Below, one piece after another: positions 1-64,000 of a DNA stretch of 64,000 bases. The notes under the pieces were generated by a model, which was given only the letters and a program-made list of their open reading frames with translations, had not been told where the DNA came from and did not search any database. Made by a program: the position numbers and the translations under genes. How positions within the stretch are numbered: position 1 is the first letter of the stretch; each line of letters begins with the position of its first letter. The stretch lies in the sequence record MZ475897.1; one strand, given 5' to 3'.

Positions 1-78
1 ATAGGTGCTGCATAGCGGACTTGCGAATGTTTTCCTGTATAACAGCTCCAGCAGAAACGAATAGCATACAAGCTCCTA

Positions 79-119
79 AAACGAAAGAGGGCAGACACCT
101 TTCGATGCCCACCCTTTAG
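79..119 (-). terminator. Rho-independent terminator
   Basis: Minus strand GGGTGGGCATC-GAAA-GGTGTCTGCCC followed by TCTTTCGTTTT, directly after the stop of 121..702. Confidence 0.7.
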
Positions 120-120
120 A

Positions 121-702
121 TCACACGAGCAGGCGTCCTGCGATAGTGATCGCCACACCGTTAAGCGTAGTATCAGCAGTATCAGGCGCAACGATGCGAA
201 GCTGATCACCAGATACGAGAATGATTTCCTGATCTTGGTAAGCAGCAAGCGGAGCAAATACGCCAGATTTTGAACCAGCACCGAATGAGACGGTACCAAG
301 CTGGATAACAGCCGCAGTTGCAGAGTCATACGCGCTGATCTTAAAAGCAGAAGCAGCGGTAGCAGCAACGTCGGCAGTAGCCAGAGAACCTGCAAAGTTT
401 TTAGTGATAGCTGTTGTGCGCACAGAGAGGAAACGAGAAATCTCCTGGCCACCAGCGTAACGCTTGAGCACGTTCATGCCCAAGTCGTATGGGTTGTATG
501 ATTGTAGTTGATTAACCCACTTTGCTCGCACTTGGCTATACACGTATAAGCCAGGCTGGTTAGCACCAGACACAGCAGTCAGGTTCCACACGCGGCCGTT
601 AGTCGGGCTAGCAGGGAAAGTTGGGCCAGAAGAATTGGGATCACCTGGGGCGCGAACAATCTGAGAGTTCACACCTGCAAGCTGTAGACCGTAAGATAAC
701 AT
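121..702 (-). CDS. Putative virion fibre-associated protein
   Basis: 193-aa ORF, co-oriented, with an N-terminal FPASPTNGRVW motif and a beta-rich C-terminus; ends the fibre cluster. Confidence 0.6.
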   Translation of the reverse strand: MLSYGLQLAGVNSQIVRAPGDPNSSGPTFPASPTNGRVWNLTAVSGANQPGLYVYSQVRAKWVNQLQSYNPYDLGMNVLKRYAGGQEISRFLSVRTTAITKNFAGSLATADVAATAASAFKISAYDSATAAVIQLGTVSFGAGSKSGVFAPLAAYQDQEIILVSGDQLRIVAPDTADTTLNGVAITIAGRLLV

Positions 703-713
703 CAGTATTCTCC

Positions 714-935
714 TTAGGCGATTCGCACTTCACCAGTCACCGCGTACGGGAAGGTAATCTTAACAGTGTCCGAGTCAACGATGACTACATCCAGCGGCAG
801 CACTTGATGTAACTTACCATCAGGTTGCATAGTGCAAGTAGTCACGGCGACAGGACGCCCGAAGTTGTGCAGAATCGTCCATTCAGAAGCAGGCGTGTCT
901 TGCTTGAAGCTACGCCCCATCGAATAGTTGAGCAT
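714..935 (-). CDS. Small protein made of one W-x-(I/V)-x-H-N-(L/F)-G module
   Basis: GAGG SD 5 nt upstream; the module is also found in neighbouring ORFs. Confidence 0.7.
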   Translation of the reverse strand: MLNYSMGRSFKQDTPASEWTILHNFGRPVAVTTCTMQPDGKLHQVLPLDVVIVDSDTVKITFPYAVTGEVRIA

Positions 936-956
936 AAGAGCCTCGCGATTGTGGCG

Positions 957-1553
957 TTAGTACAGGATTACAGTGCCAGACTCAGGATTGTCGAAGGTAA
1001 TCGTCAACTGGCTGGTGCTGTCATGCACGATAGACTTAGGCTGTACTTCGTTCGCACCTTGATAGATACGCACCGCAGGGTTATAACCGAGATTATGCAC
1101 AACAACCCACGTAGCCAGATTCTCATAAGATGCAGTGAATGCAACGGTAGGAGTAGGCAGACCTGACTCAACGCCAGACAACAGTACAGCAGTACCGGCC
1201 ACGGCAGAAGGGAAGAGGACAACGATGTTGTTAGCATCATCAGCGTGAATTGAAGATGGCTGCACCACGTCACCATTCTCATCGTAGCACTGTACGATAG
1301 GCGTAGCGGTATTCATCTTGTGGTTAATCTCCCAACGAGACGAGGCAGTAGGTTGCGAGTAGCGAACCATAGTCATCTGTTGAGTTAATGGAACCCAGAC
1401 AGGAACATCTTCGATAGACACGCAGAACATCAGACGCTTGTCCATGAAGATAGCCATACCAGGCTTAGGGTTAAGAGGCCAGTCAGTCGCTACGTCAAAC
1501 GCGAAGTTAGCAAGTGAGCCAAACTCTAAATCAAGAGTCCCTAGGACTTTCAT
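957..1553 (-). CDS. Fibre-associated protein with two tandem HNLG-type modules
   Basis: WEINHKMN and WVVVHNLG repeats; N-terminus resembles that of 1617..3236. Confidence 0.7.
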   Translation of the reverse strand: MKVLGTLDLEFGSLANFAFDVATDWPLNPKPGMAIFMDKRLMFCVSIEDVPVWVPLTQQMTMVRYSQPTASSRWEINHKMNTATPIVQCYDENGDVVQPSSIHADDANNIVVLFPSAVAGTAVLLSGVESGLPTPTVAFTASYENLATWVVVHNLGYNPAVRIYQGANEVQPKSIVHDSTSQLTITFDNPESGTVILY

Positions 1554-1573
1554 AAATCTTTCTCCTGAGAGGT

Positions 1574-1603
1574 AAAAGGGGCAGGCAGAAGCCCACCCCT
1601 TTT
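1574..1603 (-). terminator. Rho-independent terminator, possibly bidirectional
   Basis: Minus strand AAAAGGGGTGGGC-TTCT-GCCTGCCCCTTTT. Confidence 0.75.
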
Positions 1604-1616
1604 GTTTGTGTCGTTA

Positions 1617-3236
1617 TTACTCAGCCGGAGTATAAGCGTTCGCACCAGTAACGAATGCGATTGCCACTTTCTTCTCGGTGGTCAGTTCAACACGCAGCGT
1701 GTTAGCGTCAACAAACACGACCTCATCAGGGATGATCTGATAGCCGGTATCATCAACGACGGTAACGGTACCGTATTTGACGCCTGCATTGTGTGCGAAG
1801 GTGTGAGTGGTATTAGCCACGTCACCGCTTGCAGTTTTGTCGTACTGGTACAGCTTAGCAGCAGAACCGCTTGAGCCAGCAGCAATCGCATCGTCAACAT
1901 ATTTCTTGCTGACAACAGACTCATCAACCAGCGCTTCGGTGCCGGTCAGAGTAAGGGCTTCGACAGCGCCGCCTTCACCAGCGATGAAACCAGCGCTTTT
2001 TAAGGCGTCTTGGTCCACGATGATTTTGCTGTTGGTAGTGTCCTGTTTCAGGCCAGTACCCAGAGCAGCGCCTGCGATCTGCGCATAACCAACGCCACCG
2101 TCAGTGATTGCCAGACCATCAGCAGTACGTGACAGAGTAGCGCCGTCCAGCTTAACGCGAGTAGCACCAGCGTTATCCTCCAGGCCACCAGCAGCGTCCA
2201 GCTTAGCAGTAACAGCGTTGCCTGTAATTTCGATACCAGCACCAGTAACCACGTTAACGACGTTAGCAGCTTTCTCCAAACCGTTACCGGCGTTGAAGTC
2301 AGAAGCGCCGCCGAAGGTAGTCCACTGAGTAGCGTCGAAGCGACGGTATTCTTTGATGCTCTTAACCCACGTTACAGCACCACCAGCTTCGCTGTCGGCT
2401 GGGTTGAATACAACAACGAACGCAGTGCCATTGTAACGCACGATAGCGTTATCAACCAGGCCGCTGATAGTACCGAAGTTCGGGTTAACAGTGTCTGCAT
2501 CGAGGATGATGTACTGCTTACCGTTCTCCAGCACAGGGTCGAGGGTGCCGTCAGTCTGAATGTCATCAGAATCGTGCAGCCAATCGATACCAGCGATAGC
2601 GTTGTCAATGTCGATCTTACGAGCGGCATCGTTCGCGTTTGCAGGCGCGGCCAGGTTGGTGATGGTGTTACCGTCAGCGTTCAGGTCACCAGTCAGAACA
2701 CCAGCGCCTGCGTCCAGCTTACCTGCCAGAGCAGTTTCGTTGGCGTCAGATTTGTTCTTGACTGCGGTGATCTGAGTCTGGATAGAAGAGGTAGCACCCT
2801 TCAAATAACCCAGTTCAGTTGCAGTAACATCGCTGGTTTCCAGAGTGCTGTCAGCGCCTGCAAACACAACGGCGTTTTCAGTCAGGCCAGACAGTTTATC
2901 CTGCTTACCACTGATAACGGTTTCAACGTGCTTCTTACTAACAGCAGCGTTATCTTCTGACGCGCTCTGGTCTGGACCAGACAGCAGCAGATCGGCAGTC
3001 ATGGCTACGGTACCGTCAGCGAGGATAACACCCTCTACAGAACCACCGCCTTCACCCAGCTCTTTGATTGCCGTACCGTCGAAGTATTTATACTTCTTGT
3101 CTGTGGTGTTATACCACATGCGCCCTTCCTGTGCGGCAACCAAGTCACCTACAGCAGGGTCAGCGGCAAGTTGTTCCGGGCGGAAGTTCTTGAGCTGGGC
3201 ACCTAACATCAGTTCAATATTACCAGTACGCATCAT
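1617..3236 (-). CDS. Putative tail or whisker fibre protein (YadA-neck-like motifs, coiled coil, C-terminal HNLG-type module)
   Basis: 539 aa; AAVSKKHVE, DAARKIDID and VVSKKYVD motifs; Gly/Ala-rich shaft; AGGAG SD. Confidence 0.7.
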   Translation of the reverse strand: MMRTGNIELMLGAQLKNFRPEQLAADPAVGDLVAAQEGRMWYNTTDKKYKYFDGTAIKELGEGGGSVEGVILADGTVAMTADLLLSGPDQSASEDNAAVSKKHVETVISGKQDKLSGLTENAVVFAGADSTLETSDVTATELGYLKGATSSIQTQITAVKNKSDANETALAGKLDAGAGVLTGDLNADGNTITNLAAPANANDAARKIDIDNAIAGIDWLHDSDDIQTDGTLDPVLENGKQYIILDADTVNPNFGTISGLVDNAIVRYNGTAFVVVFNPADSEAGGAVTWVKSIKEYRRFDATQWTTFGGASDFNAGNGLEKAANVVNVVTGAGIEITGNAVTAKLDAAGGLEDNAGATRVKLDGATLSRTADGLAITDGGVGYAQIAGAALGTGLKQDTTNSKIIVDQDALKSAGFIAGEGGAVEALTLTGTEALVDESVVSKKYVDDAIAAGSSGSAAKLYQYDKTASGDVANTTHTFAHNAGVKYGTVTVVDDTGYQIIPDEVVFVDANTLRVELTTEKKVAIAFVTGANAYTPAE

Positions 3237-3257
3237 GTTCTCCTAGTGCGTGGGGGA

Positions 3258-4001
3258 TTAGAAAAACTGACCGTCACATTCACCAAGACTGCAACGCAGT
3301 TCCTGGTATGCAGCGATCCGTTGTTCAATTACATTAATAAACTTGTCATCAATATCATACTTCACACGAAGCGGAGCATCATATCCTTCTAAGAGGCCGT
3401 GACGTCGATACGCATCTGCACGGAGCAGCGGTGCGCTAACGTGAGCACGTTCCATAATGCTTAAATCTATCTTATCGGCATAGATGAACGGCCGCTCTCG
3501 TTTACACAGAAGGTAATCGATCTCGTGTAAATTAAAGAGTGTGAAATTCATATAGCCAATAATGAACTCCGCAATCAAACGAAAACTATCTGCCATATCT
3601 GCACTCAGATTGTGAGCGAGTATGGGTTCTATGTGTGGTTGCAGTTCAGTACGCATGTCGTACCAAGCTTCACACAGAACAGCAGGGAAGTCTTCAGGGT
3701 GAGCGGCCATAAGACCCATCACCCCTTTCTCCATATCTGCGAATGAGCTTAAAAGATTAGCGGTATCTTCAGGTGTTTCAATACCGCGACCCGTTGAAAT
3801 GAACTGGCATTCAATTTCTCTCAACCAAGACTCGGACGCAGATAGGTATTGGAGAAGTGTCTCCCGCGCGCCAGCCGAAAACTCATGTCGGTCAGACTCA
3901 AGAGCCTGGTCCAACAAGAAGGCTTTAGCTTTGTAGAAGTCACTATAGCGTTCAGCGGTAAAGCGGCGGAACGCTATATTATTTCTCAAATAGCCTATCA
4001 T
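3258..4001 (-). CDS. Hypothetical alpha-helical protein
   Basis: 247-aa ORF coupled to the upstream gene by an ATGA overlap. Confidence 0.6.
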   Translation of the reverse strand: MIGYLRNNIAFRRFTAERYSDFYKAKAFLLDQALESDRHEFSAGARETLLQYLSASESWLREIECQFISTGRGIETPEDTANLLSSFADMEKGVMGLMAAHPEDFPAVLCEAWYDMRTELQPHIEPILAHNLSADMADSFRLIAEFIIGYMNFTLFNLHEIDYLLCKRERPFIYADKIDLSIMERAHVSAPLLRADAYRRHGLLEGYDAPLRVKYDIDDKFINVIEQRIAAYQELRCSLGECDGQFF

Positions 4002-4501
4002 CGCAATTTCCTCAGATCATTCGACTCCGAAGCGCCTAAGCCGGGCGGAGCCGTATACAACGAACTGGAGAGGCTCTGCAATCTTAGCCCTAGCTTCTCT
4101 AGCTCATGTTGATTACCATCAAGACGGCCTAACACTTCACGCATTAGGTCAACTGACTCCTGATGGTCACGGGACTGCTGTGATATAATCCGCTCAAACC
4201 GCTGAACTGCTCGAAGAACTGAGTTCAATCCCTCTTTAAGATCTATATTGTCGACCTGCGTGGTTTCCGAAAACTCATTAAGGGCTTTGAGGACCTGCGC
4301 TAGTTCTGCTTCTAGTGACTCACCATCGAGCACTACGGGATTTGCTTCTAACTCGGCTAACTTCTCTTTGACCCGTTCATAGTCCTGCATGTCGGGAATG
4401 ACTTTCCACCAGTAAAAGCCAGCTCCTGCAATGAGAAGAACTACTGACAGGACAGTTGCGAAGTTGGACGCAAGCACTTGTCCTAGTATTTCAGCCCACA
4501 T
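3998..4501 (-). CDS. Membrane-anchored coiled-coil protein (holin- or spanin-like architecture)
   Basis: Hydrophobic FATVLSVVLLIAGAGFYWW segment followed by a heptad-like helical region. Confidence 0.55.
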   Translation of the reverse strand: MWAEILGQVLASNFATVLSVVLLIAGAGFYWWKVIPDMQDYERVKEKLAELEANPVVLDGESLEAELAQVLKALNEFSETTQVDNIDLKEGLNSVLRAVQRFERIISQQSRDHQESVDLMREVLGRLDGNQHELEKLGLRLQSLSSSLYTAPPGLGASESNDLRKLR

Positions 4502-4506
4502 TTCTT

Positions 4507-4791
4507 CTAACCCTTACAGGCTCGGTCATTGAGTTCGATAATAACTCGCTGTGCGCCTGGTTCGTTTACATCAGTGGTTTTATACGTGTGCGCCATCTTT
4601 GGCTTGAACTCTAAGCAGCTCTGTCCGTATCGTCCGTCAACGACGCAGATAGCAGACAGGCAGCTCACATCTTCCTTGAGGATTCTCGATTCAGGATCTG
4701 GGTTGACACTTCTAACGGCCGTGACAATAAGCGACACAAAGGCCAAGGCAATGCCAACCAAAATCACAATCTTGATTTTCCCGGCGTTCAT
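4507..4791 (-). CDS. Small membrane-anchored protein with four Cys
   Basis: Basic N-terminus, TM segment IVILVGIALAFVSLIVTAV, Cys-containing C-terminal domain. Confidence 0.6.
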   Translation of the reverse strand: MNAGKIKIVILVGIALAFVSLIVTAVRSVNPDPESRILKEDVSCLSAICVVDGRYGQSCLEFKPKMAHTYKTTDVNEPGAQRVIIELNDRACKG

Positions 4792-4822
4792 TTCGCTCTA
4801 TCCAGTTGAATTTTGATAGGAG

Positions 4823-4830
4823 AAATTAGC
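4823..4830 (-). promoter_or_regulatory. GCTAATTT motif, candidate phage late promoter
   Basis: Intergenic, 31 nt upstream of the 4791 start; recurs at five other intergenic sites. Confidence 0.5.
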
Positions 4831-4852
4831 GACCGCGCAGATCCTAAACGGG

Positions 4853-5890
4853 TTATTCATCCAATACTCCACTTATATCTTGGAACATGTTTTTATACAC
4901 GAGGCTACCTCCAAGTTTGTCCAGTCGTTCAATCGAAACATACATGTGCGGTTCTGTATTCACCTGTGCCCACTTGTTGTCTGTACTCAGGTTTTCCAAA
5001 GAAGGAATAAGAACGATGCTCAAGTTATCAGAAGCCCTAACGAAAGCCACATCGATATGATTCTTATTGATTCGAATGATGTATCGGTTGATTGCGTCCA
5101 AACCAACCGTGCGATTGAACTCTACATCACTGACTGTATTCACCAAACTAATAAGGAAGCCTTTCGGGCGACTGTTTATGTCGAACAGCGAACTCTTCAA
5201 CTCAGAGAGGGTAGTAGCCGAGAAGTGTTGAACATCATGGCCCTTGCCTCTTAGACACTCACCCAAGATGCGACTCGATTCAATGTGCGCGGTGTTGTCA
5301 TCACGCATGATATAAATCGGTGCACCTCTGTTGTATGTGCGCTCGGTAATCTGCTGTATCAGGTCGCATGTAGGCTCCGTAACAGTAGACAGGCCTTTAT
5401 ACGCAATAACAAACTTGTCCTTGTACAGGTCGTAAATCTCAGGCGGCATGTACTTCATGTAATCATCATCAAGGCTCAAAATCAATCGAGGCTTAACGAG
5501 AGGAATCACAAGCTGCACAGACCGCAGAGCGTCCTTGTACTCCGTGTCCGATAGCACACGGTTTATAGGTAGGTACTGCACAGTCACATACGGGTCAGAG
5601 CCTGTATCGACGATAGAGCGAACGGCTGTGCTGCCTACATTAGGACCTGCGGAGAACTGAGTGATAATCATCAAACTGTTTTGGCCTAAGCCACCGCCAC
5701 CAGCAACTGTAGTAGCACTACCATCTGCATTCTGGACTGTCTTAGAGCGCGTCAGCGTTGGCGCTACTCGGTCGTCTCGTCCGTTATCGGCATATACATT
5801 AACTGCGCAACACCAGAGACAGCTTCCAAGAACGTAAGCAGCAATACGTTGTCGGGATCTGCGTCTGCCGGGTTGACGGTGTCCGGCCAT
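4853..5890 (-). CDS. Secreted protein resembling a periplasmic-binding or sensor domain
   Basis: AAGGAG SD 8 nt before the ATG; signal-peptide pattern ending VYA-D; VQYLPINR...PRLILSLDDD pattern recalls periplasmic sensor domains. Confidence 0.55.
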   Translation of the reverse strand: MAGHRQPGRRRSRQRIAAYVLGSCLWCCAVNVYADNGRDDRVAPTLTRSKTVQNADGSATTVAGGGGLGQNSLMIITQFSAGPNVGSTAVRSIVDTGSDPYVTVQYLPINRVLSDTEYKDALRSVQLVIPLVKPRLILSLDDDYMKYMPPEIYDLYKDKFVIAYKGLSTVTEPTCDLIQQITERTYNRGAPIYIMRDDNTAHIESSRILGECLRGKGHDVQHFSATTLSELKSSLFDINSRPKGFLISLVNTVSDVEFNRTVGLDAINRYIIRINKNHIDVAFVRASDNLSIVLIPSLENLSTDNKWAQVNTEPHMYVSIERLDKLGGSLVYKNMFQDISGVLDE

Positions 5891-6588
5891 AATACTTCTC
5901 CTTTCTCGTCAGTGACATAAGGAATACCGGCGCCTTTACCCAATCCATGACGTAAGGCCCATACGGTGTCGGCATTCTCTTGAACGAACACAAGACCATG
6001 CACCTGTGCTTTATCCCCTGTCTGCTCAAGCGCTGTCACACGACTATCGAGTAACTGCGTTTGCGATTGGAGAGCACGAATCGATGCAAGGTTGGAGTTA
6101 ACACGCGTGTTCATATTGTTGAACATGGTGAAGAAGCTGTTGTTCATCGCAGTACGGACGCTGTCCGTGTACGACTTAGGAATCAGCTCATTGCTGTCAA
6201 ACGTTGTTGCGCCCGGTCGAACGAATACCTTACCTTGAAGTGTACCGCCGCTCGCACTGATAATCTGAGGTGCAGGCAGATCAGCTGCATCCCAAGTCTG
6301 AACAGTGTTCATCACAGTAGCGTAGTCCGTTTCCTCCTGCCACGTATTCTTGTACGGGCTGGTGGCTGTTTTAGACTTGCGGCGTAACACTTTCTTGTAG
6401 CTGGCGTTGGCACCATCAGCAATGATCCAGAGACCGTTCAGAGGGAATGTATGCGTAACAGGTTCAGCAAACGCCAGTATGATAATGACGTCCGCTCCTA
6501 CCTTATACACAATATCATTCGACGCCGAAAGTCCCTGCTGTTGCGCAAGGCTTACGAGCGTGTCCACATAGTTAGTCAACTGGCTCAT
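5764..6588 (-). CDS. Fibre-associated protein with coiled coil and C-terminal HNLG-type module
   Basis: PKSYTD neck motif, heptad stretch, WALRHGLG module. Confidence 0.65.
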   Translation of the reverse strand: MSQLTNYVDTLVSLAQQQGLSASNDIVYKVGADVIIILAFAEPVTHTFPLNGLWIIADGANASYKKVLRRKSKTATSPYKNTWQEETDYATVMNTVQTWDAADLPAPQIISASGGTLQGKVFVRPGATTFDSNELIPKSYTDSVRTAMNNSFFTMFNNMNTRVNSNLASIRALQSQTQLLDSRVTALEQTGDKAQVHGLVFVQENADTVWALRHGLGKGAGIPYVTDEKGEVLWPDTVNPADADPDNVLLLTFLEAVSGVAQLMYMPITDETTE

Positions 6589-7048
6589 CCGAAACTCCTA
6601 AGGTTTTTAGAATTGAAGAACTTCTATCGGAGAAGGCTTTTGCAATTGACAGAGCAGCAGCCTTATCGATAACGATTGTGCTGATAACGCCTTTGGTGTT
6701 GCATACGATTGTTTGAGGAGCGTAGTCAACACAAGCTAAGGCGAATAGCAGATGATTACCGAGTTCACCACTGATACAAACGTCTACGTCGAGGTCAGGC
6801 ACGTAAACGTTCTGGTTAATCTCAGAAATAAACTGCGCCAGCGCAACGGGATCAAACTTAGGAGGCGCTGTATCGTATTCCGCAATCAAGTCAATCTGTT
6901 TGGTTGCGGGATCGTATTCAAATGCGTTAATGTCCGAGATGATACGACCAAAGAGTTCGTTGCTTACTTCAATGCAATACTCATCAGACTTCTCACGGAC
7001 GCGACCAACTACCTTGTTAGTCGCTGGGTTGATACGAATGATTGGCAT
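6572..7048 (-). CDS. Putative fibre assembly chaperone (DUF4376-like)
   Basis: 158 aa, downstream of a collagen fibre gene; architecture resemblance only. Confidence 0.4.
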   Translation of the reverse strand: MPIIRINPATNKVVGRVREKSDEYCIEVSNELFGRIISDINAFEYDPATKQIDLIAEYDTAPPKFDPVALAQFISEINQNVYVPDLDVDVCISGELGNHLLFALACVDYAPQTIVCNTKGVISTIVIDKAAALSIAKAFSDRSSSILKTLGVSDEPVD

Positions 7049-7050
7049 AA

Positions 7051-7872
7051 TTAGTCGCCCTCTGCACTATACCAGAAGTCCCAGCCGACAACGTTTGTGC
7101 CAGTAGACTTAATGGTGAAGCCACCCAACAGGGCGTTCTCGTTCATCGCACTTGTACCATCCAGATTATATAGCTGGAATGTCCGAGATTGATTGGTTGC
7201 AGTATTGACGAACGTGATTTGCACAGACACACAGCGGTTGATGAACGGGCTGTTGAAGATAACGTTAATCGTATCAGTAGTGGATGTATTCACCACACGA
7301 CCAAAGTTCTTCGTGTAACCAGTGTTCAGATCGCGGTCGCTACCAATCCATGCGTTAGGAATAGGCTGACCTGTGATAGGGTCAAGCGCTTGTGCTACGA
7401 GATACTCATTGATAGCAGCATCACGTCCTGCATTACCAGTAGGACCAGTTGGGCCTGTAGGACCCACACCGCCTGTGTTACCTGTAGCGCCGACAGGGCC
7501 TGTGTTACCAGTAGGACCTTGACGGCCACGCTGACCACGAGGGCCAGGACAACCGTCTTCACCATCAGCACCATCACGACCATCAGCACCAGGCAGGCCA
7601 CGTAGACCGTCTTTACCCTGCTTACCTTCCTTGCCTGACTTCAACTGGTCAGCAGTAGGCAGGCCAGGCACTGTGCTCTGACTGCCGTCTGGCCATACAA
7701 TAGTAAGCGTACCACTCACTGGGTCGAACTGTACGCCTTGTGATCCCGGAATGTTAGCTGCCTCTGTCGGGTCAATAAACGCAACAGAGTTCAGCGTTTG
7801 TTTGCCGAGAACTTTACCGACAGGAAATGCACCGCCATCGATTAGTCCCGGACTTATTTTCTGCAAAGACAT
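7051..7872 (-). CDS. Collagen-like fibre protein A
   Basis: Gly-X-Y run of about 25 triplets; FDPVSGTLTI...GLPT N-module; beta-rich C-terminal head. Confidence 0.85.
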   Translation of the reverse strand: MSLQKISPGLIDGGAFPVGKVLGKQTLNSVAFIDPTEAANIPGSQGVQFDPVSGTLTIVWPDGSQSTVPGLPTADQLKSGKEGKQGKDGLRGLPGADGRDGADGEDGCPGPRGQRGRQGPTGNTGPVGATGNTGGVGPTGPTGPTGNAGRDAAINEYLVAQALDPITGQPIPNAWIGSDRDLNTGYTKNFGRVVNTSTTDTINVIFNSPFINRCVSVQITFVNTATNQSRTFQLYNLDGTSAMNENALLGGFTIKSTGTNVVGWDFWYSAEGD

Positions 7873-7882
7873 GGGCTAGCTC

Positions 7883-8086
7883 CTAACCAGTCAGTGTTGT
7901 CCAATCAGGTTGGCCTGATTGACCCGCTTCGGGATTCTTAACTTTCGTGTTGTTGATTGTCATACGAATCCAACGCACAGTACCGTCAGAATCCTGCCAG
8001 CGAATCTTCGTTCCACCGTATGCTAAATTAGCTACCCATCTGTCTCTGCTAGGGTCTTTGAAAGCAAGACGTGCATAAGCAGGCAT
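7883..8086 (-). CDS. Small Trp-rich fibre adaptor-like protein
   Basis: 67 aa; resembles the N-terminal 55 aa of 11013..13034. Confidence 0.5.
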   Translation of the reverse strand: MPAYARLAFKDPSRDRWVANLAYGGTKIRWQDSDGTVRWIRMTINNTKVKNPEAGQSGQPDWTTLTG

Positions 8087-8095
8087 AAGTTCTCC

Positions 8096-10969
8096 TTAGA
8101 TTTCGTCAGGTTCCCAACACAGAATAGGACGGCGATACACTTGGAATACGCCAGTAGGTGCGTAGCTTGAGCTAAGGTATTCTTTAGCGTTTGTACTGAG
8201 GCTACGTTCTGACGTAAGCAACTGTTGCCTGTTGTGCGTCCACTGACAACGACCACAAGACTCTGCTTCGATACCCGCATCTGAGTCCCAACCAGGCACG
8301 TCGAATGTTTTGTTCCATCCGTTGAAGTGGTGAGTAGACACCGCTCCGTTGCCTGTTGCACACAGCACCATGTACTGATAGTCAGACTCGAAGTAGATAG
8401 GCACGTTACGGCCTGTAGGGATAGAAGGACCATTAGCGTTATACGTCAATTGCCAACCAGTACGGTCTGCTGAGCCTGTAGACATGAACAACGGTCTACG
8501 GATAATCATCATGATACCGTTCTGCGTTCCGTTGTCGCTAGTCTTGGTGCAGTACGCATTGCAGCGCAGCGCACGGTCAACAGTGAACAACGTACTGTTG
8601 GAGAAGTCAGCATTGTACAGGTTAGCCGCCCACTGAGGTAAGTTAGCAGCTTCTGGTACAATGAAGTGACGCTCTGCCAGTTCCAGATCACCGTAGCGGT
8701 CATAAGCAAACACGATATACTCGTAGCCTGCATCGATCTGAATGTTATGTCCTTGAGAACCCACGCCAGTCCACTTCCAAACAATCTGCCAGTCGTTAGT
8801 ATCACGTCCAGGCGTATCGTTTATCAGGCCGTACTTGCGTTCGTATATCTGCCACACACGGGAGCCGCCAGTCGCAGCAAAGTATAAGCTGCCTGGATTA
8901 GAGCGGTCACCACCACAACGAGTAAGATGGTCGGGTCCTGCTTCGTTGTAAGCACTGGCTCCGCCTACACCGTCAAACATTTCCCAGTTCATCATCAAGT
9001 GAGAGGTGCACAACTCATTCGGTCCGCTATCATCAGTTGTCGTAACGAGATATTCATACTGATCAGCAAACGGGTAGTAGACAGTCTCTGTTCCTGCCAT
9101 AGCGACACGCCGAACCCAATCGTGTGACTGCACTTTAGGTACAGGGAAGCAAGGGTTAGTCACAGACACGACGAAACTTTTAGTCTCGTACATCGGCAGC
9201 TTTTTGAATCGGTTATCACGAATCGTTACCGTGTGCTTCATGCCGTAAGTCTGTGCACCGTCCATACCGCCTAGCACTTTGTAGTAGCTGAGATGCGCAC
9301 TCTTGGTGCTCTCGTATAGCCCCGTGATGCCAAGCGACATTGCGCTGTTGCGGTCCGTACCACAGCAATACTGATTGCCGTAGCTGTCATACGCGAAGCC
9401 CACAGAGAAGTAGCTATCAGGGTCAGACGACTGAGGTCCGTAGTACATCTCAGTAGGCGCATTGCCCTCACCAACACCAGGCAGGCCAAAGCAGCAATAG
9501 CAACCGCGATACTGATACTGTCCGCCTTCGTACACGCGACGAGAAGCACCTATGCGATACATAGCACCAGCAAGTCCGCCTTGAGTACGGTTAACGTTCG
9601 CCGTGTCATAGGAAACGACATAAACAAAGTGGTCGGCGCCAATCGAGTTCAGGAACGCAGCCATGTTAGCAGCATTCGTTGTTCCTGGTGCAGTACCTTC
9701 GGCCGAAACGTGAATGTCATACGCTCTGCGATCTACGAGCACTTGGTCGGACTTGCGAATCTTGTACACGTTGAAGCCGCGAGAATCTCGGTAGTACACG
9801 CCATTCACATACGTGTAACCAACATCGCCTGTGTCAAGCGTGCGCTGATAACCTACGATGTGGCTGAACACGCTACTACGCGCTTGCAGACTCGCACCGT
9901 TATCGTTCGACCAGTTGACAGATACATCACCAGCAGCCATACGCGCAGCCCAATCATCAGGCTTGTATGGGTAAGTGGTCACGTCAAAGTTAACGCCATA
10001 CGCACTGCCTATTTCTACGCAGCACGGGTCACGATAGATGATCTCTGGGTCAAGAATAACATCGTCAGGAATATCGACTTGACCACAGTACATCTGACGC
10101 CACACACCAGCTTGACCGCCGATAGAACCCGGGCCAGCAGCACCTGCGCCAGAGTTGAACTGGTAAGCAGCAGACGCACGGTAGTTCTTTTGGTTGCTTA
10201 ACTGTGGAACGTTCAGCCAGCCTACGTGGTCACCAAAAGCATTGATGGACTTAGAACGCGCAGCCTGAGTAGCGACAACGTTAGCAGCACCATTGCTTGT
10301 GATACCAAGCGGACTAAAGATAGCGTTGAAGTTAACGTTACCCTCGTACGGACCTTTCTGGAGTACAATCAAGCTGACGCCGTTACGGTGTGCTTCACGC
10401 AAGGCATTAAGCATCGCAGTAGGCATCGACTGACCGCTAGACGACAGCAGCAACATAACGCAGGACCATTGCTGGAAATACTTGTAGGTTCCGTCGTAAC
10501 CGTAAGCACCAGCATTGATTTCATCCCACGTATGAGACAGCATATCAAGAGGCATACGCTCAAGATAGTGAACAAGCTGTCCCCATGACTCCATTGCAGA
10601 TTCATCATCCACAGAAGCGCCATCACTAATGACCAGCATCGTCGAGCCAGCAGTGATGTTAGAGTTATATGCACGCTCGGTCAGGAACTGGCGCAGCGCA
10701 CCCATGTTGTTAATTGTGGTATTGCGATAGTTACCCATCCAGCCGTAGCCGTCAGTAACCATTGGACTATCACTGCGAATGAAGCTACCGTTCATATACA
10801 CAGAACCGTAACCGCAAACATACGCGAGAGCATGACCATCAACAACAAAGGATGTGTAGCGATTGCTATCAACGCCCATCGCATCAACAGCAGCTACGGA
10901 GCCATCGCCCACACCGCCAGTAAAGACAGGAGTAATGCCTCGTGCATACAAGCAACTTTGTTGCAGCAT
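8096..10969 (-). CDS. Large Cys/Tyr-rich virion protein with an ILEI/FAM3 (GG-type lectin) domain
   Basis: RGFNVYKI...YD...AAFLNSI...VYVVSYD...MYRIG...YRGCYCCFG matches the ILEI pattern at about 9440-9790. Confidence 0.7.
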   Translation of the reverse strand: MLQQSCLYARGITPVFTGGVGDGSVAAVDAMGVDSNRYTSFVVDGHALAYVCGYGSVYMNGSFIRSDSPMVTDGYGWMGNYRNTTINNMGALRQFLTERAYNSNITAGSTMLVISDGASVDDESAMESWGQLVHYLERMPLDMLSHTWDEINAGAYGYDGTYKYFQQWSCVMLLLSSSGQSMPTAMLNALREAHRNGVSLIVLQKGPYEGNVNFNAIFSPLGITSNGAANVVATQAARSKSINAFGDHVGWLNVPQLSNQKNYRASAAYQFNSGAGAAGPGSIGGQAGVWRQMYCGQVDIPDDVILDPEIIYRDPCCVEIGSAYGVNFDVTTYPYKPDDWAARMAAGDVSVNWSNDNGASLQARSSVFSHIVGYQRTLDTGDVGYTYVNGVYYRDSRGFNVYKIRKSDQVLVDRRAYDIHVSAEGTAPGTTNAANMAAFLNSIGADHFVYVVSYDTANVNRTQGGLAGAMYRIGASRRVYEGGQYQYRGCYCCFGLPGVGEGNAPTEMYYGPQSSDPDSYFSVGFAYDSYGNQYCCGTDRNSAMSLGITGLYESTKSAHLSYYKVLGGMDGAQTYGMKHTVTIRDNRFKKLPMYETKSFVVSVTNPCFPVPKVQSHDWVRRVAMAGTETVYYPFADQYEYLVTTTDDSGPNELCTSHLMMNWEMFDGVGGASAYNEAGPDHLTRCGGDRSNPGSLYFAATGGSRVWQIYERKYGLINDTPGRDTNDWQIVWKWTGVGSQGHNIQIDAGYEYIVFAYDRYGDLELAERHFIVPEAANLPQWAANLYNADFSNSTLFTVDRALRCNAYCTKTSDNGTQNGIMMIIRRPLFMSTGSADRTGWQLTYNANGPSIPTGRNVPIYFESDYQYMVLCATGNGAVSTHHFNGWNKTFDVPGWDSDAGIEAESCGRCQWTHNRQQLLTSERSLSTNAKEYLSSSYAPTGVFQVYRRPILCWEPDEI

Positions 10970-10988
10970 ATTATGTCCTTAGATCGGC

Positions 10989-11008
10989 AAGAGGGGCCGA
11001 AGCCCCTT
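10989..11008 (-). terminator. UUCG-capped hairpin (weak terminator or stabiliser)
   Basis: Minus strand AAGGGGC-TTCG-GCCCCTC with a short T tail. Confidence 0.5.
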
Positions 11009-11012
11009 CCTG

Positions 11013-13034
11013 TTAGCCAAATACAATCTCAGTGATTGCAAGATACGTCACATCGTTTGAGTCACCACGGTCACCAGAACCGTAGGCCATCAACCAAATC
11101 TCTTCACCTGCAGGGATGTTAGTGTCGAATGTGATACGTTGCAGAACGTTAGCGCTTGAGTAGACACGCTGCGCTGCACCAGCACCTGCATAACGTTCGT
11201 AGATGGACATGTCGTGCCAGCTACCGTTATTACCATCAAACACCCAATCAAATGTGATTCGCTTGATAGGTCGAGTGAAGAAGTTATTCCACTTGAACCA
11301 ACCATTCGAGCCACCCCAGAAGTTCATATAGCTGCCGTCCCAAACTTTCAGGTTCTCAATGCCACCGCTGACTGTACGACCGCCAGTCTGTGTGAATGCA
11401 TAGCAGTACCATGGGAATGGATCTGAATCAGGCGGCTGTGAGTTACCACCAGCAACTGTGATGCAGCGATACGGAACTGTGAAGTCTCTGACGTTAATGT
11501 GCGGAGGCTGAATCGGGCAGTACACATAGTAAGACCAGTCACACCCGATAGGGCCTGTAACGCGCACTGTGATTTCAGAACGCAGAACATGCTCAGGGTA
11601 TTTCCAGAACTCAAGTGTACCGACAGAGCCTGCTACGACAATTGACGTATCAAGCAGATTCATATCACGGTCAAACACCTCGAACTTGGTATCGAATGAG
11701 TTAGCAACGCATACGACCAGCTCGGCTCGGATATCTGTCTGTGTGCCTAACGCAAAATTATCTTCTGTGGTTGGATGACCGGCAGAGTAAACGCTGTAGC
11801 TTTGGCACGGATGCATGAACTCACGCGCACCTCGCTCCGAAGGACAATAAAGGCTGTAGAAGAAGCTGTCAAGGGACTCGGCGTTTCCAAAGTCTTTAGA
11901 TACCACGCGCACCATAATGTCACACGCGATGTTCTTAGGGTCAAAGTAGAAATACAGATAACCCTCAAGTGTCTTCGCATCAAGCGTTGTTGCAATACGT
12001 CTACCGTTTTGATACACCTCAATGAAGTCGAGCGTTTCCCATGAGGTATAATCAAGGTACATCCAGCCTGCTGTCCAGCCCACAAAGTGATAATACTCGA
12101 ACGCGTTAGCATTCTGAATACGCTCTGCAATAGGCCACACTGAGGCATGACACGGAGCTGGGAATACTGGCGTGCCGATATAGTCAGGATTGATAACGTC
12201 AGGGTAATTGATAACGTCATATGCAGCTTGACTATCGAGCGCTAACCCACCACGGTCAGAAGGTGCAGAAAGCAGAGGAGGATAAACCATCATGCTCCAG
12301 CCATAGCCTTGAGTTGTGCGCACACGTATCATGATACGCATATCGGCAGCGTCAGGGTCAAACTGGAACTTGATGCGAGAACGTCCTGTTACTTTGCCGC
12401 AAGATGAAGCTACGCGCACGCCCATGTGATAGACGTCAATGCTTGCACCAGCAGGCGCATACGAAGCAAAGTTAACTTCGACGTAACCTTCAGTTGCAGG
12501 CAGCGCATAGATCGTTTCAGTGATAACAGCACCACGACCGTGAGTAGATGCATAAGGCACGTTTGGGTTAGCATACGTACCAAGACCTGCTCTCGATGCT
12601 ACACCTACAGGGTCATAAGACTCAAGCGTCTTAATGCCTGGACGATTGATACTGCGACCAGTTGGCGGTGCTGACGAGTTGACAACACCGAAGCCTGTAC
12701 GACCCGCATCAGGCAAGTCGAATCCTATTGGATAGCCGCCAAGAATCGTGTAGCTTTCACGACCACCACTGCCTATACCGTTACCGGAGCCTTTGGTTGT
12801 TGACGTAGGGCCACCGCCACATGCACCTGTTTCAAGATTCGAACAGGGATCATCATAGGTAGGGTCAAACGTGTCATCGATTAAATGCCAGCGCTTGCCC
12901 CACTGATTACGCACGCTGAACTTCTCAGGCGTTAGAGGAGTCCAGTCACCTTCCTTGGTGCGAACGTACATGGGCGTATCGACACAATCAAGCCAACCGT
13001 TATTCGCAGCATTACGAACGCGAAAACGTGACAT
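11013..13034 (-). CDS. Virion fibre protein with three tandem ~90-aa beta-sandwich repeats
   Basis: Repeats ending I-x-VRV...(W/F)-S/Y-x-x-V/L-Y-(C/P)P at three positions. Confidence 0.65.
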   Translation of the reverse strand: MSRFRVRNAANNGWLDCVDTPMYVRTKEGDWTPLTPEKFSVRNQWGKRWHLIDDTFDPTYDDPCSNLETGACGGGPTSTTKGSGNGIGSGGRESYTILGGYPIGFDLPDAGRTGFGVVNSSAPPTGRSINRPGIKTLESYDPVGVASRAGLGTYANPNVPYASTHGRGAVITETIYALPATEGYVEVNFASYAPAGASIDVYHMGVRVASSCGKVTGRSRIKFQFDPDAADMRIMIRVRTTQGYGWSMMVYPPLLSAPSDRGGLALDSQAAYDVINYPDVINPDYIGTPVFPAPCHASVWPIAERIQNANAFEYYHFVGWTAGWMYLDYTSWETLDFIEVYQNGRRIATTLDAKTLEGYLYFYFDPKNIACDIMVRVVSKDFGNAESLDSFFYSLYCPSERGAREFMHPCQSYSVYSAGHPTTEDNFALGTQTDIRAELVVCVANSFDTKFEVFDRDMNLLDTSIVVAGSVGTLEFWKYPEHVLRSEITVRVTGPIGCDWSYYVYCPIQPPHINVRDFTVPYRCITVAGGNSQPPDSDPFPWYCYAFTQTGGRTVSGGIENLKVWDGSYMNFWGGSNGWFKWNNFFTRPIKRITFDWVFDGNNGSWHDMSIYERYAGAGAAQRVYSSANVLQRITFDTNIPAGEEIWLMAYGSGDRGDSNDVTYLAITEIVFG

Positions 13035-13045
13035 GTACTATCTCC

Positions 13046-13537
13046 TTACGGTCTGACCCAGATAGCGCCTGCTGGAACTTCTTGATCTTGAGCAGGGTCA
13101 GTATCCTGGACGAAGACAGCTACCACACCTGGGTTTCCAGGAGCACCGGTCGGACCTGTAGCACCAGTAGGGCCCGCAGGACCACGAATACCAACATAGC
13201 CTTGCTTTCCTGGGAGACCATCGATACCGCGAGGACCAACACAGCCGTCAGTACCGCGCTTACCATCAGAACCCATTAAGCCATCGATACCGTCACGACC
13301 AGAAGCACCAACACCGCCTTCAGGACCATAGCCGATGCTGTAGATGGTAGGCAGGCCAGAGATAGCGAGCTTTCCGATACTCGGAATATTAATAGACAGC
13401 ACACCTGTCAGTTGATCGAAAGCGCCTTGCAGCGTTGTTTCGTCTTCGGCAACATCAACAGACACACCACCTTGAGTTGCTACTACCTTACCAGACGCAT
13501 TCGTCTTGAGTAGCGATATATCAACCTTTTCTACCAC
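13046..13537 (-). CDS. Collagen-like fibre protein B
   Basis: Gly-X-Y run; shared FDQLTGVLSI...GLPT module; C-terminal DTDP...GAIWVRP; GTG start with GGAG SD. Confidence 0.85.
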   Translation of the reverse strand: MVEKVDISLLKTNASGKVVATQGGVSVDVAEDETTLQGAFDQLTGVLSINIPSIGKLAISGLPTIYSIGYGPEGGVGASGRDGIDGLMGSDGKRGTDGCVGPRGIDGLPGKQGYVGIRGPAGPTGATGPTGAPGNPGVVAVFVQDTDPAQDQEVPAGAIWVRP

Positions 13538-13546
13538 GAGAACTCC

Positions 13547-14179
13547 TTATGGCCATGTGGTGCCTTGATCTTTAGTTGGGTCGACCCAGAGCGTACCTGC
13601 GGCTACAGCTCCCGGCTGGGTAGCGCTAACGATAATTGCAAGACGACCGGAAGGACCTGCAGGACCAGTTGGGCCAGTAGGACCAGTACCACCAGTAGAG
13701 CCAGTAGGACCAGTACCACCGCGAGGACCAGTAGGTCCAGTCGGCCCCATAGGTCCTTCACGACCTTCTCTGCCCGTAGGCCCAACATTACCGTCACGGC
13801 CATCACGGCCATCCGGGCCTGGTATGCCTTGCTCACCATCAGGGCCCACAGGACCTGTACAGCCTGGGCCGCCCGTTGCACCATCACGACCATCACGACC
13901 ATCTTTTCCGTCTGCACCTGTTTCACCTTTCTGACCTGTACGACCTGCTGGAATATCAGACGCAGTTGGGAAACCTGAGACTTTCAGACTACTGCCGTTA
14001 GCAAAGCGCAGAGTCAACACGCCCGCAGTAGCGTCATACGAGGAATCTGACGTGACTTCTGATGGAGCTTCGGACTCAGCACTGTTAACAACAAGTGTGC
14101 CGCCAGATGCTCGGACAGGTGTTGCAACAGAGCTTACGCCCGCAGCGATTAAACTTGTTTTTACCTTTATCAAACTCAT
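13547..14179 (-). CDS. Collagen-like fibre protein C
   Basis: About 35 Gly-X-Y triplets rich in GPT; shared N-module; C-terminal ATQP...GTLWVDP. Confidence 0.85.
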
Positions 14180-15615
14180 TACGTCTTCTCCGCCTGAGCA
14201 GTCATATCCGTGTTATGAGCCAGAACATCACCAACGAAATAGCAGTCGAAAGGTTCAACGTCTATGTCTACGGTATTAACGAGTTGGTCTATACGACGAC
14301 ATTCGTATACAGACACAGGACCTTTGCGCCCTCTGACTTGCATTCCTTGCTTAACTTCACGAGCAGGAACATAGCGCCATTGCTTATCATCATAGATCAG
14401 CACAGGATGTTCGTGCGTAAACTTCTGTCCATTAATGACGAAGTAGTGATCTTCCTGACCATACTTGAGTGCGCGCACAGCAGCATAGACATTCTTACCT
14501 TTCAGACTTGGTGAGGACCATTTACGGAACTCTTTAGGCTGATTGGAGAACGATGCAAGCATATCGCCTACAGACAAACGTTCAACAGGCACAGAGCCAG
14601 CGATTGTATGCACAGTAGAGCCGAACACGATACAGCCAGATGTTTTACTCACAGGGTTACGTGCCACTACGGTCAAAGCAGATTTCACAGTGACTGTAGG
14701 ACGAGACGGTTGCCCCATGTCTGTTACTAAACAACTGATGGTGCCTCTGATAGTACGGTCAGCACCGAGACCAAGACGCAGATAGAAGTTAACTATGCAT
14801 GTGTTAGTCTCTATGGCGTCAAGGTTAACGCCCTCAGTTGTTGTGATTGTCCACTTGTACTTGTATGGACCCACACCGCCACGCGCATTGACAGGCAGAT
14901 AAGCAAGCGAGGTGAATACGTCAGACCCTTGTACTGTGCGCGTGCCTACCATGTACAGACTAGACACAGAAGCAACAAGTGGGCTGATAGTAGGAAGAGG
15001 AGGTGCTGGCGATACGTTAGCAGTCGGGTACAGCCACACGAACACGTTAGATGCAGTGGGTTGCACATTAGACAGCACAGCAGTTTCGATAGGCGCAGGA
15101 CCTGTAGGACCCGTTGCACCTGCGATACAGCTTGGACCGTCATTGCCTCGTGGGCCGAGTATGCCAGTAGGACCCGTTGGACCGATTGGCCCTGTAGGTC
15201 CGTCTTTACCGTCAGGACCCGTGTCACCGTCAGGGCCAGTAGCGCCATCACGGCCAGGCTCACCCGCAGTGCCATTAAGACCTCTAGCACCAGGGAGACC
15301 ACCACAGCCGTCAGCACCAGTAGAGCCATCACGACCGTCACGACCGTCACGACCCGCAGCGCCTGGCGCACCTCTCTTACCTTGCTTACCTGAACCAAAC
15401 ATTGCACTCGTAGGCAGGCCGGGGATATTAACTAAATCCCCATTCTGTTTGATGAGTACGAGCACGCCGTTCTTACTGTCAAACTTTACGCTTGCGATCT
15501 GTGTCGTTGTCAACACATCGGAGGATTCGAATTGAATACCACCAGCAACAGCAACAACCGATTTACCTTCATCGTTGCCTGTTGTCTCGATTTGCGAAAG
15601 TTTTAAGTCTGTCAT
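14179..15615 (-). CDS. Collagen-like fibre protein D with Ig-like domain and C-terminal Hint domain
   Basis: Gly-X-Y run; Hint motifs C1 (CIVFGS), TxxH (THEH) and terminal HN followed by Thr. Confidence 0.85.
14212..14634 (-). other. Hint (intein-like) domain, 141 aa
   Basis: Cys codon 14632-14634, FTHEHP, His-Asn at 14212-14217, +1 Thr; no homing endonuclease. Confidence 0.8.
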
Positions 15616-17948
15616 TTAGGCTCGACCTTAATGCACAAGTTACCAATCAGCTTCGAACCGTAGCTCGTGATCTGGGCATTACTGATACGCACCTTAGCGA
15701 CAATATCAATAAAGCCTTGAGGTTGGTTCTCTGCTAACACAACAAGCATCTGGGTGATACTGACATTCGAATACGCGATGATCTCGGTCAGGTTTTCTGT
15801 AGAATCAACAACGTTGAAACCACTGCTACCCGTACCTTTCAGACCACGACCATATTCAGCCTCAGCAAGGCCAGGAGTCTTGTACGATAGAACGTACTCG
15901 ATATGCTCTTTGCCGCTGGTGGCTTTAAAGCCAGGACCCAATTGACACTGGAAGTCTGCAACACAGGTAAGCATGACACCTTTCTTGAACTCGATGCGCT
16001 GCGTAATCGTCAGCTCCTCTGAGTCCTCAACATCTTGGTGGATGTTGTACATGTTCTTAGGGTCAGCTTCTTCTGCAAGCGCTTGCGTGTTGCTGATGGT
16101 GATGTTCGGCCACTCACCGCTGATCTTAATACCTTCACCCTGAATGATTTCAGGAACGAACATAGGCACATCAATCGGCGAGAGTCCCTGACGCTTGAAC
16201 ATAAAGCCTGTTGGCGTAGGGATAACATCAATGATAACGCCATCAACAGAACTGTCTTTCGAGCCTACAGCCATCACGTTTTCGAAGATGGTGATTTCCA
16301 CCAGCGTGTCTGCTGGGATAGGCGATACAGTCTGCAACGAGTTACCAACAACGGTGAAGTCAGAAGGATGAATCGTCAGACCACCCATCGTTGCAACAAC
16401 GTGCGCTTTGTTCAGTGGGCTAGTCGGAAGAATGTATGTATCAGCATCATAAGGAAGACGATACTGAGAAACACGCATACGAGTAGACCAGTTGGCGCGT
16501 TCTTCATAGCGGGCAACATAGAAAGAATACTTCTGGCCAGAAGGAATTGCCTGCGTTAACGTAATCTTATTGCCGTTGTTGATCTTGTAGACTGTGGAGG
16601 GCTGCCACGTTGAGCCTACAACACAGAAGACCATATCGGCGCTTTCGATTACTTGACTACCCAGAGAGAACTGAGTTGTCTGACCGTCACCTACACCTTC
16701 GTACAGCTCAAACAGAACGACATGGCCTTGAGATGGTTCGATACGGAACTGTCTCAGGTCAAGCAGCATCTGTTGTTCAGGGTAGGATGAAAGCAGCAAC
16801 TGATCTTCCTGAACGGAGTATGCAGTGCGCGGCTGGAGAACGCCTGACGTGCCTACAAATAAATCAGTAGAGCTATCAAGAATCTCGGTCAGTTGGTAAC
16901 GCAGAGCATCAGGAGTAGCTGTGGTCACAACAGAACTAAACAGCATCTTGCCTGGTGGTACAAACAGGCTTGCAGTCGTCTGACGTGAGCCACCAACAGG
17001 ACCCCAATACGGTTCGTTGTCTGCACCACGCATCAATCCCCATGTGCTCGGCACATCGTTGTTAGCAGGCCACGGGATGCCAGCGCTCGGCGTAGTTGGG
17101 TTAGTGATTCGACGCCACACAGCGATAGACGTTTGCGCAGACACGAATGGAATAGCGCTGTCCAAGTTGACCAGCTGCTGGTTGGTGTATTTGAAGTGAC
17201 GACAAGCGCCTGCACCGGTACCTGCAATAGTCTGCACGAGGACGGTCTCACCTTCTTTGAGAGAAGTAAGACTTGGAATCTTAAACGTGTTAGCGTTAAT
17301 GAAACCAGTAGAGGTAATCTGGCCGCTGAACACACGGTCGTGCTCGCTGAAAGCCCAATAGTAAGAGCCTGCACCGTAGCGCGAAGCCTGACCAGGAGAT
17401 TTAGAGCCATCGCTGTTGATATGCATGTCCAACACAGACACAACGTTGAACACGTTATCGTTCAGGCTAGGCAAATTCTCCAGCGTTGCTACACTCGGGA
17501 TAGACGTGTAATCCGCCATCTCAACAGCAAGAATCTTCTGGACGTCCTGCGTCAAATGGATGAGCAAGCTAACGCGAGACACAGAATTTGGAACTGCAAT
17601 GATAGGCTCTTGCAGAACAACGTGACCGAAAGGACGGTTGTCTTTGAGCATGATCATCAACTCACCCACACGCTTCAATTGCTCACCAGCAGCGTAGGTC
17701 AGTTTTATATCAAAGATAAAGCGTGCGCTATTCTCAGAGAGAACCTGTACATAGGACAGAGCACCGGAAGCAAGCTCGTTGCCAAGTAACTGCTCTGGAA
17801 CCTCAGATGGGTTAGAGCCGATATAGTCACCTGCTTTGAACGAAACTGGCTGCACAGCAATGCCGCCTGCGTTAGCGTTCGCAACGGCCTGTTCTCCCTG
17901 AGGCGTTAAACGCAGAGCGTCAACGTAGATAGATTCATCAGCGGCCAT
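15612..17948 (-). CDS. Tail-collar or baseplate fibre protein (DUF3751-like N-terminus)
   Basis: [14 protein letters not shown]...FKAGD N-terminus; three QP..Y.(V/I)..N.(L/I) repeat modules. Confidence 0.65.
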
Positions 17949-17978
17949 CAAAAGAACTCCTTGAATATTTACGTTCTT

Positions 17979-17986
17979 AAATTAGC
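17979..17986 (-). promoter_or_regulatory. GCTAATTT motif, candidate phage late promoter
   Basis: Just downstream of a terminator, 30 nt upstream of ATG 17948. Confidence 0.55.
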
Positions 17987-17993
17987 AATAAAC

Positions 17994-18032
17994 AAAAAGG
18001 GAGCCAGGAACACGCAGCTCCAAGCTCCCTTT
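17994..18032 (-). terminator. Rho-independent terminator
   Basis: AAAGGGAGC/GCTCCCTTT stem with T-run on the minus strand, after the 18038 stop. Confidence 0.65.
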
Positions 18033-18037
18033 ATTTT

Positions 18038-21000
18038 CTACTGGTATCTGACGGTTAGCACAGAACTACCGAAGGCACGCGCATTGGTACGATAGATACA
18101 GACAATATCTGTCAGGTTATCGTAGACTCTGCGACCAACAATCGGTCCTGTTTTACCATCTGATCCCGTTACTGGCCACTGAGCACCATCAAAGCCTAAC
18201 CACGCACGATTCACGTTACCCGTAGCATCAGCAGCAGCGCTGAACACAGGCGTACCGTAATCTTGGCGCACAACAAAGTAACCATATTCCTCTGTCTTAG
18301 TTGACAGTACGAACTGGCCACCTGTGTTAGAACGCAAGCGCGTAGGCAGTTGATCGAGTGCAATGCTTATCGTTGTCAAACCGAATGGCGCAACACCGAA
18401 ACGAGGATAGGATGAATACGCTGTCATGAAGTGGGTCTGCGTCAAACGCTGTTGCCCTTCAATGTACAGTGCTTTCACACCAAACTTGGTATCGTTGAGC
18501 AACGTACCGATAACCAGCTTACCTGTCTGAGCGTTAATGCTGATACCTTGCACGTCTACAACGTCACCCTTCTCGTTTGTTATTTGCCACAAACATTTGG
18601 CGCTAACATCTTCCTTGTCAAACGTACCAGTACGACCGAGCAATGCGCTGATCTGCATCGCGCTATCATCGCGCACGTTAGTGTAACCACCCACAGATAA
18701 ATCTTGAGGGAAGCCAACGCCTGGACAAACGATTGTCTGTGTCAGGCTTATCGTGGTGCGCTGTTCCGTAATGATACATTCCACTTGAACTGTCTGTGGG
18801 TCCTTCGAAGCAGCAAAACTAAACGTACCGTCTTGCGCTAAGGTGAATCCAGTAGACGACTTAACAACGTTCCATTGGAATGACACAGAGTTAGCATCAG
18901 GCAGAACAGACGAGCCTGTCGCACCAGAACGGCGTTCATAGTATGCGATAAACTTGTAGTCTTTGTTCGGCTCAATGTTTGAAGCAGGGTTCTCGATGGC
19001 ACCACTAAGGATAGTGTTCAACGTTTGCAGATTAACAGTACGACTACTGGTAATCGTTTCGTCCACCAGCGAGTACGGGTTCTGCTTGGTAAACGTGGCG
19101 TTGATTGTAATCAGGCCATCAGACAACTGAGACTGACCGATATACAGATGACCGTTAAGCTGATCAATCGATACACCATCAACGTTGGTGCTTTCCCCAA
19201 TAGACCACAATGCGTCTGTTGTTGTCAGCTCATCATCAGGGTCGATAATGATACGCAGCGAGAACGGAACGAACCAGCGGCCATTCTCATACCCAACATC
19301 AGGGTTACGATCAGACACGTCCCACACAATATCAGGACCAACGATACCCATTTGACGCAGATACGTGTTAGCCTGTACGAGGAACACCGTAAGTGTCTTC
19401 TCAATCTGATATTGGTCACAGGTATAACGCGCACGCAACGTCACAGCACCATTAACGTTCTGGTTAGGCGTGATGTTACCTTCATCGTCAATCACTGCGA
19501 TTATATCATCGGTCGGCACAAGCACTGTCGTATTATTCGGACCTGCCTGTGTGTAATACTGACCAATGATAGCCCACTCGGCATACTGCTCAAGTTCGAA
19601 CGTGGTAGGCTTCTCTTCCAGATATGAACCATCAATCGTTCGCGCTACGCCGCCTGTTTGGTATGTGAGTACGAGCGCATAAGACTCGGACAGCACGCCA
19701 GCAGAAATCTGAGTAGCACCTTCAATGCGACTGTTGATCACATTGTTGATACTCTCTTTAGGCTTAGGCGAAACGATCAAATCAATCTTGTTGCTCACAC
19801 GGAAGAACGAGGCAATCACCTGAGTGTACGTCGGATAGAGACACTTGCCTGCTTGCAGTATCGCACCATCGTAGAACGTATTCTCCAAATCAGTCAGACT
19901 CGCAATGGAGTTGAACATAGGCAACTTGGAGACTTTCATCGCACGGAAGTCTTTGTACGACGCAGGCGTTGAGCCTTCTACGATTTCAACAACAGCCATA
20001 CCACTATAACGACCAGGCGAGAACTGTAGGACTTTGTAATCATCTGTGTCTTTATCCGGCCAGTTGCCAGACCACTGTGCGGCAGTAACGTATTCCTGAG
20101 TACCATCTGCATAGGTTGCGAGCAAACGCACAAAGGTACGTGTATTCGAATACAGGGTGTCAGGACATTCGATAGTGATTGAATCCACCAGCGCACGTAA
20201 CGGGATAAGCTGAATGTCTCGGTAGTTTACCAGCTCAGTGCCTTCGTACTCATAGTGCATCGTAATGCGTGCAGCACCATGCAAGTCACCTTGGAAGTAA
20301 AGCGAGTATTCATCAAACTGACGTTCCATAATCGGGTCATACACACTGTTGGACGAGGCCGATACGTTCAGCGTTACCCAGCGAGCATATTCAGGATTAT
20401 CTGGGTCATACTGCGTTGGGTCCTGACCTTGCTCGACAGCTTCCTGTTGCAGCTTGATGGTACGCTCACGCGCTTCTTCCTTGGCGCTCGCACTCGGCAC
20501 GTACTCAACGCTAACAGACGCAGCAGCCGCATACACTTGACCGTCGTTCCACAAACACACAGTCGGCAGCATCAACGTGTTGCCGTTACCGATAGATGAG
20601 GAGCTACGCAGATCCACCTGCTTAGGAATCATGATAGTATCATTGATCAAGAACAGGTTTTGGTATGTCTGTGTTGTACCTTCTGTGTAAGCAAAACACA
20701 GAGCATATCGCACAGCATCACCATCAACCAGAGGCGCAGTAAACTCACCGCTCTTCGGGTCAACATACGTGAGGGCGTGTGTATCGGTCGCTGTGTCTGC
20801 ACGACTGAACCAAACGCCTTGAACCTCTGTGTAAGCTACCACGATCGAGGGGTCACGCGCAGCAATTTGCTCAGGCGTTGCAGCAGCTAACACATACAGT
20901 GCCATAGCCTTAGGACGAATGATTGTGCGCTCAACGATGGTATCAGGAATAACAAGGTCAACAGTCGCAAGCGCAATCTCAGGCGCCTTCATCTTAATCT

Positions 21001-22564
21001 GACGCACAGCCTGAATAGGAGTGACGTCACCAAACTCAGCATACAGCGAGGTCATGTAATCCTGACGCATCACCTTAGACTTGAGTGTGGACTCTACAAT
21101 GTCAGTCCATTCAGATGTAGAGCGGCACTGTGCAGAGGAGACCTTAGACGTACCATCGTTGTATGTAACGACATACTTGATCGCTTGGTCCTGCCCTTGA
21201 GCAATCTCGTCATCAACAAGAATCTCCAGATTGACAGGCACAAGGTCCTTGACGCTGCGGTTGACAGCAAACTCTTTCGTCTGCGTCATATCAAACTGAC
21301 CCTGGAAGTCTACCGTGATATCCAGAGTGGTGTCAGCATCAACACTAGGCAGTACCAACGTAGAACCGTTGAACGTACCCAGAGTAGAACTCAGTTTGAC
21401 CATACCGCTATCAGTCAGGTCCTTTGTCTGGCCCGTAGTTTTATACAGACCGTACACTTTGACCTTAGCGCTTGAGTTACCGTACAGGCTGGACGTTTCG
21501 ATTGTCAGCTCATCTGGGTCAGGCTCAACGCCGATAGGATAGATGCGACTCTCCAGCACTTGGCTGGTGGTGTTATAGCGCAAAGTAAGGCTAATCGAAG
21601 TGATAGCAAGAGGCTCATTGAAACGCACAGCATTACCATCACGCTCTGCAATCCACGAACTGTCTTCTACCCACACTTCGACTGTTTGTTCTGTGTTGTC
21701 GCTGTAACTGATAACAGCACCGAACGTCATCCACTCGCCACCACGAATAAACTCAGGCTGAATGAATGAGATAGCAGACTGCAAAGGACTGCCTACAGTG
21801 AATCGGCGGATAGGCTCTACCACTGTATGTGCACCGATATAAATCTGCGCTGTCATGTTGATTGCAGCGTACACGCCTTCGAGAACTTCTTCGATAGGCG
21901 CCCACTGATAGAACAGCTCGGAGATGCGACGATAGAACATTGCACTACGCGCCGTGTATTGCTCAACATCGTTGTTCACAGGGTCAAAGCCAATGTGGTT
22001 GTTGAACCAGTCTTCGGCTTCTGTCTGCGTCAACCCTACTTGCTGTAGCGCATTCACAACATCGGTCTGCGCGTCTTTTGTGATCGTCAGGTCAAGGCCA
22101 CCGTCAATCAGATGTGCATCGACTTCAAGATTAACCTTGTTCGTCTTATACCACTGGCCACCATCTTGAATCAAAGCACCAAGAGGCGTAGGCAGGAATG
22201 TCTGATAGTCCGCTGTGTACAGGCGGTTAGTATCAAACTGGCCACCTAGCAACAGACCAACAAACTTGTTCCACTGTGTTGTTCCACTGACTTGCTGCCA
22301 ATCAGGCAAGCAATCGATAACACGCTTTAACGTAGGCAGACGCGCGCTCATCAGGTCACGCGTCAAGTTGATGCCTAACTGGCGAATGGATGCAGCCGCC
22401 AGTTCATCGTTAGAGTCAGCATTGATGCGACGAAGGTCTAACAGTTGTTGAATAGCTGCCAGGTTTTGTTCGTCGTTGTGATCATCAAAGATTTGGAACA
22501 ACTCAGCCCACGCTTCATTCGACTCAACAAAGTCGATGTTAAAGGCTATCGAGTTAGTCTTCAC
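18038..22564 (-). CDS. Large baseplate wedge protein (gp7-like N-terminus) with multiple Ig-like repeats
   Basis: 1508 aa; follows the gp6-like gene; repeated I.G...A.Y.DG...V..W Ig-like patterns. Confidence 0.65.
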   Translation of the reverse strand: MKTNSIAFNIDFVESNEAWAELFQIFDDHNDEQNLAAIQQLLDLRRINADSNDELAAASIRQLGINLTRDLMSARLPTLKRVIDCLPDWQQVSGTTQWNKFVGLLLGGQFDTNRLYTADYQTFLPTPLGALIQDGGQWYKTNKVNLEVDAHLIDGGLDLTITKDAQTDVVNALQQVGLTQTEAEDWFNNHIGFDPVNNDVEQYTARSAMFYRRISELFYQWAPIEEVLEGVYAAINMTAQIYIGAHTVVEPIRRFTVGSPLQSAISFIQPEFIRGGEWMTFGAVISYSDNTEQTVEVWVEDSSWIAERDGNAVRFNEPLAITSISLTLRYNTTSQVLESRIYPIGVEPDPDELTIETSSLYGNSSAKVKVYGLYKTTGQTKDLTDSGMVKLSSTLGTFNGSTLVLPSVDADTTLDITVDFQGQFDMTQTKEFAVNRSVKDLVPVNLEILVDDEIAQGQDQAIKYVVTYNDGTSKVSSAQCRSTSEWTDIVESTLKSKVMRQDYMTSLYAEFGDVTPIQAVRQIKMKAPEIALATVDLVIPDTIVERTIIRPKAMALYVLAAATPEQIAARDPSIVVAYTEVQGVWFSRADTATDTHALTYVDPKSGEFTAPLVDGDAVRYALCFAYTEGTTQTYQNLFLINDTIMIPKQVDLRSSSSIGNGNTLMLPTVCLWNDGQVYAAAASVSVEYVPSASAKEEARERTIKLQQEAVEQGQDPTQYDPDNPEYARWVTLNVSASSNSVYDPIMERQFDEYSLYFQGDLHGAARITMHYEYEGTELVNYRDIQLIPLRALVDSITIECPDTLYSNTRTFVRLLATYADGTQEYVTAAQWSGNWPDKDTDDYKVLQFSPGRYSGMAVVEIVEGSTPASYKDFRAMKVSKLPMFNSIASLTDLENTFYDGAILQAGKCLYPTYTQVIASFFRVSNKIDLIVSPKPKESINNVINSRIEGATQISAGVLSESYALVLTYQTGGVARTIDGSYLEEKPTTFELEQYAEWAIIGQYYTQAGPNNTTVLVPTDDIIAVIDDEGNITPNQNVNGAVTLRARYTCDQYQIEKTLTVFLVQANTYLRQMGIVGPDIVWDVSDRNPDVGYENGRWFVPFSLRIIIDPDDELTTTDALWSIGESTNVDGVSIDQLNGHLYIGQSQLSDGLITINATFTKQNPYSLVDETITSSRTVNLQTLNTILSGAIENPASNIEPNKDYKFIAYYERRSGATGSSVLPDANSVSFQWNVVKSSTGFTLAQDGTFSFAASKDPQTVQVECIITEQRTTISLTQTIVCPGVGFPQDLSVGGYTNVRDDSAMQISALLGRTGTFDKEDVSAKCLWQITNEKGDVVDVQGISINAQTGKLVIGTLLNDTKFGVKALYIEGQQRLTQTHFMTAYSSYPRFGVAPFGLTTISIALDQLPTRLRSNTGGQFVLSTKTEEYGYFVVRQDYGTPVFSAAADATGNVNRAWLGFDGAQWPVTGSDGKTGPIVGRRVYDNLTDIVCIYRTNARAFGSSVLTVRYQ

Positions 22565-24024
22565 TGATTCATCTTCCTTTCGCTATAAAGGATATTGACT
22601 CGCAGGTTACGCAGCGCAACATACTCAAGCACGGTGTTAGGAATGATATCCTGAACAGGACTTGGGATATTGCAGTAGTCCACTTCTGGGCGGCGCACTG
22701 GCTTGTCTGGGTCTGTCCAATCGTACAGCACACGGTCAGTAATGTCAGACAGCGCAAGACGTTTACCCAACATGCCCGGTCGGCGCTCAAACAACTTGAG
22801 GACAGACGCTTCCAGCACAGACTGATTCGACTCACGCGTGCCAGGAGCATCAGCATAAAGCGACACGTCCAGCACACAGTCAATCTGCAACTTGTCAGGG
22901 TTCCATGATTGAATATCAAGTGGGCTGCTGTACTGTGAAAGCCAGTTGAGGAACTTAGTCCACTGTGCAGACGAAGGGTTCGGGTTGATGCCGCCCCACG
23001 AGCTGGTGTTACGAGGTAGCACACAGATACGCACAACGCCTTGCCACTCTTTGTCGTTAGGTGCTATCTCTGCTTGCCCCTGAACAACAACGTCAGCAAC
23101 ATCAGGATAGAGCGCACACGCTGCCTTCCATTCATCACGACGAATCAGTTTCTTGCGGCTACGACCAACGATTGGACTGTAGTTGCGATAATACTCAGGA
23201 GGAGTTTCATCAGAACCACCAAGCGCGGCAGTAGTAGTCTTGCCTTGAAGCTGAGGGTTATCTAAGCACTGCACCTTCAGGCCCATGCTGTCAGTATTGC
23301 CCGCAGCGCCTACAGCTTTGATGCCCTGAACTTTCATCGTATAGCCAGCTGGTGGTTTGATTCCCCACTGCTCACCACCGAACTGAATCTCAACGTCACC
23401 GCTATCTGTTGTTACATCGAGGAAGATCTGTTGTCCAGCATACGCTTCAAACAAACACTTCTCATAGCGCTGATACTCAGTCTTGGTACCAGTAGGATGT
23501 TCGAACCAGACGCGTAGGTCAGACGTAAGCTCAAAGTTCTCGGTGCCTAAGGCAACAGTCATGTAATCATACGGGTTAGTGATAACTTGGCTGAACGTGA
23601 ACATGCTACCGATAATCAAATCAACTGTCTTGACTTCGCCTGGTGCCCATTGAGTTACTTCGGACAGGAGGGCTGAGCTATCGCCCACAGTGAATGCCGT
23701 ATACTTGTCATAACTGACTTTCACAGCACTCAGGTTAGCGATGGTAGCACTGACCGTAGACGTTGACTTGCGTCCAATATCCACACCCAGATAGCGGGCG
23801 TTAGCGAGGAGGCTTGTATTACGACGAGCAAGACGGCTGAACGCTTCACGCGCTGCAATCAGTGTAGCCCACGAGTTAGATACACCGATATCGCCAAGAG
23901 CATCGGCAAGGAGTGCAGTCAATGAACTGACTTGACTATCAGTCCAGTAAGAAGATTCGTTGATACGCTTGAGGAAGTCTTGTGCAAACTCCTCGTGCGT
24001 AGTATACGTGTTAAGCATGGACAT
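22561..24024 (-). CDS. Baseplate wedge protein (T4 gp6 / baseplate J-like)
   Basis: ARRNTSLLANARYLG motif, GGSDET, IRRDEWKA; downstream of the gp25-like gene. Confidence 0.8.
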   Translation of the reverse strand: MSMLNTYTTHEEFAQDFLKRINESSYWTDSQVSSLTALLADALGDIGVSNSWATLIAAREAFSRLARRNTSLLANARYLGVDIGRKSTSTVSATIANLSAVKVSYDKYTAFTVGDSSALLSEVTQWAPGEVKTVDLIIGSMFTFSQVITNPYDYMTVALGTENFELTSDLRVWFEHPTGTKTEYQRYEKCLFEAYAGQQIFLDVTTDSGDVEIQFGGEQWGIKPPAGYTMKVQGIKAVGAAGNTDSMGLKVQCLDNPQLQGKTTTAALGGSDETPPEYYRNYSPIVGRSRKKLIRRDEWKAACALYPDVADVVVQGQAEIAPNDKEWQGVVRICVLPRNTSSWGGINPNPSSAQWTKFLNWLSQYSSPLDIQSWNPDKLQIDCVLDVSLYADAPGTRESNQSVLEASVLKLFERRPGMLGKRLALSDITDRVLYDWTDPDKPVRRPEVDYCNIPSPVQDIIPNTVLEYVALRNLRVNILYSERKMNQ

Positions 24025-24443
24025 TATTGGGCCCTCATGGCAAACGTAACTGACTGCGTGTTTTCCAGTTTAGGACAACGCCAGTTGATAGTACATACAT
24101 AGGTCTGATCGTACTGAGCGCTCATACCACACGTTGTCCGTACATCGGTAACGTCATCAGTCAACCCGTTCGCTGGGTCTTCTAGTGCGATACGCATGTA
24201 GGTTGCAATCCACTGCGCGGTCTTATCATCAAACGGTTCGAACAGGTATTGATAGACGTCAGCACCAAACGCTTCACGCCATTTACGTGAACGCTTTCTC
24301 GTACCAACAACCATCAGAATCTTTTGGACGATGCTGTCCATGTTCTGGACGTTATCACGCGGCTCAAGATGAATCCATACGTTAACGTCACAGTAAACAC
24401 GCTCGGAGACAGGCACGTCAATCAAACGAATAGCGATAGCCAT
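24024..24443 (-). CDS. Baseplate wedge gp25-like protein
   Basis: GTRKRSRKWREAFGADVYQYLFEPFD is typical of the gp25/GPW family. Confidence 0.8.
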   Translation of the reverse strand: MAIAIRLIDVPVSERVYCDVNVWIHLEPRDNVQNMDSIVQKILMVVGTRKRSRKWREAFGADVYQYLFEPFDDKTAQWIATYMRIALEDPANGLTDDVTDVRTTCGMSAQYDQTYVCTINWRCPKLENTQSVTFAMRAQ

Positions 24444-24733
24444 TAGCCAAATCTCACGTTGTTGCTGCCATTGGATGCGGTGTCATTGCACGTATTAGGG
24501 TCACCATTGCGCTGAGCAGGCTTACCGTTAACACGCACAGTCGAACTGGAAATAGCGTAGCCCACATGCGGTGGTTTCTTAGGAGCTGAGTGCGGTTGAT
24601 ACGCATCTCCATGACGCACGCTCCCCTTACCATTGATCATGACATTAGCTGAGGCTTGTACTGCGACAACAGGGTAGAACCCGTTGTGTCCTGTGGACAG
24701 GTCTGCACCTAACCGAATTGCTTTCTGGCCCAT
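24443..24733 (-). CDS. PAAR-domain spike tip protein
   Basis: AIRLGADLSTGH, VRHGDAYQPH, AQRNGDPNTC; SNNVRFG end. Confidence 0.85.
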   Translation of the reverse strand: MGQKAIRLGADLSTGHNGFYPVVAVQASANVMINGKGSVRHGDAYQPHSAPKKPPHVGYAISSSTVRVNGKPAQRNGDPNTCNDTASNGSNNVRFG

Positions 24734-24756
24734 TGTTATTCTCCTCTGTTAGGCAC

Positions 24757-24764
24757 AAATTAGC
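24757..24764 (-). promoter_or_regulatory. GCTAATTT motif, candidate phage late promoter
   Basis: Between a terminator and the PAAR gene SD; 23 nt upstream of the ATG. Confidence 0.55.
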
Positions 24765-24780
24765 TTTATACGCGACAGAA

Positions 24781-24810
24781 ACAAAAACGGGCAGCCTAAT
24801 GGCCACCCGG
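24781..24810 (-). terminator. Rho-independent terminator
   Basis: Minus strand CGGGTGGCC-ATTA-GGCTGCCCG-TTTTTGT. Confidence 0.8.
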
Positions 24811-24832
24811 TTCTTGCGCTTGGATTTTGTCG

Positions 24833-24994
24833 CTATTCCCACATCCCTCGAACGTGTGCCACTGTGCCCTCAAGCACGTAGCCGGAATGAATAGAGGAAG
24901 GATAGACTGCCTGAGGTCCTTCCTGTAACGATAACAACCGACCAAGCATTGCGATTGCTATCAGCGACAATATGAGCAGTACAATCGTCATCAT
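24833..24994 (-). CDS. Small 53-aa membrane peptide (below the ORF-track cut-off)
   Basis: MMTIVLLILSLIAIAMLGRLL...; GAAGAG upstream; ends just before the terminator. Confidence 0.5.
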   Translation of the reverse strand: MMTIVLLILSLIAIAMLGRLLSLQEGPQAVYPSSIHSGYVLEGTVAHVRGMWE

Positions 24995-25039
24995 ATCGTC
25001 GTTACTCTTCTTTTGGCCGAACGGTATTGCATGGTTTGA

Positions 25040-26030
25040 TCAGATTACTCCGCTGCCTATCGTCCACGATCACTTAGGTTTCAGTTTCTTCATCTCTTTA
25101 CCGCCTGCGCTGCGGTCAAGCCGCACACCCTGCACACGAATCTAACACAAAGGGGCGGAAGAACCTTTATGCTCGAAACATGCACCTGGCGAAGGAGGCC
25201 ACGCATCGGTGATCTGCTGGTGTTAACACACTTTTAAGGCCTTTCTTTTGTGCACCATTCAAGAGACAGGGCCACCAGCTAGTGATCTCTTTAAGGTATC
25301 GCACTGACTTGTGAACAAGTCACGGGTTGAAAACTATACACTTCCATATGCGCATCGGGAGAAACGCATAAGGCTGATGCACAGCTTTGACTAAGAAGGA
25401 TTGCGCCCGTCGCCCGACTTCACTTGGGTATCGACAATCGTTCTCTCTTACTCCCTTGAGTACAGCGCAAGGAACACTGAGTCAATGAGTAGTCTGCGGG
25501 TGTTACTCACTAGAGGGTGAAAGCCTCTTAGATTCTCTATTCTGCACAGCACCTTAATGGACTTGAATCGCCCGCTGGAGTATCCAATAAGGCCCTCTCG
25601 GTTAGGCACCTTGCTGCACAGAAAACCCGGGGAGTACGTTACCATATAAAACGACTCTCCCCAATGCATACCAGAGCGACTTGATATGCATCAGGCAGTG
25701 AACGTTTGCAGAAGTTCAACTGCTTTGCTTCCCGCAGAACTAGAGCCACACCGTTGAGTATACGGTCCACAGTAGTTACATGCCTAGAGGATATTGCCTT
25801 GGAGTTTATGTCCTATGGAATAACCGGGCTCGTCGCGTCGGTGCCACAGCAATATTCTATCATGTGGTGCTGGGGTTGTTCCCCACATTATGCGATTGCT
25901 CGCAACCAGCTGGAGGTCTGCGTCCGATGAAAAGAATAACTAAGACGCAGATGAGCTTTTCAGAAAAAACGGCACACCAAGAAAATTGGCTAAACTCAGT
26001 GTGCGTATAGATATTACTATCTACAATTTT
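25040..26030. ncRNA. Candidate large structured non-coding RNA (strand uncertain, minus favoured)
   Basis: About 1 kb without a credible ORF in an otherwise gene-dense window; more than 12 hairpins and a multibranch helix seen by eye. Confidence 0.45.
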
Positions 26031-26051
26031 TATTTACAGATTTTTCTGAGA

Positions 26052-27815
26052 TTAGAATGCCTTACGTTCAACATTCGAATAATACGTTTCGTACGGCTCA
26101 GAATACAACTCAGGACCGCGCTGCGCACGCACAGTAACATAGCCTGTATGGCGATTCACTGCGGTGATTTCGATAGTAGGCTGTTTAGGCTTAATCGTGC
26201 CGTAGATAGGCGCGTTCATCGTTGGTGGGTCTGTCTGAATCTTGTTTACAGATTGCAGTGCAGCACCAGACAGCGTAGGGAACTTAAAGCGCAATTCAGC
26301 ACGCGTGCGCCCTGTAGCGATCTTGATACTACCCGCAGGCAGTTCAACGCCGCTCTGTTTCAAGTAAGCTGCGATGCGACGACCGATACCCGCCAATTGG
26401 TTCTTAGCGACAGGGTCCATCAGACCATCGAAACTAATAGCTGATTGCGGTTGATTCACTGACAGATGCATACCAGTGTTGAAGTAGCCTTCTGCGAGGA
26501 AGCGATACAACTGACGAACAATCTCAGGAGTGTTCTGTGCGATCACAGGTGTCAACAACTCAGGTGGGTTGGTCTTCATTGGGTCGCGGTATTCAACCTG
26601 ACCTTGCGAGTAACCCATGCTGATATGCTTAACACGAGGATAAGCAGACTGCAATGAACCAGTAGAGCGAATCAGGATAGAGCCAGACTTCGCTTGATCA
26701 TACAGTTCATCGCTGGTGGTTGTTGAGAACAGGAAGTAGTCGGTAGGCACAGCCATACGACCGATAGCTTCGATTGCTTTCGTCTGTACTTCTTTGATCG
26801 TCGAGCCGAACACTACACGACTGCGATTAGGCTGAGCGGTAGACACAGCAAAGAATGCACCGTACACCACCTTCTGGTCTTTGACGATAGGCGAAGCAGA
26901 CTTAACCTTTTGACCGCCTGGCAGTGGAGGTAGCTTAACGCCCACCAGCTTGCCTTTAGTGATTGCTTTGTTAGCAACAACAGGCTTCAAGGAAGACAGC
27001 AGCTTGTTCAACTCAGACCCGTCAAGAATCTTCTCCAGCGGAACAACGAGGTTCTGCGGCAGATAGTGTTTCTTGCGCAACGTATAGATAACGGTGTCTT
27101 TCTTGATCTGTAACGGAGTAGCCATGTTACGACCAGCTTGACCAACAGGCTGGAACGTATTCGCTTTGTCCTGACCAACAGAGCCGAACTCTTTGTCAAA
27201 CACAGACTGACCGATGATGTTCGCTGCACGCAGATGACCACGCACGTTGAACACAATCTTAGGTTCATCTTTCATGCGCAACTCATAGCGGTCACGCGTC
27301 AGATAGACCATACTGAACTTGTCGCCTTTCTCCAGCTCAAGGTCGTACTCATCGTTAGCGTCATCGATAACAACTTTCTTACCCTGATAGGTAGCGTACA
27401 CGCGAGCGGCAGCAGACTCCGAAGCAATCTTCAACGCTACGCCACAGTTAGACAGCGCGGTAGCATAGTTGGTTGCGTGGAACAGCGCGTCGTTCGATTC
27501 CGTGATAGCGACTTCTTTACCGCGTACGCCCAGCGCGAGGTGGATAGCGCTAGAGCTGGACATGAACACAGTGTGACCTGTATCTTCATGCTTACCAGCA
27601 AAGGACATACCACTAACACGCGACACAGACAGCGCATTCAGGTGCGGAGTAGTGAACGTATCACCCGCAGCAAAGTCAAAGATTTCACCTTGACGCCACG
27701 CGTAACCGATGTTGTTTGAACTCAAGCCAACAAACGCATCACCCACCTGTCGAATCGTAGTAGGGATAATGCTGAGATCGCGGACGATCTGATTTTGTTT
27801 CTGAATGATGGTCAT
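26052..27815 (-). CDS. Hypothetical basic protein with shared SH3-like module (putative head-internal protein)
   Basis: 587 aa; IASESAAA directly precedes the module at about 27200-27405. Confidence 0.65.
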   Translation of the reverse strand: MTIIQKQNQIVRDLSIIPTTIRQVGDAFVGLSSNNIGYAWRQGEIFDFAAGDTFTTPHLNALSVSRVSGMSFAGKHEDTGHTVFMSSSSAIHLALGVRGKEVAITESNDALFHATNYATALSNCGVALKIASESAAARVYATYQGKKVVIDDANDEYDLELEKGDKFSMVYLTRDRYELRMKDEPKIVFNVRGHLRAANIIGQSVFDKEFGSVGQDKANTFQPVGQAGRNMATPLQIKKDTVIYTLRKKHYLPQNLVVPLEKILDGSELNKLLSSLKPVVANKAITKGKLVGVKLPPLPGGQKVKSASPIVKDQKVVYGAFFAVSTAQPNRSRVVFGSTIKEVQTKAIEAIGRMAVPTDYFLFSTTTSDELYDQAKSGSILIRSTGSLQSAYPRVKHISMGYSQGQVEYRDPMKTNPPELLTPVIAQNTPEIVRQLYRFLAEGYFNTGMHLSVNQPQSAISFDGLMDPVAKNQLAGIGRRIAAYLKQSGVELPAGSIKIATGRTRAELRFKFPTLSGAALQSVNKIQTDPPTMNAPIYGTIKPKQPTIEITAVNRHTGYVTVRAQRGPELYSEPYETYYSNVERKAF

Positions 27816-27823
27816 ATTGATCC

Positions 27824-28258
27824 CTAATACGAAACAAGGCGGAAGGCATTCTTCTTGAGAAGATTCAAATTGCCTAACATGAGACTGTAGGCCATTGTGC
27901 CGTGCTCTTTAATAAGCTCGTCAGGCACAAGTGAACCGAAATAAATTGAGCGGTCTGGACGTGAGTTAATCTCAATGCCACTAGACTTCATTGCATTCGG
28001 TACGATGAAGCACCAAGGCTCTGCAACGTACTTACCTTTCACATACTGAACTCTATAGCCAACGGCAACGCGCTGGCCTTTCGGCGGGCTGTATGAAAAG
28101 ACATCCGTCTGCAATTCGAGGGCTTTCGATACGGAGAAAAGCGCCATAGTCAGAAAGCGTTGCTCGAATTGTGGAATGAATGCGTTGTCTTCGCATATCT
28201 TTTTCAGTACAGCCTCTTGCCGTGCTCGTGGGAACGAAGCGAAGAGGCTCAGGTTCAT
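27824..28258 (-). CDS. Hypothetical protein
   Basis: 144-aa ORF with ATGA coupling to tmk. Confidence 0.6.
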   Translation of the reverse strand: MNLSLFASFPRARQEAVLKKICEDNAFIPQFEQRFLTMALFSVSKALELQTDVFSYSPPKGQRVAVGYRVQYVKGKYVAEPWCFIVPNAMKSSGIEINSRPDRSIYFGSLVPDELIKEHGTMAYSLMLGNLNLLKKNAFRLVSY

Positions 28259-28869
28259 CCGAGACGCGCCAGAATTTGTCGAACAACCTCAGACACAGAT
28301 GCCGTTTCAGTATCGATAACAAGATCGAAACCACCAGGCACTTGCTTGTAGCGTTCGCTGTACTGCTCGAACACTTCTTTGGTCTGACGTTGTTCTATGC
28401 GGTCTTCACCACCAACGCGATGTTTACGGCGCTCTACCGAAGTCTCGTAAGAAACATTCAGCAGCACAGTAAGACGCTTCTCAGGTGCGAGCACTTCCCA
28501 CGTATGACGATAGATGCGATCATTGATATCCGAATCACCCGCTTGATAAACGAAGGTGGACGGGTAACCACGGTCAGCAATAATCATCGTGTTCGGTTCG
28601 TTAGCGAGAATACGCTCGTAGGAATTCATGGTCGATGAACGCGCGGCCAAGAACAGCAGCATTTCGGTGCGACTGTCCATATCTGTTGCGAGGCCGCCTC
28701 TGTCGTTAAGCAGAATATCACGCAGATGTTCTGACAAAGGAGTACCACCAGGCTCGCGCAGTCTCAGGACCTGAGAACCACGTTGTTGCAAAATTTCGGA
28801 GATTGCTGTGCAAACTGTAGATTTGCCAGAACCTTCGGGACCTTCTACTAAAAGATAAACAGAGTTCAT
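28255..28869 (-). CDS. tmk: Thymidylate kinase
   Basis: P-loop EGPEGSGKST, LREPGGT, ADR..S...YQ. Confidence 0.92.
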   Translation of the reverse strand: MNSVYLLVEGPEGSGKSTVCTAISEILQQRGSQVLRLREPGGTPLSEHLRDILLNDRGGLATDMDSRTEMLLFLAARSSTMNSYERILANEPNTMIIADRGYPSTFVYQAGDSDINDRIYRHTWEVLAPEKRLTVLLNVSYETSVERRKHRVGGEDRIEQRQTKEVFEQYSERYKQVPGGFDLVIDTETASVSEVVRQILARLG

Positions 28870-28878
28870 AGGGATTCC

Positions 28879-29370
28879 TTAGGCAAATCGCCCACCACGC
28901 CATGCGGCCTTGATGAGCAACTTAGCCACGATTTCGTTCTTCATTGTCTTTCGCTTCGCATTGCTACGGACAAATGCAGAGCCGAACTTATTCACGACAA
29001 TCAAACCAACACCGCTCACGCGTATGCGTTCGATTATTCTATCGCCGTGAGATTCAAACAGAGCCTCGTCTATGGCAAAGTACATACGCATACAAAACGG
29101 TAGATACTTGTGCCACTTCTTATCGGTATTGAAATCGGCCCAGCAACTCTTAACCTCAGTGATAATCATATCGCATTTGGTATTAAGGCAGAACACGTCT
29201 GCTCTTAGGTTGCCGTGCTTAATCAAACCCAGCTCAACATGACAGGAATAACGTTTGTCAATCCAATAACGCTGAGCTGCCTCAGTGATAAACATAGTCC
29301 TATCAGGACGACTCATTGAGGTAAAGACTGCCTGTGTTTGACGTTCAGCTTTGCGGCGCTTAAAGGCCAT
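28879..29370 (-). CDS. MmcB-like PD-(D/E)XK nuclease-fold protein
   Basis: LRADV...ITEVKSCWADFNTDKKWHKYLPFC..MYFA. Confidence 0.8.
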   Translation of the reverse strand: MAFKRRKAERQTQAVFTSMSRPDRTMFITEAAQRYWIDKRYSCHVELGLIKHGNLRADVFCLNTKCDMIITEVKSCWADFNTDKKWHKYLPFCMRMYFAIDEALFESHGDRIIERIRVSGVGLIVVNKFGSAFVRSNAKRKTMKNEIVAKLLIKAAWRGGRFA

Positions 29371-29815
29371 ACGAGTCGATAATGTCCAGCGCCTGAGCTA
29401 AAATTGGGCGGAGTTTCTTGTCCACCTTCTTTAGAGCTTTATCAGCACTGAACCACTTACGCTCACGCATGCCTGCTTCATCGTATTCAGTCAGTTCCTG
29501 CTTGACCTTCATGATGAACCATTCAACGTTCTGGGCGCGGCCGGTCTTGCCTTTAACATACTTCATAATGTCGATGAAGTCTTTAGGCTTACCGAGAATG
29601 CCGCCTTCTTCCATGGCTTCTTTAAGTGCGGAATCCAGTGGCGTCATACCTTTCTCAACGCCACCTTTAGGGAATCCCCAATTGTTTCCGTGTGTGGTGC
29701 GAATCAACAAGATCTGCACTTCACCTTTTTTCTTTTTGTATGGGACAACGCCTGACTGCTTACGCGCTTTCTTTTCAGAAGGCAGCTTAGCAGAGAGTGA
29801 CACATTCAGCATCAT
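29360..29815 (-). CDS. Nudix hydrolase
   Basis: WGFPKGG followed by the Nudix box variant GGVEKGMTPLDSALKEAMEEGGI. Confidence 0.9.
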   Translation of the reverse strand: MMLNVSLSAKLPSEKKARKQSGVVPYKKKKGEVQILLIRTTHGNNWGFPKGGVEKGMTPLDSALKEAMEEGGILGKPKDFIDIMKYVKGKTGRAQNVEWFIMKVKQELTEYDEAGMRERKWFSADKALKKVDKKLRPILAQALDIIDSYGL

Positions 29816-30312
29816 AGATAATCACTTCCACGAGGCATGTTCACTTCCCAGCGACCAGAGTTGTCTACCCACAGACCATTATCCTGCAGGCGCTTGTATG
29901 CATCATACAGAGAGCATGAGGCGAGCACTTGCAGTTCGGTACCGAAGTCCGACATTGAATAGCTGTAGATAGATTCAGGCAGGTACGACAGGCGCTGGCC
30001 TTCATACGAGTCGTGAACAATACAGCCATCAGCATCAGTAACAACAGCGTGAGATGCAACGAGGGTAGGCCCCAGAACAACGATACGATAGTCTGGGTGC
30101 TTGTTGTAGTTGCGCTGAATGAACAACGCAGCTTCTGCAAACGGACGTGCGACTTGCGCAGCGCGTGTGCAGTTTTGCTCAAACGCAGATTCAGACAAAG
30201 AGCGTGCACCAGTCAAATTCATGGCCGATGCAAAAATCATTGTTGTCAGATCGTTTGGTGCGATAGCTGTGGGGAAGAACTTCGTGCCCCACGCTTGATC
30301 TAAAGAAAGCAT
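29812..30312 (-). CDS. Hypothetical protein
   Basis: 166-aa ORF, ATGA-coupled to the Nudix gene, SD present. Confidence 0.6.
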   Translation of the reverse strand: MLSLDQAWGTKFFPTAIAPNDLTTMIFASAMNLTGARSLSESAFEQNCTRAAQVARPFAEAALFIQRNYNKHPDYRIVVLGPTLVASHAVVTDADGCIVHDSYEGQRLSYLPESIYSYSMSDFGTELQVLASCSLYDAYKRLQDNGLWVDNSGRWEVNMPRGSDYL

Positions 30313-30342
30313 GGACCGTCTCCTTATTCGATAGTCTAAACT

Positions 30343-30350
30343 AAATTAGC
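30343..30350 (-). promoter_or_regulatory. GCTAATTT motif, candidate phage late promoter
   Basis: Intergenic, 30 nt upstream of ATG 30312. Confidence 0.55.
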
Positions 30351-30351
30351 G

Positions 30352-30642
30352 TTAATCAGCAGGACAGATAAGGACTTGTCTGCGATTCTGCATAAAAGAC
30401 TTTGGAGCAGGGCCACCTATCACGATAGCGTATTTTAACAGGAAGCCGGGCTTCTTTGTCGCTACGTTACAGCCACCGTGTGAAAGAGCTGCTAGTGCTT
30501 GACTGCGAAAAGGACCGGTCAAGCACAGCGTATGAGCGAAGAAGGGTTTGCTCACCTTCTTCATTGTTCTGCTCATCAGAGCGCGGATAGCTTCGCATTG
30601 TTCCGCAGTAGGGTCAGCACCGCAATAAACATCGAAATGCAT
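30352..30642 (-). CDS. Hypothetical protein
   Basis: 96-aa ORF coupled by a TAATG overlap. Confidence 0.5.
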   Translation of the reverse strand: MHFDVYCGADPTAEQCEAIRALMSRTMKKVSKPFFAHTLCLTGPFRSQALAALSHGGCNVATKKPGFLLKYAIVIGGPAPKSFMQNRRQVLICPAD

Positions 30643-31343
30643 TATGCGCCCTTAATAGTCATCAGGCTCTTGTACAGGCCGAACTTCTTCGAGAAGTCAG
30701 CAAGCGCATAGCCAGCCATATCTGCGGAATCAATCTGCTTAGTGATCAGCTTGCAGTTGGATGCGCTCAGGTTGTTTGTTTTGTCTTCATACAGGACAAG
30801 CGTGTGGCCATCATAGCGCTTATCGTCCGTAAAGAACACACCAAACTCTTTCCACGAGCGAGTGCCGTACTCAAGGACGAACACCGATGCTTCATAGAAG
30901 CCAGTGCCCATCTCCTGACTGTTGTCGTTAAGGAAGTGCTGGTCAATGTGGTCAGCAGCAACAACGTCAATCGTAATAAACTCACACACCTCAGGACAGT
31001 TGCGCAACCACGAACGCATACTGCGATCAAAATACGCAGCCAGTGCGCAGCAGATGCAGCTACGATTGTTCGGGTCTTTATCGACGCGAGGGATAGCTGT
31101 CAGCAAACGATCATACACAGCCCACGAGATGAAATCTGTGTCCAGACGTCCATCCGAGTACTCGTATTCTTCGTCGTTGATAACGAACAGATTGTGGCGC
31201 TGCATGTTGATGTTGCCTAATACATGCTTAACGCGGTTCATCTGCCCGTAAGGGAATTGGAATAGAACCTCGGTATTGATAACACGAGGTACGCCATTTT
31301 CTAAGTAGGCAAACTCCATAGGGTGCCGTAATACAGAACGCAT
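30642..31343 (-). CDS. Hypothetical protein
   Basis: 233-aa ORF with SD. Confidence 0.65.
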   Translation of the reverse strand: MRSVLRHPMEFAYLENGVPRVINTEVLFQFPYGQMNRVKHVLGNINMQRHNLFVINDEEYEYSDGRLDTDFISWAVYDRLLTAIPRVDKDPNNRSCICCALAAYFDRSMRSWLRNCPEVCEFITIDVVAADHIDQHFLNDNSQEMGTGFYEASVFVLEYGTRSWKEFGVFFTDDKRYDGHTLVLYEDKTNNLSASNCKLITKQIDSADMAGYALADFSKKFGLYKSLMTIKGA

Positions 31344-31353
31344 TGTCTTTCCT

Positions 31354-32142
31354 TTAGTTTAGGTGGATTATCTGGCCATTAGCTGTAATGTCTTGACCTG
31401 CTTCAATTCCGACGCGGCCTTTGACGTCCAGAGTATCATCGCCCTTTATTGTGGTCTTGCGATTACCTTCAATCACAACTGTCTGATTGCCTGTAATCTT
31501 CGTGTACTGATTACCACCATCACCTTTCGCAACACCAGCAAACTTGATGCGCTTCTTAGGGTCAGGCTTGAGAGCTTTAGGCGTCATTGTAGGGTCATTC
31601 AAGATATAATCAGGAATGTCGTTCTTGCTGCCTGTGACGATAAGCTGTTGGTTGCCTACGATTGTCTGATTCACGTCACCCATGATCGTCATGTTGAAAT
31701 CACCAGACGTCACAAGGAAGTGTTCGTTAGTCAGACGGTCAATAATCAACTGCGTGCCTGTAGACAGACGGACGCCCACACGATGTGGATAGTTGATCAA
31801 GAACTCAGGCAGCTTATCAGCTTCTGTCATACGCACGTTGGTGCTGTATACGCCTTCGTGCAACTGACCAGTAGGGAATCTGACAGATACCTTAGCGCCC
31901 ATCATAGGAACGAACTGTGCACCGAATACAGTTCCAGTAGAGCCACCTTTGAGTCCTTCAAGATGACCGATGCCGGGACGAATCCACGGAATCATTTCAT
32001 CAGGAATATCATCGGTAAGGCCCATGATGCGTGCGCGTATCATCTGAATCTTCTTGGGGTCGGAGCTATCGATAACAATAGCCTCGTACTCCATTTGCGG
32101 GTCAATCCCTTTCTTTGAGTTTACAGCATTTAGAGGAATCAT
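31354..32142 (-). CDS. Baseplate central spike (gp5/gpV-like OB fold plus beta-helix)
   Basis: VIDSSDPKKIQMIRARI...PWIRP, VPMMGAKVSVRF; I.GNQ..V repeats. Confidence 0.85.
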   Translation of the reverse strand: MIPLNAVNSKKGIDPQMEYEAIVIDSSDPKKIQMIRARIMGLTDDIPDEMIPWIRPGIGHLEGLKGGSTGTVFGAQFVPMMGAKVSVRFPTGQLHEGVYSTNVRMTEADKLPEFLINYPHRVGVRLSTGTQLIIDRLTNEHFLVTSGDFNMTIMGDVNQTIVGNQQLIVTGSKNDIPDYILNDPTMTPKALKPDPKKRIKFAGVAKGDGGNQYTKITGNQTVVIEGNRKTTIKGDDTLDVKGRVGIEAGQDITANGQIIHLN

Positions 32143-34037
32143 TGTTTTACTCGCGGTAGGTACATCTCAAGTTTCTCACCGTCTGGCGTGCCTGTTTTAT
32201 TAGAGCCATCAACAGTGCCATCACCGAGAGAACACAGGAAGTTACGCAGGTCTTCTTCTGCCTGTCTGATCAACTGGCTCAAGTTAGTGCTCGGCCCCAT
32301 CAGCTTACTGATAGAGGAAGCATCGAGACACTTGTCAGGCAGAGAGTTGTCCAGCATCTTCTGCATATCATCAAGTTTGTTTGAGACGCAGCGCTGATTT
32401 ATCTGAGGACCATCAAGATACTCAGCAGGGATATCACCGTTAGCGATAAGGCCGTTAATATCGCCGGTCATACCGCCAAGCATATTCTCCATGCTATCCA
32501 GACGACCAGCAAGTCCATCGAGTATGCCTGTCTTATAGTTGATGGACAGGTCAACACTCATCTTCTGGAGTTTGTTGAGCGCAGCACACATACCCGTAAG
32601 CAGCTTAGCTAGGCTAAACTCCTGCATAAGACTGTTCAGGTAGTCAGCACCTTCACCATACTTAGCCGCCAGCTCTGGGAACTTGAACGCTTCGCTGTCT
32701 ACTTGGAACTGGTTGAGCATCACATCAAGTTTAAGGCTGTGTTGCTGTGCAATCCAATCGAGTGGGCTGGCGCCATCAAGCGCCTGTTTGATGTTCGCGT
32801 TAATCTGCATAGGGCGCAGAATGTTAGCGACAGTATCGAGAGGAGTAAGGATGATGTTCTTACCACCACCGATATTCGACGTGCCTTCAACAGGAGTGAA
32901 GTTACGGGCCAACAGGAATGCTTCGCTGTACATGTGCCCTGAGTAAACGCGAGTACGCCCGATGATAATCCACTTGCCTGACAGCTTCTCATCGAGAATC
33001 AGTTCACGGTTAGAAGACACCATGCCAGCAGTCACTTCGACAATATCAAACAGGTCAACCTCAGGACAGCCGCCCATGATGAGTGCGCGTGCAGTCTCTG
33101 TATACGTCATTGCCTGACGTTTGTTTGAATAGAACGCCTGCATGTATTTATCGTGCAGGTTAATGTCGTTCGAAGGTCTGGCGTAGGCTTTGCGTGCACC
33201 AACAATATCACCACGAGTATCGCTGTTGATGTTTAGAGGGTCACGGCCTTTGACAGTCACTGTGGACATTTCATTGACAGCGCCTTTGCTATCAGCCCAA
33301 AGCAGCTTGTCACCATAGTTCGACATACCGTTGAAGATACCGCTAAGCGATTTTGGACGAAACTCATGCACGTTGTACTCAGGACTACGACCTGTTGGCG
33401 TGTGGTTAAACGTCCAGTAAGCTACAGGGTCTTTGTCGAACTGCGCATTGAGGTCACGCACTATCATGCGCTTGTCTGCGCTGATAATCATCTTAGGTGC
33501 AGCTTCTTCCGATATCCAGATGTGCTGCTCAATCTCCGACGCAAACTTCTTAGGCGAACACGCAGCAGACACCCAACTCATAATGTCTTTGGTCTGCATA
33601 TCACCTGCATCAAGCGTAAGCCCACACGACTGTGCGACTGTGCGTAGCGCCTCAAGGCTGGTGGATCGCATTGCATAGGAGCGAGAGTCGAAGAGGAACT
33701 TTGGCGCATCGATAGCACACAGCACGTTCATCATATGGAAGCCACCCTCGTCGTACTCACGCACGGCGAACACACTAAACGTCAGTGTCGTGGACCTGTC
33801 AACTGAGGGACCAGTGGTTATCGTGATCTTTGTACCATCAACGATAGCATGGGAGCTACGCAGGATATTCGTGCGATCAGCTAGTACGAGAAGACAGGCA
33901 GGAACAGCGAAGGTGTTTTCATACGTGTGAACGTTGCGAACAAGGTTCGGTGCATCCGGAGGAGCTTTACCGTCAAGCAACAGACCAAAGTAGCCCTGAT
34001 TCTTGACGCCACCAGCGGAAGGATTTTCCATCGCCAT
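32139..34037 (-). CDS. Baseplate hub protein (gp27/gp44-like) with helical C-terminal extension
   Basis: Position directly upstream of the spike; LFDIVEV...SGKWIIIG OB-like end of the hub fold. Confidence 0.6.
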   Translation of the reverse strand: MAMENPSAGGVKNQGYFGLLLDGKAPPDAPNLVRNVHTYENTFAVPACLLVLADRTNILRSSHAIVDGTKITITTGPSVDRSTTLTFSVFAVREYDEGGFHMMNVLCAIDAPKFLFDSRSYAMRSTSLEALRTVAQSCGLTLDAGDMQTKDIMSWVSAACSPKKFASEIEQHIWISEEAAPKMIISADKRMIVRDLNAQFDKDPVAYWTFNHTPTGRSPEYNVHEFRPKSLSGIFNGMSNYGDKLLWADSKGAVNEMSTVTVKGRDPLNINSDTRGDIVGARKAYARPSNDINLHDKYMQAFYSNKRQAMTYTETARALIMGGCPEVDLFDIVEVTAGMVSSNRELILDEKLSGKWIIIGRTRVYSGHMYSEAFLLARNFTPVEGTSNIGGGKNIILTPLDTVANILRPMQINANIKQALDGASPLDWIAQQHSLKLDVMLNQFQVDSEAFKFPELAAKYGEGADYLNSLMQEFSLAKLLTGMCAALNKLQKMSVDLSINYKTGILDGLAGRLDSMENMLGGMTGDINGLIANGDIPAEYLDGPQINQRCVSNKLDDMQKMLDNSLPDKCLDASSISKLMGPSTNLSQLIRQAEEDLRNFLCSLGDGTVDGSNKTGTPDGEKLEMYLPRVKQ

Positions 34038-34040
34038 ATT

Positions 34041-34253
34041 TTACTCCAGAATGCGAAAAGGCCCGCTAACAAAGCGGATAGCTATGTTACTCAGGCCATG
34101 TTGTTTCAACAGTTTTGCACAGCAGTTGCAGCAAAGTCTTTTGTCAGTTGGATTGATTACGGACGAGGCGTATTCGCTTATCACGTAATTGTCGTACGGT
34201 TCATCGCAGAACTGACACAGCTCCTGCTTTTCGAGTGATACTCGGATGCGCAT
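34041..34253 (-). CDS. Small Cys-rich zinc-binding protein
   Basis: CQFC...CCNCC. Confidence 0.55.
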   Translation of the reverse strand: MRIRVSLEKQELCQFCDEPYDNYVISEYASSVINPTDKRLCCNCCAKLLKQHGLSNIAIRFVSGPFRILE

Positions 34254-34255
34254 GG

Positions 34256-34654
34256 TTAGCCCTCGGCGTCAAGCTCCAGCGCAATGGCTTTCAGTTTCGC
34301 AGCAAGCAACTTAATCTCAGAAGACTTGGCTTGCATGTTAAAGCCACCACGCCCTGGTTTTATTTCAGAGTCTTTCTTCGTGTTGTACCACTTGCGCACT
34401 TCTACGACACGGTTACCGGCATCATCGTTAGCGAGATCAACAGACAGGAAGGTGTTAGGTCCGATTGCAATGCGAAACAGCTCTGGCGCAGAAGTCTCTT
34501 TGCGAGTCTTCTTTGCTTTCTCTTTCACAGGCTCAGACTTTTTAGACTTCTTAGCAGGCTTCTCTGCCTCACGTTCAACAGGCTTAACCTTGCTCAGGGT
34601 CTTCTTGATCTTCTTCGCTTTCGCGCCAACGATTTTGCCGTTAACCATTGCCAT
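34256..34654 (-). CDS. PC4-like ssDNA-binding protein with Lys-rich N-tail
   Basis: FLSV...VVEVRKWY...IKPGRGGFNM matches the PC4 pattern. Confidence 0.75.
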   Translation of the reverse strand: MAMVNGKIVGAKAKKIKKTLSKVKPVEREAEKPAKKSKKSEPVKEKAKKTRKETSAPELFRIAIGPNTFLSVDLANDDAGNRVVEVRKWYNTKKDSEIKPGRGGFNMQAKSSEIKLLAAKLKAIALELDAEG

Positions 34655-34944
34655 TAGATTTGCGTCCTCTTAACTTGCTTTATTGCAGCACTAGGACGAG
34701 GCTGGGGAATAGCAACGAGTGCGCCTGCCAGCATCTCGGATGAGTGAACCCATCCGTTAGCTATCAGAATATTCCGCCAGTATGCGTTAGTGCTGAGTTC
34801 TTTGTACGACAGCAACTGAGGATTTCCCTCCATAGATGCGTCGATACGTTTGGTCGTGAACAACGATCTGTCCACGTCATCGAATACAGAAACAGACAGC
34901 GGGTCAATTCCCCACTTGTCTATGTTAGCGATAGTTTCAGCCAT
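34654..34944 (-). CDS. Baseplate LysM-like protein (gp53/tail X-like)
   Basis: PQLLSYKELSTNAYWRNILIANG...LAGALVAIP. Confidence 0.7.
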   Translation of the reverse strand: MAETIANIDKWGIDPLSVSVFDDVDRSLFTTKRIDASMEGNPQLLSYKELSTNAYWRNILIANGWVHSSEMLAGALVAIPQPRPSAAIKQVKRTQI

Positions 34945-35663
34945 TTTTTCAGATCCTCACGAGTCACGGCAAAGTAACTGCTTACCTGCAGGACGAAGTC
35001 AACGGAGATTGGATTTCCTGTACCATCTTCCCACACGTTGTCGAAGTTAGCACTGACGCTATCAACAACGCAAGGTGTCATAGAGAAGAAATTACCAATA
35101 TCAACTGAAAACGCCTCGTCATCAGAAAACTCTATGTTCTGTCCCGCTTGAGCAGCAGCCGCATTAGCGATTGCTTTAGCAGGGCTTGGGCCTGGCGCAA
35201 CAAGTATACCGCCTACCTCAGACGGAGCACACAGGCTCAACAGATTATAGGTTGTCTCGACGACTTCACTGCGCGTGTCATCGTAAGCATCAACGAAGAT
35301 AGGGAGGTCAAGCGTAAAGTAACTTGGTCCTCCCCACATCTTGAAGCTGGCCAACTTGTGAATGGAGCTGGCACCACCGAGCTTTAACGCAGAGTCAGCA
35401 GTGCCTGCGAGTCTACCCAACATACCGCCAGACCTATCAGAGATCCCCTGACCGATTGAAGTGTCCCCGAAAGGAGCACTCCAACCGCTTGACAGAGAGA
35501 ACGTAAAGTCGGGTGGCACGAATCCGGTAAACTTGATGGTACCGCTTTTGTTGTAGATCTGAACACGGTACATGTTATCGACGCTTATCACGTCACCACG
35601 TTGTCGTGCAGTACCCACAGCAGTGGCGGTATTACCATCAGCAGGAATCAGATAGTTAGCCAC
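34920..35663 (-). CDS. Tail tube initiator-like protein (gp48/gp54-like)
   Basis: Position after the tape-measure-like gene; VDSVSANFD...PISVDFVLQVS pattern. Confidence 0.55.
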   Translation of the reverse strand: MANYLIPADGNTATAVGTARQRGDVISVDNMYRVQIYNKSGTIKFTGFVPPDFTFSLSSGWSAPFGDTSIGQGISDRSGGMLGRLAGTADSALKLGGASSIHKLASFKMWGGPSYFTLDLPIFVDAYDDTRSEVVETTYNLLSLCAPSEVGGILVAPGPSPAKAIANAAAAQAGQNIEFSDDEAFSVDIGNFFSMTPCVVDSVSANFDNVWEDGTGNPISVDFVLQVSSYFAVTREDLKKWLKLSLT

Positions 35664-35674
35664 AGATAGTCCTC

Positions 35675-38440
35675 TTACATATAATCCATAGTAATCATGT
35701 TCGTCATAGGGTCGTTCATGAATACTGGGATACCATCCAATGAATGTGCATTGCCTGGGCGACCTTGAGCAGGAACAGGACCTTGCTGAGGAGTAGCAGC
35801 ACCTGTAACTTTAGCCGTATCTGTCGGAGCAGGAGGCGGCGCTACAGGCTCAGGTACTTCGGTACGAGCAACATCCCCTACAGACACTAGAGGCTGGTGA
35901 TCGACTTCGGGCTGAGGTTGCTGTTTAGGCTCAATGCGTGATACTTGGTCCTGTACTTCTTTAGGCTGTAGTCCACCAGCTTGCTCATCGTTGACACGCT
36001 TACGCGCAGCAGGCAGCTCTTTGCCTTGACCAGAAGCAACGAGGTCTTGCATCTTACGGTCGTAGTCTGCTTGAGACTGCTTAGGCGTGACAGCACCTTT
36101 GCCAGTCAAGTCTGGGACGTTTTTGTTTGCATCCACTTGCGTGTTCGCATAGTCCTCAGGCTTACCAGTGCCTTTCTTCAACTCAGGGAACTTCTCTGCA
36201 ATTCGGCGATCTTCATCGGACATATCTGTCAGCTTAGGCATCTTTACAGACTTATTTAGGTCTGCCTCAGATACTTTGAGCAACACGTCCTTTTCGTTTT
36301 GAGCACGGTTCGCTACTGATTGTTGCGTCTGTGCTGAACTCGATTTGAAGTAACGATCGGTTGTCGCAGCTTTGTAGTCCTGAATGGTCTTAATCATATC
36401 CGCATCGGACATGGAGTTAACGTCTTTGCCTTTAAGAGCATTGGCAATAACGCTAGTACCCGCACCATACTGAACTGCCGTACTGTACATCAGCTCCTTG
36501 ACACCAGCACCACGCTTCGTCAAGTCCACACCAACATCGTTCTGCACTTTAGCAGCAAGTGGTGCGTAGTGAGTACGCGTAATGTAATCACCCTGTGCTT
36601 TATCGAACTCTTCTCCTTGAGTGTTAGCAACGTCCTTGTACACAGAGTTGAACTGTGCTGTGCCAGGAGCAAGGCCACCGAAACGAGCGAGGAATGGTTT
36701 GCCTTCAGGACTGTTCAGGAAGTTAGTCATACTGCCTGTGTTGGTAGCAAGCTGGTGCTTACCGTAGCTTACACCACCAGCATCACCTGCGCCCGTAGAC
36801 ACAGTACCAACACCACGACCGCCTGATTCGAATTGCTCTGACACTGAACCAAGACCGCCCTCAGCAATAGCCTTGTTAGCGATATCGGTTACTTGCTTGC
36901 TGTCCATACGACGAGAAGGCTGTGCACGGAACGGGCCTTGATACTGACCAGCACCAGAGCCAGGAATACCACCAGCAAGAGCGCCTAAGTTAAACGGTAC
37001 AACAACAGGTGCAGGAGTCTTAGACTTGTCCAAGTTCTCAAGCGTTGTGTCGTTGTATTCATCCATCTTCTCTTGGCGATCTTTCTCACCATCAGCAATC
37101 ATCTTGTCAGAGGTGTCGGTAATCTTGTCAGACACGTACTCACCAACAGAGCTACCGAAGTAGTCACCTAGGATGCCGCCAATAGTAGCACCAAGAGCAG
37201 CGCCAGCAGCAGTCCCCGCTACAGGTACGACAGACCCCAATATGCCACCAATCCAACCGCCAGCCACTGCGCCGATAGAGCCACCAGCAGTGCCACCAAT
37301 GGCCGAGCCAGCAGCCTTCTTTTTAGCTCCAGCTTTCTCAGCATCTGTCATGTCCTGATCAGCATCGATGTGTTGAACATCATTTGCGTATGAAAGGCCA
37401 TTACCTAACGCTGGACCGATTACAGGGATGCGCTTAGAAGCACCCATAAGCAGTGCGCTGGTTCCCGCAACTGCAACGTCCTGAACAGCGGAAGGTGCAG
37501 TTGGTGTCTTAGCAGCGATAGTCTGTGCAGCACTATCGTCAGCTTGTGTTGTGTCTTGTTGTGCAACGGATGGATTAACCGCAGCAGGAACAATGTCAGG
37601 CTTACCTGCACCTTCGTTGCTTGCGTTATCATCAACAGAATCCGTGTCAGTCTTATCCTTGAGCCAGTTACCTACACCCAGACCAGCAGCGGCAGTAAGA
37701 GCAACAGCAGCAAACGATCCCCACTTACCGAGCTTACCCAGACGAGGGAAGCGTTCACGTAGAGGTCTACGACGATTAGGCAAGTCACGACCTGGACCAC
37801 GACGTTCACCACGATTGCGTCCATAGCGTCTACCACGTCTGCGACCTCTTCTGCGATCTGGCCCATCAAGGTCTATGCCTGGACCGTCATCCGCTGGTGG
37901 TGGACCATCGTCATTAGCAGACTTACCGCCTTCGCCATTCTGTTGTCCATATGGGTCAGACTTGGCTTTGTTCTTAGCGCGGAATGCTTCTGACTTCTCC
38001 CACGCTAACCATTCTTCCAGTGCTTTCTGCGTCTTCTGATTGACTAACGTACCGTCACGAATAGCATCAACGATTTCATCACTGGAGCGCTCGCCTGAGA
38101 TGAACAGGTCTTCAAGCGCAGACTCAACCTGTTTAGGATTCGGCACGGTAGCACGCGGCGATGGGTCCTGACTCAGGTTGATATTGATTGCACGTTCTTT
38201 CTCACGGGCAGCTTTACGCTCACGCACAGCACGGTTCTTAGCACGCGAACCTGGGCCAACATAATACTCGTCTTCATCATCCACGAGGTCATCGTCGTGC
38301 ATGTTAAACGAGAAGTCAGGACCTTTCTTCCGCGCTTTGCGTCCTTTAGGCATACCCGCTACAAAGGAGCCTAAGCCATCAGCGTGCTCGATCATTAGTT
38401 CGAGTGCAGACAGCTCTTTCTCTTGAGGCTTAGCCATCAT
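35675..38440 (-). CDS. Tape-measure-like hub protein with glycine-zipper segments and a VgrG3-type peptidoglycan hydrolase domain
   Basis: SEQFESGGRGVGTVSTGAGDAGGVSYGKHQL...STAVQYG at about 36290-36860; GxxxG-rich hydrophobic helices. Confidence 0.75.
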   Translation of the reverse strand: MMAKPQEKELSALELMIEHADGLGSFVAGMPKGRKARKKGPDFSFNMHDDDLVDDEDEYYVGPGSRAKNRAVRERKAAREKERAININLSQDPSPRATVPNPKQVESALEDLFISGERSSDEIVDAIRDGTLVNQKTQKALEEWLAWEKSEAFRAKNKAKSDPYGQQNGEGGKSANDDGPPPADDGPGIDLDGPDRRRGRRRGRRYGRNRGERRGPGRDLPNRRRPLRERFPRLGKLGKWGSFAAVALTAAAGLGVGNWLKDKTDTDSVDDNASNEGAGKPDIVPAAVNPSVAQQDTTQADDSAAQTIAAKTPTAPSAVQDVAVAGTSALLMGASKRIPVIGPALGNGLSYANDVQHIDADQDMTDAEKAGAKKKAAGSAIGGTAGGSIGAVAGGWIGGILGSVVPVAGTAAGAALGATIGGILGDYFGSSVGEYVSDKITDTSDKMIADGEKDRQEKMDEYNDTTLENLDKSKTPAPVVVPFNLGALAGGIPGSGAGQYQGPFRAQPSRRMDSKQVTDIANKAIAEGGLGSVSEQFESGGRGVGTVSTGAGDAGGVSYGKHQLATNTGSMTNFLNSPEGKPFLARFGGLAPGTAQFNSVYKDVANTQGEEFDKAQGDYITRTHYAPLAAKVQNDVGVDLTKRGAGVKELMYSTAVQYGAGTSVIANALKGKDVNSMSDADMIKTIQDYKAATTDRYFKSSSAQTQQSVANRAQNEKDVLLKVSEADLNKSVKMPKLTDMSDEDRRIAEKFPELKKGTGKPEDYANTQVDANKNVPDLTGKGAVTPKQSQADYDRKMQDLVASGQGKELPAARKRVNDEQAGGLQPKEVQDQVSRIEPKQQPQPEVDHQPLVSVGDVARTEVPEPVAPPPAPTDTAKVTGAATPQQGPVPAQGRPGNAHSLDGIPVFMNDPMTNMITMDYM

Positions 38441-39276
38441 TTACTCCTATTGCGCTTCGATTTCTCCAGCGCTCGGGCTTCTTCTGCTTTGTTCTTATCG
38501 TGAACGTAAGCACTATGCCAGTAGAGCAGTTTGTTTATATTGATGTTGTCTGGCACGTAAATGTTCTTGGCCGAGGCAAGGTCCAACGTCATGTTGTTCA
38601 TTGACGTATCGGAGTACACACGCAAGTAACCCAAGATATTGATAGGGCTTTTGTGTTTGTACGTGCGGAAGCAGCGGTTACACTTGTGGGTTGTTTCCAA
38701 CTCGCAGCTAATGTACTCGTAGCTTCCTGCATTAAGCAGCTCGGCAGGATCCGTGTACAGGATGGTATCTTCCAGTGACAAGTCGCTGTCCACGTAAAGC
38801 GCATTCATTACCTGTGTGCGTTCATACGTCTCTGCCAACAACTCGGCTTCAATCCAACGCTGCACTGTAGGGTGACGAACACCAGCAGGTACATCATACC
38901 ACTTGTGCTCGATGATGCGTTGCTTACTCACTTCCTCTGTGTTAAGCATATCACAAGGCACTTCAACAAACTTGCGGCCACGTGGTCTATCGTAATGACG
39001 TTCACCACGCATATCAACAAAGAACGATTGCACACAGCGCCACTCATACAGACGGTGGGACTGAGGCCAACTGTTTCTGTCGAACATCGCAAGCATATAG
39101 CGGAAGTCTTCCAAATACATATCGCGGACACGCACGTTGGTGAAACGTTGCAGCGTATCGACAAAGAGGTCAGGCAGTTTATACTTCTGCGCGTTGTACA
39201 GGCTAGACATAGCATCAGCCGTCACCTGTTGAATACGCACATCGGTCCTGCCTGAGGGCAGATATATCTCTAACAT
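38437..39276 (-). CDS. Baseplate hub assembly or tail chaperone (gp26/gp51-like)
   Basis: EIYLPSG start, HKCNRC knuckle; paralogous in design to 39276..39959. Confidence 0.55.
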   Translation of the reverse strand: MLEIYLPSGRTDVRIQQVTADAMSSLYNAQKYKLPDLFVDTLQRFTNVRVRDMYLEDFRYMLAMFDRNSWPQSHRLYEWRCVQSFFVDMRGERHYDRPRGRKFVEVPCDMLNTEEVSKQRIIEHKWYDVPAGVRHPTVQRWIEAELLAETYERTQVMNALYVDSDLSLEDTILYTDPAELLNAGSYEYISCELETTHKCNRCFRTYKHKSPINILGYLRVYSDTSMNNMTLDLASAKNIYVPDNININKLLYWHSAYVHDKNKAEEARALEKSKRNRSK

Positions 39277-39959
39277 TAGCTGATAAAGATCTGAGGTGTC
39301 ATTCCCCAGCGACGAGTCGAGTGACGGCCACAGGAAGGACAGAGCAGTTCAATATCATTTAGCACACCATGACGAGAAGCAAGCACCCACTCAGACAATT
39401 CAGTCCACAGCTTGAGGTCTTGTTGATCTTCTAAGCGTGCCATGTTGCGATCAAAGTTAGGACCAAGATGCGCTACGTGCCAGTTGAAAATATCTTCTGA
39501 CGCGCGTTCGTAATCGCGCATACGAGGCAGGTCGAAGTGTTCATGCTCAGCAGTCAGCACCGCGATTGTCATAGACGAATCGTCGATGATACCAACGTTA
39601 CGGCTGGCGCACGGGAAGGTGTTGATAACGCCTGCGTCCGTACGTAATTCGTTGACGATACCATCAGAATATTCAAACAGAGGTTTCTTACACTGCCAGT
39701 ATGTGCGCAGCGGCACAACAGGCGACATGAACATGCGTTGCTGGAATACAAGTGCGTGCGCATCAGGTATTGTCAGCTCATCCAGACTGACGTTCAGGCA
39801 AGGGGCTAGAGCATCAAGCAAGATGTAGCGCATATCTTTTGTTTCAACTGCTTTGGCGATAGCACGGTTCTGTCTGCCGCTAAAGTGTGTCATCTCAAAC
39901 GACTCAGGCAGGTTAGCCTTGTAGCCGTGTGAAGGTAAGCTCGCTGTTTGAATTTCCAT
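39276..39959 (-). CDS. Baseplate hub assembly chaperone (gp26-like)
   Basis: LPSHG start motif, CPSCG knuckle; start moved to ATG 39959, just after the upstream stop. Confidence 0.6.
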   Translation of the reverse strand: MEIQTASLPSHGYKANLPESFEMTHFSGRQNRAIAKAVETKDMRYILLDALAPCLNVSLDELTIPDAHALVFQQRMFMSPVVPLRTYWQCKKPLFEYSDGIVNELRTDAGVINTFPCASRNVGIIDDSSMTIAVLTAEHEHFDLPRMRDYERASEDIFNWHVAHLGPNFDRNMARLEDQQDLKLWTELSEWVLASRHGVLNDIELLCPSCGRHSTRRWGMTPQIFIS

Positions 39960-39966
39960 AATGATC

Positions 39967-40482
39967 TCAACTAAATTCAGGGATTTGGGCATCAAGCTGC
40001 ATTTGCACTGACCATACACCACGGCCGCCTGTGCCGTTAAGTTGTATGCCTTGCCCACCCACTGGCCAACAGTTACGAAGCTGCATAGCGGCAACCATTT
40101 TTCCTTGGTTGTCGTACAGTTCAATGAACATATTCTTTTTATAAGCTGACGGTAAACGCATACCGCCTGTGTACGGATTCTGAATCAGGTTCTGCCACGC
40201 TGTGAAATACTTCATTACAGCAAGACGTTGGTCGATACCGAACATCAGATTGAATCCGTCAATGCTGGAACCATGTGGCCAGTTGATTGCTACAGAAGCC
40301 ACTTCTTTTGATTTAGACTGAAAGACAGAGAACGGCAAATCGACTTCTTCACACGCAAAAGGACTGAGTGACACACCGCCCATTGTAGGAAACTCACGGA
40401 TGCGCCACTTGTCCAGCATGAAGGGATCGTCTAAGCCAGGTGCAGATGTGTCTTGCAGGTCAGCAAGCGTCGGCAGCGGCAT
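39967..40482 (-). CDS. Tail tube protein paralogue (gp19-like)
   Basis: WQNLI...Y...IELYD...L.NCWP pattern. Confidence 0.75.
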   Translation of the reverse strand: MPLPTLADLQDTSAPGLDDPFMLDKWRIREFPTMGGVSLSPFACEEVDLPFSVFQSKSKEVASVAINWPHGSSIDGFNLMFGIDQRLAVMKYFTAWQNLIQNPYTGGMRLPSAYKKNMFIELYDNQGKMVAAMQLRNCWPVGGQGIQLNGTGGRGVWSVQMQLDAQIPEFS

Positions 40483-40484
40483 GA

Positions 40485-41162
40485 TCAGTCCTCTACAATA
40501 ATAAGCACAGGTCTAACAGCATCATCGAACTTGATGAACGCAGCGCCAACAAGATAGCCACCCTTCTCTACTTGTTTCACGACGGCCTTTTCAAGATCTG
40601 TTTCCCACTTATCGCGCTGTGCGGGTTTGTAAGAAGCAAACGTCTCAGAAGCATCGTAGTAGTTATAGGTACCACCAGTAGGCATTGGGATACGTGCAAG
40701 GAACTCTAAGCGACTACAGTTCTTGAACGGGGTCTTGCGCAGCTCTTGCGTCAGCTTGGTGTTCTCTGATTTAGAGCCAGGCACAGCGGTGAATACTTTC
40801 TTAGGCTGAGGCTCACGAGGAGCAGCAGGCATCTTCTCACGCGCTGGCGTATTCTTGTCGCTGGCTTTCTTAACACGAATACCAGAAACAGTCCCTGTGA
40901 ATGGACGACTGCGACCAAGCAACGAACGTGCGGCCGTAGCGTCAACAACAAACACAACAGACGGGTCATCACGGTGCAGCACATAGAACTTGTTACGTGC
41001 AGCGGCCTTGATACCGAATACGTCTTTGTCCTCAATATCCGCTTCGTGTTCTTTGTTCTCGATACTGACCTTGCGCTTACCTTCAAAGCGATACCAGTCG
41101 CAGTCATTGATAGACACGATAGGTGTTTTGCGTGAAGCACTCTCGCTCAGAAAAATAAGCAT
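40485..41162 (-). CDS. Protein with LSESAS N-terminus and shared SH3-like module
   Basis: 225 aa; module at about 40900-41100; Pro/Lys linker. Confidence 0.65.
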   Translation of the reverse strand: MLIFLSESASRKTPIVSINDCDWYRFEGKRKVSIENKEHEADIEDKDVFGIKAAARNKFYVLHRDDPSVVFVVDATAARSLLGRSRPFTGTVSGIRVKKASDKNTPAREKMPAAPREPQPKKVFTAVPGSKSENTKLTQELRKTPFKNCSRLEFLARIPMPTGGTYNYYDASETFASYKPAQRDKWETDLEKAVVKQVEKGGYLVGAAFIKFDDAVRPVLIIVED

Positions 41163-41182
41163 GGTATCTCCAGGAAACGAGA

Positions 41183-41205
41183 AAGGGCCAAAACATCTGG
41201 CCCTT
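41183..41205 (-). terminator. Rho-independent terminator
   Basis: AAGGGCCA/TGGCCCTT stem followed by TCTCGTTT on the minus strand, after the tube gene. Confidence 0.6.
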
Positions 41206-41210
41206 AGTTA

Positions 41211-41723
41211 TTACGATGCGAGTTCAACGTAGTCGAAGGACCATTCGATTGAGATCGGTACAGCCTGTGCAGCACCAGAGAAGCTCAGGTCAGGAACCTG
41301 CTTCGGCCACACACCGAACACGTTGTATTCTGCAACCACAGAACCATCCATATCAAAGATACGGAAGATAGCTTTGGTTGAGTAGTCCGCTTTCTTCGCA
41401 CCCAACTGAGTCTGCGTAGCACGAACGAGTTCATGCCATGCTTCCAGTTGTTTGTACACAGCCATCTCTGAGTTTTCATTGTACTCAGTGGAGATTGTGT
41501 GCGAGAAGGTTTTACGACCCGCGTAGTTAAGCTGGTGGCCGAACGCTTCTTTCAATACTTCTTCCAGCGTTGAGCCAGGCTTAACGCCAGTCTTACAGAA
41601 GATACGCAGAGTACGCGCATAGTCTGTACCACCAACTGGCGGGTTCGGAATCAGGAACTCGAAGTTGTCATCGAGTAACGGATCGAGCGTAGACGAAAAT
41701 TCGTCAAGAGTTACCTTTGGCAT
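41211..41723 (-). CDS. Major tail tube protein (gp19-like)
   Basis: NYAGRKTF, AWHELV, VFGVWPKQVPDLSF, WSFDY; directly after the sheath gene. Confidence 0.88.
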   Translation of the reverse strand: MPKVTLDEFSSTLDPLLDDNFEFLIPNPPVGGTDYARTLRIFCKTGVKPGSTLEEVLKEAFGHQLNYAGRKTFSHTISTEYNENSEMAVYKQLEAWHELVRATQTQLGAKKADYSTKAIFRIFDMDGSVVAEYNVFGVWPKQVPDLSFSGAAQAVPISIEWSFDYVELAS

Positions 41724-41733
41724 CTAAAGCTCC

Positions 41734-43419
41734 TTAGATTGCGCCAGACTGGATGAGTTGCAGCGCGTACTGGATATCGCCAACAGGTGGCACGATAGCA
41801 GTTACGTGAATGCGTTTAGTGTAGCGAGTCGGGTCAAGGAAAATATCGATGATCAGATCGCCACGCGCTTCGTCTTCTGCGGTGTTGTTGGTATAGTCAC
41901 AAGTAACTGCATACCAACGCAGGCCACGACCGGTCTTAATCGGTTCGAGGATTGCTTCCATCGCAGACTTCTGGCGCTGCTTCAGGATGTCATCGTTCGG
42001 CTCAAACACGGCGCTAAGGTTGTTAGCACGCGCAGATGCATGAAGCATCGCAAGCAGACGACGTACACCGATATCCTGAAGAGGAGACTTCGTGGTGTAA
42101 GTGGTATCAGCACCCCACATAAAGATGCCTTCACCTTCGAAGATAGCAATCGGGTTGATTTGGTTCTCAACCAGAATATCGCGATCACCGAGTTTGAAGC
42201 GATAGCGCACATCAGTAGCGAAGTCCAGTTTACCACGTTGCAGACCACCAGGAGCAAGCCATGAAGCAACTTGGTCAGCAGTCAACATGCAGTAAGCAGA
42301 ACACACAGACGCAGGCACATAGAAGTCGCGTGCGTTGTCGTTGTCGCGTGCTTTAACATCGGAGTTAGCCAGAGAAGACCAAGAACCCGTGATAGAGAAC
42401 TCAGCGTTCTGGTACTCTTTGTTGCCACGACGATACGCAACAGCGTTGTCACGACCTTGCAGCAGCACAGGGATACCGTGCGTTGCAATACAGTCCATGC
42501 GAGACTCGGCCAGGGTGTCAATCTTGTCGGCAATCACTGGATGCTCAAGACCACCAGAGCACAGGATGCCAGCTTGAATGTCTTCCCAATCGCGGTAGTT
42601 ATCCCACGCACTGACGACAGCGCTCAGACTCTGGTTCGCTATAGTTGCATCGGAGTGATCGACGTCAATAACAGCACCATCAGAACCGCCAGTAAACTGA
42701 CCGTTAACTGCATCAGGGTCCGTAGGATCAGCTGGCCCACCACCGATAGCATTGATGACCACATAGTTTGGGTCCTCCAGCAATTTGTAGTGATCGGTAT
42801 TCAGCTTGACACGGATATACTTGGACGCTGTGTTGATAACGTCTTCAATATAGAACTGATTGCCAGCTTCGTCTTTGTAGTAACGAGTAGTCACCACGTG
42901 GGTTTCGAGTGCTGTCAGGTAACCTGTCTGATACACTTTGATGATGGACTTAATGCCCAGTGCATCAGTCACGTCAGGCTCAAACGTGATGTACAGGTTG
43001 TTCGCCGCTGCATACTGAGACAAGGAATAAATCAGGCAAATGTCGCGGGTAGAGAAAGCGACTTGCTCTGGGTCATCTAATCCAGCATCACCCAGAGGGC
43101 GGCAGGTGGCGAAGTTGTTATAAGTTGTGAGGAACACACCTGCGTACTTGACAGAGAGAGCGACACGCGTAATGTTCAGCTTGGTCGCCTTCGTCATCAG
43201 AATCTTAGCGATCTGAACGTTGTTGGCATACTGACCGGTCGCTGGACCAAACAGGGCATCAATCTCGTCTTTGCTTGTCACAGTTGTGTTAACGCCAACA
43301 GGACCTCGTGGGAACGGCAGCACAAGAGTACACATGCCAAAAGTGACAAGTGACGCTTGGTTACTGCGGTCGTTCTCCATCGAGTAAACCCCAGGAGAGG
43401 GGTGATTCGGAATTAACAT
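41734..43419 (-). CDS. Tail sheath protein
   Basis: SPGVYSMENDRS start; WLAPGG..RG; INPI...GIFMWG; VRRLL; FEPND. Confidence 0.93.
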   Translation of the reverse strand: MLIPNHPSPGVYSMENDRSNQASLVTFGMCTLVLPFPRGPVGVNTTVTSKDEIDALFGPATGQYANNVQIAKILMTKATKLNITRVALSVKYAGVFLTTYNNFATCRPLGDAGLDDPEQVAFSTRDICLIYSLSQYAAANNLYITFEPDVTDALGIKSIIKVYQTGYLTALETHVVTTRYYKDEAGNQFYIEDVINTASKYIRVKLNTDHYKLLEDPNYVVINAIGGGPADPTDPDAVNGQFTGGSDGAVIDVDHSDATIANQSLSAVVSAWDNYRDWEDIQAGILCSGGLEHPVIADKIDTLAESRMDCIATHGIPVLLQGRDNAVAYRRGNKEYQNAEFSITGSWSSLANSDVKARDNDNARDFYVPASVCSAYCMLTADQVASWLAPGGLQRGKLDFATDVRYRFKLGDRDILVENQINPIAIFEGEGIFMWGADTTYTTKSPLQDIGVRRLLAMLHASARANNLSAVFEPNDDILKQRQKSAMEAILEPIKTGRGLRWYAVTCDYTNNTAEDEARGDLIIDIFLDPTRYTKRIHVTAIVPPVGDIQYALQLIQSGAI

Positions 43420-43461
43420 CGTGAATCTCCATAAGAGAGGGTATCGTGCAACGACTGGTGT

Positions 43462-43469
43462 AAATTAGC
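43462..43469 (-). promoter_or_regulatory. GCTAATTT motif, candidate phage late promoter
   Basis: Intergenic, 42 nt upstream of the sheath ATG. Confidence 0.55.
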
Positions 43470-43475
43470 GTGTTG

Positions 43476-43820
43476 TCAGTAGCAAATCACATTAACACGC
43501 TGATCAACGTCACTTACCAGAACACTTTTATCCATAGAGCCAGTAAGAGTAAACTGACCTTCGATAATCATCTGGCCTCCAGCGAATTGCAGAATAATAG
43601 GCTCAGCAGTATCAATATACAACAAGCCTACAACAGCAGGCAGTTGATAGCCCGTAGGCCCTACAATAACAGACTGCATCTGATACAGGCCATCAAGAGG
43701 AATACCTACTGCATGAGACTGACGCTTGAGCACTTCGTTTTGATTAGAAGTAACTGAACGCACACGGCTGTCAATGACAAGCGTACGGTCGAGCTTACGA
43801 TACTTTTGGCGCGTATACAT
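43476..43820 (-). CDS. Hypothetical (probably structural) protein
   Basis: 114 aa, TAATG-coupled, between the neck-like and sheath genes. Confidence 0.6.
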   Translation of the reverse strand: MYTRQKYRKLDRTLVIDSRVRSVTSNQNEVLKRQSHAVGIPLDGLYQMQSVIVGPTGYQLPAVVGLLYIDTAEPIILQFAGGQMIIEGQFTLTGSMDKSVLVSDVDQRVNVICY

Positions 43821-44491
43821 TACTCTTCCTCTTCGTCGTCAGGCAGCCCCAAGTCCATATCGATCTCAACGTTCTCGGAGACTTCACCGTAGTTGTTGAT
43901 TTTCGCTTGTTCGAGGTTAAAGCCAATCTTTGTTTTAATCGAGAACGGGATTTCAAGTTCAAAGCTGCCAGGCGTTGAGCCTTCATCAAGGTTATCGATA
44001 GCAGGCATTGGGATGCTGTCGCCGTCAAGCAACACACGCACAGTCCAGGCGGACGTAGGCATCTCAATCTTAAAGCTGAGCAGTTCCGTGATAGACGCAA
44101 TCAACAGTTGCTGCGTGAACAACAGCGCTTGGTCGATATCCATGAACTTGATGAAGAAGCTACCACTCATCGTTACAGGGAAGTAGTAGTTGGTGACGAC
44201 AATAGCGTTGGTGTCGTCTTTGCCCATCGCCCAGCCAGAACCAAAGCGAGCAACATTCTTAGGGTTGCCCAGCAGTTCGCGGTCGAATGCGATAGTGGAC
44301 AACTTGAACCAACCGTAAGGATATTCTGTGCTCTGATTGTTATTGGCACGAATACCTTGCTTAGGGTTGTTGTGTACAGACCACACAAAGCGCTTTAGAC
44401 CAAAGCCTCGGCATAGTTGTCGCTGTACTCCGAAAATCGAGGTGCGCAATGAAGTAGAGTTCTTCATCAGACCTGTAATGTTTACCGTCAT
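43820..44491 (-). CDS. Putative neck or tail-completion protein
   Basis: Position between the capsid and sheath genes; beta-rich. Confidence 0.5.
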   Translation of the reverse strand: MTVNITGLMKNSTSLRTSIFGVQRQLCRGFGLKRFVWSVHNNPKQGIRANNNQSTEYPYGWFKLSTIAFDRELLGNPKNVARFGSGWAMGKDDTNAIVVTNYYFPVTMSGSFFIKFMDIDQALLFTQQLLIASITELLSFKIEMPTSAWTVRVLLDGDSIPMPAIDNLDEGSTPGSFELEIPFSIKTKIGFNLEQAKINNYGEVSENVEIDMDLGLPDDEEEE

Positions 44492-44510
44492 TTGTGGTAC
44501 CCCAGATACG

Positions 44511-44537
44511 AAAAAGGGCAGCCGAAGCCACCCTTTT
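44511..44537 (-). terminator. Rho-independent terminator
   Basis: Minus strand AAAAGGGTGGC-TTCG-GCTGCCCTTTTT. Confidence 0.85.
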
Positions 44538-44556
44538 GGTTACCCGTAATCGGGTG

Positions 44557-44961
44557 CTAGTCGAGACGCAAGCGAATCAGCGAGCTAGACTCAGAATCAA
44601 CAACGGTAACGTCATCTTCATCGTCCAGGTCTTCTTCGTCTTCAACATCATCCGCAGAATCATCTTCGGAGGTATTGAGACTAACTACTTCATCGTCATA
44701 CAACGACTCGGCCCTTTCTTCCTCGGCAGTAAGCGCTAAGGCCGCAGACAGAGCAGTAACCGAATCAGCCATGCTTGACGCACTACTCACGGAGTTAACG
44801 AGGCAATTAGCTTCGAAGTTATCAGTGAGTTCGCATTCAAGGAACTGATCAGCATCTGGCGCAACCGCAGCTTGAGTTAACAAGCGAGCTACGTCCAACC
44901 ACTGTCCGTCACGCGCGGCGACAATTGCCAGTGCAGCTAAGGAACCAGATAAGGTCTTCAT
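44557..44961 (-). CDS. Small protein with acidic C-terminal tract
   Basis: 134 aa with SD; follows the major capsid gene. Confidence 0.65.
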   Translation of the reverse strand: MKTLSGSLAALAIVAARDGQWLDVARLLTQAAVAPDADQFLECELTDNFEANCLVNSVSSASSMADSVTALSAALALTAEEERAESLYDDEVVSLNTSEDDSADDVEDEEDLDDEDDVTVVDSESSSLIRLRLD

Positions 44962-44978
44962 GTTTGGTCCTCAGTGAA

Positions 44979-45000
44979 GAGGGTAGCTTATGCCACCCTC
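44979..45000 (-). terminator. Hairpin after the major capsid gene (partial terminator)
   Basis: Minus strand GAGGGTGGC-ATAA-GCTACCCTC-TTC. Confidence 0.55.
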
Positions 45001-45016
45001 AGATTGCACAACAATT

Positions 45017-46117
45017 TTATCCACGAACCGCTTTTGCGACTGAACGCACGTTCGCCAGAGTGAAGGAGAAGGTGCTTGACAGCAACCAGCCGCGGTCAGT
45101 GTTACCCTGGTTAGCGCCAGAGGTAGGAGTAGACTGCGTACCGCCACGAGTGGTGTACACTGCATGGTAGTCCTGGTCAGCCAGAACATACAGCTCGCCC
45201 TGTTTCAGAACGATGTGCTCTGGAGCACGCATACCATCGGTAACCAGTTCCATACCCAGCAGGGTACCCAGACGACCGGTGATCAGCAAATCATACTTAG
45301 ACACTGGGTCCAGAGCAGAAGAGAACTGATCGTTACCGATAATGTCGTTCCAGTAGTCCCACGCCATCACGGCGGTAGAGGTCGGCAGCGGCCATGAAGC
45401 AACGCTGTTTTTCAGGGTAGACAGCAGACGCGGAGTCAGGTCGCCGTGAACGTAGGTGATTGGGTTAGCGATACCAACAGCTTCGTCACACGCTTGTTTC
45501 CACAGACGGTCTTCTGCAACCATGATAGAAGACAGGCCATCTTGCTGCGCACGGTCCAGCAGGTCGCCGTTGATCTGGTCCAGATCCATTTTGCTTACGC
45601 GGATGTTGGATTTCAGTTCGAACTCAGCCGGCTGGTAGGTACGGCCGCGGAACTGGCGGTAACCGAAATCGGTAGGACCAGTTGCGATGATTGCTTCTGC
45701 CTGGTGAATTTTCAGTTCGATACGAGCAATGTCGCCCTGACGAACGGTAGCACCCTTACAGACTTTACGCAGCAGACCAGCACGCTCAGCACGGTCTTCG
45801 ATAGATGCAACGATAGAAGCACCCAGCGAGTCCCACTTAGCGCCAGAGGTATCAGCAGCAGCTTCGGCAAACAGTTCAATCTTCTCAGCTTCTGACAGAC
45901 CGTTAGAAGCGTTAGACTGTGAATGAACCAGCTCACCATTTTGGAACGCGTTAGCCAGACGGCTGATCTGAGAGATCAGGTCTTTCTGGCTTGATGCGTT
46001 AATCTCACCAGTGCTTTGGCTCAGAGCTAATTCATTGCTCTTGCCGAAACGCAGGTCTTCAATCGGGGCGCCATTACGCAGAGTTACTTTCGCGCCGCGC
46101 ATTAAGGAATTAGTCAT
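45017..46117 (-). CDS. Major capsid protein (HK97 fold)
   Basis: 366 aa, strongly biased codons, GGAG SD; EDRLWKQA, GRLGTLLGMELVTD; follows scaffold and decoration genes. Confidence 0.85.
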   Translation of the reverse strand: MTNSLMRGAKVTLRNGAPIEDLRFGKSNELALSQSTGEINASSQKDLISQISRLANAFQNGELVHSQSNASNGLSEAEKIELFAEAAADTSGAKWDSLGASIVASIEDRAERAGLLRKVCKGATVRQGDIARIELKIHQAEAIIATGPTDFGYRQFRGRTYQPAEFELKSNIRVSKMDLDQINGDLLDRAQQDGLSSIMVAEDRLWKQACDEAVGIANPITYVHGDLTPRLLSTLKNSVASWPLPTSTAVMAWDYWNDIIGNDQFSSALDPVSKYDLLITGRLGTLLGMELVTDGMRAPEHIVLKQGELYVLADQDYHAVYTTRGGTQSTPTSGANQGNTDRGWLLSSTFSFTLANVRSVAKAVRG

Positions 46118-46180
46118 TGCTTTGCTCCTGAGATTTTAATCTCGTAGTTTCAGTTTCTAACAGTTACGGTGCGCGACGAA

Positions 46181-46888
46181 TTAGGCGCCGTAAGAGGAAG
46201 ACATTTCGATGATCAGGTAACCTTTATCAGAGGTCGGCGAGTGCTTGATGATGCAGCCGGTCAGCTCAGTGCCGGTACCGCCGATAGTCAGCATACCGTT
46301 CGGGCCCAGGGTAGGATGCAGCACATTGTCAGCAGACCAGTCAACAGACGGGTCGAACATTGACGTTGCGATGTTACCCAGCTTGATGTAGCCGATACGG
46401 CCAACAACGTTTGACGCCAGACCACCGATAGGAGCATCAGCAGTATAAGAACGCGCTTCGGTAACGGTCAGCTCGTATGCGTACTGAACGTACACAGTTT
46501 TGCCAACGTCATCAGCGTGGAAGTACAGGTCAGCGCCATCAACACCAACGGTACCTTTAGCAGACGCTTCGGTGTCTGCTTCCTGGTCAGCTTTTTTGCC
46601 GTCGATTTTGACGAACAGCTTACCAGCATCAGGTACGCGAGAAGCGGTGAACTTTTTGGTAGCGTCGATGGTGAAGGTTTCAACGCGGTTCATGTGCGCC
46701 GGCGGCATGTTACGAGCCAGAGCGAAACCAGCGAACACTTCGTTAGCAGCACCGGTAGACAGACGCAGGAATGATTGACCGTTTTCACGGGCCCATACCA
46801 GCGCAACGCCTTCTTCGTGGATTACTTCGCCCGGCAGCAGGTCAGCTTCCTGGGTCTGTACAATGTCAGTAGCATTCTGATACAACAT
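46181..46888 (-). CDS. Capsid decoration or cement protein
   Basis: Between scaffold and capsid genes with the same codon bias; ATG 46888 has a GGAG SD. Confidence 0.6.
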   Translation of the reverse strand: MLYQNATDIVQTQEADLLPGEVIHEEGVALVWARENGQSFLRLSTGAANEVFAGFALARNMPPAHMNRVETFTIDATKKFTASRVPDAGKLFVKIDGKKADQEADTEASAKGTVGVDGADLYFHADDVGKTVYVQYAYELTVTEARSYTADAPIGGLASNVVGRIGYIKLGNIATSMFDPSVDWSADNVLHPTLGPNGMLTIGGTGTELTGCIIKHSPTSDKGYLIIEMSSSYGA

Positions 46889-46938
46889 AATTGGAATCTC
46901 CAATAAGAGAGTAAAGTTTAACTAGCGTAAGGTCGCTC

Positions 46939-49029
46939 TTATGAGCAGCGCAGACGGGCCAGTTTATCTTCGAACGAGTCAGTGGAAGCTGAACTCTGTG
47001 ATTGAATAGGTGCACTATCTTCGTCACCCAGAAGCTGCGCTGCAACGCTTGGTTGCTGCGGCTTAACAGGTGCGGTGACCTGCTGTTGAACTACAGGCTG
47101 AGCCTGCTGCACGGTACCGGCTGCGGCTTCGATTGACTGTGCAACTTCGTTCTGTGCAGTTTCAGACATAGACATAAGAGTCTGTGCTTTTGCCAGAGAA
47201 GTTGTCAGGAAATCTTTTCCATGCGCGATAAACGCGTTTTGAATCAGCGCGTTCGGGTCTTTGATGCCTGCGGCAGACAGAGAGCGAACGAGAGAATCAA
47301 CTATCGGGTTACGCACTTCACCCCAGTAGTTTTTGGTGATACCCAGCTGAGCAGAAGACAGGGCAGCAATCAAACGTTCCTGATGGGAAGCAACAGTGTC
47401 GTTGATGGTAGACGATACGCTGGTAGTGGCTTCGTTGATGCGAGCATCAGATTCAGCAACCAGCAACTTGTCTACAGGCATTTCGATTTGATACGGCATA
47501 AAGCCATACGCTTCGACTGTACCTACAACACCGCTTTGAACCAGGCTGTGTGAAACGGCACGGATGAAATTATCAGTTGCGAAAGATTTACGCGCAACTT
47601 CTTCACCAACAACGTTAGACACAGAGTTGAACGTGGCGCGAGCAACTGGCTGGCCGTCGTAGTACATGTGTACCGATTCGACTTTACCGCCGTTAGAACG
47701 GCTGAGGCTTACCAGGGTCGGGTCCAGTTCGCCGTACTGAGCTTGTACGGTAGACAGGCTGTCGAAGGTGCGATTAACGACTTTAGATTCAGAATCGAAG
47801 TCTTCATCGTCGAGGTCGAGATCATCTTCTTCCAGATCTTCGTCCTCGTCGAGGTCTTCGTCCTCGTCGAGGTCTTCGTCTTCATCAGCGCCAGACTCAG
47901 AATCGAAATCTTCGTCTTCGTCTTCGTCGTCGAGGTCCAGATCGTCTTCATCCAGACCTTCGTCGTCGTCGCCTGCACCAGATTCGGAGTCGAAGTCTTC
48001 GTCATCTTCGAGGTCTTCCTCGTCTTCGTCGTCCAGATCATCTTCATCCAGATCTTCGTTGTCGAGGTCATCCTCTTCGTCTTCCTCTTCCTCTTCGTCT
48101 TCGTCGAAGTCATCTTCATCGAAGTCGTCTTCATCTTCATCACCATCAGATGATTCAGAATCAAAGTCGTCGTCAGAATCTTCGTCTTCGTCGTCGAGGT
48201 CCAGATCGTCTTCGTCCAGGATATCAATGTCGCTGTCGCTATCATCGTCACCGGAGTTAGATTCAATCGGCTCGTCGACCAGCGCCGCAGAGCAATGCGC
48301 ACAGAAGACAGGCTCTTCATCGGAGCTTACAGTAAACGGCTGTTCGCATTTAGCGGAGCAGCTATAGATGTGAGCTTCGACGGTACCGTCAGCGGCAGCA
48401 GAAGACAGAGCAGTAACAGCTTCAGGAGCGTCCTGAGCATCACAGCTATCAACAGCCTGGCCGGTGTACGGGTCGAATTTGGCAACAGTAGCAGCGTTGA
48501 AGCTACCAGTGTTGGACAGCGCTGTGAACGTTTGAGCACCAGACAGGGCCTGCGCGAAGTTGCGTTGAGCTTCTTCGGCAGTCTCGCCAGTAGCGATCAG
48601 GCTCGCGTGTTCAATCTGTTCATCAGCGTTTGCGCTCTCAGCAAGGAACTGTGATACGCGTTCATCAGTGATTTCTGACAGGTCAGCAGAGCACGACGGG
48701 CAGCAGCCCTGAACGAGCGAAGCACTGTCGCTGATAACGTGGCTACCACAACCATCCAGACAGATAGTGTAATGCGCCTTCACGTCACCAGCAGAAGACT
48801 GAGACTGAACTTCGGCTTTCTCAACCAAATCAGGATGCTCATCCAGCAGTTCGTTACCGCCGGTTGGGTTGTAGAGGTCAGCGCCACTTTGCGAAGCAAA
48901 GCCCACACCGTCAGAAGAACCATAAATCATTAAGTTCTGGCCTAACGCAGTGCGACGAAAGTTCTCTACTGCCTGATTATGGTTTTTACCGACACACAGG
49001 ATACCCGCGAGTTGGGTAATCTTTGGCAT
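46939..49029 (-). CDS. Prohead scaffold or core protein with CxxC motifs and a ~155-aa Asp/Glu tract
   Basis: C..C pairs, acidic tract at about 47790-48260; GAGG SD supports ATG 49029. Confidence 0.65.
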   Translation of the reverse strand: MPKITQLAGILCVGKNHNQAVENFRRTALGQNLMIYGSSDGVGFASQSGADLYNPTGGNELLDEHPDLVEKAEVQSQSSAGDVKAHYTICLDGCGSHVISDSASLVQGCCPSCSADLSEITDERVSQFLAESANADEQIEHASLIATGETAEEAQRNFAQALSGAQTFTALSNTGSFNAATVAKFDPYTGQAVDSCDAQDAPEAVTALSSAAADGTVEAHIYSCSAKCEQPFTVSSDEEPVFCAHCSAALVDEPIESNSGDDDSDSDIDILDEDDLDLDDEDEDSDDDFDSESSDGDEDEDDFDEDDFDEDEEEEEDEEDDLDNEDLDEDDLDDEDEEDLEDDEDFDSESGAGDDDEGLDEDDLDLDDEDEDEDFDSESGADEDEDLDEDEDLDEDEDLEEDDLDLDDEDFDSESKVVNRTFDSLSTVQAQYGELDPTLVSLSRSNGGKVESVHMYYDGQPVARATFNSVSNVVGEEVARKSFATDNFIRAVSHSLVQSGVVGTVEAYGFMPYQIEMPVDKLLVAESDARINEATTSVSSTINDTVASHQERLIAALSSAQLGITKNYWGEVRNPIVDSLVRSLSAAGIKDPNALIQNAFIAHGKDFLTTSLAKAQTLMSMSETAQNEVAQSIEAAAGTVQQAQPVVQQQVTAPVKPQQPSVAAQLLGDEDSAPIQSQSSASTDSFEDKLARLRCS
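47790..48260 (-). repeat. Low-complexity acidic tract with (D/E)DLD(E/L) and FDSES repeats
   Basis: TCGTCTTC-rich DNA; four FDSES copies. Confidence 0.9.
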
Positions 49030-49074
49030 GGTTAAAACCCTCATAAGGAATGAAGTCGTTGAATCGACAGGTTG

Positions 49075-49082
49075 AAATTAAC
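49075..49082 (-). promoter_or_regulatory. GTTAATTT, one-mismatch variant of the late motif
   Basis: Intergenic, 45 nt upstream of the scaffold ATG. Confidence 0.4.
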
Positions 49083-49107
49083 GAAAGCAGAAAAATTTAA
49101 GGTATTT

Positions 49108-50238
49108 TTAGACTTTTCTGCTATCAATATCTGACTGAGGAATATAGCGATTTTCGAAGTATTTATTCACTACTTCGACACCGTTTAGCGTATAAACGTT
49201 ACGCAAACTATCTCCCCATACCATTAGTTCTGCCAGCGTTGCAAAGTGCTCCGTAGGCACGGATTTAATGGTCAGTGCATTGTTCGAATCAGGATGGATT
49301 CGCTTACCACGAATGGCCTGATCAAACTTCATACGGTCTACGTTACGTAGCATAGTATGGTCCACAAAGTGAGCCAATTCATGCGTCATAACGTGGGCCA
49401 TACTTTTGCTGTTATATCCACCCAGCAGACGAACAAGCTGTTGTGGACTAATAGCGATAACACCGTACATAAAGCCACGAATCATGTACGTGCTAATGTG
49501 AGAACCGCCTACATCGTTACCTTCCTGACCACCCAGAATAGAAACGTACAGACGCTTAAACGGCAGATTAACGTTCAGCCCTACAGCAGGCATTACGTTG
49601 TCCTGGATATCCTTTAGCACGAATGCTGGTGGGCTAACACCGTTGACTGAGATGTTTAGGCCAGGGATATTCAGTTCATCTGCACCACGCACTTCGAGAT
49701 GTACCGTACCACATTTAGGCAGTGGTTGAATTGCGTAGTTGTTTGGCGTACCACCAGCATAAGCAATATCAGAGTATTGCAGAGGCGTGAATTTACCGAA
49801 CTGAGGCCTGTCAAGTTCTCGACGTTGACGCGCTTCTTTGGACGCACGATCATCATCGATAGGAGTATCAACAGGAGGTTTTGGCTCGGGTTCAGGCGGT
49901 GGGATTGGCACTTCGGCAGCGGCAGGTTTTGGAACTTTCGCAGGCTTAGGCACTTTGACAGGCTTAGGCTTAGCAGACTTCTCCTCGTACGGAGTAAAGT
50001 CAAAGCCATCAAACAACGCATCAGGCTGAGCAGCAAAAGGTCTGCTATTAGCCAGTATCATTCCAGCGCTCTCCCCGCTGATTGCAACAGCTTGAGGGTA
50101 CTTAGGGTGAGCGATGTAATAGAGGTCATCGTTAACTTGATGGAGACCTACGACCTCGCGCGGCTGCATACGCACACCATTTGAAATCATAGTATCTCCA
50201 CCTAAGTAACGGACGAATTTGTAGTCCGTTATATCCAT
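49108..50238 (-). CDS. SH3-like module, Pro/Lys linker and HExxH zinc-metallopeptidase-like domain
   Basis: THELAHFVDH plus downstream EHFATLAE; start at ATG 50238 by TAATG coupling. Confidence 0.7.
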   Translation of the reverse strand: MDITDYKFVRYLGGDTMISNGVRMQPREVVGLHQVNDDLYYIAHPKYPQAVAISGESAGMILANSRPFAAQPDALFDGFDFTPYEEKSAKPKPVKVPKPAKVPKPAAAEVPIPPPEPEPKPPVDTPIDDDRASKEARQRRELDRPQFGKFTPLQYSDIAYAGGTPNNYAIQPLPKCGTVHLEVRGADELNIPGLNISVNGVSPPAFVLKDIQDNVMPAVGLNVNLPFKRLYVSILGGQEGNDVGGSHISTYMIRGFMYGVIAISPQQLVRLLGGYNSKSMAHVMTHELAHFVDHTMLRNVDRMKFDQAIRGKRIHPDSNNALTIKSVPTEHFATLAELMVWGDSLRNVYTLNGVEVVNKYFENRYIPQSDIDSRKV

Positions 50239-51017
50239 TAACGCATCCGCAGCAGGTGTTCTTTGTACGTTGCAGCACAAGCAAACGCTGGGTCATCCAC
50301 AGAGCTACACTCGAAACCAGTGAGACCCTTACAGTCACGATACACCAGGCGGCCTGTACGTGCATCCAAATACGTAGGCTTGTTGAACGCTGTGTGCGAA
50401 CAGAAGTTACGATTCTTCGGCGTTACCATCTGACCACAGATACTGCATTTATAAGCACGGTAGGTTGTGCCCTTGCTGTACGTGTTCAGTTCACCGCTGA
50501 GAATACGGTCACAACGTTCCTTACAGCGCGTGCGGTCAAACGCCAGCAACAGAGTCAGACGCGCATGATTGCCACGGAAGTTTTTCAGCTTAGACAGGTT
50601 TGAGTCAAAGATCATGCCCATTGCTTGGCGATAGTCTTTGTTGTTGTGCTCGATAAACGTCGGCTTACCAACGAACGTCTGATACGCAAGGCGTCCTTGA
50701 TCAGGGTTAAACGTCAACCATTCCTGTAAGCTGAATGCATCACCGTTAGTGTTCGGCAGCTCCGTGATGTTTACCACAACAGGCGCAATGATATAGTCAC
50801 GGATATCACGCGAGGTGTTGTACATCTCAGCAGCTTTAGGCAGCCACACGTTAACGTCGAGGTTAAAAGATCCCGTCTCAATACCGAAACGCGAAGCATC
50901 AACACGAATAGACTTAGCGTTTCGGCTAACATCTTCTTTGTGCATATCAATCGCGTTCAGTCCGACGAGGCCCATGTCTGAGGTATCAAACGACTCAGAC
51001 TTGATGAGCTGGGTCAT
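50238..51017 (-). CDS. Prohead maturation protease (herpes/HK97-type fold)
   Basis: PNTNGDAF, TFVGKPTFIEH, YSKG...CSICG...CSH, FECSSVDDPA; upstream of scaffold and capsid genes. Confidence 0.75.
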   Translation of the reverse strand: MTQLIKSESFDTSDMGLVGLNAIDMHKEDVSRNAKSIRVDASRFGIETGSFNLDVNVWLPKAAEMYNTSRDIRDYIIAPVVVNITELPNTNGDAFSLQEWLTFNPDQGRLAYQTFVGKPTFIEHNNKDYRQAMGMIFDSNLSKLKNFRGNHARLTLLLAFDRTRCKERCDRILSGELNTYSKGTTYRAYKCSICGQMVTPKNRNFCSHTAFNKPTYLDARTGRLVYRDCKGLTGFECSSVDDPAFACAATYKEHLLRMR

Positions 51018-51027
51018 CGTGTTCTCC

Positions 51028-51444
51028 CTATTGGAAATTGTTTATGTTATCAAGGCCGCAATTGGCTAGACGCACATGCGACTCAGGCACCTCGAAGATT
51101 TGAGAGCAACCCAAGTCGGTCAGTTGATATATCAATCGTCCATTAGAAATTATTGCGTTTTCAACATAGGCAGCAACTTCTGTACCATCTTCTTGCTTGA
51201 CCATAACTTCAACGCCAGGATAGAATACGTCGAAACTCTTGGAGCTAAAGATAGGTCGAACAATGTCGGTCTCTGCAACAGGATGCTGGGCATAGCGCGT
51301 TTGAATCATATACAGCGCACAGTCACCGCTGATCAGGATAGTATTGATTGTGCCACGCAGATTGTACGGAGCACCCTGAGCAGTAGTGCCAGCAACGAAC
51401 GTGACAATATCACCGATGTTATACGCAAACGAGAACTGAGCCAT
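51028..51444 (-). CDS. Small protein with two tandem SH3/KOW-like barrels
   Basis: YNIGDIV... and FYPGVEV... repeats; GAGG SD at ATG 51444. Confidence 0.6.
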   Translation of the reverse strand: MAQFSFAYNIGDIVTFVAGTTAQGAPYNLRGTINTILISGDCALYMIQTRYAQHPVAETDIVRPIFSSKSFDVFYPGVEVMVKQEDGTEVAAYVENAIISNGRLIYQLTDLGCSQIFEVPESHVRLANCGLDNINNFQ

Positions 51445-51445
51445 G

Positions 51446-52300
51446 TTAACCTCGAAGTGCACCACGCGCCCAAGACTTAGCGAGAGCCAGAGTCATACGG
51501 CTAGGGTTCTGGAGTTTGACTTCACCCCGATGAACAGCAGTGAATGGTTCATTAGGGTTCTCGCTGCGTCCAGAACGATACGCAGATTCATTGAAGCCAT
51601 CAAACAAAGTAACCAGCCAGCCAGTTGACTTGTCCGAGCATTCGCCGCACTTGTTGTCCCAGCTAATCTTACCGCATGTACGGCCACCAGCATTGATAGC
51701 GTATGACACACGGTCTTTGTCTGAGTAAACGTCCTTAGCACGAATGGTCTTGAACGTCACACGAGACGAGGACTCGGAGCGTGGCATCATGCGTGCTTTA
51801 ATCGCTTCTGTATCAATAGAGGACCAGAATGATTCAAACAGCATACCCAGCTTCTGATCGATAGGCAGCTTGAGTCCATTGATTTGCGCAATGGTACTGG
51901 AGCTGTCATTGATAACGCGATTCAGGAAGTAGCCACCAATGATTATCGGCAGCTGTGTTCCCTGTGAGCCTACAGTGATACCAGATTGCTTGCAGTAGAT
52001 CTCAGACAGACCGATAGCAAGACGCGCAAGAACCTTGAACGTCTCTTTCTCTGTCGTGTTTGCGATTTCAGTATACAGACGCGCGGCAATATTCGGCACG
52101 ACTGTACGCTTGGCAACGCTGGCAATATCTTCGGCTGTGATAGTCTGACCAAGTTTCTTCTTGGCCGCTAACGCAAAGGCGTTATACAGGCTGGCTTTGT
52201 TCTCCGACGTCAGGGCCTCGTTCAGCTTGCTGATCGTCGTCTCCGCGCTGCTTTTCAGACTCGGAGTTTGAACTGTTTTGAGTCTCGCAACTTTCGGCAT
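51446..52300 (-). CDS. Hypothetical protein
   Basis: 284 aa with GGAG SD; overlaps the 3' end of the GT gene by 119 nt. Confidence 0.65.
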   Translation of the reverse strand: MPKVARLKTVQTPSLKSSAETTISKLNEALTSENKASLYNAFALAAKKKLGQTITAEDIASVAKRTVVPNIAARLYTEIANTTEKETFKVLARLAIGLSEIYCKQSGITVGSQGTQLPIIIGGYFLNRVINDSSSTIAQINGLKLPIDQKLGMLFESFWSSIDTEAIKARMMPRSESSSRVTFKTIRAKDVYSDKDRVSYAINAGGRTCGKISWDNKCGECSDKSTGWLVTLFDGFNESAYRSGRSENPNEPFTAVHRGEVKLQNPSRMTLALAKSWARGALRG

Positions 52301-53414
52301 TGGAGTTTTTCTCCTGGTTGAGGGCTTGCTTTGCTAAAATACCAAGCAGGCCAGAGGCTTTGATTTCTGTCTCAACGTCAAGCCCACGATGCAGACTGAG
52401 TTGAGCTAAATAGTTCAATGCAGGTTCGACCATATTAAGATTACGACAACCCCAATAGGCGCATTCGTAACATAAGTCTAAATTAACAGAGGTCTGGTCA
52501 AACAAGAAACTTTTTGGATTCTGTTGCGCAACAGACAGTCCCTGTATAGCCATGCCCACAGAGTTGATCATATCGTCACGGCGATAGAAAATATCAGACA
52601 GCATCGCGTAGCACTCAATACGATCAGAGCGGGCTGCAATAGCACGGTAGCAGCAGTTAACGGCTTCCTGAATAAAGCCCTGCTTGAACGTTGCTTTTGA
52701 CAGTTCCAGATTAGCCACAGCAACATAGTCAGACCACGTTGCGAGTTTGGTGAGACGTGCCACTTCGGCGCGTGCATCATCAAGCAGGTCAGCACGGTCA
52801 TAGTAAGCAACCGAATAGCACAGTTCACGCGCATAATAGAACGAGCAGCGCTGGTCACGAGGCCAATCGCCCGCATCACGCGCCAGCTCCATGAGATAAC
52901 CACGAGGCTTAGTGTGATCTGGGAAATGGTCAGTAGCGAACTCAGCACGCACAGTATGCGGTGGGTTACCTTCACGAATACGCATCAATACTTCATGCGC
53001 ACGGTAGCGCCACGTATACGCTCGGCTCTTGTATGCTTTCATCTGGTCATACTGGCTATCGCCGTTACGCATCAGAATCCAAACACCATCAGCCTGTTCA
53101 ATGTCAGGCATCTGACGTAACTTCTCAACCCAATCTGGATCGTCGAAGCGTTCATCAATGTCCAGCCAAACGATTAAATCATCTTCATGGAATGGCGCAG
53201 CGGCCAGGTCGCGACTAGCACCCAGATTGCGTTCTTCGGAGATGTCCGTAGAGTGATACAGCGCTGGGTGCGCGAACTCGGAAACAATCTGAGTCGTTGC
53301 ATCAATGCTGCCTGTGTCCACGATACTGATAGCATCAGCAGCAGACACATGCTTCAACCACTCGGCCATATTCTTTTCTTCATCACGGCAAATAGCCGCT
53401 ACGCAAATTCTCAT
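52182..53414 (-). CDS. Glycosyltransferase family 2 with TPR-like C-terminus
   Basis: ICRDEEK, IVDTGSIDAT, WLDIDE (DxD), YRAHE, YYARE; helical repeats. Confidence 0.88.
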   Translation of the reverse strand: MRICVAAICRDEEKNMAEWLKHVSAADAISIVDTGSIDATTQIVSEFAHPALYHSTDISEERNLGASRDLAAAPFHEDDLIVWLDIDERFDDPDWVEKLRQMPDIEQADGVWILMRNGDSQYDQMKAYKSRAYTWRYRAHEVLMRIREGNPPHTVRAEFATDHFPDHTKPRGYLMELARDAGDWPRDQRCSFYYARELCYSVAYYDRADLLDDARAEVARLTKLATWSDYVAVANLELSKATFKQGFIQEAVNCCYRAIAARSDRIECYAMLSDIFYRRDDMINSVGMAIQGLSVAQQNPKSFLFDQTSVNLDLCYECAYWGCRNLNMVEPALNYLAQLSLHRGLDVETEIKASGLLGILAKQALNQEKNSNAESCETQNSSNSESEKQRGDDDQQAERGPDVGEQSQPV

Positions 53415-53425
53415 GAGTGCCTCTT

Positions 53426-54328
53426 TTATACAAGAACGTTACCGCTATCCCACCACTTCTTGCCATAGATTTCAGACAGGCGGTAGTCAAGCACGATTGG
53501 TTGGTCAAGATCGACCTGAAGGATATCGCGACCTAGTGCAGCGCTATAAACTGTTTTCTCCTCAGTGTATACGCGTATCTCTAGTTCCATGTCGCCTTGC
53601 GAATACTTGGGAACGAACGGCACATTCAGATCGCCATTGAACCCCTGACCGAGCGTATCGTCAAAGTAAGTAGACATACGAATCTCGGTACCCTGATTGA
53701 TAATGGTGGGTGCATACACCATGCGATTGTTATACGCCGTGTAGTCGGCCACCGTGGACTGTTGAATCAGGCGGCGCTTATAGATGCGCGTTACGCCTTT
53801 GTCATCCACTACCGTACGATACTGATTGTAGAACCAGTTGATCTCATAGAACTTAACTGGCTTGAGGCCAGCAGATGAAACCAACGAGGCAGTCATACGG
53901 TGATAGGTCTTCTCCGTATTCAGACGATAGAGCAGAATCTTAAACGCGTACCATTGGTAAACGTCTAACGTGATTGAGCCTGCATCTGATTGCTGAGTAC
54001 CGTTAGTGAGGATATACGAGAAGCAATCGCCACCAACGTAACCGCTACGGGGATCGTAAATGAACGCATCACTAAAGCTATTCAGTTCGACAGTACCCAA
54101 CAGTGGGTCGCTCACTTTGATTGCAGCAAGGCGCCAACCACGCTGGGCTGGAACCTTGTCGAGAACGCCTTCTGTGGGACTGTGACCTGTTAGCTCGTCG
54201 CGTGCGCCTTGCAGAATCTGATCGATAGTGATTTCAGTTTTACCTGAGTTCTTCACACGTATCGTTCTGTTTGGTGCTATTGGCTTATAGTTGCGCCAGT
54301 AGTCAAACGTACAAGGCAAAGAGAGCAT
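53426..54328 (-). CDS. Virion protein with N-terminal cadherin/Ig-like domain
   Basis: LGTVELN...FIYDPRSGYVGGDCFSY..TNG pattern. Confidence 0.65.
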   Translation of the reverse strand: MLSLPCTFDYWRNYKPIAPNRTIRVKNSGKTEITIDQILQGARDELTGHSPTEGVLDKVPAQRGWRLAAIKVSDPLLGTVELNSFSDAFIYDPRSGYVGGDCFSYILTNGTQQSDAGSITLDVYQWYAFKILLYRLNTEKTYHRMTASLVSSAGLKPVKFYEINWFYNQYRTVVDDKGVTRIYKRRLIQQSTVADYTAYNNRMVYAPTIINQGTEIRMSTYFDDTLGQGFNGDLNVPFVPKYSQGDMELEIRVYTEEKTVYSAALGRDILQVDLDQPIVLDYRLSEIYGKKWWDSGNVLV

Positions 54329-54330
54329 AG

Positions 54331-56301
54331 TCACTCCAACTTATATTTACGTCGGAACTCTGCTAGACCCATGACAGGAATGCCTTTGTCCATGGCCTTC
54401 TGGAGTTTCGCAGAACCCGAGCCTGGGTCTTTGGCGATAAGAATGGTTGTATCTGCTTTCATGCTATCTGAGGCAGTACCACCAAGCTCAACGATACGCT
54501 GCATCAGTTCACGATCACGAATGCCTGTGAATGCAACGTTAACGCCTTTCAGCTTAGAACTCTTCACCTGAACACGTTTCGGTGCAACCAGCTTAACACC
54601 GATTTCATTTGCAAGCTGATACGCAGAAACACACGCAAGAGCAATATCAGGCGATTTTGTTTTGATGCCGTGAATATCCGAGATAGCTTTAGCGAGCGCC
54701 AGAGGATTCTGTTTGCGCACTAGCTTGTCAAGGTCAGGCACGCTATCGACCACTTTATCAAACGTAGTGTTAGCGCCACGCATGAAGTAAGGCGAGCACG
54801 CTTTGAGCCACGTATTGACAGCAACGCCTGAGCGTAATGCTTTGAGGTCTTTCGCAAGCTGAGCGCCACGCGAGTCACCAACCACTTCACGCAGCACACC
54901 GATAGTTGCAGCGAACAAACGGGCAGGTGTATCAATGCCAGACTCTACGAGCAGCTTCGACGTACTCGGTCCTGTGTTAGCAACGTCCAATCCTTTGAGG
55001 AATGAACTGAGCAGTCGAGTAGTGCCTACCTCAGTCTTGGTATTGATAACGAACTCAACGCCATTGACTTTGTAAGGCACATCAGGCAGCTTTGGCTTCT
55101 TCGCAGGCTTGAGAATCTCCATGATGTATGGGATTACCTTACCGCTACGAATCAGCTTGACCGTAGCACCTGGGCCAAGAGGCTTCTTAGCATGAGGCGC
55201 AGTCGCTTTGCCTTTAGGCTTGAGGTAGCCGTGCTCAACATAGAATCCATTGTGACCATTAGCACGCTGCACAGTGACGCCACCAGTCATCAACGTTGGT
55301 GGGAAGATAACAACAGGCTGCAAGATACCGTACTTGGTTTCTTGATAGATAACATCCTCTACCTTAACGATCACTGTGTCAGCTTCTGCATTCATCTTAA
55401 ACTTGAATGCGTGCTTTGGATTGGATGCAGTCGCTTTAGGGCTGGGTACATCTTCCGTGAGTACAACACCATCCAGCTCGTAGATAGCTTTAGACAGACG
55501 GCGCTCCAAGAACGCGATCAACTCATCTTCTGAATTGAAGCGCTTTGGTGGCGTATGCCTAACGACTTCGAATCCCCAGCGCTCTAGCAGGGCGAACTGC
55601 TTAGACTGTTTGAGCGTAGCACCGTCACCGCCGATGATAGAGAAGCACACCATGCGGACGTACTTGAACTCGGACGCTGTTTCAAAGTTACGCACAAGTC
55701 CAGACGCAGCGTTACGCGCAGCCTTGAAGCGACCACCAGCAGACTCATGCATCTTAGCCATGAATGTCTTTTGAGGAATGAGTGCCTCGAAGCGCAACAC
55801 CGTCTGACCTCTGACTGGAATCTTTTTAGGGATTTTCATCGCAGGGATATGATGGGATACGTCTTTACCGTGAGTAGCATCACCACGGGTATAAGCCTTT
55901 ACAGGCACACCGTCTTGATACACAATCTCAAGGCTCAAGCCATCGAGCTTGTCGGTTGCAACGTAGTCCACATCTTTCGACAGTGCTTTGGCAATCTGCT
56001 TCGAGCCTGCCTGAAACTGATTGAGACTTGCCATAGGTACAGGCAGCTTAACATCAGCATCATCACGCTGACCAATCTTACGAGCCAGCTTCGACTTAGG
56101 CCATTTAGCGTCGATGTAGTTACGGATTGAATCGTACACTGCATCGCTCACCAGACCTTCATCATCCGTATGATATGCGTTGTCCAGAGCGGTTATTAAG
56201 TTACGCACTTGCGTCTGGTTCAAGGTGTCCAAGACCTTTTGAGGGTTCTTGGACAGTTGCTTGAGACTAACAGAGGCAGAAATAGAAAGCCTTACTTTCA
56301 T
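54331..56301 (-). CDS. ligA: NAD+-dependent DNA ligase
   Basis: Domain Ia (AYH...VSDAVYD), KLDG, TRGD, ARNAASG, LDGVV, AFKFK, OB fold, C-terminal BRCT. Confidence 0.92.
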   Translation of the reverse strand: MKVRLSISASVSLKQLSKNPQKVLDTLNQTQVRNLITALDNAYHTDDEGLVSDAVYDSIRNYIDAKWPKSKLARKIGQRDDADVKLPVPMASLNQFQAGSKQIAKALSKDVDYVATDKLDGLSLEIVYQDGVPVKAYTRGDATHGKDVSHHIPAMKIPKKIPVRGQTVLRFEALIPQKTFMAKMHESAGGRFKAARNAASGLVRNFETASEFKYVRMVCFSIIGGDGATLKQSKQFALLERWGFEVVRHTPPKRFNSEDELIAFLERRLSKAIYELDGVVLTEDVPSPKATASNPKHAFKFKMNAEADTVIVKVEDVIYQETKYGILQPVVIFPPTLMTGGVTVQRANGHNGFYVEHGYLKPKGKATAPHAKKPLGPGATVKLIRSGKVIPYIMEILKPAKKPKLPDVPYKVNGVEFVINTKTEVGTTRLLSSFLKGLDVANTGPSTSKLLVESGIDTPARLFAATIGVLREVVGDSRGAQLAKDLKALRSGVAVNTWLKACSPYFMRGANTTFDKVVDSVPDLDKLVRKQNPLALAKAISDIHGIKTKSPDIALACVSAYQLANEIGVKLVAPKRVQVKSSKLKGVNVAFTGIRDRELMQRIVELGGTASDSMKADTTILIAKDPGSGSAKLQKAMDKGIPVMGLAEFRRKYKLE

Positions 56302-56340
56302 GCTTTTCTCCGATCGACATTAACACTCTTGTTTACAGTG

Positions 56341-58287
56341 TTATGATGCGATAGGGTCCTTGTTGACCTCGTAATCTTCCGCCATGTCGTACACGCGATT
56401 GAACAGCTTAGGCGCCATATCTTTCACATGCTCGGCATAGTCAAACAGGTTCTGTTTACGCGCACGATTGACACGCACCTGACGTACTTCGTCTGGGCTA
56501 TTCGTAATGTCGTACAGCGTATACACAACGATGTTATCGGAGGAGTTATGAGTGCTTACCTTGAGGACTACCCAATCGCGTTGCAGTTTAGCATCAGCCT
56601 TGAAGCGGAGGACGTCACCTTCTTCGGCTTCATCTGCACGCGCATCAGGAGTAGACTTGTTAGTTGCGGCAATCTTCTTCGCAGTCTCGGCAGCTTCTTT
56701 CTCTGCCTCAGCCACATCAGAATCTTGGTCTTCATCCGCTTCTGTTTCGTCTACGGCGTCAGAGGTATCGTCATCGGAGTCGTCGTCTTCTTCGTCGTCA
56801 TCTCCAGACGTATCTTCCTCGTCATCTCCTCCGTCGTCGGCATCATCGGGGTCCACATCGGAGTCGTCATCTGAATCGTCGGAGCTATCATCCCCATCCT
56901 CATCATCAGACTCTGAATCGCTATCGTCAGCATCTTCTTCTGCATCTGGATCGTCCTCTTCCGTTTCGTCGTCTGGGTCAACGTCACCGCCTTCAGGGTC
57001 ATCCTCTTCCAGCTCGGAGTCGTCGTCGAGGCTATCCTCTTCTGAGTCGTCTGGCTCATCATCCTTGGTTGAGTTCTTAGCAGAGCCGCCTTTCTTGCGT
57101 ACCTTAGACTTAGGAGCAACTTCCTCTTCGTCATCATCTGGTTCATCAATGTCAGACAGGTCAAGCTCGGAATCGACTTCGTTGTCTGCGCTATCATCAC
57201 CGCCGAACATAGAACTAACGGTGTCCTCCAGGCTGAATACATCACCTGCAAACGGGCTACGTTGAAGAATGTCTTCAAGGCGTTGCTCATCTAGGTCCTG
57301 CTCAAGGTCCAGATGTTCTTCGATAGCATCCTCGAGGTTTTCATGCTCAATGACTTTAGGCAGACGACGACGATCATTCAGGCCAGGGTCATCAGAGTAG
57401 ATGGTACGCTGTGGTCCTGTAGGCGCTTCAATCTCACCGTCACGCACTTTGCGTCTGAGGTCACGCATCTCTGCGCTACGCTCACGCGCTTTCTTGCGTG
57501 CTTCCTGTGCGAGTTCCTTGCGCTGTTGTTTACGCTCAAGGGAAGATGCCTCACGACCTAAACGTTCAGCTTCCTCAAGTTCACGGCCTTCGCGATGGCG
57601 AGCGCGGCGAACCATACGACGATACTGTTTGATAGTATCAACATCAACACTACCAACAGGCCAGTCATTAAGAGGCAGAATGTTTGTGTCATGCACAATC
57701 AGATCGTACTGAGCATCATCAACTTTCAGGAACAGGCCTTCTGTGTTGATAACGATACCGCCTTTACCTTGACGCAAGAAACGCACGCCAATCATATCGT
57801 TGCGGTACATCTTATAAATACCCTTGGTAGTCTTCACAGGATATTCATTGCCGGGCACCATGCGCCATTGATAGTTGGCAAAGTCAACGCCGTACACAGC
57901 TTCTGACTTAACCGATTTCGGCATAAAGCGAGGAGCATCAAACAGGGTGCGATTGATCTTACGCTCAAGGCTCTTAGCGCCAGCAACGCGTGCAGTAGTA
58001 CCAGCCTCACGTTTAACCACAGCTGGTGGCTTACGCAACTTAGAGCTACGTTCAATGAGGAACAGACCTGTCGTTTTGTCGAGAGGGAAATCGACGTGCG
58101 GCATGTCTGGGAAAATCAGTGTATAACGACCACCATTCCTGAGTGGCAGAATACCAAAAGTGTCGCCATTACGAATCATACGTTTGTGTGATCGCTGCGT
58201 CACCTCTCGCCCACGTGAACCAGTAAACTGCATCCACGCGTACTTCGATACGGCATCTTCATATGATGCGGATTCGGAGAGTACCAT
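56341..58287 (-). CDS. Protein with LSESAS N-terminus, two SH3-like modules, charged coiled coil and long acidic tract
   Basis: 648 aa; acidic tract at about 56690-57210. Confidence 0.7.
   Translation of the reverse strand: MVLSESASYEDAVSKYAWMQFTGSRGREVTQRSHKRMIRNGDTFGILPLRNGGRYTLIFPDMPHVDFPLDKTTGLFLIERSSKLRKPPAVVKREAGTTARVAGAKSLERKINRTLFDAPRFMPKSVKSEAVYGVDFANYQWRMVPGNEYPVKTTKGIYKMYRNDMIGVRFLRQGKGGIVINTEGLFLKVDDAQYDLIVHDTNILPLNDWPVGSVDVDTIKQYRRMVRRARHREGRELEEAERLGREASSLERKQQRKELAQEARKKARERSAEMRDLRRKVRDGEIEAPTGPQRTIYSDDPGLNDRRRLPKVIEHENLEDAIEEHLDLEQDLDEQRLEDILQRSPFAGDVFSLEDTVSSMFGGDDSADNEVDSELDLSDIDEPDDDEEEVAPKSKVRKKGGSAKNSTKDDEPDDSEEDSLDDDSELEEDDPEGGDVDPDDETEEDDPDAEEDADDSDSESDDEDGDDSSDDSDDDSDVDPDDADDGGDDEEDTSGDDDEEDDDSDDDTSDAVDETEADEDQDSDVAEAEKEAAETAKKIAATNKSTPDARADEAEEGDVLRFKADAKLQRDWVVLKVSTHNSSDNIVVYTLYDITNSPDEVRQVRVNRARKQNLFDYAEHVKDMAPKLFNRVYDMAEDYEVNKDPIAS
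56690..57210 (-). repeat. Low-complexity Asp/Glu/Ser tract
   Basis: About 170 codons dominated by GAC/GAT/GAA. Confidence 0.9.
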
Positions 58288-58320
58288 GTTATTGTCTCTT
58301 TGTTATACGAACGCTCATTG

Positions 58321-58328
58321 AAATTAGC
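58321..58328 (-). promoter_or_regulatory. GCTAATTT motif, candidate phage late promoter
   Basis: Downstream of the 58341-58360 hairpin, 33 nt upstream of ATG 58287. Confidence 0.55.
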
Positions 58329-58340
58329 TTTTTGAGGGAA

Positions 58341-58360
58341 AGCGGGGATTATCCCCCGCT
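58341..58360 (-). terminator. GC-rich hairpin overlapping a stop codon
   Basis: AGCGGGG/CCCCGCT stem with weak T tail. Confidence 0.5.
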
Positions 58361-61300
58361 CATATAACCTCGTGCGGAACAAGACATAGAACCACATGCA
58401 GAATCACACACGGTTACCTGTGCCCACGTCCATGCACCATTAGGCTGCTCGATAGCATACACAGCAGACGCATCGAATCCCCAAACCTGAGTAGCATTTT
58501 GCAGCGCCTCCAGCTCAGTAGCGAAGTAACCCTCTTTGAGCGGTTCATCTCGCGTACCATGATTAGGAGTTGCAGTCCACGTTTCAAACACAGGACCTTT
58601 GACACGCACAGCACTGTTGGACGTAGCTTTACGCGCAGTAGGCACTTTAGCACGAACAACAGGACGAGCGGTAGTCTTAGGCGCACTTACCTTAGCACGA
58701 ACAGCATTAGCACTCACGACCTTGATAGGCGGTGCTGCTTCTGGATGCCCGATAGCCGCAGTAGGAACGTGTTTGATTCCCTCGTTTGAAGCCAGGTACG
58801 CAGGCGCGGTAGCTTTGAACGCAATGCTATGCGGAACTACTGAATCAGCCACCAGCTTCAATTGATAGAACTGAGGACGTGATGGGTCAATCAGATATTT
58901 CTGCGGGGCTTTCTGCCAATCAGACGCAGCAGGGCCTACGTGGTAGTAGACAGGGTTCGTGTGGAAACGAACGAACGGTATCTCAGGCATAAAGATTACT
59001 GCCGGATGATATACCGGATCTACATACTTACCGACGACAGCCTTGACCTGATACGTCACTACCGAAGGCATCCACTGCGGACGTGCTGGGTCGATGTGAT
59101 ACGTTGTCGATGTAGACACATATACAGGCAGTGCAGTATCAGCCGCGTACAGTCCAGGCTGTTTGACGTACTGCGGTCGTGCACCTTCAACGACGACATA
59201 AGAGTGATCGACTTTGCGGCCAGGCGCAGCAGGAACATGATGCAGGCCCGGCTCAGGACGATACTTACCTTCTGTCTTAGGTGCTACAGCCAGAGTCTGC
59301 TTGACGTAACGCGGCGCAGCAATCTCGAATGAATCCCATGCAGCTTCGAGGCTAAAGTGCGCATCGAACTCAGGAACAAACGCATCAGCTACTGCCTTAC
59401 TGCCTTGCGTCATCTCAAACAGCGGGAACTCTGCAACAGAGTCCTTTTGTCCAAGTGTTGCTTCGAACAGAGGCATATCTGTGACTGTGTGTTCTGTGCC
59501 TTGCGTCAGTTCGAATAGCGGCATGTCCGTTACTGCGTGCTCGGTGCCCTGAGTCATTTCAAACAGATCGAACTCAGTTACACCATTAGAGCCTACAACT
59601 GCTTCAGGTTTCATCAAAGGAGTTGTTTCGACAACATCCTTCTTACCTTCCACCAGCTCAAACAAAGGCATGTCCGTTACTGCTTTCTCTGTGCCTTCCA
59701 CAAGTTCGAACAGGTCGAAATCGGTAACAACAATATCCGAACGAGCAATAAGATCTGCCATGCGGAAGTTATCAACAAAGTCTTTCTGACCTGTATCAAA
59801 CGCAGGACCTGCAACAGTTTCCGCATCGAACGCAGGCGCTACGAAGTTGCGAACAAGAGGCTCTGCGAGAGTAACAGATGCATCCTCAAACTCAAACAGG
59901 TCAATGTAGTTAGCACTGTCTGTCTTAGTCGCGTACTCAACCTCGATCGAGGTAACGTTCTCCGTGTGTGCTGCAATGTAGTGCTGGTCAACGAACTGTG
60001 CTGTCTGCTCGCCCCACTCGTAAGTAGGGTCAACCGTCATGTCGTACAGCCAAGGCAGTGGTGCATTACCCAGCATTAGCGTATGTGGTTGATCGTGCGA
60101 TGGCAGGCCGTAGATTTTCAGCATCGTGTCTGCGCATTCGAATGGACCTACAACGAGTCCTTGATTCTTATACACACCACGTACGTCCAGCTCTTGGACA
60201 ACACGATTGCCGTCAACATCAAGCAGCAAACCTGCAGGCACTGTGATATACGTCCAGAAGTTATCTGGGATGTTATCAAAGAAAATGTCACCGCTATCTG
60301 CCATGACGTAACGTTCGGCACGTTTTGTCTGAGGCACATCACCAAGCCATACCTTGTCAGCCCACACGTACCATTCGTAGTCGTGCTGCTCCGTGCTGAA
60401 CTTGACAGTGTATTGAATATTCTCTGTAGGCGTGAACTCAATCTGAGCCGTACCATTAGCAGGAACAGTTACTGTCTTACCGCCTGACACAAACTTAGCA
60501 TCGGTGTCAGTGATTGTCAGGACAAGAGCACTGGTGCCTGTGTTGCGAATAACATCAGAACGTACAGGCTTACCAATAGGTGCGTATGCCCAGTGACGTC
60601 CTATATCCAGCACAGGTTCAATGATGGTGTACACACCAAACGAGGAGCTTGTCTTGCCTACTTCAACGCTAATCTTTGTCGTGTTGTTTTGTTGCAGCAC
60701 TTCGAAGCCAAGCGTCTGACCATTACGAATAACAGCAGGCTGGGCAGTCTCTACACCATCAACAAAGATCTTAACACGTTCATCAGTTGCTTCTTCACCA
60801 TCCACCAGCACTGCGATAGGAACGGTAACGTTGATGCCGCTGATTGTCACATCTTCGGTACGTGTCCACGTATCGTTCTCAACACCAACAATGTTCTCCC
60901 ACTTGAAAGCGTTAGGAGTATCATCGATCTTGGTTTCGAACTGATATACGGTACGACCAATCGCTACAGGGAATGACGTACCTGTAATGTACGCATGAGA
61001 CAGCGTGACAGTAACTTCATCACCGTTAAACACACGCGTTACAGGCTTACCACCAACAGTTGCTGATACAGACACACCTGCAGGCGCTGAGATAGCGAGA
61101 GGTAAGTCTGGGTCTTCTGCCTGAACTGTCAACGTGAAACTAACAGTCGGACCAAGCTCAACATCAGCCAGATTAGGCCAGACAGTGTTGTAGTTGCGAT
61201 AGTCAATGTGCTTCAGGTTGTTTGTAGGACGCGCTGCGTAATAGAACAGACGGTCATACTGGTCTGCATCTGTATACGGAGCATTGAACAAAGACAGCAC

Positions 61301-62542
61301 AGGCCAGCCGTTACGCGTAGGCGTAGCAACATCAGAGCCACGAAGCGAACTGACAAGAGCATCCGTACCATCAGTACACATACCCTTAGACATATAACCA
61401 GCATCAGTCCAAGCACCGTCAGACCAGTAGAACAGTCTGTCACCATTATTGCTGTTACGGCTGCCGGTACCCGCAAACGACCAACGTATCTCTAATGCAC
61501 GGGCACTGTCAGGAAATGACTCCGAGCGTGCAACATCATAACCAAGAACAGCAGTTGAACCAGTAGGGAACTGGAACCACAATACATTAGATGGCGGGAC
61601 ATAGCTACCGTTATCTGATACGAACCCGATAAGCTCACCAGAAGCAGTGGCGAGCATGTCTGTACCATCAGAGGCGTTGACGTAGAACTTGTCCGTCAGT
61701 ACCTTAGTCTGGTTGAAAGACGCATCGAGGTAATGGGCAGCACCATCACGGTCAAACACCACATAGCTATCAGCAGTACCATTAAGCGCGAAGTTAGCGC
61801 GACGATACACAACACGGTTGACCTTATACCCTAGTTGTATAGGGTCTGCCGTAGACGTCAGGGCTTCATCGAGAATATCGATATGACCATCACGATGAAT
61901 CAGCACCAGACCTGTGCGCTTACCAGTAGAGTCAAAAGTCACATGGTAGTGTGCAAGGTCAACGTCAGTCAGTGCGCTGAAGATCTTCGTGTTAGCCACA
62001 GCACCGTTAGTGTATAAACAGTACAGGGTTTTAGCTTGGCGATCATATACGAACGACACACGCTTGGTAAGGTCAAACGGTGCGTATGCGAGATCACTGA
62101 TTTTAACTACAGGCGATTGCTGCAATTCAGCCTGAGTAGGATTGCGTACACCACCACCAATAACAAGACCGTTGTACGTCGGGTTTAGGGACGCACCAAG
62201 CGGCATTGCATCAACGCCTTGCGTGAAGAAGCGATAGTCCAGCGTCTTCTTGCGAGGTACGGTGAAGATACGAGAAGCTGAATGAACCAGCATCCAGTTG
62301 TCACCGTCTTTGTAATAGACGACTACAGGCTGGGTTGTTGTCTCATCAACAGTGATAGTTGCCTTGAGGGATAGTGCATACACAGAACCCGTTGGCGTAA
62401 TGTCCATCTGAGATGTGTTGTTGCTAAACGTACCACCAGCAACACGAAACGTCAGGACGTCGGTATGACCAGAAATCGTTACGCTATCTGACCACGTAAC
62501 TGGACCGCTGGCCTGCTCGACTACAGGAATCAATTCAGCCAT
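58349..62542 (-). CDS. Large virion fibre-like protein with Ig-like domains and 16-aa repeats
   Basis: 1397 aa; (F/L)FE(L/M)xxG...VTDMP repeats; Cys-rich C-terminus. Confidence 0.7.
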   Translation of the reverse strand: MAELIPVVEQASGPVTWSDSVTISGHTDVLTFRVAGGTFSNNTSQMDITPTGSVYALSLKATITVDETTTQPVVVYYKDGDNWMLVHSASRIFTVPRKKTLDYRFFTQGVDAMPLGASLNPTYNGLVIGGGVRNPTQAELQQSPVVKISDLAYAPFDLTKRVSFVYDRQAKTLYCLYTNGAVANTKIFSALTDVDLAHYHVTFDSTGKRTGLVLIHRDGHIDILDEALTSTADPIQLGYKVNRVVYRRANFALNGTADSYVVFDRDGAAHYLDASFNQTKVLTDKFYVNASDGTDMLATASGELIGFVSDNGSYVPPSNVLWFQFPTGSTAVLGYDVARSESFPDSARALEIRWSFAGTGSRNSNNGDRLFYWSDGAWTDAGYMSKGMCTDGTDALVSSLRGSDVATPTRNGWPVLSLFNAPYTDADQYDRLFYYAARPTNNLKHIDYRNYNTVWPNLADVELGPTVSFTLTVQAEDPDLPLAISAPAGVSVSATVGGKPVTRVFNGDEVTVTLSHAYITGTSFPVAIGRTVYQFETKIDDTPNAFKWENIVGVENDTWTRTEDVTISGINVTVPIAVLVDGEEATDERVKIFVDGVETAQPAVIRNGQTLGFEVLQQNNTTKISVEVGKTSSSFGVYTIIEPVLDIGRHWAYAPIGKPVRSDVIRNTGTSALVLTITDTDAKFVSGGKTVTVPANGTAQIEFTPTENIQYTVKFSTEQHDYEWYVWADKVWLGDVPQTKRAERYVMADSGDIFFDNIPDNFWTYITVPAGLLLDVDGNRVVQELDVRGVYKNQGLVVGPFECADTMLKIYGLPSHDQPHTLMLGNAPLPWLYDMTVDPTYEWGEQTAQFVDQHYIAAHTENVTSIEVEYATKTDSANYIDLFEFEDASVTLAEPLVRNFVAPAFDAETVAGPAFDTGQKDFVDNFRMADLIARSDIVVTDFDLFELVEGTEKAVTDMPLFELVEGKKDVVETTPLMKPEAVVGSNGVTEFDLFEMTQGTEHAVTDMPLFELTQGTEHTVTDMPLFEATLGQKDSVAEFPLFEMTQGSKAVADAFVPEFDAHFSLEAAWDSFEIAAPRYVKQTLAVAPKTEGKYRPEPGLHHVPAAPGRKVDHSYVVVEGARPQYVKQPGLYAADTALPVYVSTSTTYHIDPARPQWMPSVVTYQVKAVVGKYVDPVYHPAVIFMPEIPFVRFHTNPVYYHVGPAASDWQKAPQKYLIDPSRPQFYQLKLVADSVVPHSIAFKATAPAYLASNEGIKHVPTAAIGHPEAAPPIKVVSANAVRAKVSAPKTTARPVVRAKVPTARKATSNSAVRVKGPVFETWTATPNHGTRDEPLKEGYFATELEALQNATQVWGFDASAVYAIEQPNGAWTWAQVTVCDSACGSMSCSARGYMSGG
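59400..59725 (-). repeat. Imperfect 48-nt (16-aa) tandem repeat
   Basis: LFELVEGTEKAVTDMP / LFEMTQGTEHAVTDMP / LFELTQGTEHTVTDMP and further copies, about six in total. Confidence 0.85.
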
Positions 62543-62567
62543 TGCTTTTCCTCACGATGTAGAAACT

Positions 62568-62591
62568 AAAAAGGGCGGCCGAAGCCACCCT
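62568..62591 (-). terminator. Rho-independent terminator
   Basis: Minus strand AGGGTGGC-TTCG-GCCGCCC-TTTTT. Confidence 0.85.
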
Positions 62592-62604
62592 GTGAGGAAT
62601 AGGC

Positions 62605-63777
62605 TTAGGCGCCTGAAGTTGGAGCTGGGTCTGCCGCTTTGTAGCCACGCAGGAAGAAGACACGCATACCGGTGTTGTTCGGACTGTTAGCAGTCAGAGC
62701 TTTATAGGTACGCTTCTTCGGCGTAGTGCCATCGCTTTCCATCTCGTTGTACACCTGCACGTCGAGGTCGGTACCGTTCGATACAACGTCAGCAGACGCG
62801 TAACCAACAATATCCATCTCGTACGGGTAGCTGTAGCGCTGCGTGTTGAAGCCAGCAGGCAGACGGAAGTCGAAGTGGTTATCCTCAGAGAATGGAACCA
62901 TCTGATATGGGTTGATAACCGCTGAGCAGTCAGCACTGTGCAGATGCGCAGGAGCTGGAGCAGTCGGCGCATTCACATCAGATTCACGCACGGTAAAGCG
63001 CATGAGCTGGTACGAACCTGGGCTGTACGTGATAGGACGCACTTCGGTGTTGTTATCCGCAGCGCCGCCACCGTTAACGGTGAACATACAGAACAGAGGA
63101 GCTTTACCATCGACAACCACAGTACCATCGCTGTTGATAGCACGCTGAACAACGAACCACGCAGCACGGCAGCCATCAGAGTCATGGCCTTCTGCCTGAA
63201 TGTGAACAGCGAAGCCGTGCTCAGTCAGAGAGATGTGGTAAGTGAACGGCGTAGCTTCTGGGTCAGCGAAGATCAGACTGTCTGGGTTAGTCTGAGTTGG
63301 CGTGGTAACGTTCTGTGGGAACGCCATAGTGCCGCTGTAGTACACGCTGTTTTGGTTAGCACCAGCAATACCACGATGCCAGAAGCATACTTCGGTATCA
63401 CCAGTTGCACCCTGAGTACCAGTGAAGCGAGCACCAATCTGACCTGAATACTCAGGCATAGAGTTGGAGGTGGTACCAGTAGTGCCTGTCTTAGACACAG
63501 TGCCCGTGTCAGAGATCTGCGTAGGCGAAGCAACATAAAGCTGCGTGCGCTTATCAGTTCCCTTCATGGCCACACGCCATTTCTGCGTAGCAGCCAGCGG
63601 ATCAATGGTATCAGTCGCTTCGATTACGAAGGACGACAGGTCGGTAGAAGGCACAGTGGTTGCTGCCGTACCGTTGAAGCTGATCAGCTTAAAGCCATTA
63701 GCCAACAAATCATTCAGAATGTCTTTCCACATCTTCAGGTTGTTGGTGTAGCCTGATTTAACAATCAGTTTGTTCAT
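62605..63777 (-). CDS. Abundant virion structural protein (paralogue family)
   Basis: 390 aa, strongly biased codons, own terminator; NTQRY...GY.SADV motif shared with the upstream gene. Confidence 0.65.
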   Translation of the reverse strand: MNKLIVKSGYTNNLKMWKDILNDLLANGFKLISFNGTAATTVPSTDLSSFVIEATDTIDPLAATQKWRVAMKGTDKRTQLYVASPTQISDTGTVSKTGTTGTTSNSMPEYSGQIGARFTGTQGATGDTEVCFWHRGIAGANQNSVYYSGTMAFPQNVTTPTQTNPDSLIFADPEATPFTYHISLTEHGFAVHIQAEGHDSDGCRAAWFVVQRAINSDGTVVVDGKAPLFCMFTVNGGGAADNNTEVRPITYSPGSYQLMRFTVRESDVNAPTAPAPAHLHSADCSAVINPYQMVPFSEDNHFDFRLPAGFNTQRYSYPYEMDIVGYASADVVSNGTDLDVQVYNEMESDGTTPKKRTYKALTANSPNNTGMRVFFLRGYKAADPAPTSGA

Positions 63778-63795
63778 GTTTCAAATCCCCTAAGA

Positions 63796-64000
63796 TTAAG
63801 CTGAATCGCCGGCAGCAACAGGAAGCATCAGACGCATACCACGGTTGTCTTTACCGTTAGCGTTCATACCCTGATACACGGTCTTATCAGCAGCTTTCAG
63901 CGGGTTCAGTTGCACCTGAGAGCCAGAAGACAGCACGTCGGCAGAGGTGTAGCCCAGCATGTCCAGTGTAGCGAAGTACACGTAACGCTGAGTGTTAATC
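63796..64000 (-). CDS. 3' end of a paralogous virion protein (truncated by the window edge)
   Basis: INTQRYVYFATLDMLGYTSADVLS...GMRLML aligns with the C-terminus of 62605..63777. Confidence 0.75.
   Translation of the reverse strand, partial: INTQRYVYFATLDMLGYTSADVLSSGSQVQLNPLKAADKTVYQGMNANGKDNRGMRLMLPVAAGDSA

What the first reader, a model, noticed from the sequence alone, without database searches (positions are those of the whole stretch)
52182..53414. Phage-encoded GT2-TPR glycosyltransferase, possibly glycosylating GPT-rich collagen fibres
Seen: an intact GT2 (DxD = DIDE) with TPR-like tail sits among structural genes, and four collagen-like genes with Thr-rich GPT/GAT/GST halves lie in the same window. 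Known: GPT-rich Bacillus BclA collagen is O-glycosylated, GT2-TPR enzymes glycosylate surface proteins, and giant viruses glycosylate their fibrils. Inference: a virion 'hair' glycosylation system that could affect adhesion, stability or recognition. DNA or host-surface modification are alternatives.
Basis: inference. Interest (0 to 1): 0.7.

Follow-up and report, generated by a model that had tools for sequence, protein, structure and literature searches.

The report
Phage sugar-transferase linked to collagen fibres
A giant Erwinia phage carries an intact sugar-adding enzyme whose closest bacterial relatives sit next to threonine-rich collagen-like genes, so it probably sugar-coats the phage's own four collagen-like tail fibres, although nobody has yet looked for the sugars.

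Summary
Window 52182-53414 (-) encodes an intact 410-aa GT2 enzyme with a GT-A domain, an invariant DxD (DIDE), a C-terminal TPR domain and a disordered acidic tail. The window is Erwinia jumbo phage pEa_SNUABM_21, from the 'hairy myovirus' Lu11/PaBG/Y3/AD1 clade. Four Pfam-collagen tail-fibre genes lie at 7.0-15.6 kb, with Thr-rich distal halves.

The gene is already annotated ('beta-1,4-glycosyltransferase', PHROG 13126). What is new here is its family placement. Its best solved matches are protein/peptide glycosyltransferases (GmaR, SunS/ThuS). Of its 79 closest bacterial relatives (Bacillota, 25-31% identity, one genome per species), 45 have a Thr-rich collagen-like gene within 2 kb. Collagen coverage falls from 9.1% beside the GT to 0% at 8-10 kb. 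This matches the characterised SgtA-BclA3 pair of C. difficile. Of 69 unrelated viral contigs, 31 also show a Thr-rich collagen tract within 10 kb.

Caveats:
- In this clade the GT lies 36.6 kb from the fibres, fixed in the head-gene region.
- Fibre Thr content is modest (26% of Y positions).
- Co-occurrence within the clade is confounded by phylogeny.
- No glycan data exist.

Verdict: an SgtA-like protein O-glycosyltransferase. The collagen fibres are the most likely acceptor (about 0.5). Interest is moderate to high.

The parts
52182..53414 (-). GT2-TPR glycosyltransferase gene (410 aa), intact
   Evidence: ORF. Pfam PF00535 above its cutoff. PHROG 13126 over full length. 100% identical to pEa_SNUABM_21 and its sister phages. 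AF2 pLDDT 88.6.
52920..53414 (-). GT-A catalytic domain (aa 1-165)
   Evidence: Alternating strands and helices in the AF2 model. Profile match to the GmaR catalytic domain, E=2.8e-27. Invariant DTGSxD, R68, DxD and H140-E141.
53151..53162 (-). DxD metal/nucleotide-sugar motif D85-I-D87-E88 (DIDE)
   Evidence: D85 and D87 are invariant and E88 nearly invariant in alignment A1 of 24 homologues.
52305..52895 (-). TPR-like helical repeat domain (aa 174-370), the presumed acceptor-binding module
   Evidence: Eleven helices in the AF2 model. Profile hits to consensus TPR, OGT-TPR and MamA. Pfam TPR domains in distant homologues. The alignment to a collagen-linked Clostridium enzyme runs through this domain.
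52185..52304 (-). Disordered acidic S/E/Q/N-rich C-terminal tail (aa 371-410, net charge -7 over aa 365-410)
   Evidence: pLDDT <50 for residues 373-403. Variable among homologues and absent in the Dickeya JA-phage orthologues. Composition.
14179..15615 (-). Collagen-like fibre protein, 478 aa, 29 G-X-Y triplets, C-terminal Hint/intein-like region; candidate acceptor
   Evidence: Pfam Collagen 1e-13; weak Hint_2. The Y3 orthologue is annotated 'tail protein, contains intein domain'.
13547..14179 (-). Collagen-like fibre protein, 210 aa, 34 triplets (13 Thr at Y, 6 GPT); candidate acceptor
   Evidence: Annotated as tail fiber protein in NC_061451 and Y3.
13046..13537 (-). Collagen-like fibre protein, 163 aa, 23 triplets; candidate acceptor
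7051..7872 (-). Collagen-like fibre protein, 273 aa, 24 triplets (7 Thr at Y, all in the distal half), weak gp53-like C-terminal hit; candidate acceptor
53426..54334 (-). Protein X (302 aa): conserved upstream neighbour of the GT, all-beta tandem Ig-like fold, probable virion (collar/neck-type) protein; alternative acceptor candidate
   Evidence: PHROG 36743. Weak Big_9 hit. AF2 pLDDT 82.7. Foldseek top hits are collar/neck proteins of Agrobacterium phages 7-7-1 and Milano, E 1e-7 to 1e-6 with low TM. The X-GT order is conserved in distant contigs.
51446..52300 (-). Protein Y (PHROG 31537, function unknown): conserved downstream neighbour. The longest ORF overlaps the GT 3' end by 119 nt; RefSeq of the sister phage uses a later start, equivalent to 51446-52099.
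   Evidence: The same position is conserved in L008, L009, L011 and PaBG.

Best explanation
The gene encodes a soluble, cytoplasmic, metal-dependent (DxD) GT-A-fold glycosyltransferase fused to a TPR acceptor-binding domain. It belongs to the family exemplified by C. difficile SgtA, Listeria GmaR and the glycocin enzymes SunS/ThuS, which glycosylate proteins and peptides.

Proposed mechanism (inferred). The gene is probably expressed with the structural genes of the same long co-directional array. The enzyme would take a host nucleotide sugar, since the phage genome has no annotated sugar-synthesis genes. UDP-GlcNAc or UDP-hexose is most plausible. It would transfer a monosaccharide onto Thr (or Ser) hydroxyls of the GPT/GxT triplets. 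These are concentrated in the distal halves of the four collagen-like tail-fibre proteins (7051-7872, 13046-13537, 13547-14179, 14179-15615). Transfer could happen before or after trimerisation. The likely result is fixed-length collagen stalks of about 20-29 nm carrying O-glycans. Such glycans could stabilise a hydroxyproline-free triple helix and/or shield the fibre.

Shown: the enzyme's integrity, fold, conserved catalytic motifs and family placement; the collagen nature of the fibres; and the genomic coupling of the enzyme's relatives to Thr-rich collagen genes. Inferred: the acceptor, the sugar, the timing and the physiological effect.
For: (1) Integrity and motifs.
(2) Protein/peptide-GT family. 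GmaR is the best solved-sequence hit, E=5e-6 alone and 2.8e-27 with the profile. ThuS and SunS are the best full-length fold matches, E about 3e-11 over about 380 columns covering both domains.
(3) Guilt by association in cellular relatives. Of the 79 closest bacterial relatives, one genome per GTDB species, all Bacillota, 49 have a Thr-rich G-X-Y tract in the fetched locus. 45 have one within 2 kb, and 42 of the 49 are on the same strand. The fraction of bases in such tracts falls from 9.1% at 0-1 kb to 5.4, 3.4, 1.7, 0.8 and 0.0% at 8-10 kb. Among loci with at least 5 kb on both sides, 26 of 39 have one within 5 kb. All 10 partner ORFs tested are Pfam Collagen.
(4) The phage GT aligns across both domains (residues 2-335, 27% identity, E=3e-25) with a C. 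estertheticum TPR-glycosyltransferase whose gene lies 200 bp upstream of a GPT-collagen gene.
(5) Experimental precedent. SgtA is 358 aa with GT-A plus TPR domains and is encoded immediately upstream of bclA3. It adds beta-O-GlcNAc from UDP-GlcNAc to Thr of GPT collagen-repeat peptides (PMC7157674).
(6) The same theme recurs in viruses. 31 of 69 non-clade viral contigs with a GT relative have a Thr-rich collagen tract within 10 kb, and 27 of the 31 are on the same strand.
(7) Every cultured clade member with the GT also has the fibre family, and no discordant genome was found.
(8) Fibre Thr clusters such as GPT-GPT-GPT are partly conserved as far as PaBG, with 10 shared Thr positions against 5.0 expected.
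(9) The GT is the only glycosyltransferase annotated in the near-identical 265-kb genome of pEa_SNUABM_7, which has no annotated sugar-nucleotide or base-hypermodification genes.
Against: (1) In this clade the GT is 36.6-45 kb from the fibre genes. Its position is fixed as ligase - X - GT - Y - prohead protease, even in very distant jumbo-phage contigs and in PaBG. That position fits a head- or neck-related role as well.
(2) Thr fills only 26% of Y positions in the phage tracts, against 73% in the bacterial partner tracts. In PaBG the 29-triplet fibre keeps only 2 Thr.
(3) Co-occurrence inside the clade is confounded by phylogeny, because both are core genes.
(4) Identity to the collagen-linked bacterial enzymes is only 25-31%, so acceptor specificity may have changed.
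(5) In the non-clade viral contigs, collagen coverage does not decay sharply with distance from the GT, and no background rate for viral contigs was measured.
(6) Direct homology to SgtA itself could not be tested, because it was not recovered by name.
(7) There are no glycoprotein or mass-spectrometry data for any clade member in the sources held.
Confidence: 0.5

Rival explanations
1. The enzyme is a protein O-glycosyltransferase, but its acceptors are other virion proteins encoded near it. Candidates are the Ig-like collar-type protein X immediately upstream, the Ser/Thr-rich sheath-type protein, or capsid proteins. This would resemble capsid and tail-tube glycosylation in mycobacteriophages.
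For: The order ligase - X - GT - Y - prohead protease is conserved across the clade, PaBG and very distant 224-kb contigs. The GT start lies 11 nt after the stop of X, with its own strong RBS. X is predicted to be an all-beta Ig-like protein resembling phage collar/neck proteins. The sheath-type protein at 62605-63777 has a 30-aa window that is 47% Ser/Thr, and the MCP has one at 40%. Phage virion glycosylation of non-collagen proteins has a published precedent, Freeman et al. 2023, cited in PMC12582341 and PMC12894461.
Against: The MCP Ser/Thr stretch is a strongly conserved, evidently structured segment, not a disordered acceptor tail. None of the relatives' neighbourhoods points to Ig-like or capsid partners, whereas 45 of 79 point to collagen. 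Gene adjacency in a long co-directional late array is weak evidence of enzyme-substrate pairing, since a DNA ligase sits in the same array.
Confidence: 0.2
2. The enzyme modifies a non-structural target: a host protein (host takeover or superinfection exclusion), a phage regulatory protein, or a small secreted peptide in the manner of glycocins. Alternatively it moonlights as a regulator, as GmaR does.
For: GmaR, the closest solved sequence relative, is both a flagellin O-GlcNAc transferase and an anti-repressor. SunS and ThuS, the closest full-length folds, act on small peptides. PHROGs files the family under 'moron, auxiliary metabolic gene and host takeover'. The function of the variable acidic disordered tail is unexplained.
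Against: The gene is a syntenic core gene inside the structural array of a whole jumbo-phage lineage infecting different genera (Erwinia, Dickeya, Yersinia, Pseudomonas). That is atypical for host-specific takeover morons. No small Cys-rich peptide gene or transporter typical of glycocin clusters lies beside it. The closest cellular relatives are collagen-linked, not flagellin- or bacteriocin-linked.
Confidence: 0.12
3. The acceptor is not a protein. The enzyme would glycosylate phage DNA bases (anti-restriction) or a host envelope polymer (LPS, EPS, lipid carrier), as the database names 'beta-1,4-glycosyltransferase' and 'GtrB-like' suggest.
For: There is a weak N-terminal match to PHROG 841 (GtrB-like O-antigen conversion, E=2.6e-4). 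TarS, RmlT, chondroitin synthase and WrtF appear as lower-ranked GT-A matches. Phage GTs are conventionally interpreted this way (PMC10202952).
Against: There is no transmembrane segment: maximum Kyte-Doolittle hydropathy is 0.72 against a threshold of about 1.6. GtrB-type enzymes are membrane-anchored (established knowledge). A TPR domain is a protein-binding module. No hydroxymethyl-pyrimidine or other base-hypermodification genes are annotated in the genome. Seroconversion has no obvious use for a strictly lytic jumbo phage (inference). The polysaccharide and teichoic-acid GT matches cover only the generic GT-A core.
Confidence: 0.08
4. The protein is catalytically inactive and serves only as a TPR scaffold or assembly chaperone.
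For: TPR proteins often act as chaperones or scaffolds, and the gene lies among morphogenesis genes.
Against: All nucleotide-sugar and metal-binding signature residues (DTGSxD, R68, DxD, H140-E141) are invariant from 100% down to 22% identity. That indicates purifying selection on catalysis.
Confidence: 0.03

Closest known systems
C. difficile SgtA / BclA3 (spore exosporium collagen-like glycoprotein and its O-GlcNAc transferase; PMC7157674)
   Same: A stand-alone soluble enzyme of about 360-410 aa with an N-terminal GT-A domain and C-terminal TPRs. SgtA's acceptor is Thr in GPT triplets of a collagen-like region. The phage has GPT/GxT-rich collagen tracts, and the phage enzyme's closest bacterial relatives show the same GT-next-to-collagen gene arrangement.
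   Different: The setting is a phage virion fibre rather than a spore surface, and a Gram-negative host. The GT is 36.6 kb from the fibre genes rather than adjacent. Fibre tracts are short, fixed in length (23-34 triplets) and only 26% Thr at Y. Sequence homology to SgtA itself was not tested, and activity is not demonstrated.
Listeria monocytogenes GmaR (flagellin O-GlcNAc transferase / MogR anti-repressor; PDB 22ao)
   Same: It is the best solved-sequence relative of the catalytic domain (profile E=2.8e-27), sharing the DTGS.D, DxD and HE motifs. It is a GT2 + TPR protein glycosyltransferase.
   Different: GmaR's acceptor is flagellin, and it has a second, regulatory function. No flagellin-type acceptor or repressor partner is evident in the phage.
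SunS / ThuS glycocin S-glycosyltransferases (PDB 7msn, 7msp, 7msk; SunS is SPbeta-prophage encoded)
   Same: They are the best full-length fold matches: a GT-A domain followed by a helical repeat domain, about 380 aligned columns, E about 3e-11. They are also phage- or prophage-borne peptide glycosyltransferases.
   Different: They glycosylate Cys or Ser of small bacteriocin precursors encoded next to them. Identity is 13-16%, the domain orientation differs (TM about 0.54), and the phage has no glycocin-type cluster.
Mycobacteriophage virion glycosylation (Freeman et al. 2023, cited in PMC12582341 and PMC12894461; paper not held)
   Same: Phage-encoded glycosyltransferases modify the phage's own virion proteins.
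   Different: From my own knowledge, unverified here: the acceptors there are capsid and tail-tube subunits, the hosts are actinobacteria, and several GT genes are involved. Here there is a single GT2-TPR gene and collagen-like fibres in a proteobacterial jumbo phage.
Giant-virus fibril and collagen glycosylation (review PMC9614988)
   Same: Virus-encoded glycosylation machinery decorates surface fibres. Collagen-like proteins and glycosyltransferases are encoded together in the genome.
   Different: Those are eukaryotic viruses with multi-gene glycan pathways, including sugar-nucleotide synthesis. Here a single transferase would rely on host nucleotide sugars.
Existing database annotation: PHROG 13126 / RefSeq 'beta-1,4-glycosyltransferase'; GenBank 'glycosyl transferase, group 2 family protein' (Y3, Yoloswag, AD1)
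   Same: The same gene family, already recognised as a GT2.
   Different: The name implies a polysaccharide linkage specificity for which there is no evidence. Neither the TPR domain nor the collagen-linked family context is annotated.

Membership tests
Glycosyltransferase family 2 (GT-A fold, DxD, metal-dependent) | Match to Pfam PF00535 above the curated threshold | tested here: met
   32.3 bits against a cutoff of 23.3, residues 7-152.
Glycosyltransferase family 2 (GT-A fold, DxD, metal-dependent) | Conserved DxD and nucleotide-binding motifs | tested here: met
   D85/D87 (DIDE), D33-T-G-S-x-D38 and R68 are invariant in 24 homologues.
Glycosyltransferase family 2 (GT-A fold, DxD, metal-dependent) | GT-A alpha/beta fold | tested here: met
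   AF2 model pLDDT 88.6. Foldseek hits to SunS, ThuS, TarS, RmlT and WrtF.
GT-A + TPR protein/peptide glycosyltransferases (SgtA, GmaR, SunS/ThuS type) | C-terminal TPR/helical-repeat domain fused to the GT-A domain | tested here: met
   Helices at residues 174-370. Consensus-TPR profile hits at E 1e-23 to 1e-42. Pfam TPR in distant homologues.
GT-A + TPR protein/peptide glycosyltransferases (SgtA, GmaR, SunS/ThuS type) | Closest characterised relatives are protein/peptide glycosyltransferases | tested here: met
   GmaR at E=2.8e-27, ThuS 6e-15 and SunS about 3e-13 by profile. ThuS and SunS are the top full-length fold matches.
GT-A + TPR protein/peptide glycosyltransferases (SgtA, GmaR, SunS/ThuS type) | Gene adjacent to the gene of its acceptor | tested here: not met
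   The nearest collagen gene is 36,567 bp away. Adjacency is met in 45 of 79 bacterial relatives, but not in any of 10 clade loci.
GT-A + TPR protein/peptide glycosyltransferases (SgtA, GmaR, SunS/ThuS type) | Demonstrated transfer of a sugar to Ser/Thr/Cys of a polypeptide | not testable with these tools
   This needs biochemical or mass-spectrometric data, and none was found for this clade.
SgtA-like collagen-repeat O-GlcNAc transferases specifically | Direct sequence homology to C. difficile SgtA | not tested
   SgtA was not recoverable by name among 4810 hits of a collagen-linked Clostridium homologue, and no tool fetches it by accession. Only its size (358 aa) and architecture, taken from PMC7157674, match.
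SgtA-like collagen-repeat O-GlcNAc transferases specifically | Homology across both domains to enzymes encoded beside Thr-rich collagen genes | tested here: met
   27% identity over residues 2-335, E=3e-25, to the C. estertheticum enzyme. In 62 of 79 bacterial matches the alignment extends past residue 250, into the TPR domain.
Prokaryotic collagen-like proteins (the four fibres) | Uninterrupted G-X-Y repeats matching Pfam Collagen | tested here: met
   23-34 triplets each. PF01391 at E about 1e-13, roughly 50 bits against a 27.2 cutoff.
BclA-type glycosylated exosporium collagens (the four fibres) | Long, length-variable, predominantly GPT tract with a BclA-type C-terminal domain | tested here: not met
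   Thr is only 26% of Y positions. Tract lengths are fixed across the clade. No BclA-type C-terminal domain was found by Pfam. The fibres resemble BclA only in having GPT clusters.
GtrB-like bactoprenol glucosyltransferases (O-antigen conversion) | Membrane anchoring (C-terminal TM helices) and full-length family match | tested here: not met
   No hydrophobic segment, maximum KD 0.72. PHROG 841 matches only residues 2-145 at E=2.6e-4.
Phage DNA base glycosyltransferases | Co-occurrence with genes that make a hydroxylated or hydroxymethylated base; similarity to known DNA GTs | tested here: not met
   No such genes are annotated in the 346-gene sister genome, and no DNA-GT appears among PDB or Pfam hits. 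This rests on annotation only, and most genes are 'hypothetical'.

The most novel reading that the evidence does not exclude
SgtA-like GT2-TPR enzymes paired with Thr-rich collagen-like fibres would be a widespread and so far unrecognised virion-glycosylation system of tailed phages. In the 'hairy' jumbo-phage clade (Erwinia, Dickeya, Yersinia and Pseudomonas hosts) it would be a core trait. It would O-glycosylate four fixed-length collagen stalks, substituting for hydroxyproline in stabilising the triple helix and/or masking the fibres. That would extend phage virion glycosylation from actinobacteriophage capsids to the collagen fibres of Gram-negative phages.
Probability: 0.35. Interest if true: 0.75.

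Novelty: new variant of a known kind. Interest (0 to 1): 0.6.

Why it matters
Phage virion glycosylation was recognised only recently and only in mycobacteriophages. Collagen-like tail fibres are common in phages, but how they fold stably without hydroxyproline is unexplained.

If this enzyme glycosylates the fibres, three things follow:
- It gives a mechanism for fibre stability or masking.
- It adds a post-translational layer to host recognition in a group of phages being developed against fire blight and soft rot.
- It re-labels a gene family now annotated as 'beta-1,4-glycosyltransferase / host takeover'.

The comparative result stands on its own. A large Bacillota family of GT2-TPR enzymes is tightly linked to Thr-rich collagen genes, and the same pairing recurs on many viral contigs. 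The hypothesis can be tested directly by mass spectrometry on phage stocks that already exist.

Tried and rejected
1. Co-occurrence of the GT and collagen genes across cultured phages. The two sets are essentially identical (67 against 65 records), but all belong to one clade, so I rejected this as evidence.
2. Virion mass-spectrometry evidence. The Y3 paper and Freeman et al. 2023 are not held. The PaBG paper lists 14 virion proteins without a table I could map, and its 'glycosyl' matches shown were DNA glycosylases or N-glycosylase. The Y3 GenBank notes carry no MS flags.
3. Linking to SgtA by name through a Clostridium homologue. No C. difficile entry appeared among the 120 listed hits.
4. 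Sigma-70 promoter and terminator scan around the GT. Counts were at shuffle expectation, so no transcription-unit boundary could be inferred. These phages encode their own sigma factor.
5. MCP C-terminal Ser/Thr stretch as an acceptor. It is a conserved, structured segment, so I downgraded it.
6. Protein X as an enzymatic partner. It has an Ig-like structural fold, not an enzyme fold.
7. The DNA-glycosylation paper (PMC13326640) for GT2/TPR enzymes. There were no mentions.
8. The 'Ca. Nanopelagicales' phage paper. It mentions a GT and collagen-like proteins but draws no link between them.
9. The 1.3-kb ORF-poor gap at 24.7-26.05 kb. There were no Rfam hits and no repeats.
10. Background rate of collagen tracts in random viral contigs. 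I did not measure it, so the viral-contig association is descriptive only.


Full report
WHAT THE WINDOW IS. Window 50000-56500 is 100% identical to Erwinia phage pEa_SNUABM_21 (MZ475897.1, 265 kb) at record positions 112000-118500, and 98-99% identical to its sister isolates, genus Snuvirus. At 72-75% nucleotide identity it matches Dickeya phage AD1, Erwinia phage Y3 and the Alexandra-like phages. These belong to the Lu11/PaBG/NCTB/Dickeya/Erwinia group (PMC7412058). Members imaged so far (Lu11, Y3, and the Dickeya JA phages and AD1) show the 'hairy Myoviridae' morphology (PMC6143709). Essentially all genes in the window are on the minus strand, in one long structural array. Read from 3' to 5' on the plus strand, that array holds tail-fibre genes, baseplate, tube/sheath, major head protein, acidic head proteins, prohead protease, the GT, DNA ligase and sheath paralogues.

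CHECK OF THE OBSERVATION. The ORF at 52182-53414 (-) is intact and 410 aa long. It has an AAGAGG ribosome-binding site 5 nt before the ATG, directly after the stop of the upstream gene. It passes the Pfam GT2 threshold and matches PHROG 13126 end to end. The AF2 model is confident (pLDDT 88.6, pTM 0.83). It shows a GT-A alpha/beta domain (about aa 1-165), eleven helices (aa 174-370) and a disordered tail. The tail is acidic (net charge -7 over aa 365-410), variable, and absent in the JA-phage orthologues. The helical part is a true TPR domain: the family profile hits consensus TPR proteins at E 1e-23 to 1e-42, and distant homologues carry Pfam TPR models.

The four collagen-like genes are real. 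Their uninterrupted G-X-Y runs are 24, 23, 34 and 29 triplets long, and each matches Pfam Collagen at E about 1e-13. Each protein has an N-terminal domain of about 75 aa, then a charged proximal half of the collagen tract, an invariant Cys at triplet 10, and a GPT/GxT-rich distal half. Of the 29 Thr at Y positions, 24 lie in the distal halves.

WHAT KIND OF ENZYME IT IS. The gene is already annotated as a GT2, so the gene itself is not new. The family placement is informative. The only significant solved-sequence hit of the single protein is Listeria GmaR, a flagellin O-GlcNAc transferase (E=5e-6). With the family profile, GmaR's catalytic domain scores E=2.8e-27, followed by the glycocin S-glycosyltransferases ThuS and SunS. 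By fold, ThuS and SunS are the top matches and align over about 380 columns, covering both domains. Wall-teichoic-acid enzymes (TarS, RmlT) match only the GT-A core at much weaker E-values. The protein has no hydrophobic segment. It is therefore a soluble GT-A+TPR enzyme of the type that glycosylates polypeptides. A profile search of 1.84 billion cluster representatives shows this is a very large family: 1,997 representatives at E<=1e-30, many of them stand-alone proteins of 350-370 aa. The few with names come from Clostridiales or Oscillospiraceae MAGs.

THE DECISIVE COMPARATIVE RESULT. I fetched the 80 best matches to the family in one genome per GTDB species and the 80 best in IMG/VR, each with up to 10 kb of flank. 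I scanned them for stop-free G-X-Y runs of at least 8 triplets. One bacterial 'hit' (L014) is a clade phage binned into a MAG. The other 79 are all Bacillota and are 25-31% identical to the phage enzyme.

- 49 of the 79 have a Thr-rich collagen tract (Thr at 30% or more of Y positions) in the locus.
- 45 of the 79 have one within 2 kb of the GT.
- 42 of the 49 have it on the same strand as the GT.
- The share of bases lying in such tracts falls steadily with distance from the GT: 9.1% (0-1 kb), 5.4%, 3.4%, 1.7%, 0.8% and 0.0% (8-10 kb). This serves as an internal control.
- Among loci with at least 5 kb on both sides, 26 of 39 have a tract within 5 kb.
- In these partner tracts Thr fills 73% of Y positions.
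- All 10 partner ORFs I tested are Pfam Collagen proteins.
- The phage enzyme aligns through both domains (residues 2-335, 27% identity, E=3e-25) with a C. estertheticum 'TPR-containing glycosyltransferase'. That gene ends 200 bp upstream of a GPT-collagen gene.

This arrangement matches the one experimentally characterised case. C. difficile SgtA (358 aa, GT-A 1-260 plus TPR 262-358) is encoded immediately upstream of bclA3. It transfers beta-O-GlcNAc from UDP-GlcNAc, with Mn2+, to Thr (and Ser) of GPT collagen-repeat peptides (PMC7157674). Among 69 viral contigs outside the clade, 31 have a Thr-rich collagen tract within 10 kb of the GT relative, and 27 of those 31 are on the same strand. 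There the decay with distance is not sharp, and I measured no background rate.

WHAT ARGUES AGAINST THE FIBRES AS ACCEPTOR. In this clade the pairing is not by adjacency: none of 10 clade loci has a collagen tract within 10 kb. Instead the GT occupies a fixed slot: NAD-ligase, X (about 300 aa), GT, Y, small ORF, prohead protease. That slot is kept in metagenomic relatives at 42% identity (L008), in a very distant homologue on a 224-kb contig (L011), and with small insertions in PaBG. The GT is thus a core gene of the head-proximal part of the structural array.

X is predicted (pLDDT 82.7) to be an all-beta tandem Ig-like protein. Its best structural matches are collar/neck proteins of Agrobacterium phages 7-7-1 and Milano, with E 1e-7 to 1e-6 but low TM. 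It is probably a virion protein and could itself be an acceptor. A sheath-type protein and the MCP contain Ser/Thr-rich windows. The MCP window, however, is a strongly conserved, structured segment.

The fibre tracts are only 26% Thr at Y. Thr positions are only partly conserved in PaBG: 10 are shared against 5.0 expected, and one fibre keeps just 2 Thr. Co-occurrence of the GT and fibres in about 60 cultured genomes is perfect, but it carries no weight because they form a single lineage.

OTHER ALTERNATIVES. Several points argue against DNA or envelope-polymer glycosylation. The protein has a TPR domain and no membrane anchor. The match to GtrB-like PHROG 841 is weak and covers only the N-terminus. 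The annotated sister genome lacks base-hypermodification and sugar-nucleotide genes, and this GT is its only annotated glycosyltransferase. That last point rests on annotation only. A host-takeover or regulatory role, as with GmaR, cannot be excluded. It fits poorly, though, with a syntenic core gene shared by phages of four host genera. Loss of catalysis is unlikely given the invariant motifs.

MECHANISM PROPOSED. The shown parts are the enzyme's class and integrity, the collagen fibres, and the family-wide genetic coupling to Thr-rich collagens.

The inferred parts are as follows. The enzyme would be made with the late structural genes, but no promoter or terminator signal above chance separates it from its neighbours. 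It would use a host UDP-sugar and O-glycosylate Thr in the distal GxT clusters of the four fibres.

The tract lengths are conserved exactly from the Erwinia phages to PaBG: 29, 34 and 23 triplets, and 24 against 25. The stalks are therefore fixed rulers, about 20-29 nm long at 0.286 nm rise per residue (established collagen geometry). Glycosylated Thr at the Y position is known to stabilise hydroxyproline-free collagen triple helices, as in vent-worm cuticle collagen (my own knowledge, not checked here). That offers a plausible benefit. Whether these fibres are the 'hairs' seen on the sheath is unknown.

NOVELTY AND VERDICT. The gene and its GT2 label are known. SgtA-type glycosylation of collagen repeats is known in spores. 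Virion glycosylation is known in mycobacteriophages (cited). I found nothing in the held literature that connects phage collagen-like fibres with an SgtA-like enzyme. The 2026 jumbo-phage review mentions neither collagen nor glycosylation.

I rate this a new variant of a known kind. Confidence is about 0.8 that it is an active protein O-glycosyltransferase of the SgtA/GmaR class, and about 0.5 that the collagen fibres are its acceptors.

Noticed in passing
window 7420-7635, 13121-13327, 13640-13945, 15130-15390 (-); L007 (Y3); L013 (PaBG): The four collagen tracts have exactly conserved lengths from the Erwinia phages to Pseudomonas phage PaBG: 29, 34 and 23 triplets, and 24 against 25. All 12 tracts examined have a Cys at the X position of triplet 10, preceded by a GRD-rich stretch. 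This suggests a conserved inter-chain disulfide knot and a ruler-like function.
   Followed up: partly
window 14179-15615 (-), aa ~327-470: The 478-aa collagen-like fibre protein ends in a Hint/intein-like region (Pfam Hint_2, weak, E=0.0035). The Y3 and NCTB orthologues are annotated 'contains intein domain'. This may be a self-cleaving C-terminal module. The Dickeya JA-phage orthologues match only residues 4-321 of this protein, so they may lack this region.
   Followed up: partly
window 46939-49044, 49108-50280 and 56341-58287 (-): Two proteins carry an N-terminal KMPT-N domain (390 aa and 648 aa), and two have extraordinarily long Asp/Glu-rich tracts (701 aa and 648 aa). They flank the prohead protease and the GT, and are presumably internal head or scaffold proteins. 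PHROG labels the 701-aa one 'ATPase', with no support from Pfam.
   Followed up: no
window ~24734-26051: A stretch of about 1.3 kb in the baseplate module has no ORF longer than 76 aa but coding-like GC (about 0.49). It is also unannotated at the same place in pEa_SNUABM_7 and Y3. It has no Rfam match at E<=0.1 and no direct or inverted repeats.
   Followed up: partly
window 8096-10969 (-): A 957-aa protein between the collagen-fibre genes carries an ILEI (interleukin-like EMT inducer / FAM3-type) domain above the Pfam threshold (E=4e-7) and a weak hydrophobin-like hit. This is unusual for a phage tail module.
   Followed up: no
L014 (JAVWLC010000025.1, 'MAG: Raoultibacter sp.'): A 13.9-kb contig binned as an actinobacterial Raoultibacter MAG encodes a GT 69% identical to the phage enzyme over its full length. 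It is almost certainly a jumbo-phage contig of this clade mis-binned into the MAG.
   Followed up: no
PV550095.1 (Alcaligenes phage Afa-NA1, 78 kb) and PV359490.1 (Salmonella phage Sen-NF, 108 kb): Two records named for unrelated hosts give identical hits for the GT (41.8%, E=6e-74) and for the 478-aa fibre (37.7%, E=2e-59). Both seem to contain the same fragment of a jumbo phage of this lineage, which suggests partial or chimeric assemblies or mislabelled hosts.
   Followed up: no
L145, L153/L155, L166, L142, L116 (IMG/VR contigs): Some viral contigs with a GT2 relative carry very large collagen-like ORFs next to it, with up to 293-470 uninterrupted triplets. Some have unusual GVQ/GTT/GAT repeat units rather than GPT.
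   Followed up: no
window 51446-52300 vs 52182-53414 (-): The longest ORF of the downstream gene Y overlaps the GT 3' end by 119 nt. RefSeq of the sister phage starts Y later (equivalent to 51446-52099), and the Y3 annotation has a 35-nt overlap. The true start of Y is unresolved.
   Followed up: partly
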